64,000 nucleotides of DNA from an uncultured delta proteobacterium (GCA_963771465.1 CAVYTU010000014.1:960001-1024000); one strand, 5' to 3'; counted from the first letter of the stretch, positions 1 to 64,000 are shown. The notes: generated by a model not told the origin, from the letters alone. Translations and numbers: made by a program.

Positions 1-726
1 TGGAAAGCGGATATTCTGGAGATGGCGAAAAAGGGAATCCTCCAAATACCGCCGCCGATGATCGACCCGCGCAATAAAAATGTGCTCGCGTCTTTCAGCT
101 ACTTTCAAGCGACCGCCTATAATTCCAAGCTGATTCCGGCCAATTTGGTTCCCAAAACACTGAACGACCTCCTGCGACCGGAACTCAAGGGGCGAAAATT
201 TGCCGTCGATATTCGACCCAAGGATGTCGCCGGACTTGTTCCTGCATGGGGCATGGAGAAAACTTTGGATTTCGCCCGTAAGATTGCCGCCCAGCAACCG
301 ATCTGGGTGCGCGGCGGATCGCGAATCATGATGTCCATTATTTCGGGCGATATCCCGATGATGATGGGCAATAACTATGGCAGCGTTCGGGAAGCGCAGC
401 GCAAAGATCCCGCTGGTGTGCTCCAGTATGCGATCCTTGAGCCCGTGCCCGTCAGGTTCGGCAACGCTCAGGCGATTTTAATGAGTGCGCGGCATCCTTA
501 CGCCGGTTTATTGTGGCTGGAATGGCTCGCATCCGCCGAAGCACAGAAAATCATCGACGACACTGAGCCCTATAGTTCTTCCGTTTACGTGCGCGGTGGT
601 GTGGTGGAACAAGAACTGAGGGGCAAGAGCTTGTCTGTTGTTGATTGGGAACACTATCCGCAAATGGAAGACTGGCAGGCAAAAATCGTGGCGGCGTATG
701 GTTTGCCTAAAGCCGAGACAAAATGA
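1..726 (+). CDS. Extracellular solute-binding protein (Fe3+/thiamine-like ABC SBP), 5' truncated by window edge
   Basis: Frame is open from base 1. Motifs AYNSKLI..PKTLNDLL.P..KG and A.HP.AGLLWLEWLAS.EAQ are shared with the other SBPs in the window. Confidence 0.85.
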   Translation, partial: WKADILEMAKKGILQIPPPMIDPRNKNVLASFSYFQATAYNSKLIPANLVPKTLNDLLRPELKGRKFAVDIRPKDVAGLVPAWGMEKTLDFARKIAAQQPIWVRGGSRIMMSIISGDIPMMMGNNYGSVREAQRKDPAGVLQYAILEPVPVRFGNAQAILMSARHPYAGLLWLEWLASAEAQKIIDDTEPYSSSVYVRGGVVEQELRGKSLSVVDWEHYPQMEDWQAKIVAAYGLPKAETK

Positions 727-774
727 TCGCGCAGTTTTACCAGGAGCGGCAGGTCGAGAGGAGCTTACATTCAC

Positions 775-1728
775 ATGTCTGAAGAAAAACCGACTACGCG
801 GCTCAGAAAGCTGCTCAGCAGGAAAGATCGAGTGCTCGTCATGCTTCACCCTCCCACTGCCGCGCATGCGCGGATCATGGCAGCCGGCGGCGTCGAAGCA
901 TTGTTCGTCGGGACCGGCGCCGTGGTCGGGCCATACACTGGTCTAGCGGATGTGGGAGTGGCGAGCATGACCGAATGTGTAACCATCGCCGGGTGGATCG
1001 CGCGTAGTGTTGCGATCCCCGTCATGCTCGATGGCGATACGGGTCATGGTGGAATCATGGCCGTGCGGCGCCTGGTGGCCGAGTGCATCAGGGCCGGGAT
1101 TGCCGGACTGCGTCTTGACGACCAACCGGGTGAAACCAAGCGGGGAACACAAACTGCCGGAATCGAAGTAGCACCGCTTGAAGTTGTCCTAGCCCGTTAT
1201 CGGGCGGCAGTGGACATGAGGGACGAACTTGATCCTGATTTTGTGATCATGGCGCAGAGCTACGCGCGCGATGCGGCGAATGGCGGATTCGAAGAATTTT
1301 TGCGGCGCAGCAAAGCTTACAAAGAAGTGGCCAAAGTGGATTGGGTTCAATTCGAATCGCCCCACTCGATCGAGGAGATTCGCCAGGCGCGCGCGGCCGT
1401 GGCGGGAACTTTTTCGGCCCAGAAAGGAAAGCTCCCGCGCATTCTATCTCTCAAAGAGCATCTCGAATTGGGGCTCAATGTAGCCTGGTATTCCGGTCTT
1501 GCAACCGCGGTCACGTATGTGGCGCTGTGGGATTTTCTGCAAGATTTTCAAAAACGCGAGCTCGCAGCCTGGGAAGATTTCTGCGTGGCACACAAAGATA
1601 ATCCGTATCTGCGTGGTGGTGGCCGAGCGCCAATTCCGGAAGGGCGCGAAAAACAACGCGAGCTAGAGGAACGCTATTACCCGAACGAGATGCTTCAGAA
1701 ATACCGCGGCCCTTCCGAGAAAGGCTAA
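775..1728 (+). CDS. Isocitrate lyase/PEP mutase superfamily protein
   Basis: GLADVG and PVMLDGDTGHGG motifs; length 317 aa; RBS GAGGAG upstream. Confidence 0.85.
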   Translation: MSEEKPTTRLRKLLSRKDRVLVMLHPPTAAHARIMAAGGVEALFVGTGAVVGPYTGLADVGVASMTECVTIAGWIARSVAIPVMLDGDTGHGGIMAVRRLVAECIRAGIAGLRLDDQPGETKRGTQTAGIEVAPLEVVLARYRAAVDMRDELDPDFVIMAQSYARDAANGGFEEFLRRSKAYKEVAKVDWVQFESPHSIEEIRQARAAVAGTFSAQKGKLPRILSLKEHLELGLNVAWYSGLATAVTYVALWDFLQDFQKRELAAWEDFCVAHKDNPYLRGGGRAPIPEGREKQRELEERYYPNEMLQKYRGPSEKG

Positions 1729-1877
1729 TCTGCTGCAAGGTTTGAACGGACACTGGACCCGATCCGGTGGATTGAACCGCTTGAACAGTTCAGTATTGTT
1801 GTCTGTCTACTCTCGACTAGGCAAGCGGAAGCAGACGATGTTCCAGGGCTAAGAGCGTGTTCGCGTTTGGCAGTTCG

Positions 1878-2010
1878 CCCGGGATTTGACGGACACCAAA
1901 CAAGGGCTTAAAAAGTTCGGGAGATGCGTTCGACAAGAAAGCAGAAGCAATTTAGCGCTGAGTTTAAACGAGTAGCCGTGCGACTTGCGGAAAGTTTCTC
2001 GGAGGGGTGA
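1878..2010 (+). mobile_element. IS3-family remnant (left-IR-like sequence plus truncated OrfA N-terminus)
   Basis: gggatttgacggacacc resembles an IS3 IRL. ORF 1924-2010 MRSTRKQKQFSAEFKRVAVRLAE matches the OrfA start motif (F/YS.EFK..AV.L). Confidence 0.6.
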
Positions 2011-2012
2011 AA

Positions 2013-2180
2013 ATGGAAGAGGGTGTCACGATTGCCAAGGTGCCGGATTGGATGAAGCTCAAGCCCGAGATGATGCCGCATCTGATCAGGGAGCACGAGA
2101 AACTTGGGCGCACCCTGACCGAGGAAGAGACAGTCACGTTGCTCCGCAGCTTGGGATTCGAAATCAGTGAGCCGAAGTGA
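2013..2180 (+). CDS. Small hypothetical protein (55 aa, MEEGVTIAKVPDWMKLKPEMMPHLIREHEKLGRTLTEEETVTLLRSLGFEISEPK)
   Basis: Strong RBS GGAGGGG 5 nt upstream; read manually because it is below the ORF-track cutoff. Confidence 0.5.
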   Translation: MEEGVTIAKVPDWMKLKPEMMPHLIREHEKLGRTLTEEETVTLLRSLGFEISEPK

Positions 2181-2202
2181 TGAGGAACAACAAGTCGGCT
2201 CT

Positions 2203-2228
2203 GGGGTCAGGTCTGCAATCACACATTC
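2203..2228 (+). repeat. GGGGTCA-type short junction motif (REP-like), copy 1
   Basis: ggggtcaggtctgcaatcacacatt; related motifs at 2971, 4039, 4227/4278-4301, 9356 and 21754. Confidence 0.5.
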
Positions 2229-2289
2229 CCGCTTCGCTCCTCCATCCGTTCGAGGCGTCGTCTCACCGTCGGATGCGCCGCGATCTCCG

Positions 2290-2955
2290 CTATGAGTCAA
2301 AGTCCAGTCCGCTGAACTTCCCGTCCGCGTATTCGCACGACCAGTAGACGTCTACATCCGGTCCATCGAAGTCAACCAGGACAGGTTGCCGTGATCGCAG
2401 CTTGATCGAAGCGAGGCGCAGTGCGCTGACGTCGGCGCCCAATTCGGGATCCTCGGACGCCCACTCCTTCGCCGTCAGCGCGAGATAGTCGTTTAACCGG
2501 CGCTCGAAGGTATCGAAATCCGCCACTAGCTCGCGAGCACGGGCGACGAGTGCCGGATTGGGCTCCTGCTTTCCGTCGATGAGGATTTCCACCGTCCGGT
2601 CCCGCACCCTGAAGTCGCCCTCCCAAGCCTCCGCCTCGACGTTGCGAATCAGCGTGCCGAGCTGCGGATCCCTCCGCACGTGACCGCGCGCTCTGCTCAT
2701 GATCAGGTGAGCGCGGGGGGACACTTTCGTCCAGATGACCGAGATCACAAACGCACTCATGACACCGACAAACATCAGGCCGACGCCGATGACGAGCCAC
2801 CTCAGGATCCAGTATGAAATGCGCGTGCCGGCGTAAATCAGGAGCAGCCCAATGGCCGCGCCGATGAGCGCGTCGCGGACTGTGGGTTGAACCTCGTCGT
2901 GATCGTCCGTCGGAGGCGGATCGGCAGCCAAGCGGCTTGAATCTTCGATAGACAT
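2290..2955 (-). CDS. Hypothetical membrane protein (two N-terminal TM helices, soluble C-terminal domain)
   Basis: 221 aa ORF with hydrophobic segments at about aa 30-75; family not recognised. Confidence 0.7.
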   Translation of the reverse strand: MSIEDSSRLAADPPPTDDHDEVQPTVRDALIGAAIGLLLIYAGTRISYWILRWLVIGVGLMFVGVMSAFVISVIWTKVSPRAHLIMSRARGHVRRDPQLGTLIRNVEAEAWEGDFRVRDRTVEILIDGKQEPNPALVARARELVADFDTFERRLNDYLALTAKEWASEDPELGADVSALRLASIKLRSRQPVLVDFDGPDVDVYWSCEYADGKFSGLDFDS

Positions 2956-2970
2956 GTAGAGAGACTGCGA

Positions 2971-2995
2971 GGGTCAGGCATGAGTAATTGACTTA
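2971..2995 (+). repeat. GGGTCA-N12-TGAC junction motif, copy 2
   Basis: gggtcaggcatgagtaattgactt. Confidence 0.45.
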
Positions 2996-3032
2996 TTTTC
3001 TTCGAAGCAGAGCTAGGAAAAACAGTTGCGCG

Positions 3033-3224
3033 CTACTGCCGATTCTTGGGTTGGGAAGAAGCGGAACTCTCGGCTTCCATCTTGGCGAGCACGCGGTTCA
3101 GGGCGGCGATCTGAGGGATGATCTTTTTGTCTTTGGTGCCTTGAAACCGAAGCGCCAACTCATCCACGCGCCATTCGATCTGGGCGCGGGTAAACTTCTT
3201 CGGCAGTATGAACTGGATCGGCAT
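3033..3224 (-). CDS. Small hypothetical protein (63 aa, MPIQFILPKKFTRAQIEWRVDELA...), probably leaderless
   Basis: TTGACC-N18-TATACA-N6-ATG on the minus strand places the start at 3224. Confidence 0.55.
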   Translation of the reverse strand: MPIQFILPKKFTRAQIEWRVDELALRFQGTKDKKIIPQIAALNRVLAKMEAESSASSQPKNRQ

Positions 3225-3281
3225 CGGCGCTGTATATCGCAGCATCGAGCCGAAGGTCAAGCACGATCGACGCGGCCGCCT

Positions 3282-3333
3282 AGGCCAAGCAGTGCGCGGC
3301 GCGGGGATCGCGAGTAAGAAGTTGTGGAGTCGA
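3282..3333 (+). pseudogene. Degenerate 3'-end fragment of a cobalamin-independent methionine synthase II-family gene
   Basis: Translates GAGIASKKLWS; nucleotide match to the inverted copy at 7559-7620. Confidence 0.45.
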
Positions 3334-3386
3334 ATCCAGAAGTGTCTGTCCGGAATGAACGAAAATAAACAAGCCGCTTTGGGTGG

Positions 3387-3480
3387 CTGCGAACGCCGAC
3401 GTTCACCCGGCGACGCAACGGCGCTGGATCACCGACGAGCCTATGGGTGCGCCGCGTCCGGCGCAATTGCAAGTCGGCAG
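3387..3480 (-). other. Degenerate integron attC-like site
   Basis: Minus strand reads ctgccgac-ttgcaattgcgccggacgcggc...gcgtcgccgggtgaacgtcggc-GTTcgcag. It is an imperfect inverted repeat immediately downstream of the SMI1/KNR4 stop. Confidence 0.5.
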
Positions 3481-3484
3481 CGAT

Positions 3485-3985
3485 TCAGGGCAATCGGGTC
3501 TTTGCTTCGGCAAAGAATGCCGACAACGTAGGCGCGATTTCGACCATCCCATCTGCAAGAATGAGATCTGCGTTTATCCCGATGTCATGATAGATCTGGA
3601 TGAGCGGCGGATCGTCGCTCGCCCTTGTGTTGAGGAAGTACTGGTCACCCGATCCGTGTGCGCAACCGCCAACGCAGAGGTAGCCGTGCCGCAGCACCGC
3701 AGTTCCCGGATACAGCTCGAGTGATTCCGTATGGATCGAGTCAGGCCCCAGCCATAAGAGCCAACTGATTTCGTCGCCTTCGGACGACTCCGGCACGACG
3801 ATGCCGAGTTCGAGGCCAATCAGAGGTACCGTGGCAAGAAGGTCACGGTACCAATCTGGCAGATGGGCGCCAAGGTCACGGCCAAGTCGATCAAGGTCGT
3901 CTGCAGCCGCGAGTCTGCCGGCCTGGCCGTCCCGTTCGGCGCGCTCTACAAGTTCCCGTGCTGCAGCGAGGACTTTCAGATTCAT
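3485..3985 (-). CDS. SMI1/KNR4 (SUKH) family protein, probable polymorphic-toxin immunity protein
   Basis: LG..LP.WY.DLL, GSGDQYFL, DPPLIQIYHD and IAPTLSAFF motifs. Confidence 0.8.
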   Translation of the reverse strand: MNLKVLAAARELVERAERDGQAGRLAAADDLDRLGRDLGAHLPDWYRDLLATVPLIGLELGIVVPESSEGDEISWLLWLGPDSIHTESLELYPGTAVLRHGYLCVGGCAHGSGDQYFLNTRASDDPPLIQIYHDIGINADLILADGMVEIAPTLSAFFAEAKTRLP

Positions 3986-4038
3986 CGAGTTCGAGCCTTC
4001 AACGTGCTGTTGTCCACGAAGCTACGTCGCGGGCACCA

Positions 4039-4065
4039 GGGTCAAATATACAATCAATACAATTT
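4039..4065 (+). repeat. GGGTCA junction motif, copy 3
   Basis: gggtcaaatatacaatcaatacaatt at the start of an AT-rich patch. Confidence 0.35.
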
Positions 4066-4226
4066 GCACTGCTTGCATGTAGTTTGGCCAGTAGCAGTAG
4101 TTCCAATAGCGAAAGCATCGGCACTTCGCTTCACGCTCTCTAATCCTCGACGTACTTTGTGACTCCTCACCGTCCTGCCGTGAAGAGATTGCCGGCGCTA
4201 TCGATGGCAACGTCGCAGAAGCGTGA

Positions 4227-4301
4227 GGGTCAAACTTTTGATGTTCGGAGAAGGATCGATTGAGGCGAAGCCGTAGATGTCAAAACTTAAGTTTCAACCC
4301 C
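4227..4301. repeat. Inverted pair of GGGTCA motifs (REPIN-like)
   Basis: gggtcaaacttttgatg ... tgtcaaaacttaagtttcaacccc form a degenerate inverted repeat. Confidence 0.5.
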
Positions 4302-4331
4302 GTGCTCCGCCGTTCTCCGCCCGTGCGAGGA

Positions 4332-5357
4332 TTACGCGGCGACTGTTTCGCGCGGCGCGACCTTTGCGCGCCGCGATATCATCGCTGCGGCATTGTCGTG
4401 CAAGATCTTTGCGCGCGCGTCCTCGCCGATCTGCGCTTCCGCGAGCGCCTTGCTGGTCCACTCGCAGCCGAATTCGGTTCCGTCGGTGCCGCACACGATG
4501 CGCTCGGCGCCGTACAACCGTACCGCGGCCTCGATCGCACCCGGGCCGAACGAGTTGCAATCCACGTACACCTTGGCGCGGCGGAAGCGCGACGAAGGCA
4601 GTTCCTCTTTCGCTGAATCCAGCAGGCTGCGGTGATCCATGCGCTCGATCTCGTACGGAATATTGCCGCCGAGATTGTGAACCAGGACCATCGCATCGGG
4701 GTACGGCGCGAGGTAGTCGGTGAGACACAGCGTCACCATCACCGAGGACAGGCTCGCCTGCATGTCGAGCGTGCCGTTGCGGCGGCGCGCGTTGTCGGTG
4801 TCGCCGGCAACCTTGGGAAACGCGTCGCCAGGCCGCGGACCGTGGTGAATGAAGACGATCGCACGGTGCCGGTTCGCCACCTCCAACAGCGGGCGCATGT
4901 TCTCGGCGTCCTTCTTCGTGAGAAACCCGTTTCCCGGCACTTGCGCGCCGATCACGCCCGGCAGCGCCAGCGCGCGCTCAAACTCGGCGGCGGCAGCAGA
5001 CATATCCACCAGCGGCAGCGCGGCAAACACACTGAAGCGCCCCTCGTATTGCTGGCACATCCGTGACAGTGCATCGTTGACCATCCTGCACAGCGGCAGC
5101 GAAACCTCGACCGGCTGCGACTCAATCCAGCAGAACGCACCGAGCAGCGACAACACACTGGTGCTCACGCCCTGACGATCCATCCTGGCGAGATGGAATT
5201 CCACGTCATCAAACGCCGCGGACAGCGGCTCCTCGCCGATCCGGCTCTTCAGCATTTCTACGCCGTCCTGATTGCGCACGATGCGCGGTTCCTTGGTGCG
5301 GGCGCGCAGGGCGTCGATCAGCTCGGCGGGCCGCCAATGGGCATGCATGTCGATCAT
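4332..5357 (-). CDS. Amidohydrolase family protein (Amidohydro_2, ACMSD/decarboxylase-like)
   Basis: N-terminal IDMHAH, FIHHG, VHNLGG.IPY and GTD motifs. Confidence 0.88.
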   Translation of the reverse strand: MIDMHAHWRPAELIDALRARTKEPRIVRNQDGVEMLKSRIGEEPLSAAFDDVEFHLARMDRQGVSTSVLSLLGAFCWIESQPVEVSLPLCRMVNDALSRMCQQYEGRFSVFAALPLVDMSAAAAEFERALALPGVIGAQVPGNGFLTKKDAENMRPLLEVANRHRAIVFIHHGPRPGDAFPKVAGDTDNARRRNGTLDMQASLSSVMVTLCLTDYLAPYPDAMVLVHNLGGNIPYEIERMDHRSLLDSAKEELPSSRFRRAKVYVDCNSFGPGAIEAAVRLYGAERIVCGTDGTEFGCEWTSKALAEAQIGEDARAKILHDNAAAMISRRAKVAPRETVAA

Positions 5358-5498
5358 GTCTGTCTCCTTGGTTTATCGTCCAACAGATTAACCCCGAAAG
5401 TCCCAGTGTGCGCGAGATTGTTTGCCAACTATCCCGCAATTTATTTCAACCGCCACAGCGAAGCAAGCGCTTTGCCGCACCCCTGCTGCTACTTCAAC

Positions 5499-5591
5499 GG
5501 CCCTTTCGTTAACACCTACGCCGAAATTCACCAGGCGTTGGAAAATTTCCGCGCTGGTCGGTTCTGGATTCCGGTTTCTATGAGTGCGTGA
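5499..5591 (+). pseudogene. Pirin-family C-terminal remnant
   Basis: GPFVNTYAEIHQALENFRAGRF matches the pirin C-terminus GPFVMNT.EEI.QA..DF..G.F; the rest of the gene is absent. Confidence 0.55.
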
Positions 5592-5636
5592 GAAGGACGG
5601 TTGCCACCAGCGGAACAACCGCCCCTTCCGTGTCAT

Positions 5637-7322
5637 CTATGTAGTCATCACGTCGATGATCGCCGGCTTGCCGCTTTGGTTGGCTTCGAGGCCGCGCTTG
5701 AGCGCATCCTGAAGCTTTTCCGGATCCGTCACCGTCTCGCCGTAACCGCCCACGGATTCAGCGACCTTCACGAAGTCGGGCGCATTGATGTGGGTGCCGT
5801 GGTAGAGATCGATTTCCGCCGCGATCCCGTCCGGGTACATCTTCTGGTGCATGCCCTGCATCGCGGCGTATTTTTTGTTGTTGAAGATGACCGCCATGAT
5901 CGGCAGCGTGTAATCGCGCGCCGCGCCGAGGCTGCCGAGCGACGGATTGTAGAGGAACGCGCCGTCGCCGATCAGCGTTACCACCTGCCGTTCCGGCTTC
6001 GCCAGCTTGATCCCGAGCGAAAGACCCAACCCCTGTCCGAGCCCGCCTTGGCGGGTGAACAGGCACTGCGGGTCGTTCCATACGAGGTGTTGGCGCAGCG
6101 TGGCGGTGTGCGTAGTAACTTCGTCGATATAGATCGTATCTTTGGGCATCACGGCGTTCAGCGACGCGCACAGCCATACCGGATCGATCGGTGACGTCTT
6201 GCGCGCCGCCGCCTGCGCCGCATTTCTTTTCTCGACGAGCGCATCGTGCGCCGCGGCGAGTTCCTTGCGTCTCGTTTCCACGGCAGCCTTATCGATTGTC
6301 GCGGTATCCGCCAGATCGCGCAGCGTCTGCGCCGCATTGCCTTCCAGGTACATGTCGGCCTGATGGCTTTGATAGACCATGGCCGAGTTGTGCGGCGCCT
6401 CGTCCACCATGGCGATCACGGCCTTGGGCGGACGGTTGCTCGGCGGATACCAGGGGACGCGCGTGCGGACGACGATCGCAAGGTCCATGTCGTTCCAGAA
6501 CGGTTTGATGTCGGTTCCCTGATAAAGCGGATGATCCTTGGGGAAGTTGGCGAACAGAGCGCCGGGCTTCTCAACCACCGGCAGAGCGAACTTCTCGCAC
6601 AGCGCCATCAGAGCCTCGTAGGTCGCGACCTCCTGGCCGGCGCCCTCGGTGAGCACGACCGGGTGCTTCGCCTTGGAGATCTGCGCGGCGAGCTTTTCAA
6701 TGTCTTCCGGCGCAGTCAGCATGCGCGGTGCGGGCGGAACCGTGCGTGGATTGGCCGGGGGTGTCCAGCCATCCATCAGCGTTTCCGTCGAAACGGACAG
6801 ATAAGTGGGTCCGGTCGGTTGCCGCTGCGCCAGCTCGCCGGCGCGGATGACGCTTTCATAAAGCGTGTAGGCGCTGCCAGCGACGGAGGCGTACTTGACG
6901 ATCGAATCGACCAGGTGGGTCGTGCCGCCGACGATGCTGAGGTTGTTAATCCACTGGGCGCCCGGATCGAACTCCGGTTGCTCGCCGTAGGTCATCGACT
7001 CGCCGGAGATCACCACCATCGGCACGCCGGAAACAAAGGCGCCGTGAATACCCATGGCACCTTGCAGCAGCCCGGAACCCGCATGCAGCAATACGCCCTG
7101 CATCCGACCAGTGGCTAGTGTGTAGCCCGCGGCCATGTCGACGGCCAGCGTTTCGTGCCACACATCCAGGAGCTTGGGACCGCTCTTGCGCCGGTGGATC
7201 TGGTCGGCCATGGCTTCCCAGACGGGCGCCCATTCGGTGCCCGGCGAGGACAAGATGTACTCAACTCCAAGCTTGTGAAACGCTTCGACTATAGCGTTGC
7301 CGCCGTCGAACTGTTTTTTCAT
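5637..7322 (-). CDS. Thiamine pyrophosphate-dependent enzyme (acetolactate synthase/benzoylformate decarboxylase-like)
   Basis: SPGTE, WHE (catalytic Glu) and GDGAFLYN...NN TPP-binding motif; 561 aa. Confidence 0.9.
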   Translation of the reverse strand: MKKQFDGGNAIVEAFHKLGVEYILSSPGTEWAPVWEAMADQIHRRKSGPKLLDVWHETLAVDMAAGYTLATGRMQGVLLHAGSGLLQGAMGIHGAFVSGVPMVVISGESMTYGEQPEFDPGAQWINNLSIVGGTTHLVDSIVKYASVAGSAYTLYESVIRAGELAQRQPTGPTYLSVSTETLMDGWTPPANPRTVPPAPRMLTAPEDIEKLAAQISKAKHPVVLTEGAGQEVATYEALMALCEKFALPVVEKPGALFANFPKDHPLYQGTDIKPFWNDMDLAIVVRTRVPWYPPSNRPPKAVIAMVDEAPHNSAMVYQSHQADMYLEGNAAQTLRDLADTATIDKAAVETRRKELAAAHDALVEKRNAAQAAARKTSPIDPVWLCASLNAVMPKDTIYIDEVTTHTATLRQHLVWNDPQCLFTRQGGLGQGLGLSLGIKLAKPERQVVTLIGDGAFLYNPSLGSLGAARDYTLPIMAVIFNNKKYAAMQGMHQKMYPDGIAAEIDLYHGTHINAPDFVKVAESVGGYGETVTDPEKLQDALKRGLEANQSGKPAIIDVMTT

Positions 7323-7558
7323 GTTGCTCCCCCCAACGGTTATATTGTCGTGTGTATTATCTCACGCCTGAACGCGCAAGCCCCCAAGGCGGGCTATCGA
7401 TATCTCTGGAATACCGCGATCGCGCCATCCTGCAGCGGCGAATCTTTACCTTTCAGATTGCTACAAGTGCTGGATCCAGGAGAAAAATAGCAGTCAGACT
7501 TTTACTCTTGGACTTTTTTGTTATTTATTTCGCTCAGCCGGCACGGGCACTTTTTAAT

Positions 7559-7678
7559 TCAACTCCACAACTTCTTCCGCGCGATCGCCGCGCCGTCGCG
7601 CAGCGCGCGCAGCTTGGCCCGCGAGATTTGCGGATGGACACGCCGCCTAGGCCGCTGTCGGTGCCGGCGATATGTTCC
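7559..7678 (-). pseudogene. 3'-end remnant of a cobalamin-independent methionine synthase II / epoxyalkane:CoM transferase-family gene
   Basis: With indels, translates IAGTDSGLGG-VHPQISRAKLRALRDGAAIARKKLWS*, the typical family C-terminus. Confidence 0.55.
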
Positions 7679-7695
7679 ATGAACTCTCATGCGTG

Positions 7696-7724
7696 TTGAC
7701 CCGTGCCTGGGATTACGTTTCAAT
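7696..7724 (+). promoter_or_regulatory. Sigma70-type promoter for a leaderless transcript
   Basis: TTGACC-N17-TTCAAT-N6-ATG(7731), with no RBS. Confidence 0.5.
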
Positions 7725-7730
7725 TTAGCC

Positions 7731-8744
7731 ATGAAGAAAAAGATTGCGCTGGTTTTGATCCTGCTATTCGCTGGATTGAACAGCTTTGCTCAGACGAACT
7801 CTACACCCGGCGCGCCGACTGCAGGTATCATCGCTGCCGCCAAAAAATTCCTCGCTACACTTGATGATGCCCAGCGCGGTAAAGTCGTCTTTGCTTTCAA
7901 AGACGAGACGCAGCGCAAGCGCTGGTCGAATCTTCCGACAGGAATCTTCAAACGCCAGGGCTTGCGCATGGGCGACCTCACAAAATCCCAGCGCGAGGCC
8001 GTGCTGGCGGTGCTGGCAGCAGCGTTGAGTCCGCAGGGCTACACTAAAATTCTACAGATCGTCGAGGCCGACGAGTTGTTGAGAAAATCGAGCGGCCAGA
8101 CAATGTTTGGCCGCGAGGAATATTATGTCTCTTTCCTCGGCCAGCCTTCCACCGCCGAGCCGTGGATGATTCAGTTTGGCGGGCATCATCTCGGCCTCAA
8201 CATCACGCTTGCCGGCGCGCAGCGCACGCTCGCCCCGAGCCATACCGGGGCGCAGCCGGCGATTTACGAACTCGAAGGCAAAACGATGAGCCCTCTCGGT
8301 CGCGAGACTGACAAGGCGTTTGCCCTGCTTAGTTCGCTGAACGAAGCGCAGCGCAAGCAGGCCATCCTTGATTTCCAGATGCGCGACCTTGTGCTCGGGC
8401 CCGGCCGCGACGGGCAGACGATTCAGCCGGAAGGAATCAAAGGCTCGGCCTTGAGCGAGAAGCAGCGTGAGATGCTGCTCGATCTCGCCGGCGAATGGAC
8501 CGGCATCCTGCACGAAGCTGTCGCGAAATCGAAAATGGACGAGATGAGAAAAAATATCGCCGAAACCTGGTTCGCGTGGAGCGGCCCCACTGAAAAAGGC
8601 AGCGCCGCTTACTTCCGCATCCAAGGGCCGACGGTAATCATCGAATACGCGCCGCAGCGCTTGGGCGGCGACGCGACAAAGCACATCCACACGATTTACC
8701 GCGATCCAACCAACGATTACGGAAAGAGATGGTGGACGCCGTGA
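7731..8744 (+). CDS. DUF3500 domain secreted protein
   Basis: Signal peptide MKKKIALVLILL; RWSNLP, QFGGHHLGLN, YFRIQGP.VIIEY and HIHTIYRDPTNDYG motifs. Confidence 0.88.
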   Translation: MKKKIALVLILLFAGLNSFAQTNSTPGAPTAGIIAAAKKFLATLDDAQRGKVVFAFKDETQRKRWSNLPTGIFKRQGLRMGDLTKSQREAVLAVLAAALSPQGYTKILQIVEADELLRKSSGQTMFGREEYYVSFLGQPSTAEPWMIQFGGHHLGLNITLAGAQRTLAPSHTGAQPAIYELEGKTMSPLGRETDKAFALLSSLNEAQRKQAILDFQMRDLVLGPGRDGQTIQPEGIKGSALSEKQREMLLDLAGEWTGILHEAVAKSKMDEMRKNIAETWFAWSGPTEKGSAAYFRIQGPTVIIEYAPQRLGGDATKHIHTIYRDPTNDYGKRWWTP

Positions 8745-9265
8745 TCAGGAGACTTTGTCGTCTGCCGCTGCTGCTCGCATTACTGGCGTTTCCGTGCGCC
8801 GTTTTCGCGCATCGGGATGATCAGTATCTGCAAGCGACCCTGGTGACCATCGAACCGAGCGGCGTCCGGCTGCAAATCAACTTGACGCCGGGCGTGGCTA
8901 TCGCCGAACAGGTGCTCGCCGAGATCGACCACGACCGTGACGGCGCGATTTCCAAGAACGAAGCGGCAGCCTATGTCGAGTTGCTGAAGCGCGCTCTCAC
9001 GCTGCGCATGGACGGGCGAAAGTTAGCATTGAAACTCACTGCGTCTGAATTCGTCGAACCTGCAGAACTGCGCACCGGTTCGGGAACAATTCAGATGAAA
9101 TTATCCGCAATCCTCAGCCCGCTCGCGGCCGGTGCCCACAAGCTCACTCTCGAGAACCGGCATTTAACCGCGATCAGTGTGTATCTCATCAACGCTACTC
9201 AGCCCAGGTTTACCACGGTCCAGATCACCAGGCAGAAACGCAACGATGAACCAGAGCGCAGGTGA
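8729..9265 (+). CDS. Hypothetical secreted protein (AH..DQYLQAT; domain often found with HupE/UreJ and DUF3500), C-terminus possibly truncated
   Basis: Signal peptide; EF-hand-like IDHDRDGAIS; overlaps the DUF3500 stop. Confidence 0.65.
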   Translation: MVDAVIRRLCRLPLLLALLAFPCAVFAHRDDQYLQATLVTIEPSGVRLQINLTPGVAIAEQVLAEIDHDRDGAISKNEAAAYVELLKRALTLRMDGRKLALKLTASEFVEPAELRTGSGTIQMKLSAILSPLAAGAHKLTLENRHLTAISVYLINATQPRFTTVQITRQKRNDEPERR

Positions 9266-9355
9266 AATCGAATTTACCTTTCATCCGTTTCGCCCAAAGA
9301 CTGCTGTATCCGGTGCGCCGACTTGAATTCGGTTGGGGCGAAAACATTAGATTCA

Positions 9356-9378
9356 GGTCAAGTTTAAATCTTGACGTT
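9356..9378 (+). repeat. GGTCA-N11-TGAC junction motif / palindrome
   Basis: gtcaag-tttaaat-cttgac with perfect 6-bp arms, downstream of the NRPS cluster. Confidence 0.4.
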
Positions 9379-9575
9379 TCTGTTTTGGGTTTTGCTCTCA
9401 ATAATCGCTTGAAAAGATCTGCTGGCAGTCTTGAAATGGAAATGGGCCAGCAGGATTTGGCTCTCCCCACGACGCGTTTTCTCGTTCCCAAAAGGCACCG
9501 CGAGATACTTCGGCTTCTCAGAGCGGAACACGGACCCTCAATGGGTCCAAAGTCATAAAGTGTGAGACATGCGGG

Positions 9576-11423
9576 CTAGCAAAGTTGTTCAGCCAGTTGG
9601 GCTATTGTGGGGGCATCGAAAAAAGTTTTTATCGGCAAATCTGCTCCGAAAACCTCCATCAGGGACGCAATGACCTGCGTTGCGCGCAAGGAGTCGCCCC
9701 CCAGTTCGAAAAAATTGTCATGAATTCCCATTTCATCGATACCCAATACGCCGGACCAGATTGCCGATAGCTCGATCTCCAGCGGCGTATGTGGTGATAC
9801 GAATGGGTTATCTAGCGCGGGTCGGTTTCGAGACGGAGGTGGCAAACGAAGCCGATCCGTTTTCCCGTTCGGAGTCTGTGGAAACGCATCCATGACAACA
9901 AACGATGACGGAATCATATAGTCAGGTAATGTTCGAGCGAGACTTTGACGAAGCTGCGTAATTGTCACAGCCGGATCGGTCGCTGGTACGAAATAGGCAA
10001 CCAGCAATTGCGCGCCAGCCCCGTCTTGCCGTCCAACCACGACCGCATCAGCGACCGCTTCAATGGCGCGAAGGGCGAGTTCAACTTCCCCAACGTCAAT
10101 TCGAAAACCACGGATCTTTACCAGGAAGTCCTTGCGACCAACGTGGACCAGGGGACCGTCCGCTCTCCTCAACCCGAGGTCGCCAGTTAGGTAAATTCGC
10201 GCGCTGGTGCCGGCGGGGTCAGGCAAGAATACGCGTTGAGTTCGTTCAGGATCGCGCCAGTAGCCCGGCGAGATATACCGGCTCTTGACCGCAAGCTCGC
10301 CGACTTCGCCGACGCCGAGTTCTCTAAGATCCTCGTCGAGCACGAGCACTTCTTTATCCTTAAGAGCATAACCTATCGGCAGTTTAGTGTCCGCTATGTG
10401 CGTGCCATGTGGGATTAGCGCCCAACAAACGGTCAAGCACTCGGTCGGTCCGAGGGAATGGGCTAAGACGCAATGACCCAGAAAGTGGCGATTAAAATAA
10501 TCAAGATCATCGCGCAGCATCGGCTCTCCGCCCACCGATAACACTCGAACCGATGGAAACTTCTGTTCGCTTTCCAACGTGGTCATAAAGTTGCGAAAGG
10601 TCGTTGGCACGGTGCGGATAATGGTAATCTTGTGTGTCAGCAGCAGGTTCGACAACTCACCAAAGCCGGAAGCTTTAATGTCATAGGGGTAGATGGACGC
10701 GCCGTTTAGGAGAGAGCTGAAAATCGCGCGCACTGAGTTCGCGAAACCAACCGAGGTATGCAGCAACCAACGATCTGCCGCACTAACACCCCATCCATTT
10801 GTAAGGTTGCGCGCGTCGACGAGCACATTGCGATGCGTGTGCATCACTCCCTTCGGCTGTCCGGTAGAACCCGAAGTGTAAAGCAGCACCGCTAGGCTGT
10901 CCGGTTTCGGCAAAGCCGCCAGATCGTGATCGGGAAGACTGACATCCGGATTCGTAAAATCGATAACATCGATAGAGCCGCCACAGAGCTCTCGTACCAG
11001 AGCGATGTTGTTTGGGTCAGCGACGATGAGTTTGGCACCGCAATCTCGCAGTATGTAATCTAAGCGATCTCGCGGATAGCTGGCATCCAGGGCGACATAG
11101 AATTTTCCGGCTTTTAACACCGCCATGATCGCCACTAAAACCGCCGCACCATGATCGAAAAACAAGGCGATCGGCTCCTCAGCGCTGCCGCGCCGCGCCA
11201 ATATCTCTCGAGCTAACCGGTTGGCGGTCCGATTTAGCGAGTCAAAAGTGTAGAGCTCCCGGCCTGACCTTATCGCGACACGACTGCCGCCCGCACGGAC
11301 CTGCTTCGCGAGGCGCTCCGGAATCGACTGTTCAATCTCGTCATCACCAAACGCGATGAAACCGCTCGCTGGCTGCACGGTGACGGGTGAAATCGCGTCC
11401 TGTTGTGTCTCTTCAGAGTTCAT
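9576..11423 (-). CDS. Stand-alone NRPS adenylation-PCP didomain
   Basis: [28 protein letters not shown] and PCP FFELGGDSL. The A4 motif reads FANS with no Asp. Confidence 0.9.
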   Translation of the reverse strand: MNSEETQQDAISPVTVQPASGFIAFGDDEIEQSIPERLAKQVRAGGSRVAIRSGRELYTFDSLNRTANRLAREILARRGSAEEPIALFFDHGAAVLVAIMAVLKAGKFYVALDASYPRDRLDYILRDCGAKLIVADPNNIALVRELCGGSIDVIDFTNPDVSLPDHDLAALPKPDSLAVLLYTSGSTGQPKGVMHTHRNVLVDARNLTNGWGVSAADRWLLHTSVGFANSVRAIFSSLLNGASIYPYDIKASGFGELSNLLLTHKITIIRTVPTTFRNFMTTLESEQKFPSVRVLSVGGEPMLRDDLDYFNRHFLGHCVLAHSLGPTECLTVCWALIPHGTHIADTKLPIGYALKDKEVLVLDEDLRELGVGEVGELAVKSRYISPGYWRDPERTQRVFLPDPAGTSARIYLTGDLGLRRADGPLVHVGRKDFLVKIRGFRIDVGEVELALRAIEAVADAVVVGRQDGAGAQLLVAYFVPATDPAVTITQLRQSLARTLPDYMIPSSFVVMDAFPQTPNGKTDRLRLPPPSRNRPALDNPFVSPHTPLEIELSAIWSGVLGIDEMGIHDNFFELGGDSLRATQVIASLMEVFGADLPIKTFFDAPTIAQLAEQLC

Positions 11424-11450
11424 GTCTTCTCCAGAAAATTGGCGATATTT

Positions 11451-14400
11451 TCAATTAACACCCGTTTGCAGTATTCGAGCAACCTCCGCCAATTCCTCGA
11501 TGGTCGGAAAATCGAACATATCTCGTAGTACTATTTTGCTCCCGAACGTCCTTTGCAGCCGCGAGACGACCTGCGTTGCTTTGAGCGAGTGGCCGCCCAA
11601 GTCGAAAAAATTGTCGTGCACGCCAATCCGCTCGAGGTTGAGCACTTCGCGCCAGACCTTAGCGATTGACTCTTCAAGCGAGTTGCGCGGAGGAACGAAC
11701 GTGTCATTGGCCTGTTCATGACCATACTGCGGCGCTGGCAATGCTCGGCGGTCGATCTTGCCATTGGTGGTGCGGGGCAGGAAATCTAAATGCACAAACG
11801 TCCGTGGGACCATGTAATCCGGGAGCTTCTTCCTAAGATGGTTTTTCAGATCGTCGTTCGCCGGAGTTAAGTGCTCGACCGGCAAGATGTAAGCAATTAA
11901 AAATTTATCCTCGGAGTCGTCTTTCTGAACCAGCACCACCGCTTCTTGAATTGCCGGATGCTGGCGTAGAACGGTTTCGATTTCTCCCAACTCAATTCGA
12001 TGGCCGCGGATTTTGACCTGATCGTCCATCCGACCCAGAAACTCGATATTGCCATCAGGCAAGTAGCGAGCCAGGTCTCCGGTCTTGTACAAGCGCTTGG
12101 CCGGTTCATCATCAAAAGAGTGGATGATGAACTTCTCTGCCGTAAGCTCGGGCTGGTTGAGATAGCCCCGCGACACTCCGTCGCCGCCGATGTAGATCTC
12201 TCCAACTGCCCCGATGGGAACAGGATTGCGATGAGCATCGAGTATATAGACCTGGCTATTCGGGATCGGCCGCCCAATCGTTTGTGGGCCATCAGCGCCC
12301 CGACACGTCCACGTTGAGTAAGTCGTGGATTCGCTGGGCCCGTACAAATCGTGAACTTTGTGCACCGATGTTGACTCATAAAGTCGCTTAACTAACTCGA
12401 TCGACAATGACTCCCCAGCAAGATTAATCACGCGCACGGAAGGTAGGATTGCATCTAGTCGCAGCAGTTCATCAATCGCTGATGGCACGGTATTGACGAG
12501 GGTCACCTTGGATCTATTTGGGATTGCGGTCAGAGCAAGCGTATTTTCTGCCACAATGATCGTGCCGCCGCAGGTCAAGGGAGCAAATATCTCGAAGGCC
12601 GAGAGGTCAAAACAGATTGACGTGGAGGCTAAAACCCCGGATAGCTCTTCTTTACTGAAACTAGAATGCGCCCAGGACAAGAATGCCACTGCGTTGCGGT
12701 GTTCAATGGCAACTCCATGGGGTTGGCCCGTAGAGCCTGAGGTGTAAATGACATAGGCGAGACTCTCTGCGGTCATGCGGGCCGTAGGATTCTCGTCGCT
12801 CTCTTTTGAAACCACTGCCCAGTCGGTGTCCAGATAAATTACCCGAGCAGTATCTTGGGAGAGAACCTCAAACAGTCCCTTCTGGGTTAAAAGGACACCC
12901 ACCTTAGAGTCTTGCAGCATAAACTCCAGCCGTTCTTTTGGATAACTCGGATCGAGCGGCACATAAGCGCCGCCCGCCTTGAGGATCCCGAGCAGTCCAA
13001 TGATCATCTCCAATGACCGCTCCACACAGATCCCCACAAGCGTCTCGGGACCTACTCCAAATTTCCATAAGTAATGCGCCAGCTGATTCGCCCGCTGATT
13101 CAGTTCGCGATAGGTAAGCTGCTGATTTTCGAAAAGGACGGCGACGGCATCCGGAGTCCTCTCGGCCTGATTCCCAAATAACTCATGGACGCATTTGTCC
13201 CTCGGATACTCTGTCTTCGTGTCGTTCCATTCCACCAAAAGCTGGTGCTTCTCCGCTTCGGTGAGAACTGGCAAATCCGAAATCCGTCGATCGGGATCTG
13301 TGACGATCCCTTCAAGCAAAACCTGAAAATGACTAAGCATCCGAGCGACCGTAGCGGCCTCGAAAAGATCGGTAGCGTACTCCAGGGTTCCCGCCAGCCC
13401 ACGTTCGCTTTCCCACAACGATAGAAGTAGATCGAACTTGGAGGTCTCGCTGTTGACAGAAACCGACCGTGCCGAAAGCCCTTTCAGCTCAAAATTTTCT
13501 CGCGGGTCATTCTGCAGTACGAACATCACTTGAAACAGAGGCGAAATATTGAGATCGCGTCGCGGGCTCAATTCCTCCACCAGTTTTTCAAACGGCACAT
13601 CTTGATGCGCATAGGCTTCCAGAGCAACATCGCGCATCCGGCGCAAGAACTCTCGAAACGTGGGATTGTTTGAAAGATCTCCACGCAGCACCAAAGTATT
13701 GACGAAAAACCCTATCAGTCCCTCTAGCTCGCGGGTGGACCGCCCTGCGGTGGGCGAGCCGACGGCAATATCCTCCTGCCCACTATAGCGACTAAGCAAT
13801 AGTTGAAATGCAGCCAACAGAGTAATGTACAGCGTGGCGTTCTCATCACGGCTCAAAGCGCATAGCTTCTTTGTTAATGCGGCATCTAATGTGACGCGCT
13901 CTCTCGCGCCCCGGTAACGCTGTACCGTAGGTCGCCGCCGATCCTTGGGTAATTGCAACACTGTCACATTCTCCAGTTGTCTGCGCCAATATGCGAGCTG
14001 TGATTCGAGAACATCGCCTTGCAGCCAGCCGCGCTGCCAAACCGCATAATCGGCATATTGGATCGGGAGGTCGTCCAATGGAGATGGATTGCCGCGCGCA
14101 AAAGCCCCGTAGAGTCGTGAGAGTTCTCGAAACAGCACTCCCGTAGACCAGCCGTCTGAGACGATGTGATGCATGGTGAGCAGCAGAACATGATCATCAT
14201 CCGAGAGCTTTAAGAGTTTCGCTCGGAGAAGTGGCCCTCGGGCAAGATCGAAGGGCTTTTGAATTTCTTCCTTAACCTGTAGCTCAACCGTTGATTCTCT
14301 TTCGTTGTCACTAAGCCCAGCTAGATTAATGAGGTCTAGGGACAGCGTCATGAACGGCTGTAATTGCTGAATGGGCTGCCCATCGACGATGACAAAGCTG

Positions 14401-17400
14401 GTTCGCAGCACTTCATGTCGCCGAACGATTTCATTGACGCTCCGCTGCAGCGCGGTAAAATCAAGAGGTCCACTCAGTCGCCACGCGGCGGGAACATTGT
14501 AAACCGAACTTTCCGGTTCAAGCTGATCGATAAACCACAACCGTTGCTGGGCGAAGGACAAGGGAAGATCGCCACCTCGGTTTGCCGGGCGGATCGGCGG
14601 GAGATGACGTGTCTGGCCAGATTGACGTTCTGCCGCAATAATCGTGGCCAATCCACGAATCGTCGGGCCTCGGAAAAGCCGCCGCAATGGCAACTCAACA
14701 TTAAGAGCCTCGCGAATCCGTGCTACGACCTGGGTGGCCATCAGGGAGTGGCCCCCCAGTTCGAAAAAGTTATCGTAGATGCCGACTTTGTCGAGCTTGA
14801 GAACCTCCGCCCAGATATTTGCCAGCAACTCCTCAGTGGGTGTGCGCGGTACGGAAAACCCTTCGTCCAGCTCAGGTCTACTTCGTTCCGGTGCCGGCAG
14901 CGCCTGTCGGTTCAGCTTTCCGCTGGCAGTGAGTGGTAGCGACTCCAAGAACATCCAAATCGAAGGGACCATGTACTCAGGCAGCTTCTGTCGCAGAAAG
15001 CTGCGCAGTTCATTCGTCGAAGGGATGCACCCGGGAATAGCCACAATATAGGCCACCAGCCGCTTGTCGCCTGGACTATCTTCTCGCGCGAGCACGACAC
15101 CCTCTCGTATCGCCGGATGTTGACCGAGCACGGCCTCGATCTCTCCCAACTCGATTCGATAACCACGAATCTTGACCTGTTCGTCCATTCGCCCGAGGAA
15201 CTCGATATTCCCGTCCGGCAAGTAGCGCGCCAAGTCGCCTGTCTTGTACAAACGTTTGCCGGTTCCACCATCGAAAGAGTGCGTGATGAACTTCTCTGCC
15301 GTAAGCTCAGGCTTATTAAGATATCCCCGCGCCACCCCGTCGCCGCCAATGTAAATCTCTCCGGCGACGCCAACAGGCACGGGATTGAGATGTCGATCCA
15401 ATAGATAGATCTCGGTGTTCGCGATCGGGCGCCCGATTGGCGGCAGATTGGACCAATCGGACGGCCTGCTTGCCAAGGGGAAAGATGTTACGACGTGGCT
15501 TTCAGTCGGACCATATTGGTTATGAAGACGACAGTTGGGTAATCGATTGAACAGCTCCATTATTGGCCGTGTTATTTGCAGCTGTTCCCCAGCCGCAATG
15601 ACCTCTCTAAGGCTTTCCACGGCCGCACAATCATCTAGCGCCCCTTCCGCCAGCTGCTGCAAAGCGACAAACGGCAAGAAAATTCTTTCTATCGATTTTT
15701 CTTTAAGCAGTCCTAACAGTTCCTTCGGGTCACGACGCTCAAGCTCGTCGATCATGACCAAAGTTCCACCGAAGCAAAGCGTAGAAAAAATCTCTTGGAA
15801 TGAAACATCGAAACTCAGGGGCGCAAACTGCAGAGTTCTTACACCCGCTTGACAGCCAAAGTTTTCCGCTTGCCATGACAAAAGATTGACGAGCGGGCGG
15901 TGTTCCATAAGAACGCCTTTTGGCACACCCGTGGATCCAGACGTAAACAGGACGTAGGCAGCGTTGGCGGGAGAAGACACGTTGTTCAACCCTTCCGGAC
16001 TTTCTTGGAGAAGAAGTTGATCAAGGATATCCAAGCAATAACACGCCGATGTTACTGGAATCCGAGAGACCAGGCTGTCTTGGGTTAGTACAGATGACGT
16101 TTCGGCCTGCTCCAATATCAAGCTTAACCGTTCGGGCGGGTAAGATGGATCCAACGGAAGGTATCCGCCGCCAGCTTTTAAGATCGCAAGTAAAGCCACA
16201 ATCATTTCGGGAGAGCGTTCGAAACATACACCTACCAATGATTCCGGTTTGACTCCTTTTATTCTCAAGTAGTGCGCCAACTGGTTGGAGCGGGTGTTCA
16301 ACTCTTGATAAGTCAACTGCTGATCTTCAAAGATGACCGCCACCGAATCGGGCGTTCGCTTTACCTGCTCCTCAAATAATTGGTGTAGACACTTCTCCTT
16401 GGGGTAATCTCTTTTCGTCTCGTTCCACTCCACCAAAAGCTTGTGATTCTCGGCGTCGGTGAGGATGGGTAGATCAGAAATACGCCGATCCGCATCTGCC
16501 ACTATCCCTTTCAGCAAAATCTGAAAGTGCCCAATCATCCTCGTAATGGTAGCGTCATGAAATAAATCCGTGTTGTACTGTAGCGCACCGCTCAGGCCGG
16601 GTGCTGTTTCGTGTATAGATAGAGTCAGATCAAACCTTGCCGTCTCCGTGTCAAGCCGTACAGGACTTACGCTCAAACTCTGAAATTCCAGTCCCGCGTT
16701 TGGAGCATTCTGCAGAACAAACATCACCTGAAACAACGGCGAGTAACTGGGACTACGTTCTCGGCTGAAGCTCTTCCACCAGTTTCTCAAACGGTAAATC
16801 CTGATGCTCATAGGCACCCAAGGCCGTCTTTCTCACCCGACCCAGCAGCTCCCGAAAGGACTGGGATTACCAGAAACATCCGTCCGTAGAACTAAGGTGT
16901 TGACGAAAAACCCGATCAATCCTTCAATTTCGGTGCCGGTTGCGATCTGCAATCGGAGAGCCCACCACAATGTCTTCCTGGCTGCGTATACCGATAAAGC
17001 AAGGTCTGAAACGCCGCTAAAAGAGTCATGAACAGCGTAACTCCTTCTTTGCGGCTCAGCGCTTTAAGTCCCTCGGTCAGTTCCTTGGTGAGCTCTAAAT
17101 ATTGTGCCTTCCCTCTGTAGACCCTGCACCGCCGGCCGGGGCCGATCGGTAGGAACATTGCTGACGCAGGAATCCCCGAAGCTGGATCTTCCAATAGGCG
17201 ATAACCGTCTTTCAAGGACCTTCCCTTGCAACCACTTCCGCTGCCATTTGGCAAAGTCCCCATACTGAATGAAAACTCCGAGAGCGGTGAGGGATGGCCA
17301 GCTGAAAAGGCCGCATAAAGGCCTGTGAGTTCGCTGGAGAGGATTCCCATCGACCAGCCATCCGAAACAATATGATGCATGCTCAGGATCAAAACATGCT

Positions 17401-17905
17401 CCGCCTCCCCTAACTGCAGGAGCGTAGGCCGAAAGAGTGGACCTTTAACCAGATCGAACGGTTTGCTTTGTTCATCCTTAACCAACCGTCGGGCTTCGGC
17501 CTCCCGCTCGTTCTCAGGGAAATGCTGGAGACTCCTCACGGGGAGGGCGAATGCTTTAGGCGAAGCAACGACTTGAACCGGTTGTCTATCTACAATTGCA
17601 AATGTAGTCCGCAGTGCTTCGTGACGTCGAAGGATTTCGTTAATGCTTCGTTCAAACGCAGCAAAGTTGAGCAGACCAGTCAGGCGTACGGCCGTGGTGA
17701 GATTGTAAGTTGAGCTGCCAGGCTCCCACTGGTCGAGGAACCATAGTCTCTGCTGAGCAAAAGAGAGTTGCAGAGGTTCTTTAGATTGCCGCCGCGGAAT
17801 TTCTTCGGCAGAAGCTTCTCCTAGTTCCTCCTCTTGGAAGAGCAAATCAAGCAACGCTTGCCTGTCTGCGCTAGGGTCGGACCTGTTGTCGGGAGAATGG
17901 CTCAT
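11451..17905 (-). CDS. Non-ribosomal peptide synthetase, C-A-PCP-C-A-PCP (frameshifted at about 16.75-17.3 kb)
   Basis: Two [10 protein letters not shown] domains, two A domains and two GGHSL PCPs; no TE. Pieces 16916-17905 and 11451-16817 are joined through indels. Confidence 0.88.
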
Positions 17906-17906
17906 A

Positions 17907-20900
17907 TTATGTGATCCGTTGTGAATATGCCGATCTCTTTTGGTCAAGCATTTTCGCCACCTGATCATCGGAAAGTTGATCTACCTTTAGAAACAGTTGT
18001 GCCCTCCGTTCGGCCCTTGCTCGCAGGTCCGAGTCTTGGTCCATCGTCATCACCCATCCAGCTATAGTAGGTCTTTCGAAAAGGGTGCGCAGAGGCGATT
18101 CGACTCGCAATGCTCGATTAATCCGCGATATGACCTGCATTGCCAGCAGGGAGTGTCCTCCTAACTCGAAGAAATTATCGTAAATGCCCACTCGCTCAAC
18201 TTTCAGAATATCGCCCCAGACATTTGCCAAGACTTTTTCGACCGCCGTCCGAGCAGCCACAAACGCATTCTCCAAGTCAGGCCTGGACTGATTGGGCGCG
18301 GGAAGCACCTGGCGGTCTACCTTGCCGTTCGGTGTTAGAGGCAGAGCGTCCAGGAACACAAACGCCGAGGGCACCATGTAATCGGGAAGCTTCTGCTTTA
18401 GAAAGTCGCGAAGCGCGTTTATCTCTACTTGGTTACCACCGGTCAAGACATAAGCCACTAACCGCTTGTCGCCGGGACTATCTTCTCGGGCGAGCACAAC
18501 TGTTTCTCGAACCGTGGGATGCTGACCAAGCACCGCCTCGATCTCTCGGAGCTCGATGCGATGACCGCGGATCTTCACCAGATCGTCAATTCGGCCGAAG
18601 AACTCGATATTGCCATCGGGCAAATAGCGCGCCAGATCCCCCGTACGATACAACCGTTCGTTGGAACACCCGGGGAAGGATTGTTCAATAAACTTTGCGT
18701 CAGTCTCCTGCGGCCGGTTGACATATCCTGCGGCTACACCAACTCCCCCAATATGAATCTCTCCGACGATACCAACCGGCACCGGCGCGCCATGTCGATC
18801 AAGAATGAACACCTGAGTTCCGGAAATCGGCCGGCCGATGGGAATGGTCCGGTCCCCTCTGCGGACGCCTTTCACGGGATAGAACGTTGTAAACGTCGTC
18901 GCCTCGGCCGGACCGTAGACGTGAATCAACTTTTCTGGCGCGCCTGCCTCCATCACTGCCTGACACGCTCCGGATCGCAGGCTTCACCGCCGAACAGCAG
19001 TTGCCTGACCCCGCGAAATGCTTCCGGCATTGCAAGACTGACGGGGTTAAAGAGCGCAGTTGTCAGGAACAAACAGGTAATCCGCTGCCGGTCGAGCGCA
19101 GCGACGAAAGCTTCCGGGGTGAGCACTGTATCCTGTTCGATAATCGCCAGGCTGCCGCCATTGAGCAGCGCTCCCCAAATCTCGAATGTCGCCGCGTCAA
19201 AAGCGACGTTTGAAACCTGCCCGATAGTCTCCTCCGGTGACAGCACGACATAATTGGGTTTGCACACCAGCCGGATCACCCCACATTGGCGTACGGCAAC
19301 CCCCTTGGGTGTGCCGGTGGATCCGGATGTATAGATGACGTAGGCGAGGTTTTCGGCTGTCGCGCGGCAGGGAGGATCGGTGTGCGGAAGCGCTGAGATC
19401 ACTCTCCCAGTCGCTATCCAGACACACGATGCGTGCCGTCATAGGGCGGCAACTGCCCGAGCAGCGCCTGCTGGGTGAGCAGCACCGGGGCTTGCGTATC
19501 CGTCAGCATGAACGCCAGGCGCTCCTTCGGATAGCCCGGGTCGAGCGGCACATAAGCACCGCCGGCCTTGAGGATGCCCAGCAAGCCGACGATCAGCTCC
19601 AGCGAACGCTCCAGGCAGATGCCCACCAGCACTTCGGGCCCCACCCCCAGAGCGATCAGGTGGTGGGCCAGTTGGTTGGCGCGTGCGTTGAGCTCGGCGT
19701 AGGTGAGTTGCTTATCCTCGAACACCACCGCCACGCCTCGGGCGTGCGCGCGGCCTGTTCCTCGAAGAGCTGGTGGATGCAGCGATCTTCGGGATAGTCG
19801 GCTGCGGTATCGTTCCATTCCACCAGCAACTGGTTGCGTTCCAGCCTCAGTGAGCAGCGGCAGCTCACCGATGCGGCTGCTCCGGATCGGCCACGATGGC
19901 TTCGAGCAGACGCTTAAAGTGCCGCGCCATGCGCTTGATAGTGGCGGCATCGAACAGATCGCTCGCATACTCCCAGGTCGTCTCCAAACCTTGCGCCGAC
20001 TCACGCACCGACAAGGCCAGATCAAACTTGGCGCTGTAGCTTTCGAGCGGCAGGCTGCTTACTTTCAGACCCTCCATGCGCGAGCGCGGCGTCCGGGACG
20101 TTCTGCAGCACGAACAGCACCTGAAACAAGGGATTGCGGCTCATGTCGCGGTCTGGGGCGAGCTCCTCGACGAGCTTTTCGAACGGCACATCCTGATGAG
20201 TGTAGGCGCCAAGCGCTGTTTTTCGCACCCGAGCCAGCAGCTCGCGAAAGCTCGGATTGCCCGAGAGGTCGGTGCGCAGCACCAGGGTGTTGGCGAAGAA
20301 GCCGATCAGCCCCTCCAGCTCGGTGCGCCTGCGTCCGGCAATGGGCATGCCCACCGCAATGTCCTCCTGCCCGCTGTAGCGATAGAGCAGCACCTGAAAG
20401 GCCGCGACAAGCGTCATGAACAGCGTCGCGCCTTCGCGCCGGCTAAGCGCCTTGAGTGCCGCAGCCAACGGCGCAGGCAGATCCAACAATGAGATGCGCC
20501 CCGTGATGACTGGCTACCGACGGGCGTGGCCGGTCGGTGGGGAGTTCCAGCTTGCTAAGCCCCGCGAGCTGGGTTCTCCAGTAGCTCAGCTGGGTTTCCA
20601 GCACCTTCCCCTGCAGCCACTCGCGCTGCCACGCTCCATAATCAGCATACTGAACCGGCAACACCGGCAACCGCGGTTCCCGTCCCTGCACGAAGGCGCT
20701 GTAGACCGCGGAAAGCTCACGTTCGAAGATGCCGCAGGTCCAGCCGTCGGAAACGATATGATGAGCAACGCGCAAGAGCACGTGCTCTTGCTTACTCAGG
20801 TGCACCAGCAGCATGCGCCATGGGGGGCCGGATTCCAGGTCAAAAGGTTTCTGCATCTCGCTCAACAGCAGAGCTCGCAGCGCCTCATTCTGCTGACTCG

Positions 20901-21477
20901 ATGGAACCTCGCGAAGGTCAGCACGTTTGATTTCGACAGCAACGTCTTCGTTTATGATCGGCTCCGGCTCGTCATCGACCAGCGAGTAGCTTGTGCGGAG
21001 AATCTCATGGCGCCCGGCTATATAGCCTACGCTCTGATCGAGCACATCCACGTCGATTTCACCCGCCAGCCGGTAGGCACGACTTTGGTTATAGCTGGGG
21101 TCGTCCAGATACAGCTGTGCGAGAAACCACATCCGTCTCTGGGTATCCGAGAGGTGTGGGGCTTCGCCTTCTTGCCGGCGTGGAATCACTGTCGGACGCG
21201 TCGCGCTTTGTTTATCTGCGGCAGCACGTAAACGAATTTCAACTATCGCCCGCGCCATTCCGGCTACGGTCATCGCATCTTGCGGTAGCGATTCAATGTT
21301 GAGATCGACGCCAAACAGGGAGTTAACGCTCGCAATTAACGAATCCAAACCAGGACGATCACCACCGAGCAACAGAAAATCGTCGTTCCTGCCTATGTCG
21401 TTTACCCGGAGGATCCTCGACCACAACCTGGCTAGCGCCGCTTCCAAAGGTGAGGTGATCACGACAGAATCCTTCAC
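17907..21477 (-). CDS. Non-ribosomal peptide synthetase, (degenerate PCP)-C-A-PCP, multiply frameshifted
   Basis: Consecutive ORF fragments 20443-21477, 20022-20489, 19865-20077, 19656-19868, 19414-20025, 18953-19402 and 17907-18956 form one colinear module ([26 protein letters not shown]). Confidence 0.85.
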
Positions 21478-21753
21478 GCTGTCCTGGCAGGGGTATCCAC
21501 TGGCTTGTCCAATCCCAGTAACCTTGAGTTGCGTGCGATAGTTTCGAGGACCAGTGTGATTACCGTTTCCGTGTTGTCCCTCCTCGACGGTGGCGATGGC
21601 TGAATTCTGTATTTCAATTAACGGCGCGCATAGGAAAATTAAGCGACCCTTTTTCTCCGACGGGAGCTATATCGCCGCACCTGTGAGGAGTCAATCGCAC
21701 GACTGTTTGGTGAAATCGCTTTTTGCGTCCGGTTCGGGCGATGCAGAAAGCTT

Positions 21754-21778
21754 GGGGTCAAATTTTAGCTATGATATT
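21754..21778 (+). repeat. GGGGTCA-N11-TGAT junction motif
   Basis: ggggtcaaattttagctatgatatt, upstream of the NRPS cluster. Confidence 0.4.
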
Positions 21779-21834
21779 CGAAAATGTAGGCACGTCTCGC
21801 CAACTGCGTGTGTCTGCGAAAACTCGATAGTTGC

Positions 21835-22479
21835 CTAGGTCGTCTTAGCAAACCGTTCATTCAATTCTTTCTCGTAGGCGAGCAGCTTCTTGACGCTCGC
21901 GCGCTCCTGCATGCGGTTGAAATGTGCGACGACGTTCGGGAAGGCTGAAAGGTCTACCTCCAACTGTGTGGCGCGGCGGCAACACCAAAAAAAATGCGCG
22001 TCCGGGGCGGTGAAGTGGTCGAAGAAGTACTCTCGCCCGGCCAGCAAATCGTCGGCGATCCGAAAGTTCTCGAACAAAAATTCCGTGGCAATCTTGATGA
22101 CGCTGTCGGACACGCCCGCTGCGTCGCAGACTTTGGCCGGGTTGTTGATCCGGCTCAGATAGGGATGGATGCCGCTGGCACACCAGGCATGCAGCGAGAT
22201 CGCCTGCAACTCGTCCCACGGATCGGCGGGCAGGATCTTCGCGTTGGGGAAAGTTCGATGGACCCAATTATGAATGGCGACGTTCTCGGTCAATATCTTG
22301 CCGTCGACGACGAGCGCAGGCACTTTGTGCTTCGGGTTTATTTTTAGATATTCGGGCGAGAAATTCTGCCGCTTGCGGAAATTGAGCGGCCGGACCGCGA
22401 AATCTGCGCCCGCCTCGGTCAGCGTGACATAGGGCGCGAGCGCGCAGGTGTTGGGGGCATAGTAAAGAGCGATTTCCAT
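21835..22479 (-). CDS. Glutathione S-transferase family protein (beta-class-like)
   Basis: LYYAPNTCA, INPKHKVPAL, LTENVAI and FTAPDA motifs; RBS AGGAG. Confidence 0.92.
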   Translation of the reverse strand: MEIALYYAPNTCALAPYVTLTEAGADFAVRPLNFRKRQNFSPEYLKINPKHKVPALVVDGKILTENVAIHNWVHRTFPNAKILPADPWDELQAISLHAWCASGIHPYLSRINNPAKVCDAAGVSDSVIKIATEFLFENFRIADDLLAGREYFFDHFTAPDAHFFWCCRRATQLEVDLSAFPNVVAHFNRMQERASVKKLLAYEKELNERFAKTT

Positions 22480-22539
22480 TTACGTCTCCTGATTAGTTTG
22501 CTTGATCCTTGGCAAATCTAGTACCAGCGTATGGTAAGC

Positions 22540-22694
22540 GCAACGTGACCAGCATCTTCTCCGCCTGCGGTCCGCCGTTCTTCGGCCTGCTCTTCGATTA
22601 CACCCGAAGCTACTACCTGTCCTTCAGCATCTTCATCGCCATGCTGTTCATCTCCGCCGTGCTCAGTTTGTGCCTGCGGCCGCCGACAAAATGA
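22540..22694 (+). pseudogene. MFS transporter C-terminal remnant
   Basis: GPPFFGLLFDYTRSY...F.....LRPP is the last two TM helices of an MFS; upstream part missing. Confidence 0.6.
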
Positions 22695-22923
22695 CCTGAC
22701 CTGCGCGCGAAAGTTGAAGTAGCGGAAATAGGAGCGGAGCCGAGCCGAGCCTGGTTCGTTTGCCGACATCGTTAAGTGTCCGCGACGGGCGCTATGGTTT
22801 AGGCGAAAAGTATTGAGGCAATCCCCAAATCGGTTGAGTCAAGAAGCTATCAGTGGTTGAGTGGAAACAATCGTCGAAGCGATGGGCTTTGCCAAAGCCA
22901 AATAAATTGCTGCTGAGCTTAGA

Positions 22924-24030
22924 TTGAAAGGATCAAATCACGTGCACGCCCCTAGTCGTTGGCAAAAGTTGTTCGCCGCTTTGCTGCTGGCTTTTTTGTC
23001 TGCTCAAGTTAACGCTCAGGAGCCGACGTTGAACCGGCTCATTTCAGCCGCCAAGCAGGAAGGCAAGCTTGTCCTCTCAGGTCCTGCCGACCCGCTTCTC
23101 CGCAAAGGTCTGCCGGAGAAATTCAAAGACCGCTTTGGCATCGTCGTCGAGTATATCGGCGCTTCCAGCAATGACGCCATCGGACGACTGCGCCAGGAGC
23201 GCCAGGCCGGCCTTTACACGATCGACATGATGCTTGTGGGACCGACCGCTCTTGTCGGCGTCTATTCGGAAAAAATGCTCGATCCGTTACGCCCGCTCCT
23301 GCTCGATGAGGTTCTCGATGGGCGCCATTGGAAAGGTGGCAAGCCACGCTTCAGCGATCCGGAAGCAAAATATAGTCTCCGACTGGCCGAGCGCGTGACG
23401 GCGCTCTTTATGATCAATAAGTCTGTCGTCAAGCGCGAAGAGTTTCGCTCCATTCATGACTTGACCAACCCGCGCTGGAAGGGAAAAATTGTTGCGGAGG
23501 ATCCGACTCGGGGCAGCGCCGGAACCGGACTTCCCATGGTTCTTTATGCGTCTTTGGGAGAGGAGTTTCTCAAGAAGCTCTACATCGATAATGAAGTGAT
23601 CTTGAGCAGCGACCGGCGTCAAATGGCTGATTGGCTTGCCCGCGGCACCTATCCGATTTCCATGGGAGTGCGCGAAGAAGATTTGCAGCGCCTCCAGGCC
23701 GAGGGTTTTTCCCTTGAGATTATCAACTCACTCGCCGACTTTCCCGGCTACCTAGCGGTAGGCGCAGGTCATCTGGTTGTGGTCAATCGAGCGCCTCATC
23801 CCAATGCCGCGCGATTGTTCGCCAACTGGCTCGCGTCCAAGGAGGGACTGCAGCTTTATTCGCGTCTGATGGGCGAGCCCTCGATGCGCGCCGACGTCGA
23901 TGAGTCTCACATACCGCAATACATGATCCCCAAGCCCGGCGTGAATTATATCGATAGCGCTAGTTGGGAATACGCTCTCAAGCGGCAGGCGGTTTCGCAG
24001 CGATTGCGGGAACTGCTGAAAAGGAAATAA
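22924..24030 (+). CDS. Extracellular solute-binding protein (Fe3+/thiamine-like)
   Basis: Signal peptide; AAKQEGKL, DLTNPRWKGKI and APHPNAARLFANWLASKEG motifs. Confidence 0.88.
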   Translation: MKGSNHVHAPSRWQKLFAALLLAFLSAQVNAQEPTLNRLISAAKQEGKLVLSGPADPLLRKGLPEKFKDRFGIVVEYIGASSNDAIGRLRQERQAGLYTIDMMLVGPTALVGVYSEKMLDPLRPLLLDEVLDGRHWKGGKPRFSDPEAKYSLRLAERVTALFMINKSVVKREEFRSIHDLTNPRWKGKIVAEDPTRGSAGTGLPMVLYASLGEEFLKKLYIDNEVILSSDRRQMADWLARGTYPISMGVREEDLQRLQAEGFSLEIINSLADFPGYLAVGAGHLVVVNRAPHPNAARLFANWLASKEGLQLYSRLMGEPSMRADVDESHIPQYMIPKPGVNYIDSASWEYALKRQAVSQRLRELLKRK

Positions 24031-24111
24031 ACGGGCGAGTCGTAAGCCGAGTTGACTTAGGCAAGTCCAAGGGCGGCCGCTTCGGTAACTCGCAGTGAAA
24101 GGAACTCTAAC

Positions 24112-24996
24112 ATGACAACGATAAAAGAGATCGTGCAGATTGGTGTCGGTATGCCGGAGCGCGAAACATTCGCGCATTTTTCCCACGACATGCTTGGTCT
24201 GCCGACCACCACCTCGCCGGACGGAGCCGTGACGTATATGCGAGTCGATCGCTATGGACACCGCCTGGCCGCGCGTACGGCTGCCGAGCCGGTGCTTAAT
24301 TACATTGGTTTTGATGTCGGCGGGCCTGACGCACTCGCCGAGTGGAAAACCACGCTCGCGGTCAAAGACATCGATTGGCACCCAGGCAGCAAGGAGGAAT
24401 GTCTCGAGCGGCAGGTGGCTGACTTTATCGAGTTCAAGGATCCCGATGGTCATGCTCTGGCGTTATCGTATGGCTTCGAAATCGACAAAGAGCCCGTGCG
24501 TTACACTCGCGAACTCAACGTCGTTGGCTTGGGCCATGTGCTGCTCACGGTCCAAGATACTCAGCGGTCACACGACTTTTACACCGGTGTGTTGGGCTTC
24601 CGCTTGAGCGACTGGGTATGCATCGACGACCATATTCGTTTGTGCTTCCTGCGTTGCAACGCGCGCCATCACAGCATCGCGTTCGCGCCGTGTATGCCGG
24701 GTAAGTCTCCCCGGCTGCAACACGTGATGCTCGAAGTTGAATCACTCGATGACGTCATGCGCTCCTATCACTTCCTACGGACCCACGGAGCGCCCATTGG
24801 CATGGGACCAGGCCGCCACCCCAATTGTCAGACCATACACGTTTACGTGCAAACGCCGGGAGGATTTGCCGTGGAGTTTGGCTGGGGCCACCGACGTCTC
24901 GATGACGCCACTCACCAACCGATCATCTATCCCAGCGGCACTCCCGTCGACGTCTGGGGCGGCGACATCCAAAGTACGGAATTCGAGCTTGGTTAA
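24112..24996 (+). CDS. Extradiol ring-cleavage dioxygenase (VOC, BphC/HsaC-like)
   Basis: Metal ligands GLGHVLL, LQHVMLEV and FAVEFGWG; FLRCNARHHSIA and GRHPN. Confidence 0.9.
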   Translation: MTTIKEIVQIGVGMPERETFAHFSHDMLGLPTTTSPDGAVTYMRVDRYGHRLAARTAAEPVLNYIGFDVGGPDALAEWKTTLAVKDIDWHPGSKEECLERQVADFIEFKDPDGHALALSYGFEIDKEPVRYTRELNVVGLGHVLLTVQDTQRSHDFYTGVLGFRLSDWVCIDDHIRLCFLRCNARHHSIAFAPCMPGKSPRLQHVMLEVESLDDVMRSYHFLRTHGAPIGMGPGRHPNCQTIHVYVQTPGGFAVEFGWGHRRLDDATHQPIIYPSGTPVDVWGGDIQSTEFELG

Positions 24997-25018
24997 CTTA
25001 AACTCGCAAACTCCGCTC

Positions 25019-25309
25019 CTACGCAAACGCCGATTCGGCCTCGCGCACTTCCATCTTCGCAACGTTGCTTCCAAGTTTGACTCCGGCGGCCGCGACTGCG
25101 GCTTGGAACTCTTTGCTCTTCGCTTCGAGCTCCGCCTTGTCTTTGTAGGTCCTGACCCAAATAAATTCGTTTTGTGGCCGATTCACCCACGTGCCAACGA
25201 TGGGTACGCCGATCTTTTGGTGCAGCACCATGATGTCTTCTTTGAAGTGCTTCAGAAAATTATCCATCTCCCCCTTATTGATGGTGTAAATACGTATCTG
25301 CGATATCAT
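25019..25309 (-). CDS. NIPSNAP family protein
   Basis: MISQIRIYTI..G.M..F...F and G.W.....NEFIW.R.Y; RBS GGAGG. Confidence 0.75.
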   Translation of the reverse strand: MISQIRIYTINKGEMDNFLKHFKEDIMVLHQKIGVPIVGTWVNRPQNEFIWVRTYKDKAELEAKSKEFQAAVAAAGVKLGSNVAKMEVREAESAFA

Positions 25310-25527
25310 TATATTTCCCCCTCCCATTTGCTAACCTTTTCCATTGCTCGGACGACACACCATGAAAGCTATCCGAGTACGTCGCCAACAGTCAAACAAA
25401 TCGCGCCGTTCGCTAACAGAGTTTTTTTGTATTCGCGCAAAAGGTCCTGCGGGAAAGTGCGGATCGACTGGAGCCGAGGACGCCAATCCGATTTGCACCC
25501 TAGATCGAAACCCGATAGTGAAGCGGA

Positions 25528-25758
25528 ATGACGAATATTCCAAATGGCATGTTGGCCGAGGCAAGACAGATCTGGAAAGCGATCAAGTCGCTGCGTAGAA
25601 AACATGTTATCGATGGCCTGATTCGCCGTGGTATCGCTCCAGATAGAATCGAACAGACGATCAGGGATGCCGAAGTGGCCGCAAACGTGATTAGCACCAA
25701 GGCAAGGTCGCGTATCGCGCACCGAAAACGCGCAAAGCTTAGATTGGTGAAGTCATAA
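25528..25758 (+). CDS. Small basic hypothetical protein (76 aa)
   Basis: Plausible ORF ending in LRLVK; no family recognised. Confidence 0.5.
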   Translation: MTNIPNGMLAEARQIWKAIKSLRRKHVIDGLIRRGIAPDRIEQTIRDAEVAANVISTKARSRIAHRKRAKLRLVKS

Positions 25759-25842
25759 TCGTAGACCGCACGAAGTAATTGTCTTTTAGAAATATTTGCC
25801 CGGAGGGATTGCCCTCAGTCGAAGCTGCGGTAAACTTAACTC

Positions 25843-26082
25843 ATGCTAAGACCTCATGGCTATTACTGGGTTAAGTTTCCCACCGATCCACAGCTTCAAA
25901 TCGTCTTGATCCAAGAGGACGGCAACGTGTGGGTGTTCGGCCAGAATGAACCTCAACACGTCGCCGAGGACGAGCCCGGGTCGGTGAAAGGTCAGTCGTT
26001 CGAAGTAGTGGCTGGGCCTCTTGTCCCGCCGGAAATTCCGAAACTGCAAACCCCGGACGCGCATGCATTAGGACGCACTTAA
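25843..26082 (+). CDS. Small hypothetical protein (79 aa, GYYWVK...VVAGPL.PP), probably leaderless
   Basis: TTGCCC-N16-TAAACT-N6-ATG upstream. Confidence 0.55.
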   Translation: MLRPHGYYWVKFPTDPQLQIVLIQEDGNVWVFGQNEPQHVAEDEPGSVKGQSFEVVAGPLVPPEIPKLQTPDAHALGRT

Positions 26083-26496
26083 ATCTCGCTGACTATTTAC
26101 AAGTTGACCTTCTTGAGAGCTGTCACGTCATCTGACGTTGCGCCTCTGCGGGCAGCGCGTCCATGTCGTCCAAGAAGAGTTACCGTTCCATCGTCAACCT
26201 GCGAGCATTCATCAATCCCTCGCTGCGCCATTCTCCATCGCGTTTAGTCACTACTGTCAGTTGCATTGAATTTCGCGACGATCGAGTGTTTCGATAGCGC
26301 GAGAAGCGTAGGACGTTATTGCATCAGATTTTTGAATCTCCTCATGGTGAAACGCTCATATCGATCTTACTTGTGCCGTCGATTCTTCCGTTGAGATTGT
26401 CAGTGCGATAATGTGACGCGATGGATTGGCGAGTCGCGCAGGTGCCGTGTCGCATCATCGCGCTGTGTACGGCTTTGACGTAGGGAACTTTCGATA

Positions 26497-27804
26497 GTGA
26501 ATGTACGGAGCGAAGAGCGGCTATCTGCACTGGCCATGACCTTGTATCGCGGCTCGGCGGTTTTCTTGGCCATCTATGGTTTCGGCTCCACTATCAGCTT
26601 TGGCGTTCATCTGCTTATGGCTCGGCTGCTGGGTGCCAAAAGCTACGGCTATTTCGTCTACGCGACTAGCTGGATGGCCATCCTACTGCTCGGTTGCAAC
26701 ATCGGTCTCAAACCCACGGTCGTCAGATTCGTCGCGGCGTACAACGCGCGCGGCGAGTGGGGTTCGCTTCGGGGTCTGCTGCGCTGCTCGACAGCATGGA
26801 CAATCGCCGCCTCCGCTGTGGTCACAACTTTGTCGGCAATCGCGCTTTGGCTTTTGCGACCCCGTTTTGACGAACTCGGCACGACGCTCGCACTGATGGC
26901 GTTGGCGATGCCGTTCATGGCGCTCGCGGACGTCTGGAGTTCGGCTGTGCGCGGGCTGGGAGCGGTCGCACGTTCCCAGTATCCGGCTTCGATTGTCCAG
27001 CACGTTTTGGTCGGCACTACACTGGTCGTCATTGTCTTTGTCGTTGGCGAAAATGGCGGGGCTGTCTCTGCGGCCGCAGCGTTTCTTTTCGCAACCATCG
27101 GCGCGATGACGGTGGCGCAGATTTTTCTGCGGCTCGAACTGCCCCGGCAAGTGCGGACATCGCCGCCCAGTTACTTTCGCGCCGAGTGGCTCCACGTCGC
27201 CGGCAGCAATTTGTTGATCTCGTTATTCCAAGCCGTTCGCGCCCCGCTCATTGTCGTCATTTCCGGCGCGTACCTCGACGTGCAACAGATTGCTTACTAT
27301 GTCGCCGCGCATCGGCTCGCCAATGTGATGTCCTTGGGGCTGCTTGGAATTTCGGGATTCGTCTCGCCGCAGATTTCGCAATACTTCGCGCTGGCCGATT
27401 TCTCCAAGCTGCAACGCCTCGCCCATCTGGCGGCGCGCGGCGCGTTTGCCGGGGCGTTGGCAACGGCGCTGGTCCTGGTCGGTTTCGGGTACGAACTTCT
27501 CGAACTCTTCGGCTCAGGGTTCACGACGGCTTACACGCCGCTCCTGGTTCTGCTTTGCGGTGAATTGTTCGCCGCGGCGGCAGGGCCGGTGGGCTTTTTC
27601 ATGACCATGACGAATCGACAGATGAGCGCCACCCGAATCGAGGCCGCCACCAGCGCGATTGCGCTCGGCCTCGCGCTTGTTCTCATTCCTCGTTATGGAA
27701 TTCTCGGCGCCGCCATCGTCGTCGCCGCGGGCAGCGCGGTGCGAAATATTTCCATGTTCGTCGCCGTTTGGCGGCAATTGGGACTGCGTTCGACAATCTT
27801 TTAA
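26497..27804 (+). CDS. Oligosaccharide flippase (Wzx/MOP family polysaccharide biosynthesis protein)
   Basis: LMARLLGAKSYG, about 12-14 TM segments, YYVAAHRL, LIPRYGILGAA; true start may be the ATG near 26536. Confidence 0.88.
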   Translation: MNVRSEERLSALAMTLYRGSAVFLAIYGFGSTISFGVHLLMARLLGAKSYGYFVYATSWMAILLLGCNIGLKPTVVRFVAAYNARGEWGSLRGLLRCSTAWTIAASAVVTTLSAIALWLLRPRFDELGTTLALMALAMPFMALADVWSSAVRGLGAVARSQYPASIVQHVLVGTTLVVIVFVVGENGGAVSAAAAFLFATIGAMTVAQIFLRLELPRQVRTSPPSYFRAEWLHVAGSNLLISLFQAVRAPLIVVISGAYLDVQQIAYYVAAHRLANVMSLGLLGISGFVSPQISQYFALADFSKLQRLAHLAARGAFAGALATALVLVGFGYELLELFGSGFTTAYTPLLVLLCGELFAAAAGPVGFFMTMTNRQMSATRIEAATSAIALGLALVLIPRYGILGAAIVVAAGSAVRNISMFVAVWRQLGLRSTIF

Positions 27805-27818
27805 CAGCGCGCTGGCAC

Positions 27819-30060
27819 ATGCGGATCAAACACTTTCTCGAAATCGGGTTTCTTAGCCGCGCTGCCGGCGGCTGTGCGGGTGGCGCGCCGGCAAGCCGGC
27901 TCAGTCTTTGGTTCGGCCTTGTGCTGGTTATTTTGTGCGCCGTCTATGCGAGCCACTCGCGCTTGGCCCAACTTTCCGCTTGGCACAGCGACCCCGAGCA
28001 GTATATCGCCGCCGGCGTGCCGATGATGACGACTCTGGACGCCTATTACTCCTTGAGGCTTGCGCGTTTGCACGCCGCGGGAAAATTTATTCCTTGGGGT
28101 CCGGTGCCGGCGCGCCACTATTCCCGGCCGGAGCTGGGAGATTCGAGCGAATGGTACGACCAACGCGAGCCCAAAGTTCTGCCGCTGCTCAGCCGCGTGC
28201 TGGCGCACGCGGCAACTTTCTTTGACGGCGATATCGATAAGACCGCCTTGGTGCTCTCGCCGCTGCTTGCGAGCCTCTTCATGGTGCCGCTCTTCTGGTA
28301 CTGCTGGCGTATCGGCGTCCCCGCTGCCGGACTGATGGGCGGGCTGGTCGCAACTTTTTGCCTTGAGTATTACCGGCGCACGGGCGTCGGCTGGATCGAC
28401 ACCGATTGCCTGAATTTGTTTTTTCCTTGGACGGTTTCATGCCTCATTCTAGCGATGCGCGGCGAGCTGCGCCGGCAAACTTTGTTGCTGTTGTCAGCCG
28501 CGGCCGGAGCCGTGCTCTACATATTTTTTTTGTGGTACGGCAAACCGGGTCTTACCCTCGCTTACCTCGGCGCTCTGGTCATCCATCTCAGCCTCGCCGG
28601 CGTATCATGGCGCCGCATCTTGCTCTGCGCGCTGACGTTGATCGTCTTCGCCAACCCCATGCAGCTGGGCAGCGCCCTGGGCAATCTGCAAGACTTCGCC
28701 CATCACTACCTCTGGCCATCGGCGGCAACCACAACGGACACGGCCTCGGCCGTCCGCTTCCCGCAAGTCTGGTCAACCATCAGTGAAGCGAGATCGCTGC
28801 CCTGGTCCGATACGCTGAAGCTCATTGCGCCGCGCGCCGACGTGGCCGTAATCGGGTTGAGCGCATTCGCACTTTTCGCACTGTGGCGCTGGCGCGCGAT
28901 ACCAGCGCTGAGCCCCATCCTGATGTTAGGGGCGCTGGCCTTGCTGTCGTCGCGCCGCTTCATTCCATATCTCGCGCCGTTCGTCGGAATCGGCTGGGGC
29001 GTCATCATTTCTTTGGTCACGAGGGCGCTGTTCGACCGGCTTGGCGGAAGTTCGGACGAACCAGCCACGGCGCCGCAGACTCCTCGGTCTGCGGCTTGGC
29101 TCCGCGCGGCACGTTCCTTATCGAGCACGCCAATGTTTCAAACCGGCGTCGCGTATGTTGCGGTCATCGCTGTCTTCTTTGTCTGGTTCGCGCCGACGTC
29201 AGACAAACAAACCGCGCCGCGTCCGGCGATCCCGGCGCAAGTTTTTCGCAATCTGCAAATCCTCGCAAAGCAGTTGCCCGCTGATTCTCGAATGTGGACT
29301 TGGTGGGACAACGGTTTCGCCATTCTCGACGCGACCGGCTTCGGGGTTTATCACGACGGCTCAGCGCAGTACACGCCGCAGACCAATCTGATTGCGGCAA
29401 GCTTCGTGGATTCCAATCCCCGCGTGATGCACGAAATGATCGTTTTCGTCGACCGCCAAGGCAATCAAGGCATTCGCCGATTGGCGGCATCGGCCAGCAA
29501 TTTTAACGACCTGCTCCTGCGCGCGCGCAGCGTTTCGCCGCCGCCGCTGGATGTGCCGGTTTACGTTTTATACACGCCCGACATGCTGCTCAAATATTCG
29601 GCCATGCGATTTCTCGGCGGCGCGGATCAAACCTGCCGGATCGCAGCGCGGGTCGGTTGGGATTCGCTGGTTGTCATGTGAACAGCTCGTTGACGACAAG
29701 GTGTATTGCGCCGGAGAAATTTTCGATCTTCGCACCGGATTGATCGAACGACAGCGCGGACCTTCGGGACTAACGGCGAAACCGGTAAGCTTGCGCCGGT
29801 CAGTGATGGTCGAAGGCGGACGCAGCGTGCGCCAGCGTGACTACCCCTATAACCTGGACAACGCGCAACTGACGATAGAAATTATTTCGGTTTCGGGGAA
29901 AGTGGCAGGCATCTATCTGCTCGATGAGCCGGCATTCGAATCAAACCTCAACCAGATGTTCATGCTGGGTCGATTCGACGGCGAGCTTTTCGAGGAGGTT
30001 TATAACGATTTCCCTTACGCGCGCGCTTTCCGCGTGCGCGCCGGCCCGCAACCCCAATGA
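27819..30060 (+). CDS. pglB: STT3/PglB-family N-oligosaccharyltransferase (one frameshift near 29630)
   Basis: TTLDAYY, RT..G..DTD, TISE, RRF, WWDNG, HDG and SNLNQMFMLGRFD..LFE motifs; C-terminus continues in ORF 29551-30060. Confidence 0.82.
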
Positions 30061-30113
30061 GTCGGTCGAGATTCCGAGCGAACGAGTGAGCGAGATCAGA
30101 TCACTAGCTTAGT

Positions 30114-30938
30114 TTATGGGCGACGTCGCCGCGATAGCGCAATACCGCCGAGACCGGCGGCGAGAAGATAGAGGCTCAACGGCTCGGGAACCGGTGTCGT
30201 GAAGGGATCGTAAGTATATTCCACTTTGACATTGCCGGCCCAGTTGTGGGTAAGGGTGCCGTCGAAGGTCGAGTTATCGGCAAACCCATTAGGGTTGGTC
30301 TCGTTATCCGGGTCAACTCGCGGAGCCAGAGCGCTCGAAAGTGTAGCGGTCAGGTTGAATGTGCCGGAGCCGCTAAAAGAAGCCAGCATCGCGCGCCAGA
30401 CTAGCAGTGCCATTGAAGACGTTGTTATTGCTCTATTTGGGAACCACTATCACACATGTCATCATCGTCGGGTGGGGCGTTGACGACGCAGTGGCACTGA
30501 ATGGCTGCGATGGCAGCGTCGACAGCAGAGCCGAAATTAAACGCTGCCAGTCAGCTTATGACCAAAGGGGCTTGTCGTCTCGGCGAAAAAAGTGACGTTC
30601 ATCTCGGACTAGTGGTCTCGTGCGCTCACAGTGACAGTGACATCGTAGTCTGACGTGAGCGTGATGGTTACTCCGGTAAGGGTTCCCAGCGCGGTATTGA
30701 AATGATTGAATCTAAGTGTCGTCGAGAATAGTCGTTGAATTCATGACGCGGTGGATCGTTGGTGGTGCGTGACATTGGCCATTCCTCACCAGTAGTGACT
30801 TGGAATGTGACTTGCGCGGTAGTCAGAGATTGAACGATTCAGTTTCGTGTAATGGTGAGCCGCATTCGCCACGGCCCATTGCACTAAAATCGCAAACACG
30901 CCCGCCAACAAACCTAAGCAAAAAAATCTTGCTTTCAT
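30114..30938 (-). pseudogene. PEP-CTERM sorting domain protein (choice-of-anchor E-like), fragmented
   Basis: Signal peptide MKARFFCLGLL at 30938; FNHFNTALGTLTGVTITL fragment; C-terminal VPEPLSLYLLAAGLGGIALSRRRRP; several frame breaks. Confidence 0.78.
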
Positions 30939-31209
30939 GCTATGTTCCTTTTTCTCACCGCTATTTTCCAAGTCACCGAAGCCTCTGCCTTTATCATGAC
31001 TACTATTGATGAGCAACACTACACAGTTGATTTAGTTGCCGGTGGCGACCGGGCAGATTTATTCGACTCAAGATTTAACCGAAGCGAAACCTAGTTTTCA
31101 CTTAACACTCGTGCTCTTGACGAATCTCCGGTTCGTGAATATAGCTCCGGTCAGCGAAACAGCAGTGTTTAGATTTTCCCTACAGATACATGCCGCTAGG
31201 GAGGTTGTC

Positions 31210-31968
31210 ATGAAGTTCTGGGCGCGAACCATTACAGTCATGATCGCCAGCATAGCGGGGGGTGCCATGTCGCACGCGGCTGATCTCATTGTCTTGGCCA
31301 GCCAGGGCAATCTGCCCGGAGTGAACGAGCTCGCCGCCGCCTTCGCGCGCGCGAGCGGGCACAAGGTGACGGTCCTTCAGGATGAGGGCAAGGCGCTGGA
31401 GCAGAGACTTAGCAACGGTGCTGCGGATTTGATCACGGGCAACCCGCCGATGATGGAGGAGTTGCTCAAGAAAGGTCAACTCGTGGCGGGCACCGCTACG
31501 CCCTTCATGCTCGCCGATCTCGGCGTCTCGGTGCGCGCCGGCGCGCCCAAGCCCGACATCAGCACGGTCGAGGCATACACGAAGACATTGTTAGCGGCGA
31601 AGTCGATCGGCTATTCGCGCGGCTGCAGCGGCCGCCATGTCGCGCAGGGAATCGCGCAGCTCGGCCTGACCGAGCAGCTGAAGCCAAAGATCGTTCTCAC
31701 CGGCGGCGGCACCGGCCCGGTCACTTTCTTCCTGGCGCGCGGCGATTTCGAGCTCGGCATTCAGCAGAGCAACATCATGGTGGGTGCGCCGGGGACCGAT
31801 TTTGTCGGGCCCGTGCCCGGATCCGTGAACATACCTTGTCCAGGCAGCGTCGGTGTGCTGACTGTTTCTAAGGAGCGGGAAGCTGCACAGGCGCTGATCA
31901 AGTTCATGATTTCGCCGGCGGCCGCGCCGCTCCTGCGCAGGGTGCATGAGGCGCCGGCCAAAGGCTAA
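31210..31968 (+). CDS. Molybdate-binding (ModA-like, SBP_bac_11) substrate-binding protein
   Basis: GVSVRAGAPKPDIST, LLAAKSIGYS and SGRHV motifs; RBS GGAGG. Confidence 0.82.
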   Translation: MKFWARTITVMIASIAGGAMSHAADLIVLASQGNLPGVNELAAAFARASGHKVTVLQDEGKALEQRLSNGAADLITGNPPMMEELLKKGQLVAGTATPFMLADLGVSVRAGAPKPDISTVEAYTKTLLAAKSIGYSRGCSGRHVAQGIAQLGLTEQLKPKIVLTGGGTGPVTFFLARGDFELGIQQSNIMVGAPGTDFVGPVPGSVNIPCPGSVGVLTVSKEREAAQALIKFMISPAAAPLLRRVHEAPAKG

Positions 31969-32010
31969 AACACGGAGATGGCGCGGGTATGCCGTTCATC
32001 TCCCGGAGAA

Positions 32011-33090
32011 TTATTTCCGTCTGATAAACAGCTGCTGCATCAGCTTGTCCCACTCGGCGTATTTTTTCTCGGCTTCTTCGACGCCGTATTTTTCGTCGAT
32101 GTAGGATTTCTTAAATTTCTGCGACACCGAGCCGACGTCTTCGCGCGGCGACCATAGGCCGCCCTTCATGATCATCTGCTGGCCTTCTTTGGAATGGAGC
32201 CAGTCGAGGTACAACAGAGCGGCGTGGGGATGGGGCGCTTTGAGTGTTAGCGCGGAATAAGCGACCGTGGTTACGACAGGCTCCAGAGGACGCCAATCCA
32301 CCGGCGCGCCTTTTTGTTTGGCTTGGGTGATGTTGGCATCGAAGATCGTCGGCGAGAGCGGCACTTCGCCGGAAACTACCAAACCGGCCAAGGCGGCGCC
32401 GGCCATATTTTGCACCTTCACATCTTGCTCGGCAATTTTTTCAAGATATTCCCGGCCAAAATTATCCAGCGTGCTGCCGATCCAACGGGTTCCCGTGGTC
32501 GTGTTGACGATGGACATCTTGCCTTTCCACTTTGGATTCAACAGATCGAGCATGGTCTTGGGCGCTTCCGCCGGTGGAATTAGCGTCGTGTTGAATCCCA
32601 GACTCGCATAAGTCTCGTAGTGGCCGATGAAGAAAAAACCATTCTTGCCTTTGTTCTTGACCTCTTCCGGAAAGTTGCGGGCTTCGGGAACGTGATGCTC
32701 CAGAAATACCCCCTCGCGTTTCATCAGGTCCATCTGCTCGCCGGTGGTGGCAATTATGTCGGCGATATACTGGCCGGCGCGAATTTCTTCCAGCGCCCGT
32801 TTAATCAAAGTTCGCCCGTCCGTTCGATATTCGGTCACTTTGACGAACGGATATTTGCCTTCGAACGCCTTGGCCATGGTGCGATACCAAGTATGCGAGC
32901 CGTAGTGCGTGAAGGCGCCTTCTTTCTTGGCGCCTTCGATAAGAATTTTTTCCCGATCGGCGCCCTGATAGAGCGCGAGTTGTGAAATCGACATGGGCGC
33001 GCTGGCGGCCAACACGCTTACGCTTCTCGCTATACATAGGATCAAAGCCGCGAGAGCTGTGATTACCCATTGGCTGGGGATAAACGACAT
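32011..33090 (-). CDS. Extracellular solute-binding protein (Fe3+/thiamine-like)
   Basis: LIEGAKKEG, DLLNPKWKGKM and APHPHAALLYLDWLHSKEGQ motifs. Confidence 0.9.
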   Translation of the reverse strand: MSFIPSQWVITALAALILCIARSVSVLAASAPMSISQLALYQGADREKILIEGAKKEGAFTHYGSHTWYRTMAKAFEGKYPFVKVTEYRTDGRTLIKRALEEIRAGQYIADIIATTGEQMDLMKREGVFLEHHVPEARNFPEEVKNKGKNGFFFIGHYETYASLGFNTTLIPPAEAPKTMLDLLNPKWKGKMSIVNTTTGTRWIGSTLDNFGREYLEKIAEQDVKVQNMAGAALAGLVVSGEVPLSPTIFDANITQAKQKGAPVDWRPLEPVVTTVAYSALTLKAPHPHAALLYLDWLHSKEGQQMIMKGGLWSPREDVGSVSQKFKKSYIDEKYGVEEAEKKYAEWDKLMQQLFIRRK

Positions 33091-33154
33091 GGTTTTTCTC
33101 CTTTGAAAACTCCTTGGCGGGCCAAACTGAGCAGTTGATTGGTCTCGATTTGCC

Positions 33155-34233
33155 TTAACGCTTGCGGATAAACAGCTGGCGCAGTAGCGTTTCCCACTGG
33201 CCGAGTTTCACTTCCATCTCCTCGGACGAATACTTTTCATCGAGATAGTTTTTCTTAAACTTTTGATCCAAAGAGCCAATGTCTTCGCGTGGCGACCACA
33301 GGCCGCCTTTCATGATCAGTTGCTGACCTTCCTTGGACAAGAGAAAATCGATGAACAGAAGCGCGCTGTGCGGGTTTGAAGACTTGTTTAGCAGCGCCGC
33401 GGAGCCGACCGTGGTGACCACCGGCTCCAAGGGCCGCCATTCCACCGGCGCGCCTTTCTGCTTGGCGAGGGTAACGTTGGCGTCGAAGATCGTCGGCGAT
33501 AGCGGAACCTCGCCGGACACGACCAGATTGATCAAAGCCGCGGGCGCCATGTCTTGCACGCTCACATCCTGATCGGCAAGCTTGTCTAGAAATTCGCGTC
33601 CGAGCGACTCGAGGGCGTTGCCGAGCCAACGCGCGCCGGTCGTCGTGTTGGTGATCGCCATCTTGCCTTTCCATTTGGGATCGAGCAAATCCTTGAGGCC
33701 GCGCGGCGCGCTCGCCGACGGGATCAACTGGTTGTTGAAGCCCAAGCTGTTGTAGGTTTCCCGGTTCGGCAGGTAAAAAAACCGTTCTTGCCTCTAGGTT
33801 TGAGATCGTTTGGATAGTGGCGCGCTTCGGGCGAGAAATACTCCTGGAACAATCCTTCCCGCTTCAATACGCCCAAGCCATCAGCCGTCGTTTCCACCAC
33901 GTCGGCGAGAACCCGCCCGGCTTTTACTTCCTCGATGACCTTGCGAATGACGTTTTTGGAATCGTTGCGCCACTCGGAGGCTCTGATAAACGGATATTTC
34001 TTTTCAAACTCCTTGACGAAAGTCTTGAACCAGGTGTGCGAGGTGTAAAGCGTGAATTGACCTTCGCGCTTGGCGCCTTCGATAAGAATTTTCTCCCGGT
34101 CGGCGTTTTGATAGAGCGCTACCTGGGCCGAAGTCATCGGCGCGTTGGCGGCGCGCGCGTTGTTTGCGACGAAGAGCGAAAGGAAGAAGCCGAGCGATAC
34201 GCTGACGCGCCGAAGGAATCGCAACCAAGACAT
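33155..34233 (-). CDS. Extracellular solute-binding protein, paralogue of 32011-33090 (frameshift at homopolymer about 33775-33781)
   Basis: ORFs 33724-34251 and 33155-33745 join if one base is added to the A/T run (GFFYLPNRETYNSLGF). Confidence 0.85.
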
Positions 34234-34365
34234 AGTCACCTCCGCAGACAACTTTCCCGATAGCCGGGAATCTATGGATTGCGGTTCTAACTGTCAATCA
34301 GAAACTGAACGACACGTTTGAGATACCAAAGAGCAAGATGTTGCGGGCTTTAACGCTGCGCGCGT

Positions 34366-34395
34366 TGACATAGCGTGCGTTTGTCTAATAGTCTA
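34366..34395 (+). promoter_or_regulatory. Sigma70-type promoter
   Basis: TTGACA-N18-TAGTCT upstream of the FmdB-like gene. Confidence 0.45.
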
Positions 34396-34441
34396 ACCAC
34401 AGCTAATTTTGTCGCTAATGGCGGGATCGCCTAACTCAATC

Positions 34442-34780
34442 ATGCCTTTATACGAATTTCGCTGTAAAAAGTGTGGATCAATAACCGAGGCGCTGATTCG
34501 GCACATCGATTCCAGTGATGAGACTGTAAATTGCGCGCATTGCGGCAGCGCGGCGATGAGCAAGGTAATTTCGCTGGTGCGCTTCAAGGTTGCGCGGCGG
34601 GCCAAGTATAGCGACGAATTTCTCGACAAGGCAACGCCCTTCCTTAAGACCCAAAGAGAAACCGCTAAGTATTTCGCCGAAGGAAAAGGCTCGGAGGATG
34701 CCAAGACGTTCAAGCTCGCGGAACAGATCGGCGAACGGATCGATCGGACGCTCGCGAGTGTGCCGGCGCGCAAAGATTAA
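34442..34780 (+). CDS. FmdB-family zinc-ribbon protein
   Basis: MPLYEFRCKKCG...CAHCGS. Confidence 0.85.
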   Translation: MPLYEFRCKKCGSITEALIRHIDSSDETVNCAHCGSAAMSKVISLVRFKVARRAKYSDEFLDKATPFLKTQRETAKYFAEGKGSEDAKTFKLAEQIGERIDRTLASVPARKD

Positions 34781-34846
34781 GCGCGCTGTAAACTAAATTC
34801 GGCTGCGGCCGTTAAACCCATACCGAAAGATTTTCAGGAGGTAAGC

Positions 34847-35983
34847 ATGTGGAACGGATTTAAAGTTATCGACTCGGACGCGCATCACCACGAGCCCAAG
34901 GACATGTGGGATCGCTATTTAGAGCCGGCGTACAAGGACCGGGTACCCAAAGTTATCGGCATGCAGCGCAATTTTTTCGTCTATGCTCCCGACGGCAAGA
35001 TATTCCCTGCACTCGATTCGGGAGGAAATATTCCCGCCCATCACGATCAATGGATGGCCGAAAAGTACGGCACCGCCTACGATCAATGGTGGTCGCCGGA
35101 GATTCGTCTGAAAGACATGGATCATTACGGCTGGGACATTCAAGTCATCCTGTCTACTAACGGCAACCGCGTCATGGAAGCCGCGCTCAAAGATGCCGAA
35201 GTGGGTGCGGCAATGGCGCGCGCATATCACAACTGGTGCCGTGACTATGCCAGCACTAACCCCGCGCGCATCAAGTTTACCGCCACGCTGCCGGCCGGCG
35301 ATACCAATGCGATGGTTGCCGAAGCGCGCCGCGCGGTGGAGAAACTCGGCGCGGTCTCGACGCGCAATCCGCTGTTGCCCAAAGGTAAGTGGCTGCACGA
35401 ACCGGAATACGATGCTTTGTGGCAGTTGGCCAGCGATCTAGATTTTCCAATTTCGGTCCACGGCGAATCGCGTCATTTGCGCGCGGCGCCGTTCCGCGAG
35501 CTGCGCGCCGGCGGGACGTTCAGCGCGCTCGACCATATTATTGGTTTTCCGATGGATAACATGGTGACCCTGGCGCACTTCATATTCGGCGGCGTGTTGG
35601 AACGCTTCCCGAAACTTCGCCTTGGCATTTTAGAGTCAAACGCGGGCTGGGTGAATTTCTGGCTGCCGCGCATGGACGATCACTCCCATGGCCGCCGGCT
35701 CATTCTCGGGGCGGGTTTGCCGATGAAACCGAGCGAGTACGTGAAGCGCCAATGTGTAATTTCCGCGGATCCCGACGAGCCAGGTCTAGATGACATCGTC
35801 AAATTCATGGGCGACGACAATCTGGTGTGGAACACCGATTACCCGCATCCCGACGCGCCCGATCCGGATAAGGTGCTGCCCTGGTTCGGCGCGCAGCCGA
35901 TTTCGGACGATAGCAAACGCAAAATTCTCTGGGACAACGCGGTGCGGCTCTACGGGCCGCGGTTGTTGGAAAGAACCGCGTAG
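34847..35983 (+). CDS. Amidohydrolase family protein (Amidohydro_2)
   Basis: IDSDAH, SVHG, FPKLRLGILE and NTDYPHPD motifs. Confidence 0.9.
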   Translation: MWNGFKVIDSDAHHHEPKDMWDRYLEPAYKDRVPKVIGMQRNFFVYAPDGKIFPALDSGGNIPAHHDQWMAEKYGTAYDQWWSPEIRLKDMDHYGWDIQVILSTNGNRVMEAALKDAEVGAAMARAYHNWCRDYASTNPARIKFTATLPAGDTNAMVAEARRAVEKLGAVSTRNPLLPKGKWLHEPEYDALWQLASDLDFPISVHGESRHLRAAPFRELRAGGTFSALDHIIGFPMDNMVTLAHFIFGGVLERFPKLRLGILESNAGWVNFWLPRMDDHSHGRRLILGAGLPMKPSEYVKRQCVISADPDEPGLDDIVKFMGDDNLVWNTDYPHPDAPDPDKVLPWFGAQPISDDSKRKILWDNAVRLYGPRLLERTA

Positions 35984-36001
35984 CAGTAAGAAGTCTCACC
36001 T

Positions 36002-36943
36002 TCATAAGCGCAGGCTCGCTCGGTGGTTTTGCAGCCACTGAGCGAGCCGCGCGATGCCTTCTTCCAGATAAATCTTCGGTGTCCAGCCGAGCTCTTTTTT
36101 CGCCAGCGAAATATCCAGCGGGCTACGTAATCGGTGCGGCGCGACTTCGGCGGCGTTGGGATGCTCGCCGATTGCGAAATTTAAATCAGGCAAAGCTTTC
36201 TGGATCGCACGCTGCAAATCTTCGCTAACGTACGCTTTGTCTAAACCGATGTTGTAAGCGCGGCTGAGCGGCTTTTCCGTAAACAGCGCGCGGCTGACGG
36301 CGTCGGCGACATCGTCGATGTAAATCAAATCGTCCAGCGGGCGCGTGAGAAACGGCCGGCAAGGCTGTCCGAGGATGCCTTTCTTCAGCTCCAGCGGAAT
36401 GCTGCGATATAGTCCCGGCCCGTACACCGATGAATAGCGCAAGGCGACGAAATCGACGCCGTGTTTTTCCTTGTAGAAATTGCCCATCCATTCGGAAACT
36501 GTTTTTGCGGCGCGGTAGAAATAAGTTGGATAGATCGTCACCGCGTCGTCTTCCTTGACGAGGCTACCGTCCGGCTTGCTCAACTGGCCGTAAATGGACG
36601 CCGAGCTGGAGTAGACGACGCGCTGGATTTTTAAATCCTTGGCTGCTTCCAGAATATTTGTCATGGCGTGGTAACAGTAATTGAGCACTGTTGGCGTCTC
36701 GTCACGCGGCGGATGGGCGGCGTGAAAAATATGGGTCGGTCGTTCCTTTTCACAGAGCGCGCGAAACGCATTGGCGTCGGTGACGTTCATGATGTGGCTG
36801 GTCGATCTTATTCCTAGCAGCGAGAGGTCTGGCGAGCGCGGCACAACGTCGATGGGCACAATCTGGTGGCCAAGCGACTCCATATGTTTGCTCACATGCG
36901 AGCCGATAAAACCATTGGCGCCGGTGATGAGTATTTTGGCCAT
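36002..36943 (-). CDS. NAD-dependent epimerase/dehydratase (extended SDR)
   Basis: ITGANGFIG, YSSSASIYG, YRAAK (YxxxK) and LRYSSVYGPG. Confidence 0.9.
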   Translation of the reverse strand: MAKILITGANGFIGSHVSKHMESLGHQIVPIDVVPRSPDLSLLGIRSTSHIMNVTDANAFRALCEKERPTHIFHAAHPPRDETPTVLNYCYHAMTNILEAAKDLKIQRVVYSSSASIYGQLSKPDGSLVKEDDAVTIYPTYFYRAAKTVSEWMGNFYKEKHGVDFVALRYSSVYGPGLYRSIPLELKKGILGQPCRPFLTRPLDDLIYIDDVADAVSRALFTEKPLSRAYNIGLDKAYVSEDLQRAIQKALPDLNFAIGEHPNAAEVAPHRLRSPLDISLAKKELGWTPKIYLEEGIARLAQWLQNHRASLRL

Positions 36944-36974
36944 TGCTTTAAGCCTCCGATCGGAGGAGTTGATA

Positions 36975-38294
36975 TCAAGCCTGCATCGCGTTAACGCAGT
37001 CGCGGATTTCCGCCTCGCTGAGAGCTCTGCGTTTGTGCTCTAACTCTTTTTGAATACGCCGCCAAAGTTGCGGCAGCCTTTCTTCCGAAACCTCGAGACC
37101 GATTTCCTTAAGACGCATTCGGAGCGTGTTGACGCCAGATTTTAAGTCGAGATGGCTCCGCCTTTGGTTGCCGACTGATTGAGGTGTGACCGGCGCGAAC
37201 AATAACGGATCGGCTTGCATGAGAAAACTGTGGGTGTCGCTGGCATCGGTGAAAGCGTAATCGCCGACCAGCGCTTTGTCCTTGGGTGTCGGCCAGCTGG
37301 ATAACTCTTCGAATAGTTTCGATAGGCCGGTCAGTTTGCTCAGGTCGATGCCCGTGGCGACGCCATAAAGCGACTCCAGTGCGACCACCACTTCCGCCAT
37401 CGTCGCGTTGCCGGCTCTCGCGCCAACTCCGTTGATCGTCACATCGACTTGCGCGGCGCCGGCCTCGACGCCGGCCAGAGCGTTGGCCGTCGCCAGGCCC
37501 AAGTCGTTGTGCGTGTGCATACCGAGGGTCAAACCGGGAGCCGCTTTTTTTGCTTCGCCGATGACGTAGCGGCAAGCGGCCGGCCCCATGCTGCCCGCGG
37601 CATCGACGAAGTTGAGCGCATAGACGCCGATTCGTTCGCAAGTGCGGGCGAGGTTGCGGAGAAAGTCGATGGACGCCAGGGAGAAGAAATTGGCGATGGG
37701 GCGCGCCTTCATGCCGCGTTTTTTGATCGCCGCCGCGGTCGCTTCGACGTAATCCATCAGCTTGGCTTCGCTGTCTGGAGCAGCTGATGATGCCGCCGCA
37801 TTGCTCATGTCAGCGCCCTTCCTCGACGCCGCGTAGATCGGTTGCCATTCCGGCAAAGGAAAAATCGTGTAGGAGATAATTTCGACGCCATGATCTCGCG
37901 CCAAATCCATCTGCGATGGTGAGCTGACGCCGTAGAGTTGTAGCTTCGCTCTGAGTTTCAGCTTATTCAGCTGGCTCAAAACTTTTATCGCCTGGCCACT
38001 TTCCTCGGTGCTCTTCGGTGCGAGAAACTGGATCACCGTGACGCCCGCTTCATCCAACGCGCGCGCTAGGGCGAGGTATTCGCGTTCGCCAAAGTAGGCC
38101 TGCGAAGCCTCGCGCAGCGTGACATCGCAAATCTCAACCCGGGCGGGTAGGTTCATCGCGCCACGCACGTCGGGCGCAAAGTTTAGCGGGCCGACGAACC
38201 ATTTGCCGGCTTGATACGCGGGCGCGACTCGAATCTTGTCCAAGGCGGCGTGCAGCGCTGCCAATTGGCCACCGGGGATCATGGATTTCGCCAT
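36975..38294 (-). CDS. DRE-TIM metallolyase (LeuA/homocitrate synthase/HMGL-like)
   Basis: CDVTLREASQ, HTHNDLGLATAN and GVGARAGNA; start MAKSMIPGG after RBS. Confidence 0.82.
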   Translation of the reverse strand: MAKSMIPGGQLAALHAALDKIRVAPAYQAGKWFVGPLNFAPDVRGAMNLPARVEICDVTLREASQAYFGEREYLALARALDEAGVTVIQFLAPKSTEESGQAIKVLSQLNKLKLRAKLQLYGVSSPSQMDLARDHGVEIISYTIFPLPEWQPIYAASRKGADMSNAAASSAAPDSEAKLMDYVEATAAAIKKRGMKARPIANFFSLASIDFLRNLARTCERIGVYALNFVDAAGSMGPAACRYVIGEAKKAAPGLTLGMHTHNDLGLATANALAGVEAGAAQVDVTINGVGARAGNATMAEVVVALESLYGVATGIDLSKLTGLSKLFEELSSWPTPKDKALVGDYAFTDASDTHSFLMQADPLLFAPVTPQSVGNQRRSHLDLKSGVNTLRMRLKEIGLEVSEERLPQLWRRIQKELEHKRRALSEAEIRDCVNAMQA

Positions 38295-38313
38295 AACAAC
38301 CCCTTTCCTTCGG

Positions 38314-39841
38314 TTACTTTTCCGCCAGGTCGGCGTCGGCGACGTTGATGTAATCCTTCGGCGAAGGTTTCCAGATAAGGCGCCGCTTGGCTCCGTAAAT
38401 GTCGATGGGGTTATACAGCGGCACGATCGGTGCGTCATCGAGTAGAATTTTCATCGCCGCTTGGAGAACCTGCTGGCGTTTCTCGACATCGAAGATCTGG
38501 CGTTGTTGCTGCAGCAGGCGGTCGAAATTCGGATTTGAGTAGGAAAGTCGTTTGGAAACTCCGGACTCGAAATACTCGTTGAAGAAATCATCGGGATCGA
38601 CCACGGTTCCTCGGCCTCTAAAACAGATCGGACACTTGCCGGCTCGATGCAGATCGTTGAACACGCCCCATTCGGGAGTGTGCAGACGCGCTTTGATGCC
38701 GACCTTGGCCAACTGGCCGGCGATCGCTTGAGCGACTTCGCGATCCTTGGTGTAACGACCGGTGGAGGTGAGAAAGTCAATTTCAAATCCGCCGGCAAAA
38801 CCGGCTGCGGTCAGCAACTCCCGCGCCTTTTGCGGATTGTAAGAGAAAGGCTTGAACGTTAGAGTCTTCACCGAAACCATGCGGACCCAAGATACCGTCG
38901 AGACGATAGGCTTTACCGTCCAGGACGTATTTAATGATGGCATCCTTATCGAGGGCGTAGTGGATCGCTTGGCGCACCAGTTTGTTGTCGAGGGGTTTAT
39001 GCGCCGGATCGAGCAACAAGAATATAATCCGCGCGCTTCTTGCTTCTTCGCTGCGCAGCGCCGGCTGGTTTTTGAAGCGATGGGTTTCGTGCGGCGGCAC
39101 GTTGGCGATCAAATCCGCTTGACCCGATTCCAAAAGAGCCAACCGCGCCGCATCTTCGGCAACCGGTTTCCAAATGATGCGGTCGAGCTTAGGCGCGCCG
39201 CGCCAGTATTGCGGGTTTTTCTCGGCGACGACTCGGTCGCCGCGCACCCATTCGACGAACTTAAACGGCCCGGTGCCGATCGGCTTTCTACCCAAAGTTG
39301 CTTCATCGCCGGATTCTTTGGCCGCCGCTTCGCTCAAGATGTAAGCGTTGTCGAGATAGTCGAGGAACGAGACCACGGGTTTCGCCGTGGTCACGACCAC
39401 CGTGTAAGGGTCAGGCGCCTGCATGGATTGGATCGCTCTAGCGAGCGTGAGCTGGCGGCTGAACTTGGGATCCATGGATCTCTTGAGGCTGTAAATCACA
39501 TCGGCTGCGGTCATCTCGGCGCCGTTGTGAAACTTTACGTTTTTTTGCAGCTTGAACGTCCAACCTTTTTCGTTGCCGGTCCATGATTCCGCCAACACTC
39601 CCACATATTTCTTTTGGGCGAAATCATATTCGGCCAGAGGCTCGAGGAAGTGACGCCAGACGGCGTAATTTGCCGTGGTATTGTGCCAGTAGGGATTGAT
39701 CGATTCGAGATCGACGCCGTGGGCGATAAAGACTGTTTTGCCCTTGCTCTGTGCCAACACTTTGAATGCTGGGATCAAAGCGAGGCAAACAACAAAGGCG
39801 GCGAGGAGTTTAGACCAACGGATTTTTGCCAAGACCGTCAT
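38314..39841 (-). CDS. ABC transporter peptide/nickel-binding protein (SBP family 5), frameshift near 38850
   Basis: VKFHNG.EMTA.DV.YS, PIGTGPFK and YNPQKARELL motifs split over ORFs 38783-39841 and 38314-38943. Confidence 0.85.
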
Positions 39842-39895
39842 CGTTAATTCTCCTTTCCGTTCGCGACCGCAGCTTCGGAGCTGACGCGATGGTTT

Positions 39896-41224
39896 CTACT
39901 TAGAGCGTGGCTGCAACGCTTCAGTAAGAGAACGCACCGAGGAAAGCTTCTCCAACTGAGCTACCATATCGACGATTGCCGAGCGCTGAGTTTTTGTTAA
40001 TTGCTCGCCGGTGCACTGATCGAACTTCGTGACGACTTGATCCCAACCGTGAAGATCAATCACCGGCAAAATCGGTTCGGAAATTTTTTCGCCGTTGCTT
40101 AATGTGACCGTCAATGATTTTGCGTCATCATGGTGGCGAACTTTGGCGATGAGGTCGACGATTCTTTCGTCGCCGGCTGGCGCTGGAGAAAAATCGTCTG
40201 GCGTGAGGCGGCCGCAAGCCACGGCAACGGCGAGACAGTAAGCCATGCTGAATCGGCCCTCGTCGCCGCTTCGAGGTGATAGTCGGAGAAGCGGGTAGGG
40301 CTTAAGGTGACATTCGATCGCCGCGATGTCTTTGGCAACGAGTGGTCGCTTGGAGAGCAAGCGTAGCATCGCCTCGACGGGAGCGTGCGTCGCAGCGGCT
40401 GCCGGATATCTTTTGACTTTGACGTCTTTACTTTCCCAGTCAAATTCTCGACCTAGTGTCTGCCCCAAATTTCCCAGCATACTTTCATCGAGCGGGCCGA
40501 GAGCGGAAAAGAGACCGTGCGCGCCTTCTAATGCTTCGGTGTCACCGGTGCAGCCATCGTGAGCGAGGAGGGCAGCGGTTACGCCCGATGCGGCGGCTTG
40601 CCCGGCTCTCAAAGGCTTCGCCATGGTGCCGCCATCGCGGCCGAGGGCGCCGCAGGACCCGGCGGCGATGCCGATAGCGTTGAGGGTCTGCCTCAAGTCC
40701 GATTTCACAAGCTTGCTGGCGGCGCAGGCGGCGGCCACGGGACCGAGAATTCCATTGGCGTGCCAGCCCCGCGCGCCCGGTCCGCTGCCTTCGAAGCGGT
40801 TCGAGAAAAGCGCGTCCATGGACATGCGCACCTCACGGCCGGCGATGAACGCTGTGAGAAGTTCCGCCCCCGAGGCGCGTTCACGTTCGGCCATCGCGGT
40901 GGCCGCGGCTAGAATAAACGTCGTGACATGACCGCCATCGTCGTAATCGAGAGCATGCGCCAGCGTTGCGTTGGCAAAGGCGGCATCGCGCGCGCTGGCT
41001 GAAATGTGCGATCCCCATACCTGACACGGGCCGCGCCACGAGTCTTGTTCGGCCAGGCGAAACAGTTTTTTTGCCAGTTCATACCGTGTCGCAAGCACCG
41101 ACACGCCCAGACAGTCGAGAATTGCCAGTTTGGCATTGGCAACGACGCGGGCTGGAATCTGATCCAGCGCCATTCCGACTGAGAACTCGGCGAGTCTTTT
41201 TGAGAATCCGTTTGTGCTAGCCAT
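39896..41224 (-). CDS. MmgE/PrpD family protein
   Basis: AKLAILDCLGV, HALDYDD, GTMAKPL and KRYP motifs. Confidence 0.9.
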   Translation of the reverse strand: MASTNGFSKRLAEFSVGMALDQIPARVVANAKLAILDCLGVSVLATRYELAKKLFRLAEQDSWRGPCQVWGSHISASARDAAFANATLAHALDYDDGGHVTTFILAAATAMAERERASGAELLTAFIAGREVRMSMDALFSNRFEGSGPGARGWHANGILGPVAAACAASKLVKSDLRQTLNAIGIAAGSCGALGRDGGTMAKPLRAGQAAASGVTAALLAHDGCTGDTEALEGAHGLFSALGPLDESMLGNLGQTLGREFDWESKDVKVKRYPAAAATHAPVEAMLRLLSKRPLVAKDIAAIECHLKPYPLLRLSPRSGDEGRFSMAYCLAVAVACGRLTPDDFSPAPAGDERIVDLIAKVRHHDDAKSLTVTLSNGEKISEPILPVIDLHGWDQVVTKFDQCTGEQLTKTQRSAIVDMVAQLEKLSSVRSLTEALQPRSK

Positions 41225-41297
41225 GCGAATGTTGATCCGGCGGCAGCGCAATTTGCCGCAAAATATTTTGATTCTATTCAGACTTCCGAAATAATCG

Positions 41298-42362
41298 CTA
41301 AGACCAGCCAAAAAGTGTTTTCGCGTTTTCCGCTAAGATTTTGTTCTTGGCTTGCTCGGAAATATCTTTGCGTCGCCGCAAATTCGCCACCGCGCCGGGC
41401 AACGGGCTGTCGGTTTCGGGATAGGCCGAGCCAAAGAAGATCTGATTCTCGCCGATGGTTTCTAAAACGTAAGCGAGCGACTGCTCGTCGTAGGTGCTGG
41501 CGAAGTACCAATTGCCGCCGCAAAGATGTCGACTCGGCGGCTTTTGCAGGAACGGTGCTTCTTCGTCGTGTTTCCCTTCGAAGTCTTTATCCATGCGCTC
41601 CATGAGAAAAGGCACCCAACCGACGCCGGCGCCAAAAACAGCGATGCGCAGCTTGGGAAATTTCTCGGGAATCCCGCCATACATCAACGCGGCGCAGGTA
41701 TGAAAAGTTTCCATTGAACCGCCCACCGTATCTTGAAAAAGGAAAGTATCGGCGCGCAGATCTTGTCCCGGACCTTGGTAGGAAAGATTGTGCACCAAAA
41801 GGGGCACGTTGAGCCGTTCCATTTCTTGATAGATCGGCCAGTAAGTCGGCGCGCCGACATGCTCGGCAAGTCCTAAGGACGAAAGCGCTATGCCGACCAA
41901 GCCAAGCTCGGTTACCGCACGCTTTGTCTCAGCGACCGCAGCCTCAACGTTTTGAAACGGAACCACAGCGGCAGCTCTAAGACGAGAATTGTCTTTGCAG
42001 AGATTTGCGGCGTAATCGTTGTAGCCGCGACAATATGCGGTCACAAGGTTTTCATCGCGGGCGCGCGCCGAATAACCCGTGGGCGAACCATGCCGTGGCA
42101 CTTGGCTCAGTAACAATGCGCGCGTTGGGAACAGGACCGAAAGGTCGACACCTTCTTGATCCATGGCCCGATGATAGCGATCGATCGTCCAATCGTCCGG
42201 CTTGATCCGGCCATATTCGCTGGGGTCCCAACCGGTGGTCGGTAGCAGCGAACCGGATTGATCGCTGTAAGGGACGCCCATGAACGGGCGCACGTCGGAG
42301 TCGTCGGTTTTTTGAATTAAATGCACATCCGCGTCGATCACTGAAAAATTCGCCATGTTCAA
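41298..42362 (-). CDS. Amidohydrolase family protein, divergent (catalytic residues altered)
   Basis: IDADVH, PLLVH and FPKLRIA; FGSAYPE in place of TDYPH. Confidence 0.85.
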   Translation of the reverse strand: MNMANFSVIDADVHLIQKTDDSDVRPFMGVPYSDQSGSLLPTTGWDPSEYGRIKPDDWTIDRYHRAMDQEGVDLSVLFPTRALLLSQVPRHGSPTGYSARARDENLVTAYCRGYNDYAANLCKDNSRLRAAAVVPFQNVEAAVAETKRAVTELGLVGIALSSLGLAEHVGAPTYWPIYQEMERLNVPLLVHNLSYQGPGQDLRADTFLFQDTVGGSMETFHTCAALMYGGIPEKFPKLRIAVFGAGVGWVPFLMERMDKDFEGKHDEEAPFLQKPPSRHLCGGNWYFASTYDEQSLAYVLETIGENQIFFGSAYPETDSPLPGAVANLRRRKDISEQAKNKILAENAKTLFGWS

Positions 42363-42402
42363 TCTCCGTAAAGCTCGCTCGCTTTTTTACTGCGCCGTTC
42401 TG

Positions 42403-43452
42403 TTAGTTCCAGCCGAACAAGCGTTTGCCGTTGTCGTGCAGGATTTTGCTTTTGGCCTCCTCCGAGATGTCGGTGCGGTCGAGCAAATCGGCGGTGAAGG
42501 CCGAACCGCTATGGGGATAATCCGTGGCAAAAACAATCAAATCATCGCCGATCCTGTCAAGCACATGGGGCAGCGCTTTTTCTTCGGGCTCGGCCGAGTA
42601 GAAAAAATTTCCACCGGTCATGTAAGCGCTCGGTTTTCTTTTCAACAGCGGCGCATCGCCACGGCGTTTCTCCCATTTGGCGTCGAGAAAATCCATCCAA
42701 TAGGGCACCCAGGCGACGCGGTTTTCCAAAAATGCGACGCGCAAACGCGGGAATTTCTCGACGACTCCGCCGTAGATCAACGCCGCGCAATCGTACAAGG
42801 TAGCGACCGGCCGCCCAACCGTATGCTGCAAGAGAAAACTATCGGCGCGCCGGTCTCCCGTCGGGCCTTGAATCGAAGCATGTATCATCAATGGAACATT
42901 GAGCCGTTCCATCTCTTCGTAGATTGGCCAGAACGTCGTCGAGCCGATGTGCTCTTTGAGGCCGAATGACGAGAGCACGACGCCGCTAAGCCCAAGCTGG
43001 GTGACGGCTCGTTTAAGCTCAGCGACGGCGGCCGGGACGTCTTGAAATGGCAGCAGGGCGACGGCCTTGAGCTGTCCAGCTTCACGGCAAAGCCCGCCGA
43101 TAGAATCGTTGTAAGCGCGGCAAAACGCCCCTGCGAACTGCTTGTCCCGTTGCGTCCCGACGTCCATCGCGCGGCTGGGAAAGAGCAACGAGTAAACGAT
43201 TCCCTCGTCTTTCATCACCGATAAACGTTTCTCCAGATCGCCGGGTGCGCGCGGCCGGCGCCGCACCCGCACATGCCATTCATCCATGCCGAGCAGCGGC
43301 CCCTGTTTATTGCGAAAAGGCTCCGGCATGAGCGGGCGTAGGTCGTCGTCGGATTCGATGACGTGGGCATCCATGTCGTAAATCTGAATCTTAGCTTTGA
43401 GTGCCTGGCGTGTTTTTTCGATCGCTTGCTGGGCTTGTGTTTCCATCGCCAC
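42403..43452 (-). CDS. Amidohydrolase family protein (Amidohydro_2)
   Basis: YDMDAH, PLMIH, FPRLRVAFLE and ATDYPH motifs. Confidence 0.9.
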   Translation of the reverse strand: MAMETQAQQAIEKTRQALKAKIQIYDMDAHVIESDDDLRPLMPEPFRNKQGPLLGMDEWHVRVRRRPRAPGDLEKRLSVMKDEGIVYSLLFPSRAMDVGTQRDKQFAGAFCRAYNDSIGGLCREAGQLKAVALLPFQDVPAAVAELKRAVTQLGLSGVVLSSFGLKEHIGSTTFWPIYEEMERLNVPLMIHASIQGPTGDRRADSFLLQHTVGRPVATLYDCAALIYGGVVEKFPRLRVAFLENRVAWVPYWMDFLDAKWEKRRGDAPLLKRKPSAYMTGGNFFYSAEPEEKALPHVLDRIGDDLIVFATDYPHSGSAFTADLLDRTDISEEAKSKILHDNGKRLFGWN

Positions 43453-43492
43453 TCCTTGTTTCAGAAGATTTGCAAATTATTATTACGCGGCG

Positions 43493-44491
43493 TCATTTAC
43501 TATAAATCTCGTTCATGATTTTTTGATATTTGTCGGCACCCGTGCGCGCTTGGGCCGACAAGAAGAGCAGTTTCTTACGATCGATGCCGTCCTTTATGGA
43601 AATGTCGTCTCGCATCACCGACTTGCCGGATTTGGCCATGACCGTTTGCCCTTCCTTGGACAAAACATAATCGACCAGGAGCCGAGCAGCGTTAGGATGT
43701 GGCGCCATTCCTAAAATCCCAATGGTTTGAATGTCCGCGTAAAGCGGATCTTCGAGACGAGCCCATTCAACTGAAAGTCCTTTCTCAGTGAAACTCTTGA
43801 TGCCGTCATGGTTCAGCGGCAAAGCGATCTCCACTTCTCCGCTGCCGAGCCACTGTTGAACCATCAATGTCGTTCCACGCCCTGGACGGGGATTGAGTCC
43901 GGCAAATTTGCGCAAAAAATCCATTCCCTTCTCAGCTCCGAAGAAATCCAGCATCGCATAGATCCATCCGTAGTTGTTCAAATTGATAGCAGCTTTGCCT
44001 TTCCACCGATCGCGCAGCAGGTCGTTGTAACGTTTGGGGACATCGGCCCCGGTGACCATGCGGCTATTATAGGCAATCGTCAGAATCGTAAAGTAAACAC
44101 CGCTGTAAAACCCGCGATCCTCGGGCGGACGTTCCGGCGAGCTATATTTTTGAAAAATGGTAGGCGTTTCCATGAGCATGAGGTCGAGAGAATCGGCGCC
44201 GGTGAGAACGAGATCGGCATTGTCCCGCTTGCCCACTCGCCGTTCCGTCAAGATCTTGGTAACCAGTGTCGAGCTTCCTTGCCGGTTTACTTCCACTCTG
44301 ATGCCGGGATATTTAGCGGAAAAAGCATCGACCAACGGTTGTGAATCTTCTAAATTGAGTGAGGTGTAAAGAACCGCTGAGCCTTCTTTTTTCGCTTCCT
44401 CGTAGCCGGCGCTTGCAGGTCCTGTGTTGCCGAGGAAGCAAACCAGCGCTCCCGCCATAATTATGATGCTTACTTGCGCCGAAGTTTTCAT
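43493..44491 (-). CDS. Extracellular solute-binding protein (Fe3+/thiamine-like)
   Basis: AKKEG, YTSLN and APHPNAARLLVDYVLSKEGQ motifs. Confidence 0.9.
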   Translation of the reverse strand: MKTSAQVSIIIMAGALVCFLGNTGPASAGYEEAKKEGSAVLYTSLNLEDSQPLVDAFSAKYPGIRVEVNRQGSSTLVTKILTERRVGKRDNADLVLTGADSLDLMLMETPTIFQKYSSPERPPEDRGFYSGVYFTILTIAYNSRMVTGADVPKRYNDLLRDRWKGKAAINLNNYGWIYAMLDFFGAEKGMDFLRKFAGLNPRPGRGTTLMVQQWLGSGEVEIALPLNHDGIKSFTEKGLSVEWARLEDPLYADIQTIGILGMAPHPNAARLLVDYVLSKEGQTVMAKSGKSVMRDDISIKDGIDRKKLLFLSAQARTGADKYQKIMNEIYSK

Positions 44492-44512
44492 GGTCGCGCC
44501 TCCTTGCTCAGC

Positions 44513-45508
44513 CTATTTGGTAAATAGATCGACCATCATCTTGTCGTATTCTTCGACCTTGGCGCGCGCTTCCGGGCCAACGATTCGAAGAGTCTTGCGA
44601 TCGATTTGCAGTTTTGTCGCTACATCATTTCGCACTGTAAATTTATCCAGACCAGCCAGTATCGTTTGGCCTTCCTTCGAGACGACGAAATCGACTAACA
44701 ACCGCGCTGCATTGGGATGTTGGGCATTTCCCAAGATGGCAATGCCGTGCACATCCGCATACACCGGGTCTTGGACCGCTGACAACGCTACCGGCGCTCC
44801 CTTGTTGATAAATGCGATTACCCCATCGTGATTGAGGGCGATGCCGACTTCCGCGTCGCCGGCGATCACGCTCTGCATGAGCTGGGTGGTGCCGCGGTAG
44901 GCGCGTGGTCCTGTCGCGGCCAATTTCTTGAGAAAGCTTATGCCGTTCTCGTTGCCGAAAAATTCCATCATGGAATAGATCCAGGTCGGATTGCCGAGGT
45001 TGACGGCAAGCTTGCCGCGCCAGCGTTCGTGGAGCAGGTCCTGATAGCGGCGCGGCGCGACGTCGGCGCCGACGAGGTTTTTGTTAAAGGCGATGCTGTG
45101 CACGCTCATATACGTGGCGGTCCAAAATTCGCCTTTCTCGGGTTTTGATTCCGGCGAGCTGTATTTCTGGAAATAGCCGCGGCCTTGCAGCAGATCGAGA
45201 TACTCGGCGCCCACCATGACGACGTCGGCGATGTCTTTGCCGGAGCGACGCTCGGTCATGACCTTTTGCAGTACGCTATTGGCGCTCTGACGATTAACCG
45301 TTACCTCGACGCCGGGATATTTCTTCGTGAACGCGGCGATAAGTTTTTCGCTATCCTCGACGTTGAGCGAGGTGTACCAGAGCGCCTGTTTTTCGCCCTT
45401 GGCTGCGTCATACCAGTTAGCGACAGCGCCATTTACATTGCCAGAGAAAAACACAATGACGAAATGACACAAAATGAAAAGAGCCGAACGATTCGAGTTC
45501 AGAGCCAT
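44513..45508 (-). CDS. Extracellular solute-binding protein, paralogue of 43493-44491
   Basis: WYTSLN and HPNAARLLVDFVVSKEGQ; start MALNS after GGAGG. Confidence 0.88.
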   Translation of the reverse strand: MALNSNRSALFILCHFVIVFFSGNVNGAVANWYDAAKGEKQALWYTSLNVEDSEKLIAAFTKKYPGVEVTVNRQSANSVLQKVMTERRSGKDIADVVMVGAEYLDLLQGRGYFQKYSSPESKPEKGEFWTATYMSVHSIAFNKNLVGADVAPRRYQDLLHERWRGKLAVNLGNPTWIYSMMEFFGNENGISFLKKLAATGPRAYRGTTQLMQSVIAGDAEVGIALNHDGVIAFINKGAPVALSAVQDPVYADVHGIAILGNAQHPNAARLLVDFVVSKEGQTILAGLDKFTVRNDVATKLQIDRKTLRIVGPEARAKVEEYDKMMVDLFTK

Positions 45509-45561
45509 TCTGTCCTCCGTGTTTCTCGATTCTATTATTCGTCGAGAGTCAAATCTCATGA

Positions 45562-46902
45562 TTACACAGGCCCGCCGGCTTGCAGCAACTGGGTCAACTG
45601 GCGGACGGTGGGCAGTTCTTCCAGGTGACTGACGCGGTCGACGATCTGGTCGGCCCGCGGTTGCGAGAATGCGCTGCTTACAGACTGCATGAATTTTTCG
45701 CGAACCGGCGGCCATTCGGTGAGATTGGCAATCGGTTGGAACGGTTCGGAGAATCTTTTGCCGTTTTTCAAAATCACTGTCAGTATTTCTTCATTGCTGT
45801 GACTGGTGCGTTGAATCAAGTTTTGTATGCGCGGATCTGCCAATCGTTCGTTGACAAAATCGTCCGGCTTGACCGTGCCGTGGACCAGAGTCATCGCCAG
45901 GCAGAAAGGCATGCTGAAGCGGCCTTCGTAGCCGCGGCTTGGCCGCGCGCGCACCAGCGGATAAGGGCGTAAATCGCATTCGATGGCGTCGACGTCGTCC
46001 GCGGTGATTTTTTCCCGTTGGCGCAAACGCAGCATGGCTTCCAGCCCGCTATGGGTTGCCGTGCAGGAGGCAAAGGGTTTGATCCGCAAACTGTGAGCGA
46101 GATCCCACTCGACGCCGAGGTTCTTACCGAGGGATTCGAGAATTTCATCACTCAAAGGCCCGACCGCTTCTAATAGCCCATAGCGGCCTTCGAGCACGGT
46201 GTCGTCGCTGGAAAATCCTGCCTGCGCGAGTAACGCCGTTGTCACGCCGGTAGCGGCGGCGTGGCCACAGCGAAACGGCTTGGCCATGGTGCCGCCGTCG
46301 CGGGTGAGCGCGCCGCAGGCGCCGGCCGACAGACCGATCGCCGCCAGTGTTTGCGTTGGATTTAACCGATAGATTCGGCTCGCCGAGCACGCCGCGGCAA
46401 TCGGGCCGAGTATTCCATTTGAATGCCAGCCGCGCGCGCCCGGGCCGATGCCGCTGGAGCGGGACGAGAAGATGCGATCCAAACTCGCGCGTACTTCACG
46501 GCCGATGATGAATGCTTCCAATGCTTGTCGCCCCGTGGACTCGGTGCTTTCCGCCGTCGCGATGGACGCAGCAAGGGTGTAAGTCGTCGAGTGATTTCTG
46601 TCGTCGTAATCGAGGCCATGCGCCAAGGTGCCGTTGAGAAACGCCGCGTCACGAGAGCTGGCTCTAGTTTCCATACCCCACACCGTGCAGTTGCCGGCGC
46701 CGACATTCGCCTTGGCAAATTTGTTCAAGCAATCGCCGATCTCTTGCTGGGTCGCCAAAACCGACACACCTAAACAGTCGAGTATCGCTAGCTTGGCATT
46801 GCTGATTACCGCCGTCGGCGCCTGCGTTAGCTGAAAATTTTGCGTGAACTCGGCGAGCTTTCGCGATAAACCGTCGATCGCTTTGTGCAAGGAATCGCTC
46901 AT
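45562..46902 (-). CDS. MmgE/PrpD family protein (paralogue of 39896-41224)
   Basis: AKLAILDCLGV, HGLDYDD and GPGARGWH motifs. Confidence 0.9.
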   Translation of the reverse strand: MSDSLHKAIDGLSRKLAEFTQNFQLTQAPTAVISNAKLAILDCLGVSVLATQQEIGDCLNKFAKANVGAGNCTVWGMETRASSRDAAFLNGTLAHGLDYDDRNHSTTYTLAASIATAESTESTGRQALEAFIIGREVRASLDRIFSSRSSGIGPGARGWHSNGILGPIAAACSASRIYRLNPTQTLAAIGLSAGACGALTRDGGTMAKPFRCGHAAATGVTTALLAQAGFSSDDTVLEGRYGLLEAVGPLSDEILESLGKNLGVEWDLAHSLRIKPFASCTATHSGLEAMLRLRQREKITADDVDAIECDLRPYPLVRARPSRGYEGRFSMPFCLAMTLVHGTVKPDDFVNERLADPRIQNLIQRTSHSNEEILTVILKNGKRFSEPFQPIANLTEWPPVREKFMQSVSSAFSQPRADQIVDRVSHLEELPTVRQLTQLLQAGGPV

Positions 46903-46923
46903 GAATAACCTCGAAAAAATGTC

Positions 46924-47955
46924 TTAGCGCTTGCCGTAGAGCGCGTCGATATAACCGCTCTCGTCGAGCTTGCGAACGAAACGGTTGTCGATAAGATCGT
47001 CGACTTTGACGCGGCTCACATTGGCATTCAAGCTGCCCATCATGCGCTGGATATTGCGCAGCCCTTCGGCGCTACCGTAGGGTTTTCTCTCGAAGCCGAC
47101 GAGCAGATCCTGATAGCCCTCTTCCAGCGTGATTGGATCGTTGAGTTTCATTTGCTGCATCATGGTTTTCAGCACGATGTTTCGGTTGGTGGGAAGCGAA
47201 ATGAACGCTTGCGCTTCGAGCAAACCCTTGAGCATTGCCTCGACGACATCCGGCCGATCGCGCAGGTAGTTGCCGTTGACCACGAGACTGGTGTTGACGA
47301 ACGGAATCTTGGCGTGCTGGAGCTCGACGAGAACCGCCAGCCCCTTCTGTTTCATCCGGCGGCTGAGGAAGGGATCGAGCAGTGTGGCATCGATGTTACC
47401 GGCCTCGATGGCTTGCGCAAGAATCGTCTGATTGCCAATGGCGTTGATGCGAACATGATCGCGGTTGGCATCCAAGCCGAGATGTTCGAGGGCGAGTATC
47501 GCCGCCATCCAAGTCGTGCCGCCGATGTTGGTGACGCCGAAGCGTTTGCCGCGTAGATCTTTCGCTTCCTTAATCTCGGGACGGACGACGACATCGTAGG
47601 AAAGTCGATTGCTCGGGCTGGCGACGATTTTCAAATCCTGTCCGCCCGACACCGCCGAGAGCACCGGCGCGCCGCCGCTGCTGCCAAACTGCACATCGCC
47701 GGTGGCCATGGCGGTCATCTGCAAGTTACTGCTGCGCAAATAAATCGTCTCGACGTCGAGGCCATGTCTGGCGAAAAATCCTTGGCCCTTGGCAATCCAC
47801 AGCACCGCGGAACGGGTGTTTACCGCGGACTGACTCATGCGCAGTTTGGTCAACGACGGTTTGGCGGTTGTCGACGACGCGGCGGCGAAGCCATCGAAAG
47901 CGCCGAGCAACAGCAATAAAAGCGCGGATAGTTTTATAAATACACGTATGCTCAC
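46924..47955 (-). CDS. ABC substrate-binding protein, SsuA/NMT1/THI5 type
   Basis: LWIAK.QGFF..HGLD and DLRGKRFGVT motifs. Confidence 0.88.
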   Translation of the reverse strand: MSIRVFIKLSALLLLLLGAFDGFAAASSTTAKPSLTKLRMSQSAVNTRSAVLWIAKGQGFFARHGLDVETIYLRSSNLQMTAMATGDVQFGSSGGAPVLSAVSGGQDLKIVASPSNRLSYDVVVRPEIKEAKDLRGKRFGVTNIGGTTWMAAILALEHLGLDANRDHVRINAIGNQTILAQAIEAGNIDATLLDPFLSRRMKQKGLAVLVELQHAKIPFVNTSLVVNGNYLRDRPDVVEAMLKGLLEAQAFISLPTNRNIVLKTMMQQMKLNDPITLEEGYQDLLVGFERKPYGSAEGLRNIQRMMGSLNANVSRVKVDDLIDNRFVRKLDESGYIDALYGKR

Positions 47956-47997
47956 GAGAGCGCCTGTTCGAGACTGCCGAAGAGCCCGCCAATCGTC

Positions 47998-49140
47998 CTA
48001 CGCTACATTATAGAACTTGGCGCAGTTGTCCCAGATCAGCTTCTGTTTAATCTGGTTTGGAACTCCTTTGAACTGGCTCTCTATCACTTCCGGTGAGTGC
48101 GGCCAGGTGGAACCGCCATGAGGATAGTCGCTTGCCCACATATAATTGTCGGCCATGTCGAAGACTTCGGTACCAAGCACGCCAATGCGATCGTCTTGGA
48201 ATGTGATGTACAATTGCCGCCGAATGAGTTCACTGGGAAGCAAAGAGACGGTTTTACCATCCGGCACTTCCGAGCGAGCTCTTTGCAGGGTGCCGTCCAT
48301 TTTGCTGATGAACGGATGGAGCCAGGAGAGATCGTACTCAGCGAGCACAACGCGGAGCTTGGGAAATCGTTCCAACACGCCACCGAACACCAGGTCGGTG
48401 GTGAGTTTCAGCGGCTCGAGAATCGCGCGATTAACGGCGTTGCGGCCCTGTTGCACCGGAGTAATAACTTTAAGCCGCGCCGCCATGCGATCGCGGCCTT
48501 GGACGATGTTAACATGATAGTGAATCGGAAAATTCATGTCCTGAGCCAGCGTCCACAGTGGATCGAACTCTGGATCACAATAACTCATGCCTTCAGGCAA
48601 CGCCGACGGCAACACTACGCCCTTATGGCCGCGCTTGGCGCAGCGTTTCATTTCCTCTAAGGACCATTCGACATCGAGCGCAGAGAGCAAACCCAAAGCG
48701 AGTAAGCGCTTGGGTGCTACGGCGCAATAATCCAGCAGCCAATCGTTATAGGCGATGAGTCCAGCTTTTTGCAGCGGCGTTTCTTCGCCTTTGAGGCTAT
48801 AAAAATTGCGCGCCATGCTCGGATAGAGCACTTCCATTTTGACGCCGTCTAGATCCATATCTCCCAGGCGCGCATGGGCGTCCCACGGTCCGCGCCAATC
48901 TTCCCAAGTGAAATTCTCAATGACCTTGCGAATCGCGCCGCCGCTTTTGTCTTTGCCTGCAGTAAACGTCATTCCCACCGGGTCGGGCTCGTGGCCGTCG
49001 AAAACCATGTAGAGGCCTTTCTTTCCGGGCGGATCTTGGACAAAACGCGGCCCATGCTCGCGCAGATTCTTCGGGATTCGTTCCCAAGCTTCAGGTGGTT
49101 CGTTGACGTGGGAATCCGATGAGAAAAATGTTGGTTCCAC
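47998..49140 (-). CDS. Amidohydrolase family protein (Amidohydro_2)
   Basis: SSDSHVNEP, DMDLDGV..EVLYPS and WASDYPH motifs. Confidence 0.9.
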   Translation of the reverse strand: MEPTFFSSDSHVNEPPEAWERIPKNLREHGPRFVQDPPGKKGLYMVFDGHEPDPVGMTFTAGKDKSGGAIRKVIENFTWEDWRGPWDAHARLGDMDLDGVKMEVLYPSMARNFYSLKGEETPLQKAGLIAYNDWLLDYCAVAPKRLLALGLLSALDVEWSLEEMKRCAKRGHKGVVLPSALPEGMSYCDPEFDPLWTLAQDMNFPIHYHVNIVQGRDRMAARLKVITPVQQGRNAVNRAILEPLKLTTDLVFGGVLERFPKLRVVLAEYDLSWLHPFISKMDGTLQRARSEVPDGKTVSLLPSELIRRQLYITFQDDRIGVLGTEVFDMADNYMWASDYPHGGSTWPHSPEVIESQFKGVPNQIKQKLIWDNCAKFYNVA

Positions 49141-49252
49141 TTGTTTACCTCCAGCGAGTTACTGACTTATACAATTCGTTAATTAAAATTTTCTGGTCAT
49201 TTTAATACTTGATGAATTTCTCAACGCACAATCGGTTATTCCACAAAAGTCG

Positions 49253-50305
49253 CTACCGGTACAAACGGTCGATAAATTGGCTCTCTTCTAGTTTGCGATA
49301 AATGCGCTCGTCGACGAGCTCTTCGGCTTTCACTTTGGTGACGCCCGGGTTGTAGCGCATTACCCGCTGAATATTTTTCAGTCCAGCCACGTCCGGGTAT
49401 GGCTTCTTGGCGATCAATTTGTCGAGATCCTGAAAGGTTTCCTTAGCGGTAATCGGGTCGGTGATTTTTAAGCGCTCGGCCAAAAACCTGAGCACAATAT
49501 CTCGGTTAGCAGGTTTATACAGAAACGCGGTGGATTCGATCATGACCTTTAAAACATTCTCGACGACATCCGGCTGCTGCTGCAGGTAACTGCGGGACAC
49601 CACTAGACCGGAGCTGGCGAACGGTAGTTTGGCGCTCGACAGCTCGGCCAGGACGCGAAATCCTTTTCGCTTGAGCTCTCTGGAGAGCGCGGGTTCGACT
49701 AAGATCGCGTCGACTCTGCCGGAATTAAGTGATTGGACAAGCACCGTTTGATCGCCGATGCCTTGCAGTCGAATGCGATCCCGCTCGGGACTGAGACCGA
49801 AATGCTCCAAACCTAAGATCGCGCCGATCCAAGTGGTGCCGCCGATGTTGGTAACGCCAAGGTCTCGGCCGCGCAACTCCTCAATGCTTTTTATTTCTGG
49901 TTTGGCGACGATGTCCCAATAAACACCCTGGCCGAAGGTGGCGACGATTTTCAGATCATGTCCCGCGGCCGCAGCGCTCAGTGTTGGCGCGCCGCCGGTA
50001 TGGCTTAGCTGCACTTCATTGGTGGTGAGCGCCATCATCTGAATGGTGCTGTTACGCACATAGACTGGCTCGAGATCGAGATTGTACTTCTTGAACAAAC
50101 CTTGGCTCGTGGCGATCCACAGGGGCGCGGCGGTGACGCCGACGTTAGATTGGCTCAAGCGAATCCTTGCCGCGGCGCCAAGATTCTGTGTCATGATTAT
50201 CGGTAGCAATGAAGCGATCAGGACCGCGATCCTGGCGAGTTTGTATCGGTGTCTCGACGAGAGGAGGCGAAGGCAAGTTGTATTCGGCCACAGTTGCGTT
50301 TTCAT
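49253..50305 (-). CDS. ABC substrate-binding protein, SsuA/NMT1/THI5 type
   Basis: PLWIA..QGLFKKYNLD; GVTNIGGTTW shared with 46924-47955. Confidence 0.88.
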   Translation of the reverse strand: MKTQLWPNTTCLRLLSSRHRYKLARIAVLIASLLPIIMTQNLGAAARIRLSQSNVGVTAAPLWIATSQGLFKKYNLDLEPVYVRNSTIQMMALTTNEVQLSHTGGAPTLSAAAAGHDLKIVATFGQGVYWDIVAKPEIKSIEELRGRDLGVTNIGGTTWIGAILGLEHFGLSPERDRIRLQGIGDQTVLVQSLNSGRVDAILVEPALSRELKRKGFRVLAELSSAKLPFASSGLVVSRSYLQQQPDVVENVLKVMIESTAFLYKPANRDIVLRFLAERLKITDPITAKETFQDLDKLIAKKPYPDVAGLKNIQRVMRYNPGVTKVKAEELVDERIYRKLEESQFIDRLYR

Positions 50306-50314
50306 AATCTCCCG

Positions 50315-51397
50315 TCAGCGCTTGCTGATGAACAGCCGGCGCTTGTATCCTTCCCATTCATTAAATTTCTTCTCCATTTCGTCCGGCGGGTAGCGACTTT
50401 CGATATAAACCTTTTTGAACTTTTGCTCTTGCGAACCGATGTCGCTGCGCGCCGAACTTAAACCGCCCTTTAAAACCGTCTGTTGTCCTTCTTTGGAGTG
50501 GAGAAAGTCGAGGAAGAGCAGCGCGGCGTGAGGATTAGGCGCTCTAACAACCATTCCCGAAGTGCCGGTGGTCGCGATCACGGGATCGATGGGGCGCCAC
50601 TCCACAGGCGCGCCTTTTTGCTTGGCGACGGCGATGTTCGAATTGAAAATCGTCGGTGACAAAGGCACCTCGCCAGAAGCCACGAGTTGCGCCAACGCCG
50701 CGCCGGAGATGTTCTGCACGTTTATTTCCTGCCCGGCAATTTTTTCGAGAAACTCACGGCCAAAAGTTTCCACCAGGGCGCCGATCCACTGAGTGCCGGT
50801 GGTTGTGCCCGCGATGGACATCTTGCCTTTCCATTTAGGATCGAGCAGATCCTTCATCGTCTTGGGCGCGTCGGCCGGCGGAATGATTTTGCTGTTGAAA
50901 CCCAAACTGATGTAAAGCTCGCGACTAGTCCAATGAAGATAACCATTCTTGCCTTTGAACTTGACGTGGTCGTCGTAGGGACCGAGCTCGGGAGAAAACA
51001 CTTCTTGAAATCCATTGGCAGCGACCAAGAGCGCCATATAGTCAGGACTGGTTTCGACCACGTCGGCGATGAAGCGGCCGGCCGCCATCTCATCGGTTAA
51101 ACGTTTGAGCAGCTCTTTGGAGTCGCTGCGCCAGACGTTGGTTTTGATGAACGGATATTTCTTACCAAACTCCTCGGACACGTGACCCGCCATCCAGGTG
51201 TTGGAGGTGTAAAAAGTTACCTGCCCTTCCTTCTTCGCGCCGTCGAGCAAAATTTGACCGCGATCTTTGCCTTGATAAAGCGCCAGCTCTGCGCCGGCGA
51301 GGGTTTTAGTTTGCGCCGCGTTCAGTGCTGCCAACGGCCAATGCGCGGCCGTTATGATGATCGCGAGTAGAATACCGTTGAGAGTTCTAAGCGTCAT
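50315..51397 (-). CDS. Extracellular solute-binding protein (Fe3+/thiamine-like)
   Basis: GAKKEG, DLLDPKWKGKM and ASGEVPLSPTIF; close to 32011-33090. Confidence 0.9.
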   Translation of the reverse strand: MTLRTLNGILLAIIITAAHWPLAALNAAQTKTLAGAELALYQGKDRGQILLDGAKKEGQVTFYTSNTWMAGHVSEEFGKKYPFIKTNVWRSDSKELLKRLTDEMAAGRFIADVVETSPDYMALLVAANGFQEVFSPELGPYDDHVKFKGKNGYLHWTSRELYISLGFNSKIIPPADAPKTMKDLLDPKWKGKMSIAGTTTGTQWIGALVETFGREFLEKIAGQEINVQNISGAALAQLVASGEVPLSPTIFNSNIAVAKQKGAPVEWRPIDPVIATTGTSGMVVRAPNPHAALLFLDFLHSKEGQQTVLKGGLSSARSDIGSQEQKFKKVYIESRYPPDEMEKKFNEWEGYKRRLFISKR

Positions 51398-51426
51398 TGA
51401 TAATTCCTCCTGGAGGCGACACGAGT

Positions 51427-52608
51427 TTAATCGAAGTAACCTGCTTTGTAGGCCCACAACCATAGATAGGCGATTTTTTCGTTGTGGAGCTCAGCATAGC
51501 CGACATGGCCATAACGTGGGATCAAGACGACATGAGCGCCGCGCGTGGCCGCGGCGTACTTGGCGCCCATAAACATCTCGCGCTTATTTTCCAGCGGCGC
51601 GCCGCCGTTGACCCAATGGCCTTTGTCGTTCTCGCCGGCGACGAGCAGCACGCGAATGGTTTTCAGCCAACTCGCGTCAGGTTCTTGTAGATGGTCGAAA
51701 TATTCTTCCCGGGGCAGGCCGGTACGCTTGGGATACTCTTCCAATATTCCCAGTGCCGCGTTGTGCTGATTGTCGCACAGACTGGTTTTCATCTGTGAAC
51801 GGAGCGGTGTGGCCAGCCGGATGTAGTCGTCGGCGCCGCCCCAGGGCGTCAGGTCTTCGGGGTCGACGTAACCCGAATTCTTGAACGAATCCGGAGAACG
51901 GCGCGAGACATGGTCAACCGGTTTCTCGCCATATTTTTCTGCGCTGGTCTGGTTACGCCACTCCAAGCGCCAACCGTCGGGGCCGCCGCTGCCGAAGCCG
52001 ACGATGCCGATCACTTTGGTTTTCTGAGAGAAGCGTGTCAGGTGCGCCGCCATCGGCCCGCCCGTCGAGTGACCGAAACCGATAATTTCGCGTCCGGCGA
52101 GATGTTGATCGGTGAGCAGGCCGGCGCCCTGAAGAATGACGTTGAAGGTACATTTGAGATTGCGATCGAGAATTTCCTCCCTCGGCAATTCTCGATCGAG
52201 CAGATAAATCGGCATGCGTTCGGCGACGGGAATATCCCAAATCCCGCCCGGCGGATAATGGCCGGGATAGGTGAGCGATAAAACTTTGAAGCCTTGGGCG
52301 GCGAGCACGCGCGCAAGCCCAGGCCGGCCATCGGGCGTGAAGTCCATGATCTTTTCGCTGGCGGCGCCGCCGTGAAAAAAAACGAAGCCGCGTATGCCGT
52401 CGAGCTCCCGCTCCGGCGCGTAAAGAGTGCCGTGCATGTCCCAGTCATAGCCGTTGCGCCGGTAGCGGGTAGTAACATCTTGGGTGCTGAAATTTCCAAC
52501 TGGATACGGCGGCGCAATGGCGAGCCAATCCTCCCAGCTGAGTTTCAAGAGTAACTGTTTTGAGTTAAGGCCGTTTAGATAGGTTTCGATGACTTCAGTG
52601 GCTGCCAT
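51427..52608 (-). CDS. Alpha/beta-fold hydrolase-like protein
   Basis: FFHGG, nucleophile elbow GHSTGG, AGEND and GHV. Confidence 0.7.
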   Translation of the reverse strand: MAATEVIETYLNGLNSKQLLLKLSWEDWLAIAPPYPVGNFSTQDVTTRYRRNGYDWDMHGTLYAPERELDGIRGFVFFHGGAASEKIMDFTPDGRPGLARVLAAQGFKVLSLTYPGHYPPGGIWDIPVAERMPIYLLDRELPREEILDRNLKCTFNVILQGAGLLTDQHLAGREIIGFGHSTGGPMAAHLTRFSQKTKVIGIVGFGSGGPDGWRLEWRNQTSAEKYGEKPVDHVSRRSPDSFKNSGYVDPEDLTPWGGADDYIRLATPLRSQMKTSLCDNQHNAALGILEEYPKRTGLPREEYFDHLQEPDASWLKTIRVLLVAGENDKGHWVNGGAPLENKREMFMGAKYAAATRGAHVVLIPRYGHVGYAELHNEKIAYLWLWAYKAGYFD

Positions 52609-52621
52609 AATTGCCTCTCGC

Positions 52622-53452
52622 TTAGGATTGACTAACGTAGTGGTCGAGATAGTGCTTGGCGATCTCACCTTTGGTGGCGAACCAAACTTCCGGAAAGCCC
52701 TTGGCGTAGCGGATACATTGTTCAAACACGCCGATGATGTTGGGTCGGCCGCCGATATGGGCGTGGACCAGACAATCGATGAGCTTGGGCGCGCCGGCTT
52801 GGCCTTCGGCGTAAAGACAATCGAAAGCCGCCTTGAAGCTTTCGAAGTAAACCGTCGGCGGATTTTTGTGCGTAAACAGCAGGCTCAAATCATTGGCATA
52901 GTCGAGCCGCGGCATGATGACCAGCGGCTTGCTATTGACTATGCGATGCTGCGGGATATCGGGGCCGGGCAAATCGCCAGTCCAGAAAATTCCTTCGTCA
53001 ACGAAATTCCTCAATGTGTAGTCGTTGATTCTATGCCCTGGGCTGACCCAACCGACCGGCCGCTTGCCGGTTACCGCTGCCAGGCTGTCGAGAGTTCGCC
53101 GGATGAGTGCTCGCTCCGAGTCGGCATCCAATGCAGATAGAGCCGTGTCATTGACCCAACCGTGACCGACGATTTCGTGTCCGCCCGCGTGAAGTTCTTT
53201 CAGCGCGTCGGGAAAGTCCTCGGCGATACGGCCGTTGGTGTCGATGGTGCCCTTGACGCGGTTGCGCGCCAAGACATCCATGATGCGCCAGATGCCGGCT
53301 TTACCGCCGTATTCACCGTATGCGAGCGATGCGTAGTCGGGTTTATCGCCGCCTTGACGGTATTGCGAATACTTTTCAAAGGCTTCAAACGCGACAAAAA
53401 AGCTGACGGCGATCTTGGCATCATTCGGCCATCGGATTGACGCAGGTCTCAT
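52622..53452 (-). CDS. Polysaccharide deacetylase family protein (PuuE/allantoinase-like)
   Basis: WPNDAKIAVSF, EYG.KAGIWR, HEIVGHG, PVGW.SP and HAHIGGRP motifs. Confidence 0.88.
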   Translation of the reverse strand: MRPASIRWPNDAKIAVSFFVAFEAFEKYSQYRQGGDKPDYASLAYGEYGGKAGIWRIMDVLARNRVKGTIDTNGRIAEDFPDALKELHAGGHEIVGHGWVNDTALSALDADSERALIRRTLDSLAAVTGKRPVGWVSPGHRINDYTLRNFVDEGIFWTGDLPGPDIPQHRIVNSKPLVIMPRLDYANDLSLLFTHKNPPTVYFESFKAAFDCLYAEGQAGAPKLIDCLVHAHIGGRPNIIGVFEQCIRYAKGFPEVWFATKGEIAKHYLDHYVSQS

Positions 53453-53549
53453 GATTTTATCTCCTTAGGATTTTCGCCGCGCCGGGTCGTCATGCGGCCG
53501 AAGGTTGTGATGCCTTCTTCTTTGTACCTCGATCGGCGAATCGAACTGG

Positions 53550-53579
53550 ATACTATCAATGCGGAATCGAAAGGGTCAA
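53550..53579 (-). promoter_or_regulatory. Sigma70-type promoter for the downstream minus-strand genes
   Basis: TTGACC-N18-TAGTAT on the minus strand. Confidence 0.5.
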
Positions 53580-53591
53580 CCTAAGAGCGTG

Positions 53592-53625
53592 AAAATAAAA
53601 AAGGGCTGTCCCGTGACATCCCTTT
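53592..53625 (-). terminator. Rho-independent terminator
   Basis: aaagggatgtc-acgg-gacagcccttt hairpin followed by TTTTATTTT, about 25 nt after the NuoF-like stop. Confidence 0.75.
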
Positions 53626-53649
53626 GGAATCGATCGGCCTTTTGCCGAT

Positions 53650-54909
53650 TCAATTGACCGGACATTTGCCAGTCGTGAGATGGGCTTCGAAATCGGCTGG
53701 GAAGAGTTTGAGCGCGCTTTCGATTGGCGGACCGGGCATGGCGATCAAATTGCAAAAACCTTTACCTTTATTAAACGCGAGAATCTTGCCGAACTGTTCG
53801 AGGATCGGCTGTCCGCCCTGGCCTGATTGGACCTTTTTCATCATCATCGACAGCGCATTGGTTTCCATGCGGCAAGCCGGACACTGGCCGCAGGATTCCG
53901 CGGTGAAAAAGTCGGCGATGCGGAGAACTTCTTCGACAATGCACGTTCCTTGGCTGATGAGTTTGACGACGCCGCAGCCTAAAGCGGAACCTGCGTCGCG
54001 CATGGAGTTATGATCGAGTGGCGTGTCGATTTTATCCGGCGGCAAAAACGCCGACGACGGCGCGGCTGGCATAATCGCTTTGAGCGGCTTGCCGCTCTTA
54101 AGTCCGCCGCCGCATTCTTCGATTAAATACCGCAGCGGCGTGCCGAACGGCAGTTCGTAAACGCCCGGACGATTGACGTCGTCGTCGAGGGAAAAAATCA
54201 TCGTGCCGGGACTCTCAATCGTGCCGAATTGCCGGTACCACTCGGCGCCTTTGAGCAAGATCGGCGCGACGTTGGCAAGGGTTTCGACATTATTTACCGA
54301 GGTCGGTTTGCCAAACAGGCCGACCGTCACGGGGAACGGCGGTTTTTGCCGTGGCCACGGCTTGCGACCCTCAATCACTTCCAGCACCGCGGTGTCTTCA
54401 CCGGCGACATAATTATGCGGCGCAGAAATGATTTCTATATCGAGATTAAAATCGCTGCCGAGAACTTTTTCTCCCCAGTAAGCTGCGGCTTTTGCTTCAG
54501 CGAGCGCATCGGTAATGCTTTTGATGGCGACGTCGTATCTTGCGTTAATGTAAAGGTAAGCTTTATTTGCGCCGATGGCGTAGGCCGAAAGAATCGTGCC
54601 TTCAACTACTAAGTGCGGTAAGTTCTCTAGCAGCACGCGGTCTTTCTTGCTGCCGGGTTCGTCCTCGCCGCCATTCAAGACAAGATAGCGCGGCGTTTCC
54701 GCCGCTTCCCGGGTAAATTGCCATTTTTTTCCGGTTGGGAATCCCGCGCCGCCGCGGCCGCGCAGGCCGGCATCCGAGACGATTTTTACAATTTCTTCGG
54801 GCGCGCCTTTAATCGCTTTGGCGAGCGCATCGTAACCGCCGCGGGCGCGGTATTCCTTCAATCCCTCGTGCCCTTCAGGAACCGCGTGGGGGAAAAGGAT
54901 CCCTTCCAT
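53650..54909 (-). CDS. Stand-alone NuoF/HoxF-like FMN/[4Fe-4S] NAD(P)H oxidoreductase subunit
   Basis: GLRGRGGAGFPTG.KW, EDEPG..KDR, YVAGEDTA, NNVETL and ESCGQCPACR...FC; no other nuo genes nearby. Confidence 0.9.
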   Translation of the reverse strand: MEGILFPHAVPEGHEGLKEYRARGGYDALAKAIKGAPEEIVKIVSDAGLRGRGGAGFPTGKKWQFTREAAETPRYLVLNGGEDEPGSKKDRVLLENLPHLVVEGTILSAYAIGANKAYLYINARYDVAIKSITDALAEAKAAAYWGEKVLGSDFNLDIEIISAPHNYVAGEDTAVLEVIEGRKPWPRQKPPFPVTVGLFGKPTSVNNVETLANVAPILLKGAEWYRQFGTIESPGTMIFSLDDDVNRPGVYELPFGTPLRYLIEECGGGLKSGKPLKAIMPAAPSSAFLPPDKIDTPLDHNSMRDAGSALGCGVVKLISQGTCIVEEVLRIADFFTAESCGQCPACRMETNALSMMMKKVQSGQGGQPILEQFGKILAFNKGKGFCNLIAMPGPPIESALKLFPADFEAHLTTGKCPVN

Positions 54910-54912
54910 GAA

Positions 54913-55236
54913 TTAGAAAACCCCCGTGTCGAGCAGTTGGTAGATCAGCTCCTTGAGCGATGAATCGATGGTGTCCAAACGTTTGACATGGGGTCCGCCG
55001 GCGAGGTGTTCGACGATCTCGTCGAGATCTTCCGGCTTCACGTGAGCGTACCAGTTCTTTTCCGGGTAGATCACGATGTTGGGGCCTTCCTGGCAGGCGC
55101 CGAAGCACATGTAGGATTTCACTTCGACATCGGTCAGCCCTTTGGCGGCAAGTTTTTCTTGCAGCGCCGCCATCAACGGCTCCGACCCACGCGCTTTACA
55201 ATCGATGTTCTGACATACGAGACAAGCTTGGCTCAC
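54913..55236 (-). CDS. Thioredoxin-like [2Fe-2S] ferredoxin (NuoE C-terminal-like)
   Basis: VCQNIDC...CFGACQEGPNIVIYPE..WY; 3 nt from the NuoF-like start. Confidence 0.88.
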   Translation of the reverse strand: MSQACLVCQNIDCKARGSEPLMAALQEKLAAKGLTDVEVKSYMCFGACQEGPNIVIYPEKNWYAHVKPEDLDEIVEHLAGGPHVKRLDTIDSSLKELIYQLLDTGVF

Positions 55237-55297
55237 GGTTTCTCCTTAAACGCTACATATTAGTCTCCATACTATATGCAACATATCTGCGCCGAGC

Positions 55298-56404
55298 TCA
55301 ATTCACCTGCATTTGAGACACCCAGTCTTTGCCTTTGATGATGTCGGCTAAAATCTGTTCGTCTTCGGGCGTCGGCAACGCTTCGAGCAAGTGTTGCTTG
55401 TAAGCCTCCGGCGACAGTGGCTCGCCGGTAACGCTGTGGTTCTTGCCGATATGCTCGCCGATGGAGCGGTTGAACTTCAAGTCGGGCGCTTTGAGTTTGG
55501 CTTGCCCTTCTGGAATGAGTTGGTTGAGCTGATCGATTAGTTTCTGCGATTCGGCCATGTAATGTTCACGAGCGAGATCATTGAGTCTTTCTTTCTGAGC
55601 TGGAACCTTGGCGTCATGTTCGTCATAGCGTCCCTTCAAACCCCAGGTGTAGGCCCAGTGGGCCGAGGAGGAATGATCGGTGCCAAACAGATCATAGGCG
55701 GTCGAAAGCCATTTATTAAAATACTTCTGCACGATTGGAATAGGAATCTTGCCGGCTCGCATGATCCGCGTCAGTCCGGTGTGACCGGTGAACATATGGA
55801 AAAATTCTTCCTTGAGCATCGCCGTCACGCTTTCAGCAAGCGGCGCAAACGCCGAGTGCGAGAGCATCGTTAGCTGGTATTTGCCGTCGCGGTCGACGAA
55901 CTCTGTATAGGTGAAAAAGTCGAGCCAGTTATTCACAGGTGCATTGAATGAGCCGAGCAAGCGGTCGCCGCGGAAAGCGCGGCGCTCTAACATTTTGCGC
56001 GCCTCGAGTTTTCCCGAATCGCCAAAATAATTCACCAGCAGATAACACATCTGCCAGCCGTGGCGCATTTCTTCGCTATTGACCCGGATCAACGCCTGGC
56101 GGTCATATTCCGTCGGCGCGGTGTCGAGCAGGTTTTTCTGCTGTTCGACTGACGCGAATTCCGTATCGCCTTGATAGACGATCAGGTTCATCAACGCATC
56201 GCGGATGGACTGATTGGGGATTTGGCTGACCCGTTGCCACTTTTGTTGCCCGGTGAAATCGCCGAACTCGATTTCCGGCGCATGAATCTCACCGAGTTTG
56301 GTCTCGAATTGGTAGTCGCCCAACAGAGTGGGATCGTAGCCGATATCTTTTTGCCACTGGCGGAAATAATCAACCCAGTCATCAAAAGTAGAAATCTTGA
56401 TCAT
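55298..56404 (-). CDS. BoxB/PaaA-family di-iron aryl-CoA epoxidase-like protein (368 aa)
   Basis: QGDTEFASVEQQ, EEMRH, DRDGKYQL and EEFFH align with BoxB motifs QGDTEPASVEQQ, EEGRH, DRDGKFQL and EEAHH. Confidence 0.85.
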   Translation of the reverse strand: MIKISTFDDWVDYFRQWQKDIGYDPTLLGDYQFETKLGEIHAPEIEFGDFTGQQKWQRVSQIPNQSIRDALMNLIVYQGDTEFASVEQQKNLLDTAPTEYDRQALIRVNSEEMRHGWQMCYLLVNYFGDSGKLEARKMLERRAFRGDRLLGSFNAPVNNWLDFFTYTEFVDRDGKYQLTMLSHSAFAPLAESVTAMLKEEFFHMFTGHTGLTRIMRAGKIPIPIVQKYFNKWLSTAYDLFGTDHSSSAHWAYTWGLKGRYDEHDAKVPAQKERLNDLAREHYMAESQKLIDQLNQLIPEGQAKLKAPDLKFNRSIGEHIGKNHSVTGEPLSPEAYKQHLLEALPTPEDEQILADIIKGKDWVSQMQVN

Positions 56405-56421
56405 AAGAAACCCTTTCGCTA

Positions 56422-56443
56422 AATTCGAACGATCGTTCGAATT
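56422..56443. promoter_or_regulatory. Perfect 22-bp palindromic operator (TetR/PaaR-type)
   Basis: AATTCGAACGATCGTTCGAATT lies between a TTGATT-N17-TATAAA promoter (minus strand) and the RBS of the BoxB-like gene. Confidence 0.75.
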
Positions 56444-56533
56444 ATTTATAACCTTTTGGATTTCCGAAATCAAGGCCCTGGCAAAGGGGCAGGAGCATGA
56501 CGGGGCGATAGGTTTCCTCGTCGGTTTTGCGGA

Positions 56534-58933
56534 TCAGCGATACATCTCCAAGATCTCGACCATGCCGAGTTGGCGAATCTGGTCGAACAGGTAGCGCTTA
56601 ATTTCGCCCACAGTGTCCATCTCGAGAACAATCCGCGCGGCGGTTTTAGCGGCCTGGTAACTGGTCGAGCGCAACGCCTTTTTGATCACCGGGATATAAA
56701 GCGAGCCCATGCTGAACTCTTCCAGTCCCATGCCCAAAAGCACCAGCGCGCAAAGGGGATCGGCGGCCATTTCACCGCACATGCCAACGCGTTTTCCTTC
56801 TCTCCTACCGGCTTCGATGGTGGAGTTCAACGCCGATAAAACCGCCGGATGAAGGGGTTCGTATAGACTGGCCACTTTGCGATTGCTGCGGTCGACCGCC
56901 AGTAAATATTGGATCAGGTCATTGGTCCCGATGCTGAGAAAGTCAACTTCGCGCAAAAAACGATCGGCCAATTGAACCGCCGAGGGAACTTCTACCATGA
57001 TCCCCAATTCCATTTGCCGGTCGAAAGGCGTGCCATCGCGAGTCAGCTCGTATTTAGCTTCACCGAGCAGCTCTTTTACCTTTTGAATTTCCTCGAGGCT
57101 GGAAATCATCGGCACGAGCATTCTGACTCGGCCTAAATCGCCGACCCGGAGAATCGCCCGCAACTGGGTTTTGAAAATCTCTTCGACCTCAAGGGAAATT
57201 CGAATGGAACGCCAGCCCAAGAAGGGGTTTGGCTCGGTGGCCACGCTGCGCATGTAGGTCGGATACTTGTCCGCACCGATATCCAGAGTGCGGATCGTCA
57301 CGGGTTTTTCGCCCATACCCTCAACAACGCGTTTGTACAGTGCGTACTGTTCCTCTTCGCTGGGAAAGTCGCGATGGGATAGGAACGGAATCTCGGTTCG
57401 GTAAAGGCCAATTCCCTGCGCTCCATGCAGATTGGCGAAGGCAACATCGCCTAACAGGCCGATATTGGCGTAGAGCGAAACGCGGTGGCCATCGGTGGTT
57501 TCCGCCGGCAAGTCTTTGAGCGCGCCCAACTCGCGGTTCAGGTCGGCATAATCGTGTTCTAACCGATCGTACTCGCGAATGACTTCGGGATTCGGATTCA
57601 CATGCACGCCGCCCGAATTGCCGTCGACGATCAACAGATCGCCTTGATGGACATTTTCCATCAAGCCTTCGACGGCGACCACGCTGGGAATTTCAAACGA
57701 TTTTGCCAGGATCGACGCATGCGAGGTCACGCCGCCGGTGGATAATACGATGCCTTTGAATTTGTCGCCTTCGAGCATGCTCAAATCCGCCGGCGATAGA
57801 TCCTGAGCGACCAAAACGGCGTCGTCGGGAATATCGTATTGCTGGTCGACGCCACCGGAAAGGTTTTCCAACAATCGCTGCGCGGCGTCTTTGACGTCGG
57901 TGCTGCGTTCGCGCAGATAGGGATCGTCGATCTTTGCAATCGAAGCCAAATAGCGTTCGAAGACGGCGCGCACCGCATACTCGGCGATAAAGCCTTCGCG
58001 CAAGATCTGGTGCTCGATCTGCTGAATGATCTTGGGGTCTTCAAGGATCAAACGGTAGACGTCGAAGATCGCTCCTTCCTCAGCGGAAATCATATGGCTC
58101 ATACGGTTTTTGACGACGGCGATTTGATCGATGCCGCGCTCTACCGCGCCGCGAAAGCGCTCTATTTCATGGCGCGGCTTGCGCGATTTTTTCTTTCGTA
58201 TCGCACTCAAGTCCATGCGCGGTTCGAGCACGAACGCCTTGCCGCGGCCAAAACCCGGCGATGCCGCCAGTCCGTCGAGCCGTCCATGCCAGTGTTGTTT
58301 GGTTTTTGCCGTGCGCCCGCGCCGACTGCCTTCGTAGGAACGCAGCTTGCGCATCGCTTGATTCATGCGTTTCTGAAACTCTTTTTGCTCCTCCTCTTTG
58401 TTTTTGAGCGTTTCGGCGAGGCGCGCTTGCACGATGATGCTCGCTGCCTGCGTCGAGATTGTCGTCAGCAGACGAATCTCATCGCGGGAAAATTCCCGCC
58501 GCCGGGAAGTTTGCACGACCAAAACTCCGAGGGGTTGTTTCTTTTCGATCAGTGGCACGCCGAGGAAAGAATGGAAATGCTCTTCGTGGGTTTCCGGAAA
58601 ATATTTGTATCGTGGATGTTTGAGCGCGTCGAGGACCATGACGGGTTTCATTCGTTCGAGCACCATACCCGTGAGCCCTTCGCCGGTCGCCATCGTGACT
58701 TTGCCGACAGACTCCGGATCGAGGCCCTTCGTGGCGCACAAAGTCAGGCGGTTTTTCTTTTGATCGAAGATGTAAAGCGAGCAAACTTCGGTCTCCATCC
58801 GTTCGGACACCGTGGCGACGATATTGTCGAGGGTCTCCTGCAAATCATGCGAATGGCTGATCAGCGTGCTGATGTCGGCCAGGATGCCGAGATGGGGATG
58901 AGTCGTGCGCGCGATTTTTCTTGTCTTAGCCAT
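56534..58933 (-). CDS. ptsP: GAF-domain phosphoenolpyruvate-protein phosphotransferase (EI-Ntr)
   Basis: N-terminal GAF (VCSLY, HPRYKYFPET.EE), TSHASI phospho-His, GLYRTE, RTLDIGADK, SIGTNDLIQY and CGEMA. Confidence 0.93.
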   Translation of the reverse strand: MAKTRKIARTTHPHLGILADISTLISHSHDLQETLDNIVATVSERMETEVCSLYIFDQKKNRLTLCATKGLDPESVGKVTMATGEGLTGMVLERMKPVMVLDALKHPRYKYFPETHEEHFHSFLGVPLIEKKQPLGVLVVQTSRRREFSRDEIRLLTTISTQAASIIVQARLAETLKNKEEEQKEFQKRMNQAMRKLRSYEGSRRGRTAKTKQHWHGRLDGLAASPGFGRGKAFVLEPRMDLSAIRKKKSRKPRHEIERFRGAVERGIDQIAVVKNRMSHMISAEEGAIFDVYRLILEDPKIIQQIEHQILREGFIAEYAVRAVFERYLASIAKIDDPYLRERSTDVKDAAQRLLENLSGGVDQQYDIPDDAVLVAQDLSPADLSMLEGDKFKGIVLSTGGVTSHASILAKSFEIPSVVAVEGLMENVHQGDLLIVDGNSGGVHVNPNPEVIREYDRLEHDYADLNRELGALKDLPAETTDGHRVSLYANIGLLGDVAFANLHGAQGIGLYRTEIPFLSHRDFPSEEEQYALYKRVVEGMGEKPVTIRTLDIGADKYPTYMRSVATEPNPFLGWRSIRISLEVEEIFKTQLRAILRVGDLGRVRMLVPMISSLEEIQKVKELLGEAKYELTRDGTPFDRQMELGIMVEVPSAVQLADRFLREVDFLSIGTNDLIQYLLAVDRSNRKVASLYEPLHPAVLSALNSTIEAGRREGKRVGMCGEMAADPLCALVLLGMGLEEFSMGSLYIPVIKKALRSTSYQAAKTAARIVLEMDTVGEIKRYLFDQIRQLGMVEILEMYR

Positions 58934-59114
58934 GGCTGTCCATCGAATTGAACGCTATCTATAAAACATATATCGCCGTGATTCGCCAGGGAGAACGCGC
59001 AGCGCTGGTTAGCGTACCGTCACGAAATATCGCATTTGCGCGGTGGGACGCCGGCGTTGTAACTGCATGGCCGCGTTGAAGAACAATTGGCCGGCACTAT
59101 GCTATAGTGCGGTT

Positions 59115-59525
59115 ATGAGCCGGATCGCTGGACTAATGGGTATGCGCCACATTGCGCTTAAAGTGCGCGATCTGGCGCGCGCGAAGAAATTCTATCGAGA
59201 GATACTTGGCATGGAGATCGTCTGGGAGCCGGATGCGCAGAACGTTTATCTGTCATCCGGCTGCGACAATATTGCGCTGCATGAAATCACCGAACCTTTC
59301 GTTGCTACGGCGGTCGAGAAACAACTCGATCATTTAGGTTTTGTCGTCGAAACCGTGGAGCGCGTGAAGGAATTGGAAAGCGAATTTATTGCGCGTGGGG
59401 TTACCATCGTCCATCCATTCAAGATTCACCGCGACGGCAGCGCGTCGTTCTATTGCGCCGATCCGGACGGCATCGTCATTCAACTCCTCTACGAACCGAC
59501 GCTAAGCCGGCAAAACATTATCTGA
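59115..59525 (+). CDS. VOC/glyoxalase family protein
   Basis: MRHIALKV.DL, LDHLGF and FYCADPDG; extended -10 TGCTATAGT 6 nt before the ATG. Confidence 0.85.
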   Translation: MSRIAGLMGMRHIALKVRDLARAKKFYREILGMEIVWEPDAQNVYLSSGCDNIALHEITEPFVATAVEKQLDHLGFVVETVERVKELESEFIARGVTIVHPFKIHRDGSASFYCADPDGIVIQLLYEPTLSRQNII

Positions 59526-59532
59526 GGATCCT

Positions 59533-60897
59533 ATGCTCTACGAATCCGAGCAGGGCAATTTTTCCATGATGTTGCTGGGCGACGTGATGCCGACGCGTCG
59601 ATTGGCGATCTTCGGCGAGGAGCGTTACTTGAAACTGCGCGAACTTTGCAGCGGCGCCGACGCTACTTTCGCCAACCTGGAAACCGCCGTGCATCAATAC
59701 CTCGAAGGGCACCAGAACATCACTGGCGGCACCTACATGACGACGGAGCCGCATCTGCTTGAAGACTTGAAATGGTTGGGGGTCAATTTAGTTTCGACAG
59801 CCAACAATCACGCCTTCGATTACGGCGAAGAAGGCATCATGGCCACTTGCGGTTATTTGGATGCCGCGAGCATCGCTCACGCGGGCACCGGCAGACATTT
59901 GCGCGAGGCGCGCGCCCCAGCCTATCTCGATACCCAACGTGGCCGGGTCGGGTTGATCGGCGTGACGGCGACCATGCCCGGCCATGCCATCGCCGGCGCG
60001 CAGCGGCCGGATACGCCGGGACGATCCGGCGTCAATCCTCTACGCCACAGTTTAACTCACGTCGTCGACCAACGCGGCTTCGATGAACTAGCTCGTTTGG
60101 GCGCGGCGCTGGGTTACGACGCGGCGCGCACGCGGCGCGAGAATTTAGGCGACGCGCGCTCGCGCCTTGGCGCTCAAAGCGCGAGCGAATACAGTTTAGG
60201 CAACATGCGCTTTGAAAAAGGCGACAGCTTCGCGCTACGCACCGTTGGCCATAAGCGCGATGTTGAAGAAAATCTCCAGCAGATCCAAGAAGCGCGGCGC
60301 ATGTCCGATTGGGTGGTGGTCAGTTTGCACTGCCACGAGCTTGGCGGGGACAAATTGTTGACTGCGACACATCGGAGCGAGATCGACGAGTTGGCCGATT
60401 TTGCCGTCGACTTCGCCCATCGAGCGATCGAAGCGGGCGCGGATATTTTTGTCGCGCACGGACCCCAGGAGCCTTTTGGCATCGAGATTTATCGAGGACG
60501 GCCGATTTTTTACAGCTTGGGCACGACGATCTTCGAGCTCGAAACGCCGCGCTTTCTCGCTGAAGAAGCCTATGCGCGCTACGGCCTCGGCGGCGCCGCG
60601 GGTCCGGCCGACTTCGCCGATGTACGTTATCAAAACGATCGTGTTGGCCACCCGGCCGATCCGAACTATTGGAGGCAGATGGTCGGCAAGTGTGAATTCC
60701 AGGAGCGTAAACTGGCGCGGGTTGAGCTCTATCCGTTGGATCTTGGTTTTGGCAAAGCGCGCTGGCAGCGCGGCCGGCCCTTGTTGGCGGATGAAGAACT
60801 CGGACGAGAGATCATCGACAAAGTCGCTAGCCTGTCGCGGCGGCGCGGCACTGAGGTCAAGTGGCAGGACGGGCGCGGCGTGATTCTAGTCGATTGA
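59533..60897 (+). CDS. CapA (PGA_cap) family metallophosphatase-fold protein
   Basis: LLGDVM, ANLE, ANNHAFDYG, SLH, AHGP and FYSLG motifs. Confidence 0.88.
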   Translation: MLYESEQGNFSMMLLGDVMPTRRLAIFGEERYLKLRELCSGADATFANLETAVHQYLEGHQNITGGTYMTTEPHLLEDLKWLGVNLVSTANNHAFDYGEEGIMATCGYLDAASIAHAGTGRHLREARAPAYLDTQRGRVGLIGVTATMPGHAIAGAQRPDTPGRSGVNPLRHSLTHVVDQRGFDELARLGAALGYDAARTRRENLGDARSRLGAQSASEYSLGNMRFEKGDSFALRTVGHKRDVEENLQQIQEARRMSDWVVVSLHCHELGGDKLLTATHRSEIDELADFAVDFAHRAIEAGADIFVAHGPQEPFGIEIYRGRPIFYSLGTTIFELETPRFLAEEAYARYGLGGAAGPADFADVRYQNDRVGHPADPNYWRQMVGKCEFQERKLARVELYPLDLGFGKARWQRGRPLLADEELGREIIDKVASLSRRRGTEVKWQDGRGVILVD

Positions 60898-61017
60898 TAC
60901 TTCAAAGTTGCGTTGGCTGACGATCACTCTTTTCCCATCTTTGGATTGAGCATGTCGCTATCGTCAGGCCGATTACGGATCGAACGAAATTCCGGTGGTA
61001 GTGCGGTAGCAGCCAAA

Positions 61018-62022
61018 TTATTTGCCGCCAAAAATCTCACCGAATAGTTTCTGGTAGTCGCCGAACTTATCGCCGATCTCGGGATCGTTAATATGGAGCT
61101 TCAGATTCTTCGGTACCCAAGCGGGGGCTAGGCCTCGCCGCGCCGGCTGCATGTTTTCACCCAAATAAATCCGCTGGCCTTCCTCGGAAATCAAAAAGTC
61201 CATAAATAACTTGGAGGCGTTGGGATGCGGCGCGTTACGGTTAATTCCGGCCGTTACAGTGTGCACGATGGCGGGTTCCAGGGCTACCCAGTCTAAGGGC
61301 GCCCCGGACTTCTTAGTACGCTCAACATTGTACGCGTACAGATCGATCGCCAGCGGAAGCTCTCCCGCCGCAACCAAATTGCCCAGCAGCGTGGTGCCTG
61401 AGCGCAAGCTGACATTTTGGCGCGCCAGACGCCGCATGTAATCCATGCCCTGTTTCTCGCCTTTGATTTTTATCAGGTTGACGAACCAGACATAGGCGGC
61501 GTCTTCGAGACCGAGCTTGTCTTTCCACTTTGGATTGAGCAGGTCGTCGTAGGAACGCGGCAGATCGCTCTTGGGCACCATTCGAGTGTTGTAAGCGGTC
61601 ACATGAAGAAACATGTAGAGCGCGGTATAAAAACCGTCCCGGTCCTTGAGCTCGTCGGGAATTTGTTTGCGTTCCGGCGAGTCGTATTTCAGCAGCAAGT
61701 TTTTTTTCTTAAAAATATCGATATACCAGTCGGTGGTTCGGAGGATGTCCGCCGAGTGCTTGCCGGCGCGGCTCTCGGTCTCGAAGCGCACTAAGAGCCG
61801 CTGGCTCTGAATGCGAAATTTCTTGGCTTGAATGAAGGGATACTTTTTCGTGAAGCCGCGATTGATATCCTCATCGATCTCGCTGGAGCCGCCGCCGTAC
61901 CAGTTGATTTCTCCCTCTTTCCTGGCGCCTTCGATAACGTCGGCGCTGGCCGCCTCGCTAGTGACCGTGCGCAGTAAGCAGATAAAAAGAGCGGCAAACG
62001 GGATGAAACGATTAATAGGCAT
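61018..62022 (-). CDS. Extracellular solute-binding protein (Fe3+/thiamine-like)
   Basis: GARKEG, AYNTRMV and APHPNASKLFMDFL motifs. Confidence 0.9.
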   Translation of the reverse strand: MPINRFIPFAALFICLLRTVTSEAASADVIEGARKEGEINWYGGGSSEIDEDINRGFTKKYPFIQAKKFRIQSQRLLVRFETESRAGKHSADILRTTDWYIDIFKKKNLLLKYDSPERKQIPDELKDRDGFYTALYMFLHVTAYNTRMVPKSDLPRSYDDLLNPKWKDKLGLEDAAYVWFVNLIKIKGEKQGMDYMRRLARQNVSLRSGTTLLGNLVAAGELPLAIDLYAYNVERTKKSGAPLDWVALEPAIVHTVTAGINRNAPHPNASKLFMDFLISEEGQRIYLGENMQPARRGLAPAWVPKNLKLHINDPEIGDKFGDYQKLFGEIFGGK

Positions 62023-62088
62023 AGACTGACGTCTCCATGATTTTAAAATTTGACGGCATTCGATTTGTACTCTTATACCGGGAGTGAC

Positions 62089-63093
62089 TTACTTTTTGCC
62101 AAACACCTCAGCGAACAGTTTCTGATACTCGCCAACTTTGTCGCCGATGTCGGGATCGTTTACGTGTAATTTAACGTTTTTCGGCAGCCATGGCGCGCTG
62201 ATGCCGCGACGAGTCGGCTGCATGTTTTGGCTCTGATAAATGCGCTGGCCATCTTCCGAAAGCAAAAAATCCATAAACAGTTTGGCCGCGTTGGGGTGCG
62301 GCGCGTTCTTGTTAATGCCCCCGGCGATGGTGTGGACGATCATCGGATCGAAGGCGACCCAGTCGAGCGGCGCGCCGGCTTTCTTTAGCCGCTCGATATC
62401 ATCGGTGTAGAGATCGATGGCGAATGGAATTTCGCCGGCGGCGACCAAGTTGGTAAGTAAACTCGTGCTGGCGCGTAAACTCACGTCTTGGCGCGCTAGC
62501 CGGCGCATGTATTCGATGCCCGGTTTCTCGCCTTTCATCTTGAGCACGTTGACGAACCAGACATAGGCCGCGTCCTCGAGACCGAGCTTGCCTTTCCACT
62601 TGGGATCGAGCAGGTCGTCGTAAGAGCGCGGCAACTCGTTCTTGGGCACCATGCGAGTGTTGTAGGCGAGCGCATGCACTGCCAGATAGAGCGAGGTGTA
62701 GAAGCCGTCCCGGTCCTTCATTTCGTCAGGGATATTTTTTCGCTCCGGCGGATCATATTGGAGTAGCAAGCCTTTTTTCTTGAAGATATCGATATACCAA
62801 TCGGTGGTGCGGACAATGTCGGCGGTGTGTTTGCCGGCGCGGCTCTCGGTTTCGAAACGCACCAGAAGCCGCTGACTTTGTACCCGGGTTTTTCTTGCTT
62901 GGACGAATGGGTATTTCTTCATAAAGCCGCGGTTGATCAGTTCGTCGACCTCGGCTGAACCGCCGCCCATCCAATCCATCGCGCCTTCTTTTTTCGCCCC
63001 TTCTATAAGATCAACGCTGGCGGCGAAACTGGTAGCCGCGCTCGACAAACAAAGCGCCATTGCAGCAAGTAAGAGGTAACGGCGAAACGACAT
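62089..63093 (-). CDS. Extracellular solute-binding protein, tandem duplicate of 61018-62022
   Basis: Both 334 aa with long identical blocks (QSQRLLVRFETESRAGKH, LGLEDAAYVWFVN). Confidence 0.9.
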   Translation of the reverse strand: MSFRRYLLLAAMALCLSSAATSFAASVDLIEGAKKEGAMDWMGGGSAEVDELINRGFMKKYPFVQARKTRVQSQRLLVRFETESRAGKHTADIVRTTDWYIDIFKKKGLLLQYDPPERKNIPDEMKDRDGFYTSLYLAVHALAYNTRMVPKNELPRSYDDLLDPKWKGKLGLEDAAYVWFVNVLKMKGEKPGIEYMRRLARQDVSLRASTSLLTNLVAAGEIPFAIDLYTDDIERLKKAGAPLDWVAFDPMIVHTIAGGINKNAPHPNAAKLFMDFLLSEDGQRIYQSQNMQPTRRGISAPWLPKNVKLHVNDPDIGDKVGEYQKLFAEVFGKK

Positions 63094-63274
63094 AAAGATA
63101 AGCCTCCTTAATGACCGATTAGATCCGGCTAAAACATAGCACAGACAATGGTGGCGATTCCAAATGAAACTTGTGTTGTCAATGTTCTTTTGAAGAGGTA
63201 AACCAACGCTTGACCGGTTGAACAGTCTTCAATAACGTCGTCGGCAGGATTCACGCAAGGACAAAGGAGCTGTC

Positions 63275-64000
63275 ATGTACGATCTCTTACTTAGAGGCGG
63301 ACGCATCTATGATGGTTCGGGGATGCCGAGTTACAACGGCGATATAGGCATTGCCGATGGCAAGATTGCTGACATGGGCCGATTAAGCAGCAGCGCCAAG
63401 CGCACGCTCAACGTCGATGGCCTGGCGGTTTCGCCGGGCTTCATCGATCCGCATACCCATTTGGACGCCCAACTGTTCTGGGACCCGCTGGGCACATCGT
63501 CTTGTTTTCACGGCGTCACGTCTGTGGTCGTCGGCAATTGCGGTTTGAGTCTGGCGCCGGCGAAAGTGGCGGATCGCGAAGCGGTGATCAAAAGCTTCGT
63601 GCGCGTCGAGGCGATCAGCCGGCGCGTGCTTGAAGAAGGCATTCAATGGCGCTGGACTTCCACCGCAGAGTATTTGAATGCCCTCGGGTCAAGTCTCGGC
63701 ATCAATGCCGCGGCGTTGGTCGGTCATATCGCCGTGCGCCACTATGTGATGGGTGAAGATGCCGTCGAGCGCCAAGCGACGCCGGAAGAAATCGCCCAGA
63801 TGAAACAGCTCGTGCGCCAAGGGATGGAGGCCGGCGCGGTGGGCTTCTCCACCAATCAGAATCCGCGCCATATCCGTGAAGACAAAAAACCGGTGGCGAG
63901 CCGGCTCGCATCCGACGAAGAGTTGGGTTCATTGTTAGACGTATTGGGCGAGATGAATGCCGGTGTGGTTCAACTGAGCGGCGGCGGCGCGGATTCCCGC
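63275..64000 (+). CDS. N-acyl-D-amino-acid deacylase family amidohydrolase (Amidohydro_3), 3' truncated by window edge
   Basis: MYDLLLRGGRIYDGSG...PGFIDPHTHLDAQLFWDP...HGVTSVVVGNCG; RBS AAGGAG; absent from the ORF track because it has no stop. Confidence 0.9.
   Translation, partial: MYDLLLRGGRIYDGSGMPSYNGDIGIADGKIADMGRLSSSAKRTLNVDGLAVSPGFIDPHTHLDAQLFWDPLGTSSCFHGVTSVVVGNCGLSLAPAKVADREAVIKSFVRVEAISRRVLEEGIQWRWTSTAEYLNALGSSLGINAAALVGHIAVRHYVMGEDAVERQATPEEIAQMKQLVRQGMEAGAVGFSTNQNPRHIREDKKPVASRLASDEELGSLLDVLGEMNAGVVQLSGGGADSR

Follow-up and report, generated by a model that had tools for sequence, protein, structure and literature searches.

A short BoxB-like di-iron oxygenase encoded with a ferredoxin and a NuoF-like flavoprotein: a putative three-component aryl-CoA oxygenase system in an uncultured delta proteobacterium

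Introduction

Benzoyl-CoA is a hub of aromatic-compound breakdown, and BoxAB together with BoxC is, to our knowledge, the only known aerobic CoA-dependent means of attacking it. The reductase component, BoxA, carries FAD and [4Fe-4S] cofactors. The phenylacetyl-CoA 1,2-epoxidase PaaABCE, which shares Pfam family PF05138 with the oxygenase described here, is a di-iron aryl-CoA epoxidase receiving electrons from NAD(P)H via an iron-sulfur flavoprotein; the reductase PaaE is of FNR type and carries a plant-type [2Fe-2S] cluster. In toluene, phenol and methane monooxygenases, electrons pass from NADH to a flavo-iron-sulfur reductase, from there to a small ferredoxin, and finally to a di-iron hydroxylase. 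PMC5489048 describes BoxA as an NADPH-dependent reductase. The ferredoxin and flavoprotein reported below resemble, respectively, the N-terminal thioredoxin-like [2Fe-2S] domain and the FMN/NAD(H) core with [4Fe-4S] helical domain of the HydB/NfnB/BamH and NuoF/NuoE proteins, an architecture described for BamH in a preprint (bioRxiv 10.64898/2026.04.10.717634). BamGHI is one known module of this type in benzoyl-CoA metabolism, but it serves the anaerobic class II reductase. We know of no prior description of a short BoxB combined with a hydrogenase/complex-I-type NADH module.

Organization of the locus

The window analysed here is a 64-kb stretch of DNA from an uncultured delta proteobacterium of soil. 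Three co-directional ORFs lie on its minus strand, and the three-gene observation is confirmed as real. The first encodes a short BoxB-like di-iron oxygenase of 368 aa (55298-56404, minus strand, ATG at 56404); the ORF can be read from a TTG as 391 aa (55298-56473), and 368 aa is the length of nearly all its relatives. The second encodes a thioredoxin-like [2Fe-2S] ferredoxin of 107 aa (PF01257; 54913-55236, minus strand), with a GTG start preceded at 7 nt by an AGGAG ribosome site. Its TAA stop (54913-54915) is followed after a 3 nt gap by the ATG (54909) of a 419-aa NuoF/HydB-core-like flavoprotein with an FMN/NADH site and one [4Fe-4S] motif (53650-54909, minus strand). An earlier, sequence-only reading of this DNA had listed a 368-aa BoxB-like gene with both ExxH motifs, a thioredoxin-like ferredoxin and, 3 nt later, a NuoF-like gene. 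This description holds, with EEMRH and EEFFH seen in the alignment with BoxB structure 3per, and so does its statement that no other nuo, hox or fdh genes and no boxA, boxC or paaBCDE genes occur in the window: none was found among 51 window proteins (10 + 41, from ORFs of at least 90 aa) scanned against Pfam.

The oxygenase gene is preceded, in order, by TTGATT, 17 nt, TATAAA, the palindrome TTCGAACGATCGTTCGAA, a GAAAGGG ribosome site and the ATG. The -35-like hexamer TTGATT (56468-56473, minus strand) was read directly from the sequence, and TTGA(T/C)TT is found at the equivalent upstream position in the related loci inspected. The putative -10 hexamer TATAAA (56445-56450, minus strand) was missed, and the promoter with it, by a consensus promoter scan because the rule applied demands T as the last base of the -10. 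The perfect 18-bp palindrome (56424-56441) is a putative operator overlapping the transcription start. Downstream of the flavoprotein gene, an intrinsic-terminator-like hairpin with U-run (53592-53624, minus strand) consists of a 10-bp stem with one mismatch, a loop ACGG and then UUUUAUUUU. Its hairpin portion (53601-53624) has a predicted folding energy of -11.9 kcal/mol (z -2.41), equalled by 3 of 200 shuffles; the mismatch in the stem caused it to be missed by a terminator scan. The promoter, operator and intrinsic terminator announced by the earlier reading are thus all represented by predicted elements. Contigs from RNA libraries match all three genes, and since they match intergenic DNA as well, they give no proof of expression.

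The short BoxB-like oxygenase

The oxygenase belongs to the PaaA_PaaC ferritin-like family (PF05138, 43.5 bits, cut-off 28.5), and in phmmer comparisons it is far closer to BoxB (3per, E 1.2e-51) than to PaaA (E 3e-7), with an identity to 3per of approximately 45% over the core four-helix region by a rough count by eye. According to the residue list given in PMC5489048, all six BoxB iron ligands are kept in the alignment with 3per (E120, E150, H153, D211, E240, H243), as are five of the seven second-shell residues of the benzoyl pocket (Q116, T119, S123, F193, F203) and the Q116-E120 hydrogen-bond pair; the changes relative to that list are F206 to Y and T210 to V. An AlphaFold model of the protein (pLDDT 92.2) was matched by Foldseek to ten BoxB chains (3q1g, 3pm5, 3per, 3pf7; E about 1e-23, TMq 0.86-0.89), including those of the benzoyl-CoA complex 3pm5, and the predicted fold is that of BoxB. 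In common with BoxB of Aromatoleum (Azoarcus) evansii (3per, 3pf7, 3pm5, 3q1g), this appears to be a single-subunit oxygenase with the same fold, the same six ligands and most of the residues listed for the benzoyl pocket. Unlike BoxB, which has about 470 residues, it has a shorter N-terminus, no insertion after the fourth ligand helix and a shorter C-terminal part.

The score against the BoxB equivalog model TIGR03225 (240.5 bits) lies below the cut-off of 499.1; canonical representatives reach 672 and 908 bits, and six members of the short family 100-234 bits. A quick tree separates a distinct short clade, to which the protein belongs, from canonical BoxB (SH-aLRT 98 for the canonical and 90 for the short clade); the short clade is frequent in Acidobacteriota as well. 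Two long proteins join an ECH or an aldehyde dehydrogenase to a BoxB-like domain, as single sequences that may be gene-calling artefacts.

With a score so far below the equivalog cut-off, some 100 BoxB residues missing and the changes F206Y and T210V by the published list, another aryl-CoA substrate is possible. The same electron chain might then act on a substituted benzoyl-CoA or on a heteroaryl- or alicyclic acyl-CoA, or perform hydroxylation or desaturation instead of epoxidation. The separate position of the short clade would suit such a role, as would the occurrence of canonical and short forms within one class and of two short paralogs in some genomes, since paralogy is often accompanied by differing substrates. 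The benzoyl-contacting residues and the hydrogen-bond pair retained by that list argue against it, as do two further observations given below, and we regard it as unlikely.

The ferredoxin and the NuoF-like flavoprotein

The ferredoxin matches PF01257 (40 bits, cut-off 24.8) and falls short of the NuoE model TIGR01958 (38.8 bits, cut-off 142.4), of which it covers only positions 73-147 of 148. Its top PDB match is the N-terminal domain (residues 8-102) of a HydB-type subunit, 7t2r_B, followed by the 110-aa [2Fe-2S] ferredoxin 1f37. Cys8, Cys13, Cys44 and Cys48 are invariant among 32 sequences, in the CX4C...CX3C pattern of NuoE, and the C-terminal tail SLKELIYQLLDTGVF is conserved in the 32-sequence alignment. 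A ferredoxin paralog of 65% identity is encoded elsewhere in the genome, beside a glyoxalase gene.

The flavoprotein has the domain set of NuoF, with the FMN/NADH (PF01512, 146 bits), SLBB (PF10531, 33.7 bits) and [4Fe-4S] helical (PF10589, 58.4 bits) domains all above cut-off, and the glycine-rich loop and CxxCxxC...C motif are visible in its alignment. It remains below the cut-off of the NuoF model TIGR01959 (417.3 against 558.65 bits). The top PDB chains are NfnB 9n5u_B and HydB 7p5h_B and 7t2r_B, at about 1e-100, with NuoF chains close behind from 3e-99; the alignment spans residues 129-531 of the 602-aa NfnB, and the [4Fe-4S] helical domain forms the end of the protein. As the third NuoF paralog of the genome, it is approximately 40% identical to the complex-I and formate-dehydrogenase-type copies. 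The nuo operon, at C14:764-778 kb, has a NuoE and a NuoF of its own.

Unlike HydB, NfnB and BamH, the trio has its [2Fe-2S] domain on a separate 107-aa gene, so that the unit is split into two polypeptides, and lacks the C-terminal 2x[4Fe-4S] domain. No PF01257 protein with the helical N-terminal domain of a HydC/NuoE-like partner is encoded adjacent to the trio. As judged from sequence comparison, ferredoxin and flavoprotein together correspond to a HydB-like unit that has been trimmed and split and that lacks a full NuoE. The "complex-I-like NuoE/F diaphorase" of the sequence-only reading is retained as regards the NuoF-like domain set and revised as regards affinity, as matches of HydB/NfnB type outscore NuoE and, narrowly, NuoF.

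This unit also sets the locus apart from the described oxygenases. In place of BoxA, the partners of the trio oxygenase are a thioredoxin-like [2Fe-2S] ferredoxin and an FMN/[4Fe-4S] NuoF-like protein, and no BoxC is found alongside; compared with PaaABCE, there is no PaaB, PaaC or PaaD partner. The trio shares its three-step chain with ferredoxin-dependent multicomponent di-iron monooxygenases, but these combine FNR-type reductases with ferredoxins of Rieske or plant type, hydroxylases of several subunits and an effector protein; the trio has none of these. In contrast to systems of the HydABC family, no hydrogenase, formate dehydrogenase, quinone module or Bam partner lies near the trio, and the neighbour is an O2-activating di-iron protein.

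Conservation of the three-gene order

Relatives of the oxygenase numbered 4954 proteins at E <= 0.001 among 6992 candidates, and were confirmed in at least 594 of at least 599 matched stretches of species-representative genomes. Of 30 Binatia-type loci, 28 have the BoxB-like, ferredoxin and NuoF-like genes in this order, at 72-93% identity, and the remaining L018 and L037 stop at contig edges. The same adjacency occurs in two more genomes of the same order (G034 and G052), and conservation of the gene order across genomes, a check suggested with the earlier reading, is thus established for these groups. The gap between ferredoxin and NuoF-like genes is 3-12 nt, reaching about 170 nt in two loci (L033 and L035). 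The outer neighbours vary, with PtsP in some loci and TctC in others.

The reductase pair is not nearby in 48 of 50 acidobacterial loci, and three of five acidobacterial genomes searched have no NuoF-like ortholog. Most relatives being without it, the pair is not intrinsic to the short-BoxB family, and the idea of a family-wide trait has to be abandoned. NuoF-like orthologs were found only in genomes with short BoxB among those searched, and were absent from three canonical-BoxB genomes of the same class and from three acidobacterial genomes. In one locus of another phylum (L058), the BoxB-like gene is followed by the ferredoxin, and a NuoF-like ortholog of 56% identity stands elsewhere in that genome, alone between the phosphofructokinase and DNA polymerase I genes. 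In a second such locus (L067, another phylum), the BoxB-like gene has the ferredoxin gene and a NuoF-like pseudogene as neighbours.

The oxygenase might be a benzoyl-CoA-type epoxidase merely co-transcribed with a separate NADH:ferredoxin oxidoreductase for another process, as the many family members without the pair, the isolated NuoF-like gene of L058 and the ferredoxin paralog beside a glyoxalase gene could suggest. The order is, however, kept behind one promoter and operator while PtsP or TctC come and go, NuoF-like orthologs are confined to short-BoxB genomes among those searched, and the genome offers no BoxA or PaaE above cut-off as candidate reductase. We consider this explanation distinctly improbable and favour a reductase that serves the oxygenase.

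No canonical-length BoxB was matched at E <= 1e-40 in 13 genomes of the order, including the one studied here, and other families of the class carry canonical BoxB instead. This distribution fits replacement rather than a new substrate, and is the first of the two further points against a different substrate. None of five genomes of the class with canonical BoxB, BoxC and ligase has BoxA, so that a missing BoxA is by itself weak evidence.

A predicted operator shared across phyla

In 28 of the 29 related loci with at least 60 nt of upstream sequence, the 16-nt core of the palindrome occurs, with up to 3 mismatches allowed, at 36-63 nt before the start, and the palindrome is unique in the 6.9-Mb genome at <= 2 mismatches. 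Acidobacterial TetR-ECH-BoxB-like gene rows have the same core close to the start of their TetR gene, within the scanned range in 14 of 15, and at +195 of an over-long ORF call in the 15th. The predicted operator is thus common to Binatia-type loci and Acidobacteriota. The TetR of our genome that comes nearest to the acidobacterial one shares only 38% identity with it, and no such palindrome adjoins its gene.

Of the 50 acidobacterial loci, 15 have TetR, 19 carry enoyl-CoA hydratases (34 copies in all), 7 an aldehyde dehydrogenase and 9 a 3-hydroxyacyl-CoA dehydrogenase; the TetR, hydratase and dehydrogenase neighbours are all co-directional with short gaps. A Fer2 + MoCo pair adjoins the BoxB-like gene in 7 loci, and the one pair scanned matches the 4-hydroxybenzoyl-CoA reductase alpha equivalog (1006 bits, cut-off 994.55), with gamma and beta below cut-off. 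As benzoyl-CoA is the product of this reductase, its proximity is the second point against a different substrate.

Other acidobacterial neighbours are DNA-repair and redox genes (MutY in 8 loci, a Mug-like glycosylase in 12, rhodanese, ArsC/Spx). Together with the ferritin-like di-iron fold and a peroxiredoxin gene in the host genome (see below), these would be compatible with an NADH-dependent scavenger of O2 or peroxide, in which the di-iron protein would work as a rubrerythrin-like oxidase or peroxidase on no organic substrate. Such an enzyme would have no need of the substrate-contacting residues that are conserved by the published BoxB list, CoA-ester enzymes and a TetR of fatty-acid/acyl-CoA type are the most strongly conserved partners of the oxygenase, and scans against Pfam and NCBIfam show no resemblance of the oxygenase to rubrerythrin families. 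We give this explanation very little credence and retain an aryl-CoA role.

Pathway genes in the host genome

Two genes of the host genome match benzoate-CoA ligase above cut-off (800 and 594 bits against 375), the better one adjoining an ABC transporter, and by these predicted ligases the organism makes benzoyl-CoA. A genome search for boxA, boxC and paaE, called for by the sequence-only reading, found none above cut-off: best matches are 30.1 bits for BoxA (cut-off 459.2), 71.9 for BoxC (712.3) and 48 for PaaE (421). No BcrB was found above cut-off in the genome either. AOR-family genes are present and may be parts of a class II benzoyl-CoA reductase; one annotated AOR cluster resembles formate dehydrogenase + AOR.

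The lack of a canonical BoxC in the genome would favour the different-substrate alternative, or else ring cleavage would need a non-canonical crotonase. The best BoxC-like match is an ortholog of ECH1 (57-58% identical) that adjoins an aldehyde dehydrogenase gene and is near an acyl-CoA ligase; in another genome (G030), ECH1 lies directly upstream of a BoxB-like paralog. A peroxiredoxin gene adjoins the TetR gene on contig C13.

Proposed function

We propose, with belief and doubt in about equal measure, that the trio is one transcription unit for a putative three-component NADH- and O2-dependent aryl-CoA oxygenase, most likely a benzoyl-CoA 2,3-epoxidase; substrate, electron path, regulator and downstream steps are what we infer from sequence and model comparisons. 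NADH would deliver hydride to the FMN of the NuoF-like protein, whose [4Fe-4S] cluster would relay single electrons to the small [2Fe-2S] ferredoxin. The latter, which may be bound in the manner of HydB-type subunits or serve as a shuttle, would reduce the di-iron centre of the short BoxB-like protein, and this centre would activate O2 and epoxidise the CoA thioester at its ring. Repression of transcription at the palindrome overlapping the start site is probably exerted by an acyl-CoA-responsive regulator of the TetR family whose gene lies elsewhere. The product is probably processed by the ECH1-type crotonase and aldehyde dehydrogenase on contig C17, and further by a PaaF/G/H/J-like beta-oxidation set on contig C13. 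The "self-contained operon" initially described would hence apply to transcription only, with likely downstream enzymes and the regulator encoded elsewhere in the genome. Neither of the findings that would have spoken against the initial reading, a gene order not kept in other genomes or a BoxA or PaaE above cut-off elsewhere in the genome, was made, and that reading is supported in part. Of the initial aryl-CoA epoxidase assignment, it is the aryl-CoA role that active-site conservation, CoA-pathway neighbours, 4-hydroxybenzoyl-CoA reductase and the shared operator speak for.

A broader proposal is advanced tentatively, with somewhat more doubt than belief. The trimmed, split HydB-type NADH module would be a new reductase class for di-iron oxygenases and, with the 368-aa "mini-BoxB", a single-domain crotonase and an aldehyde dehydrogenase, would form an unrecognised aerobic benzoyl-CoA pathway. 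In soil Binatia this pathway would stand in for BoxABC, as it would, on different electron donors, in many Acidobacteriota, controlled through a TetR operator common to both phyla. Supply by 4-hydroxybenzoyl-CoA reductase in some Acidobacteriota would couple "anaerobic" dehydroxylation to O2-dependent ring attack.

The short BoxB clade is very common in soil data, and its members are labelled "BoxB" by automatic pipelines although Box pathway partner genes are missing. If the proposed function is true, di-iron oxygenase enzymology would gain a new reductase type, in which a flavoprotein module of complex-I/hydrogenase type has been redeployed to supply an O2-activating enzyme. A compact arene epoxidase made of three proteins and driven by NADH would then be attractive for biocatalysis. 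Inferences from metagenomes about the turnover of aromatic carbon by uncultured Binatia and Acidobacteriota would change as well.

Operon structure and neighbourhood in the window

The three genes are read from the minus strand in the order BoxB-like oxygenase (55298–56473; 391 amino acids from a TTG codon, or 368 from the ATG at 56404, a length shared by almost all close relatives among the database protein matches), ferredoxin (54913–55236; 107 amino acids, GTG start) and NuoF-like flavoprotein (53650–54909; 419 amino acids), with 3 nt between the ferredoxin stop codon and the NuoF-like ATG as read directly from the sequence. Reading of the DNA upstream of the BoxB-like gene gave a −35-like TTGATT (56468–56473), 17 nt from a −10-like TATAAA (56445–56450), then a perfect 18-bp palindrome, TTCGAACGATCGTTCGAA (56424–56441), and a GAAAGGG ribosome site between the palindrome and the ATG. 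A terminator-like hairpin with a U-run lies at 53601–53624 (fold −11.9 kcal/mol, z −2.41). A consensus scan listed neither the promoter nor the terminator of the operon, because its rules demand a final T in the −10 hexamer and a perfect stem. With open reading frames, upstream elements and hairpin all read in the sequence, the arrangement described in the sequence-only reading is therefore confirmed, as is its statement that the window holds no other nuo, hox or fdh and no boxA, boxC or paaBCDE genes (0 of 51 Pfam-scanned window proteins in the nuo, hox, fdh, box or paa families).

The remaining window genes encode solute-binding proteins, amidohydrolases, MmgE/PrpD proteins, nonribosomal peptide synthetases (NRPS) and PtsP. 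SBP_bac, NMT1 and SBP_bac_5 solute-binding, Amidohydro_2 and MmgE/PrpD genes are densely packed between 32011 and 51463, and the NRPS genes (9576–16817 and 19414–20489, both minus strand) encode one protein of 1788 aa (C-A-T-C-A-T) and one of 615 aa (A-T); short, remnant-like condensation (155 aa) and AMP-binding (203 aa) fragments are present as well. A GAF-domain PtsP of the Enzyme I-Ntr type (56534–58933) lies directly upstream of the operon on the same strand. PtsP is upstream in 22 of 30 related loci by tblastn, 16 of them as full-length gene calls, with TctC/TctA instead in distant loci, and its position next to the operon is probably a matter of neighbourhood only. Metatranscriptome contigs from four runs of four studies match portions of all three genes with 0–3 letters differing. 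The same contigs extend over intergenic DNA and neighbouring genes, none of them has at least 31 letters on each side of a gene junction, and DNA carry-over is possible; expression and co-transcription are therefore not claimed.

A short BoxB-like oxygenase

The oxygenase scores 43.5 bits on PF05138 and 240.5 bits on TIGR03225 (BoxB), well below the cut-off of 499.1. In a search against solved structures its top match is BoxB (3per, E 1.2e-51), followed by the 235-aa Sulfolobus protein 4mud and then PaaA, at E about 1e-7. Alignment to 3per, using the BoxB residues listed in PMC5489048 and its numbering, shows that all six iron ligands (E120, E150, H153, D211, E240, H243) are retained; the benzoyl pocket keeps Q116, T119, S123, F193 and F203 and has Tyr in place of F206 and Val in place of T210. 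An AlphaFold model from 52 input sequences (pLDDT 92.2) superposes on BoxB structures, the benzoyl-CoA complex 3pm5 among them, with TMq 0.86–0.89, and the protein is thus predicted to have the full BoxB fold, its termini and loops being trimmed. Another CoA substrate or another chemistry is rather unlikely in our estimate, and scavenging of O2 or peroxide by the three-gene system is very improbable.

Automatic pipelines already give the short oxygenase the label 'BoxB', so the family itself is not new. In a quick maximum-likelihood tree, the 28 oxygenases of the three-gene type form one clade (SH-aLRT 99) that nests in a 48-row short clade shared with Acidobacteriota (support 90), apart from a separate clade of canonical BoxB (support 98) with members scoring 672 and 908 bits on TIGR03225; the long-branch rows P0166, P0154, P0135, P0244, P0195 and P0134 are insecurely placed in this tree. 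Two long database proteins carry a BoxB-like domain fused to an enoyl-CoA hydratase (ECH) or an aldehyde dehydrogenase; each is known from one sequence and is possibly an artefact.

A split HydB-type redox pair

The flavoprotein has Complex1_51K, SLBB and NADH_4Fe-4S domains (Pfam), and its score of 417 bits on TIGR01959 (NuoF) falls short of the cut-off of 558.65. Its closest solved structures are NfnB (9n5u_B), HydB (7p5h_B and 7q4v_B) and NiFe-HydB (7t2r_B), at about 1e-100, with NuoF chains close behind from 3e-99. Among solved structures the ferredoxin best matches residues 8–102 of 7t2r_B, its N-terminal [2Fe-2S] domain, and then the 110-aa [2Fe-2S] ferredoxin 1f37, NuoE-type subunits reaching only about 1e-6; in the operon ferredoxin, Cys8, 13, 44 and 48 and C-terminal tail (SLKELIYQLLDTGVF) are conserved across 32 sequences. 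According to bioRxiv 10.64898/2026.04.10.717634, a HydB/BamH-type subunit combines an N-terminal thioredoxin-like [2Fe-2S] domain with an FMN/NAD(H) core and a [4Fe-4S] helical domain. The ferredoxin and flavoprotein taken together correspond to such a subunit. Unlike that subunit, the pair consists of two separate polypeptides, and it has neither the C-terminal 2x[4Fe-4S] part nor a HydC/NuoE partner. The sequence-only reading had proposed a complex-I-like NuoE/F reductase; of this the NuoF-like core stands, at a score below cut-off, while the NuoE match is weak and a split HydB-type unit is the better fit.

Two further NuoF paralogs of the genome (39–40% identity to the operon flavoprotein) lie within a normal nuo operon and, as a NuoE-NuoF fusion, next to a formate-dehydrogenase-like molybdoenzyme gene, which makes the copy in the operon the third, and a dedicated one. 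Another thioredoxin-like [2Fe-2S] ferredoxin, with 65% identity to that of the operon, directly follows a glyoxalase-family gene on contig C14 (468536–468853; L091:7537–7854), with no NuoF-like or BoxB-like gene nearby. A complex prediction for the BoxB-like protein and the ferredoxin gave a median score of 0.18 against a mark of 0.32, run with no controls, and counts neither way on binding.

Conservation in Binatia

A scan of species-representative genomes returned at least 599 matched stretches, at least 594 of them encoding a BoxB-like relative, of which the best 80 were analysed. In these best 80 the three-gene order was found conserved in 28 of the 30 Binatia-type loci (L011–L040) at 72–93% identity, so that the lack of conservation which the sequence-only reading named as refuting was not seen; the exceptions are L018, which stops within the first gene, and L037, where the locus ends after the ferredoxin. 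The flanks vary, with PtsP upstream in nearer loci and TctC/TctA plus a luciferase-like gene in farther ones. In several related loci the operon is followed by genes for a PuuE-like deacetylase and an alpha/beta hydrolase of 432 aa. In L040 the BoxB-like gene (6001–7105) appears frameshifted: its first 800 nt match at 93%, and its open reading frame has only 269 aa. Most of the 30 records are labelled Binatia or 'Deltaproteobacteria', and a few bear other phyla despite about 80% identical neighbours. The loci L014, L015, L017, L020 and L024 are labelled Verrucomicrobiia, Limnocylindrales, Eisenbacteria or Udaeobacter, yet have the Binatia-type gene order and proteins about 70–87% identical to those of the window, probably through errors of binning or labelling of the MAG contigs.

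Across the class, 41 of 101 sampled genomes have a BoxB-like match at E ≤ 1e-40. All 12 other sampled genomes of the same order have a match, with an ortholog at 71–91% in 10; in G086 and G102 the match is to a short-BoxB paralog alone, at 59–60%, and in G034 and G052 a NuoF-like ortholog (64–67%) lies directly downstream of the BoxB-like gene. A second short-BoxB paralog (54–60%; paralog loci L113 and L114) occurs in addition to the three-gene copy in many genomes of the order (G007, G016, G025, G034, G043, G070, G078 and G094), the genome of the window having a single copy. In G034 and G078 no ECH, TetR, ferredoxin or NuoF-like gene adjoins this paralog, and the operator is absent. In G030, ECH1, one of two hydratases of an acidobacterial gene row, lies directly upstream of a BoxB-like paralog.

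A palindrome shared with Acidobacteriota

The 16-nt core of the palindrome, TCGAACGATCGTTCGA, occurs with at most 3 mismatches 36–63 nt upstream of the start codon in 28 of the 29 Binatia-type loci with sufficient upstream DNA; in L039 a copy with 4 mismatches lies farther from the gene. In the genome of the window no second copy of the core occurs at up to 2 mismatches. The sole 3-mismatch site there, TTAGTACGATCGTTAGAA (C16:184592; L107:4593–4610), which precedes by about 40 nt the gene of a MAPEG-family membrane protein, adjoined by cupin genes, was too weak to be accepted as a regulon member. The palindrome fits CGAAC-N4-GTTCG, the pattern of a Gram-positive or actinobacterial LexA box. 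This genome has 11 such sites against about 8 expected, one of them with the full core, and since the pattern is not enriched the LexA/SOS reading was dropped for that of a dedicated operator.

Near the start of the TetR gene in acidobacterial context A (see below), the core recurs as TCGAACGAACGTTCGA in 14 of 15 loci, at −150 to +120 of the ORF start; in the fifteenth, L068, it lies at +195 of an over-long ORF, and in L087 immediately downstream of a TTGACA-17-TAGAGT promoter. Because the core is common to both, one type of regulator, acting through this putative operator, is taken to tie the Binatia operon to the acidobacterial CoA-ester gene row. The closest TetR of the window's genome (C13:117494–118216) is 38% identical to the acidobacterial TetR, with a similar helix-turn-helix region, and adjoins PaaF-, PaaG-, PaaH- and PcaF/PaaJ-like genes (top matches, below equivalog cut-offs); no such palindrome was found beside this gene. 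For the PaaH-like 3-hydroxyacyl-CoA dehydrogenase (C13:114142–115741; L109:4142–5741) the caller gave two overlapping ORFs, one for the N-terminal and one for the C-terminal part of a 503-position model, which reflects a frameshift or a caller artefact.

Acidobacterial relatives

The other 50 of the best 80 among at least 599 stretches are acidobacterial, with BoxB-like proteins at 59–64% identity. Neighbours were called with a GC3-weighted ORF caller, as a longest-ORF caller lost genes to antisense ORFs in high-GC loci; such callers are crude and neighbour counts are therefore lower bounds. A ferredoxin gene was found near the BoxB-like gene in two of the 50 loci (L058 and L067) and a NuoF-like piece in one (L067), so that the pair is linked to short BoxB in two phyla. 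The L058 genome has a 56% NuoF-like ortholog isolated between PFK and PolA genes, the NuoF-like copy of the L067 genome is broken by stop codons, and in three of five acidobacterial genomes searched whole only generic NuoF matches (about 40%) were found. In L067 the NuoF-like gene next to the BoxB-like one is fragmented (G005:C42:5759–6361), and L040 and L067 are cases of partial system decay. Most acidobacterial short-BoxB members manage without the pair. An unrelated role of the ferredoxin and flavoprotein, to which this separation could point, seems improbable to us.

Two neighbourhoods predominate in the 50 loci. In context A, a co-directional row runs through TetR, ECH1, sometimes an aldehyde dehydrogenase, a Mug-like glycosylase, ECH2, BoxB-like, rhodanese, ArsC/Spx, 3-hydroxyacyl-CoA dehydrogenase and a macro-domain gene, with gaps of 23–180 nt in L087, one overlapping ORF call excepted. 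Context B has FabH, a PAS histidine kinase, DUF5777 and CBM9; a UPF0158-like gene here diverges from the BoxB-like gene, which MutY follows. In seven loci a Fer2 plus molybdopterin pair adjoins the BoxB-like gene; 4-hydroxybenzoyl-CoA reductase-like genes occur at L050:8307–11355 and L053:10869–11912 and also in L056, L059, L067, L069 and L074. Of three proteins scanned for this assignment, the large subunit of L050 reaches the alpha equivalog cut-off (1006.3 against 994.55 bits), and the gamma subunit (181 against 258) and the L053 beta subunit (328 against 405) are top matches under cut-off. The product of 4-hydroxybenzoyl-CoA reductase is benzoyl-CoA. As these genes adjoin that of an O2-dependent BoxB-like protein, they suggest a hybrid route in Acidobacteriota from 4-hydroxybenzoate through benzoyl-CoA to aerobic ring attack.

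Aromatic-CoA genes in the genome of the window

The genome (6.9 Mb, 19 contigs, estimated at 99.4% complete with 6.3% contamination) has two genes exceeding the benzoate-CoA ligase cut-off of TIGR02262 (800.1 and 593.7 bits against 375.25), the top one followed by a five-gene branched-chain-type ABC transporter. A genome-wide check for other reductases, which the sequence-only reading had left to be made, returned no BoxA and no PaaE above cut-off. Profile searches gave no BoxC above cut-off, the top match (71.9 bits) being the ECH1 ortholog, and zero matches to BcrB. This ortholog (C17:48038–48811), 57–58% identical to acidobacterial ECH1, adjoins an aldehyde dehydrogenase gene on C17 with an acyl-CoA ligase near. 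Besides the operon oxygenase, the genome's PaaA-like genes are limited to three stand-alone ORFs (about 240–260 aa, 24–26% identity), two confirmed as PF05138, which all lie outside paa clusters. There are four AOR-domain matches, two of them on C15; the AOR cluster on C16 resembles a NuoEF-fused formate-dehydrogenase-type enzyme plus AOR, and no Hdr-like genes were found in it. A class II benzoyl-CoA reductase formed from the AOR-family genes is possible.

Proposed function and distribution by family

In the mechanism that we judge most probable, NADH would reduce the FMN of the NuoF-like protein, and electrons would pass through its [4Fe-4S] cluster and the [2Fe-2S] ferredoxin to the di-iron site, which would activate O2 for epoxidation of benzoyl-CoA or a closely similar aryl-CoA. 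Until a CoA ester is present, a TetR-type repressor would keep the operon off. We hold this scheme in its entirety to be an even bet, and the narrower proposal, that the three proteins jointly form an NADH-dependent aryl-CoA oxygenase, to be fairly likely. In the open-access literature searched we found no description of a NuoF-type partner of BoxB or di-iron oxygenases, and nothing on this system in that on Binatia with benzoyl-CoA or on BoxA absence. Within that literature the short clade with its HydB/NuoF-type, non-BoxA redox partners, the TetR operator common to both phyla and the connection with 4-hydroxybenzoyl-CoA reductase are seemingly undescribed.

Other families of the same class have long BoxB-like frames (469–857 aa open frames, 41–51% identity). 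BoxC above cut-off adjoins canonical BoxB in all three genomes tested (L110, G039:C1:3275073–3278045; L111, G084:C1:2854059–2856679; L112, G093:C12:849274–851863), and a CoA ligase then follows in L110 and L112, not in L111. No NuoF-like, ferredoxin or BoxA gene was found near these clusters, and no NuoF-like ortholog in the three genomes. BoxA was missing at E ≤ 1e-20 from all five class genomes tested, these three among them, so that a missing BoxA alone is weak evidence. Short and canonical BoxB are split by family among the genomes searched, a distribution that fits functional replacement.
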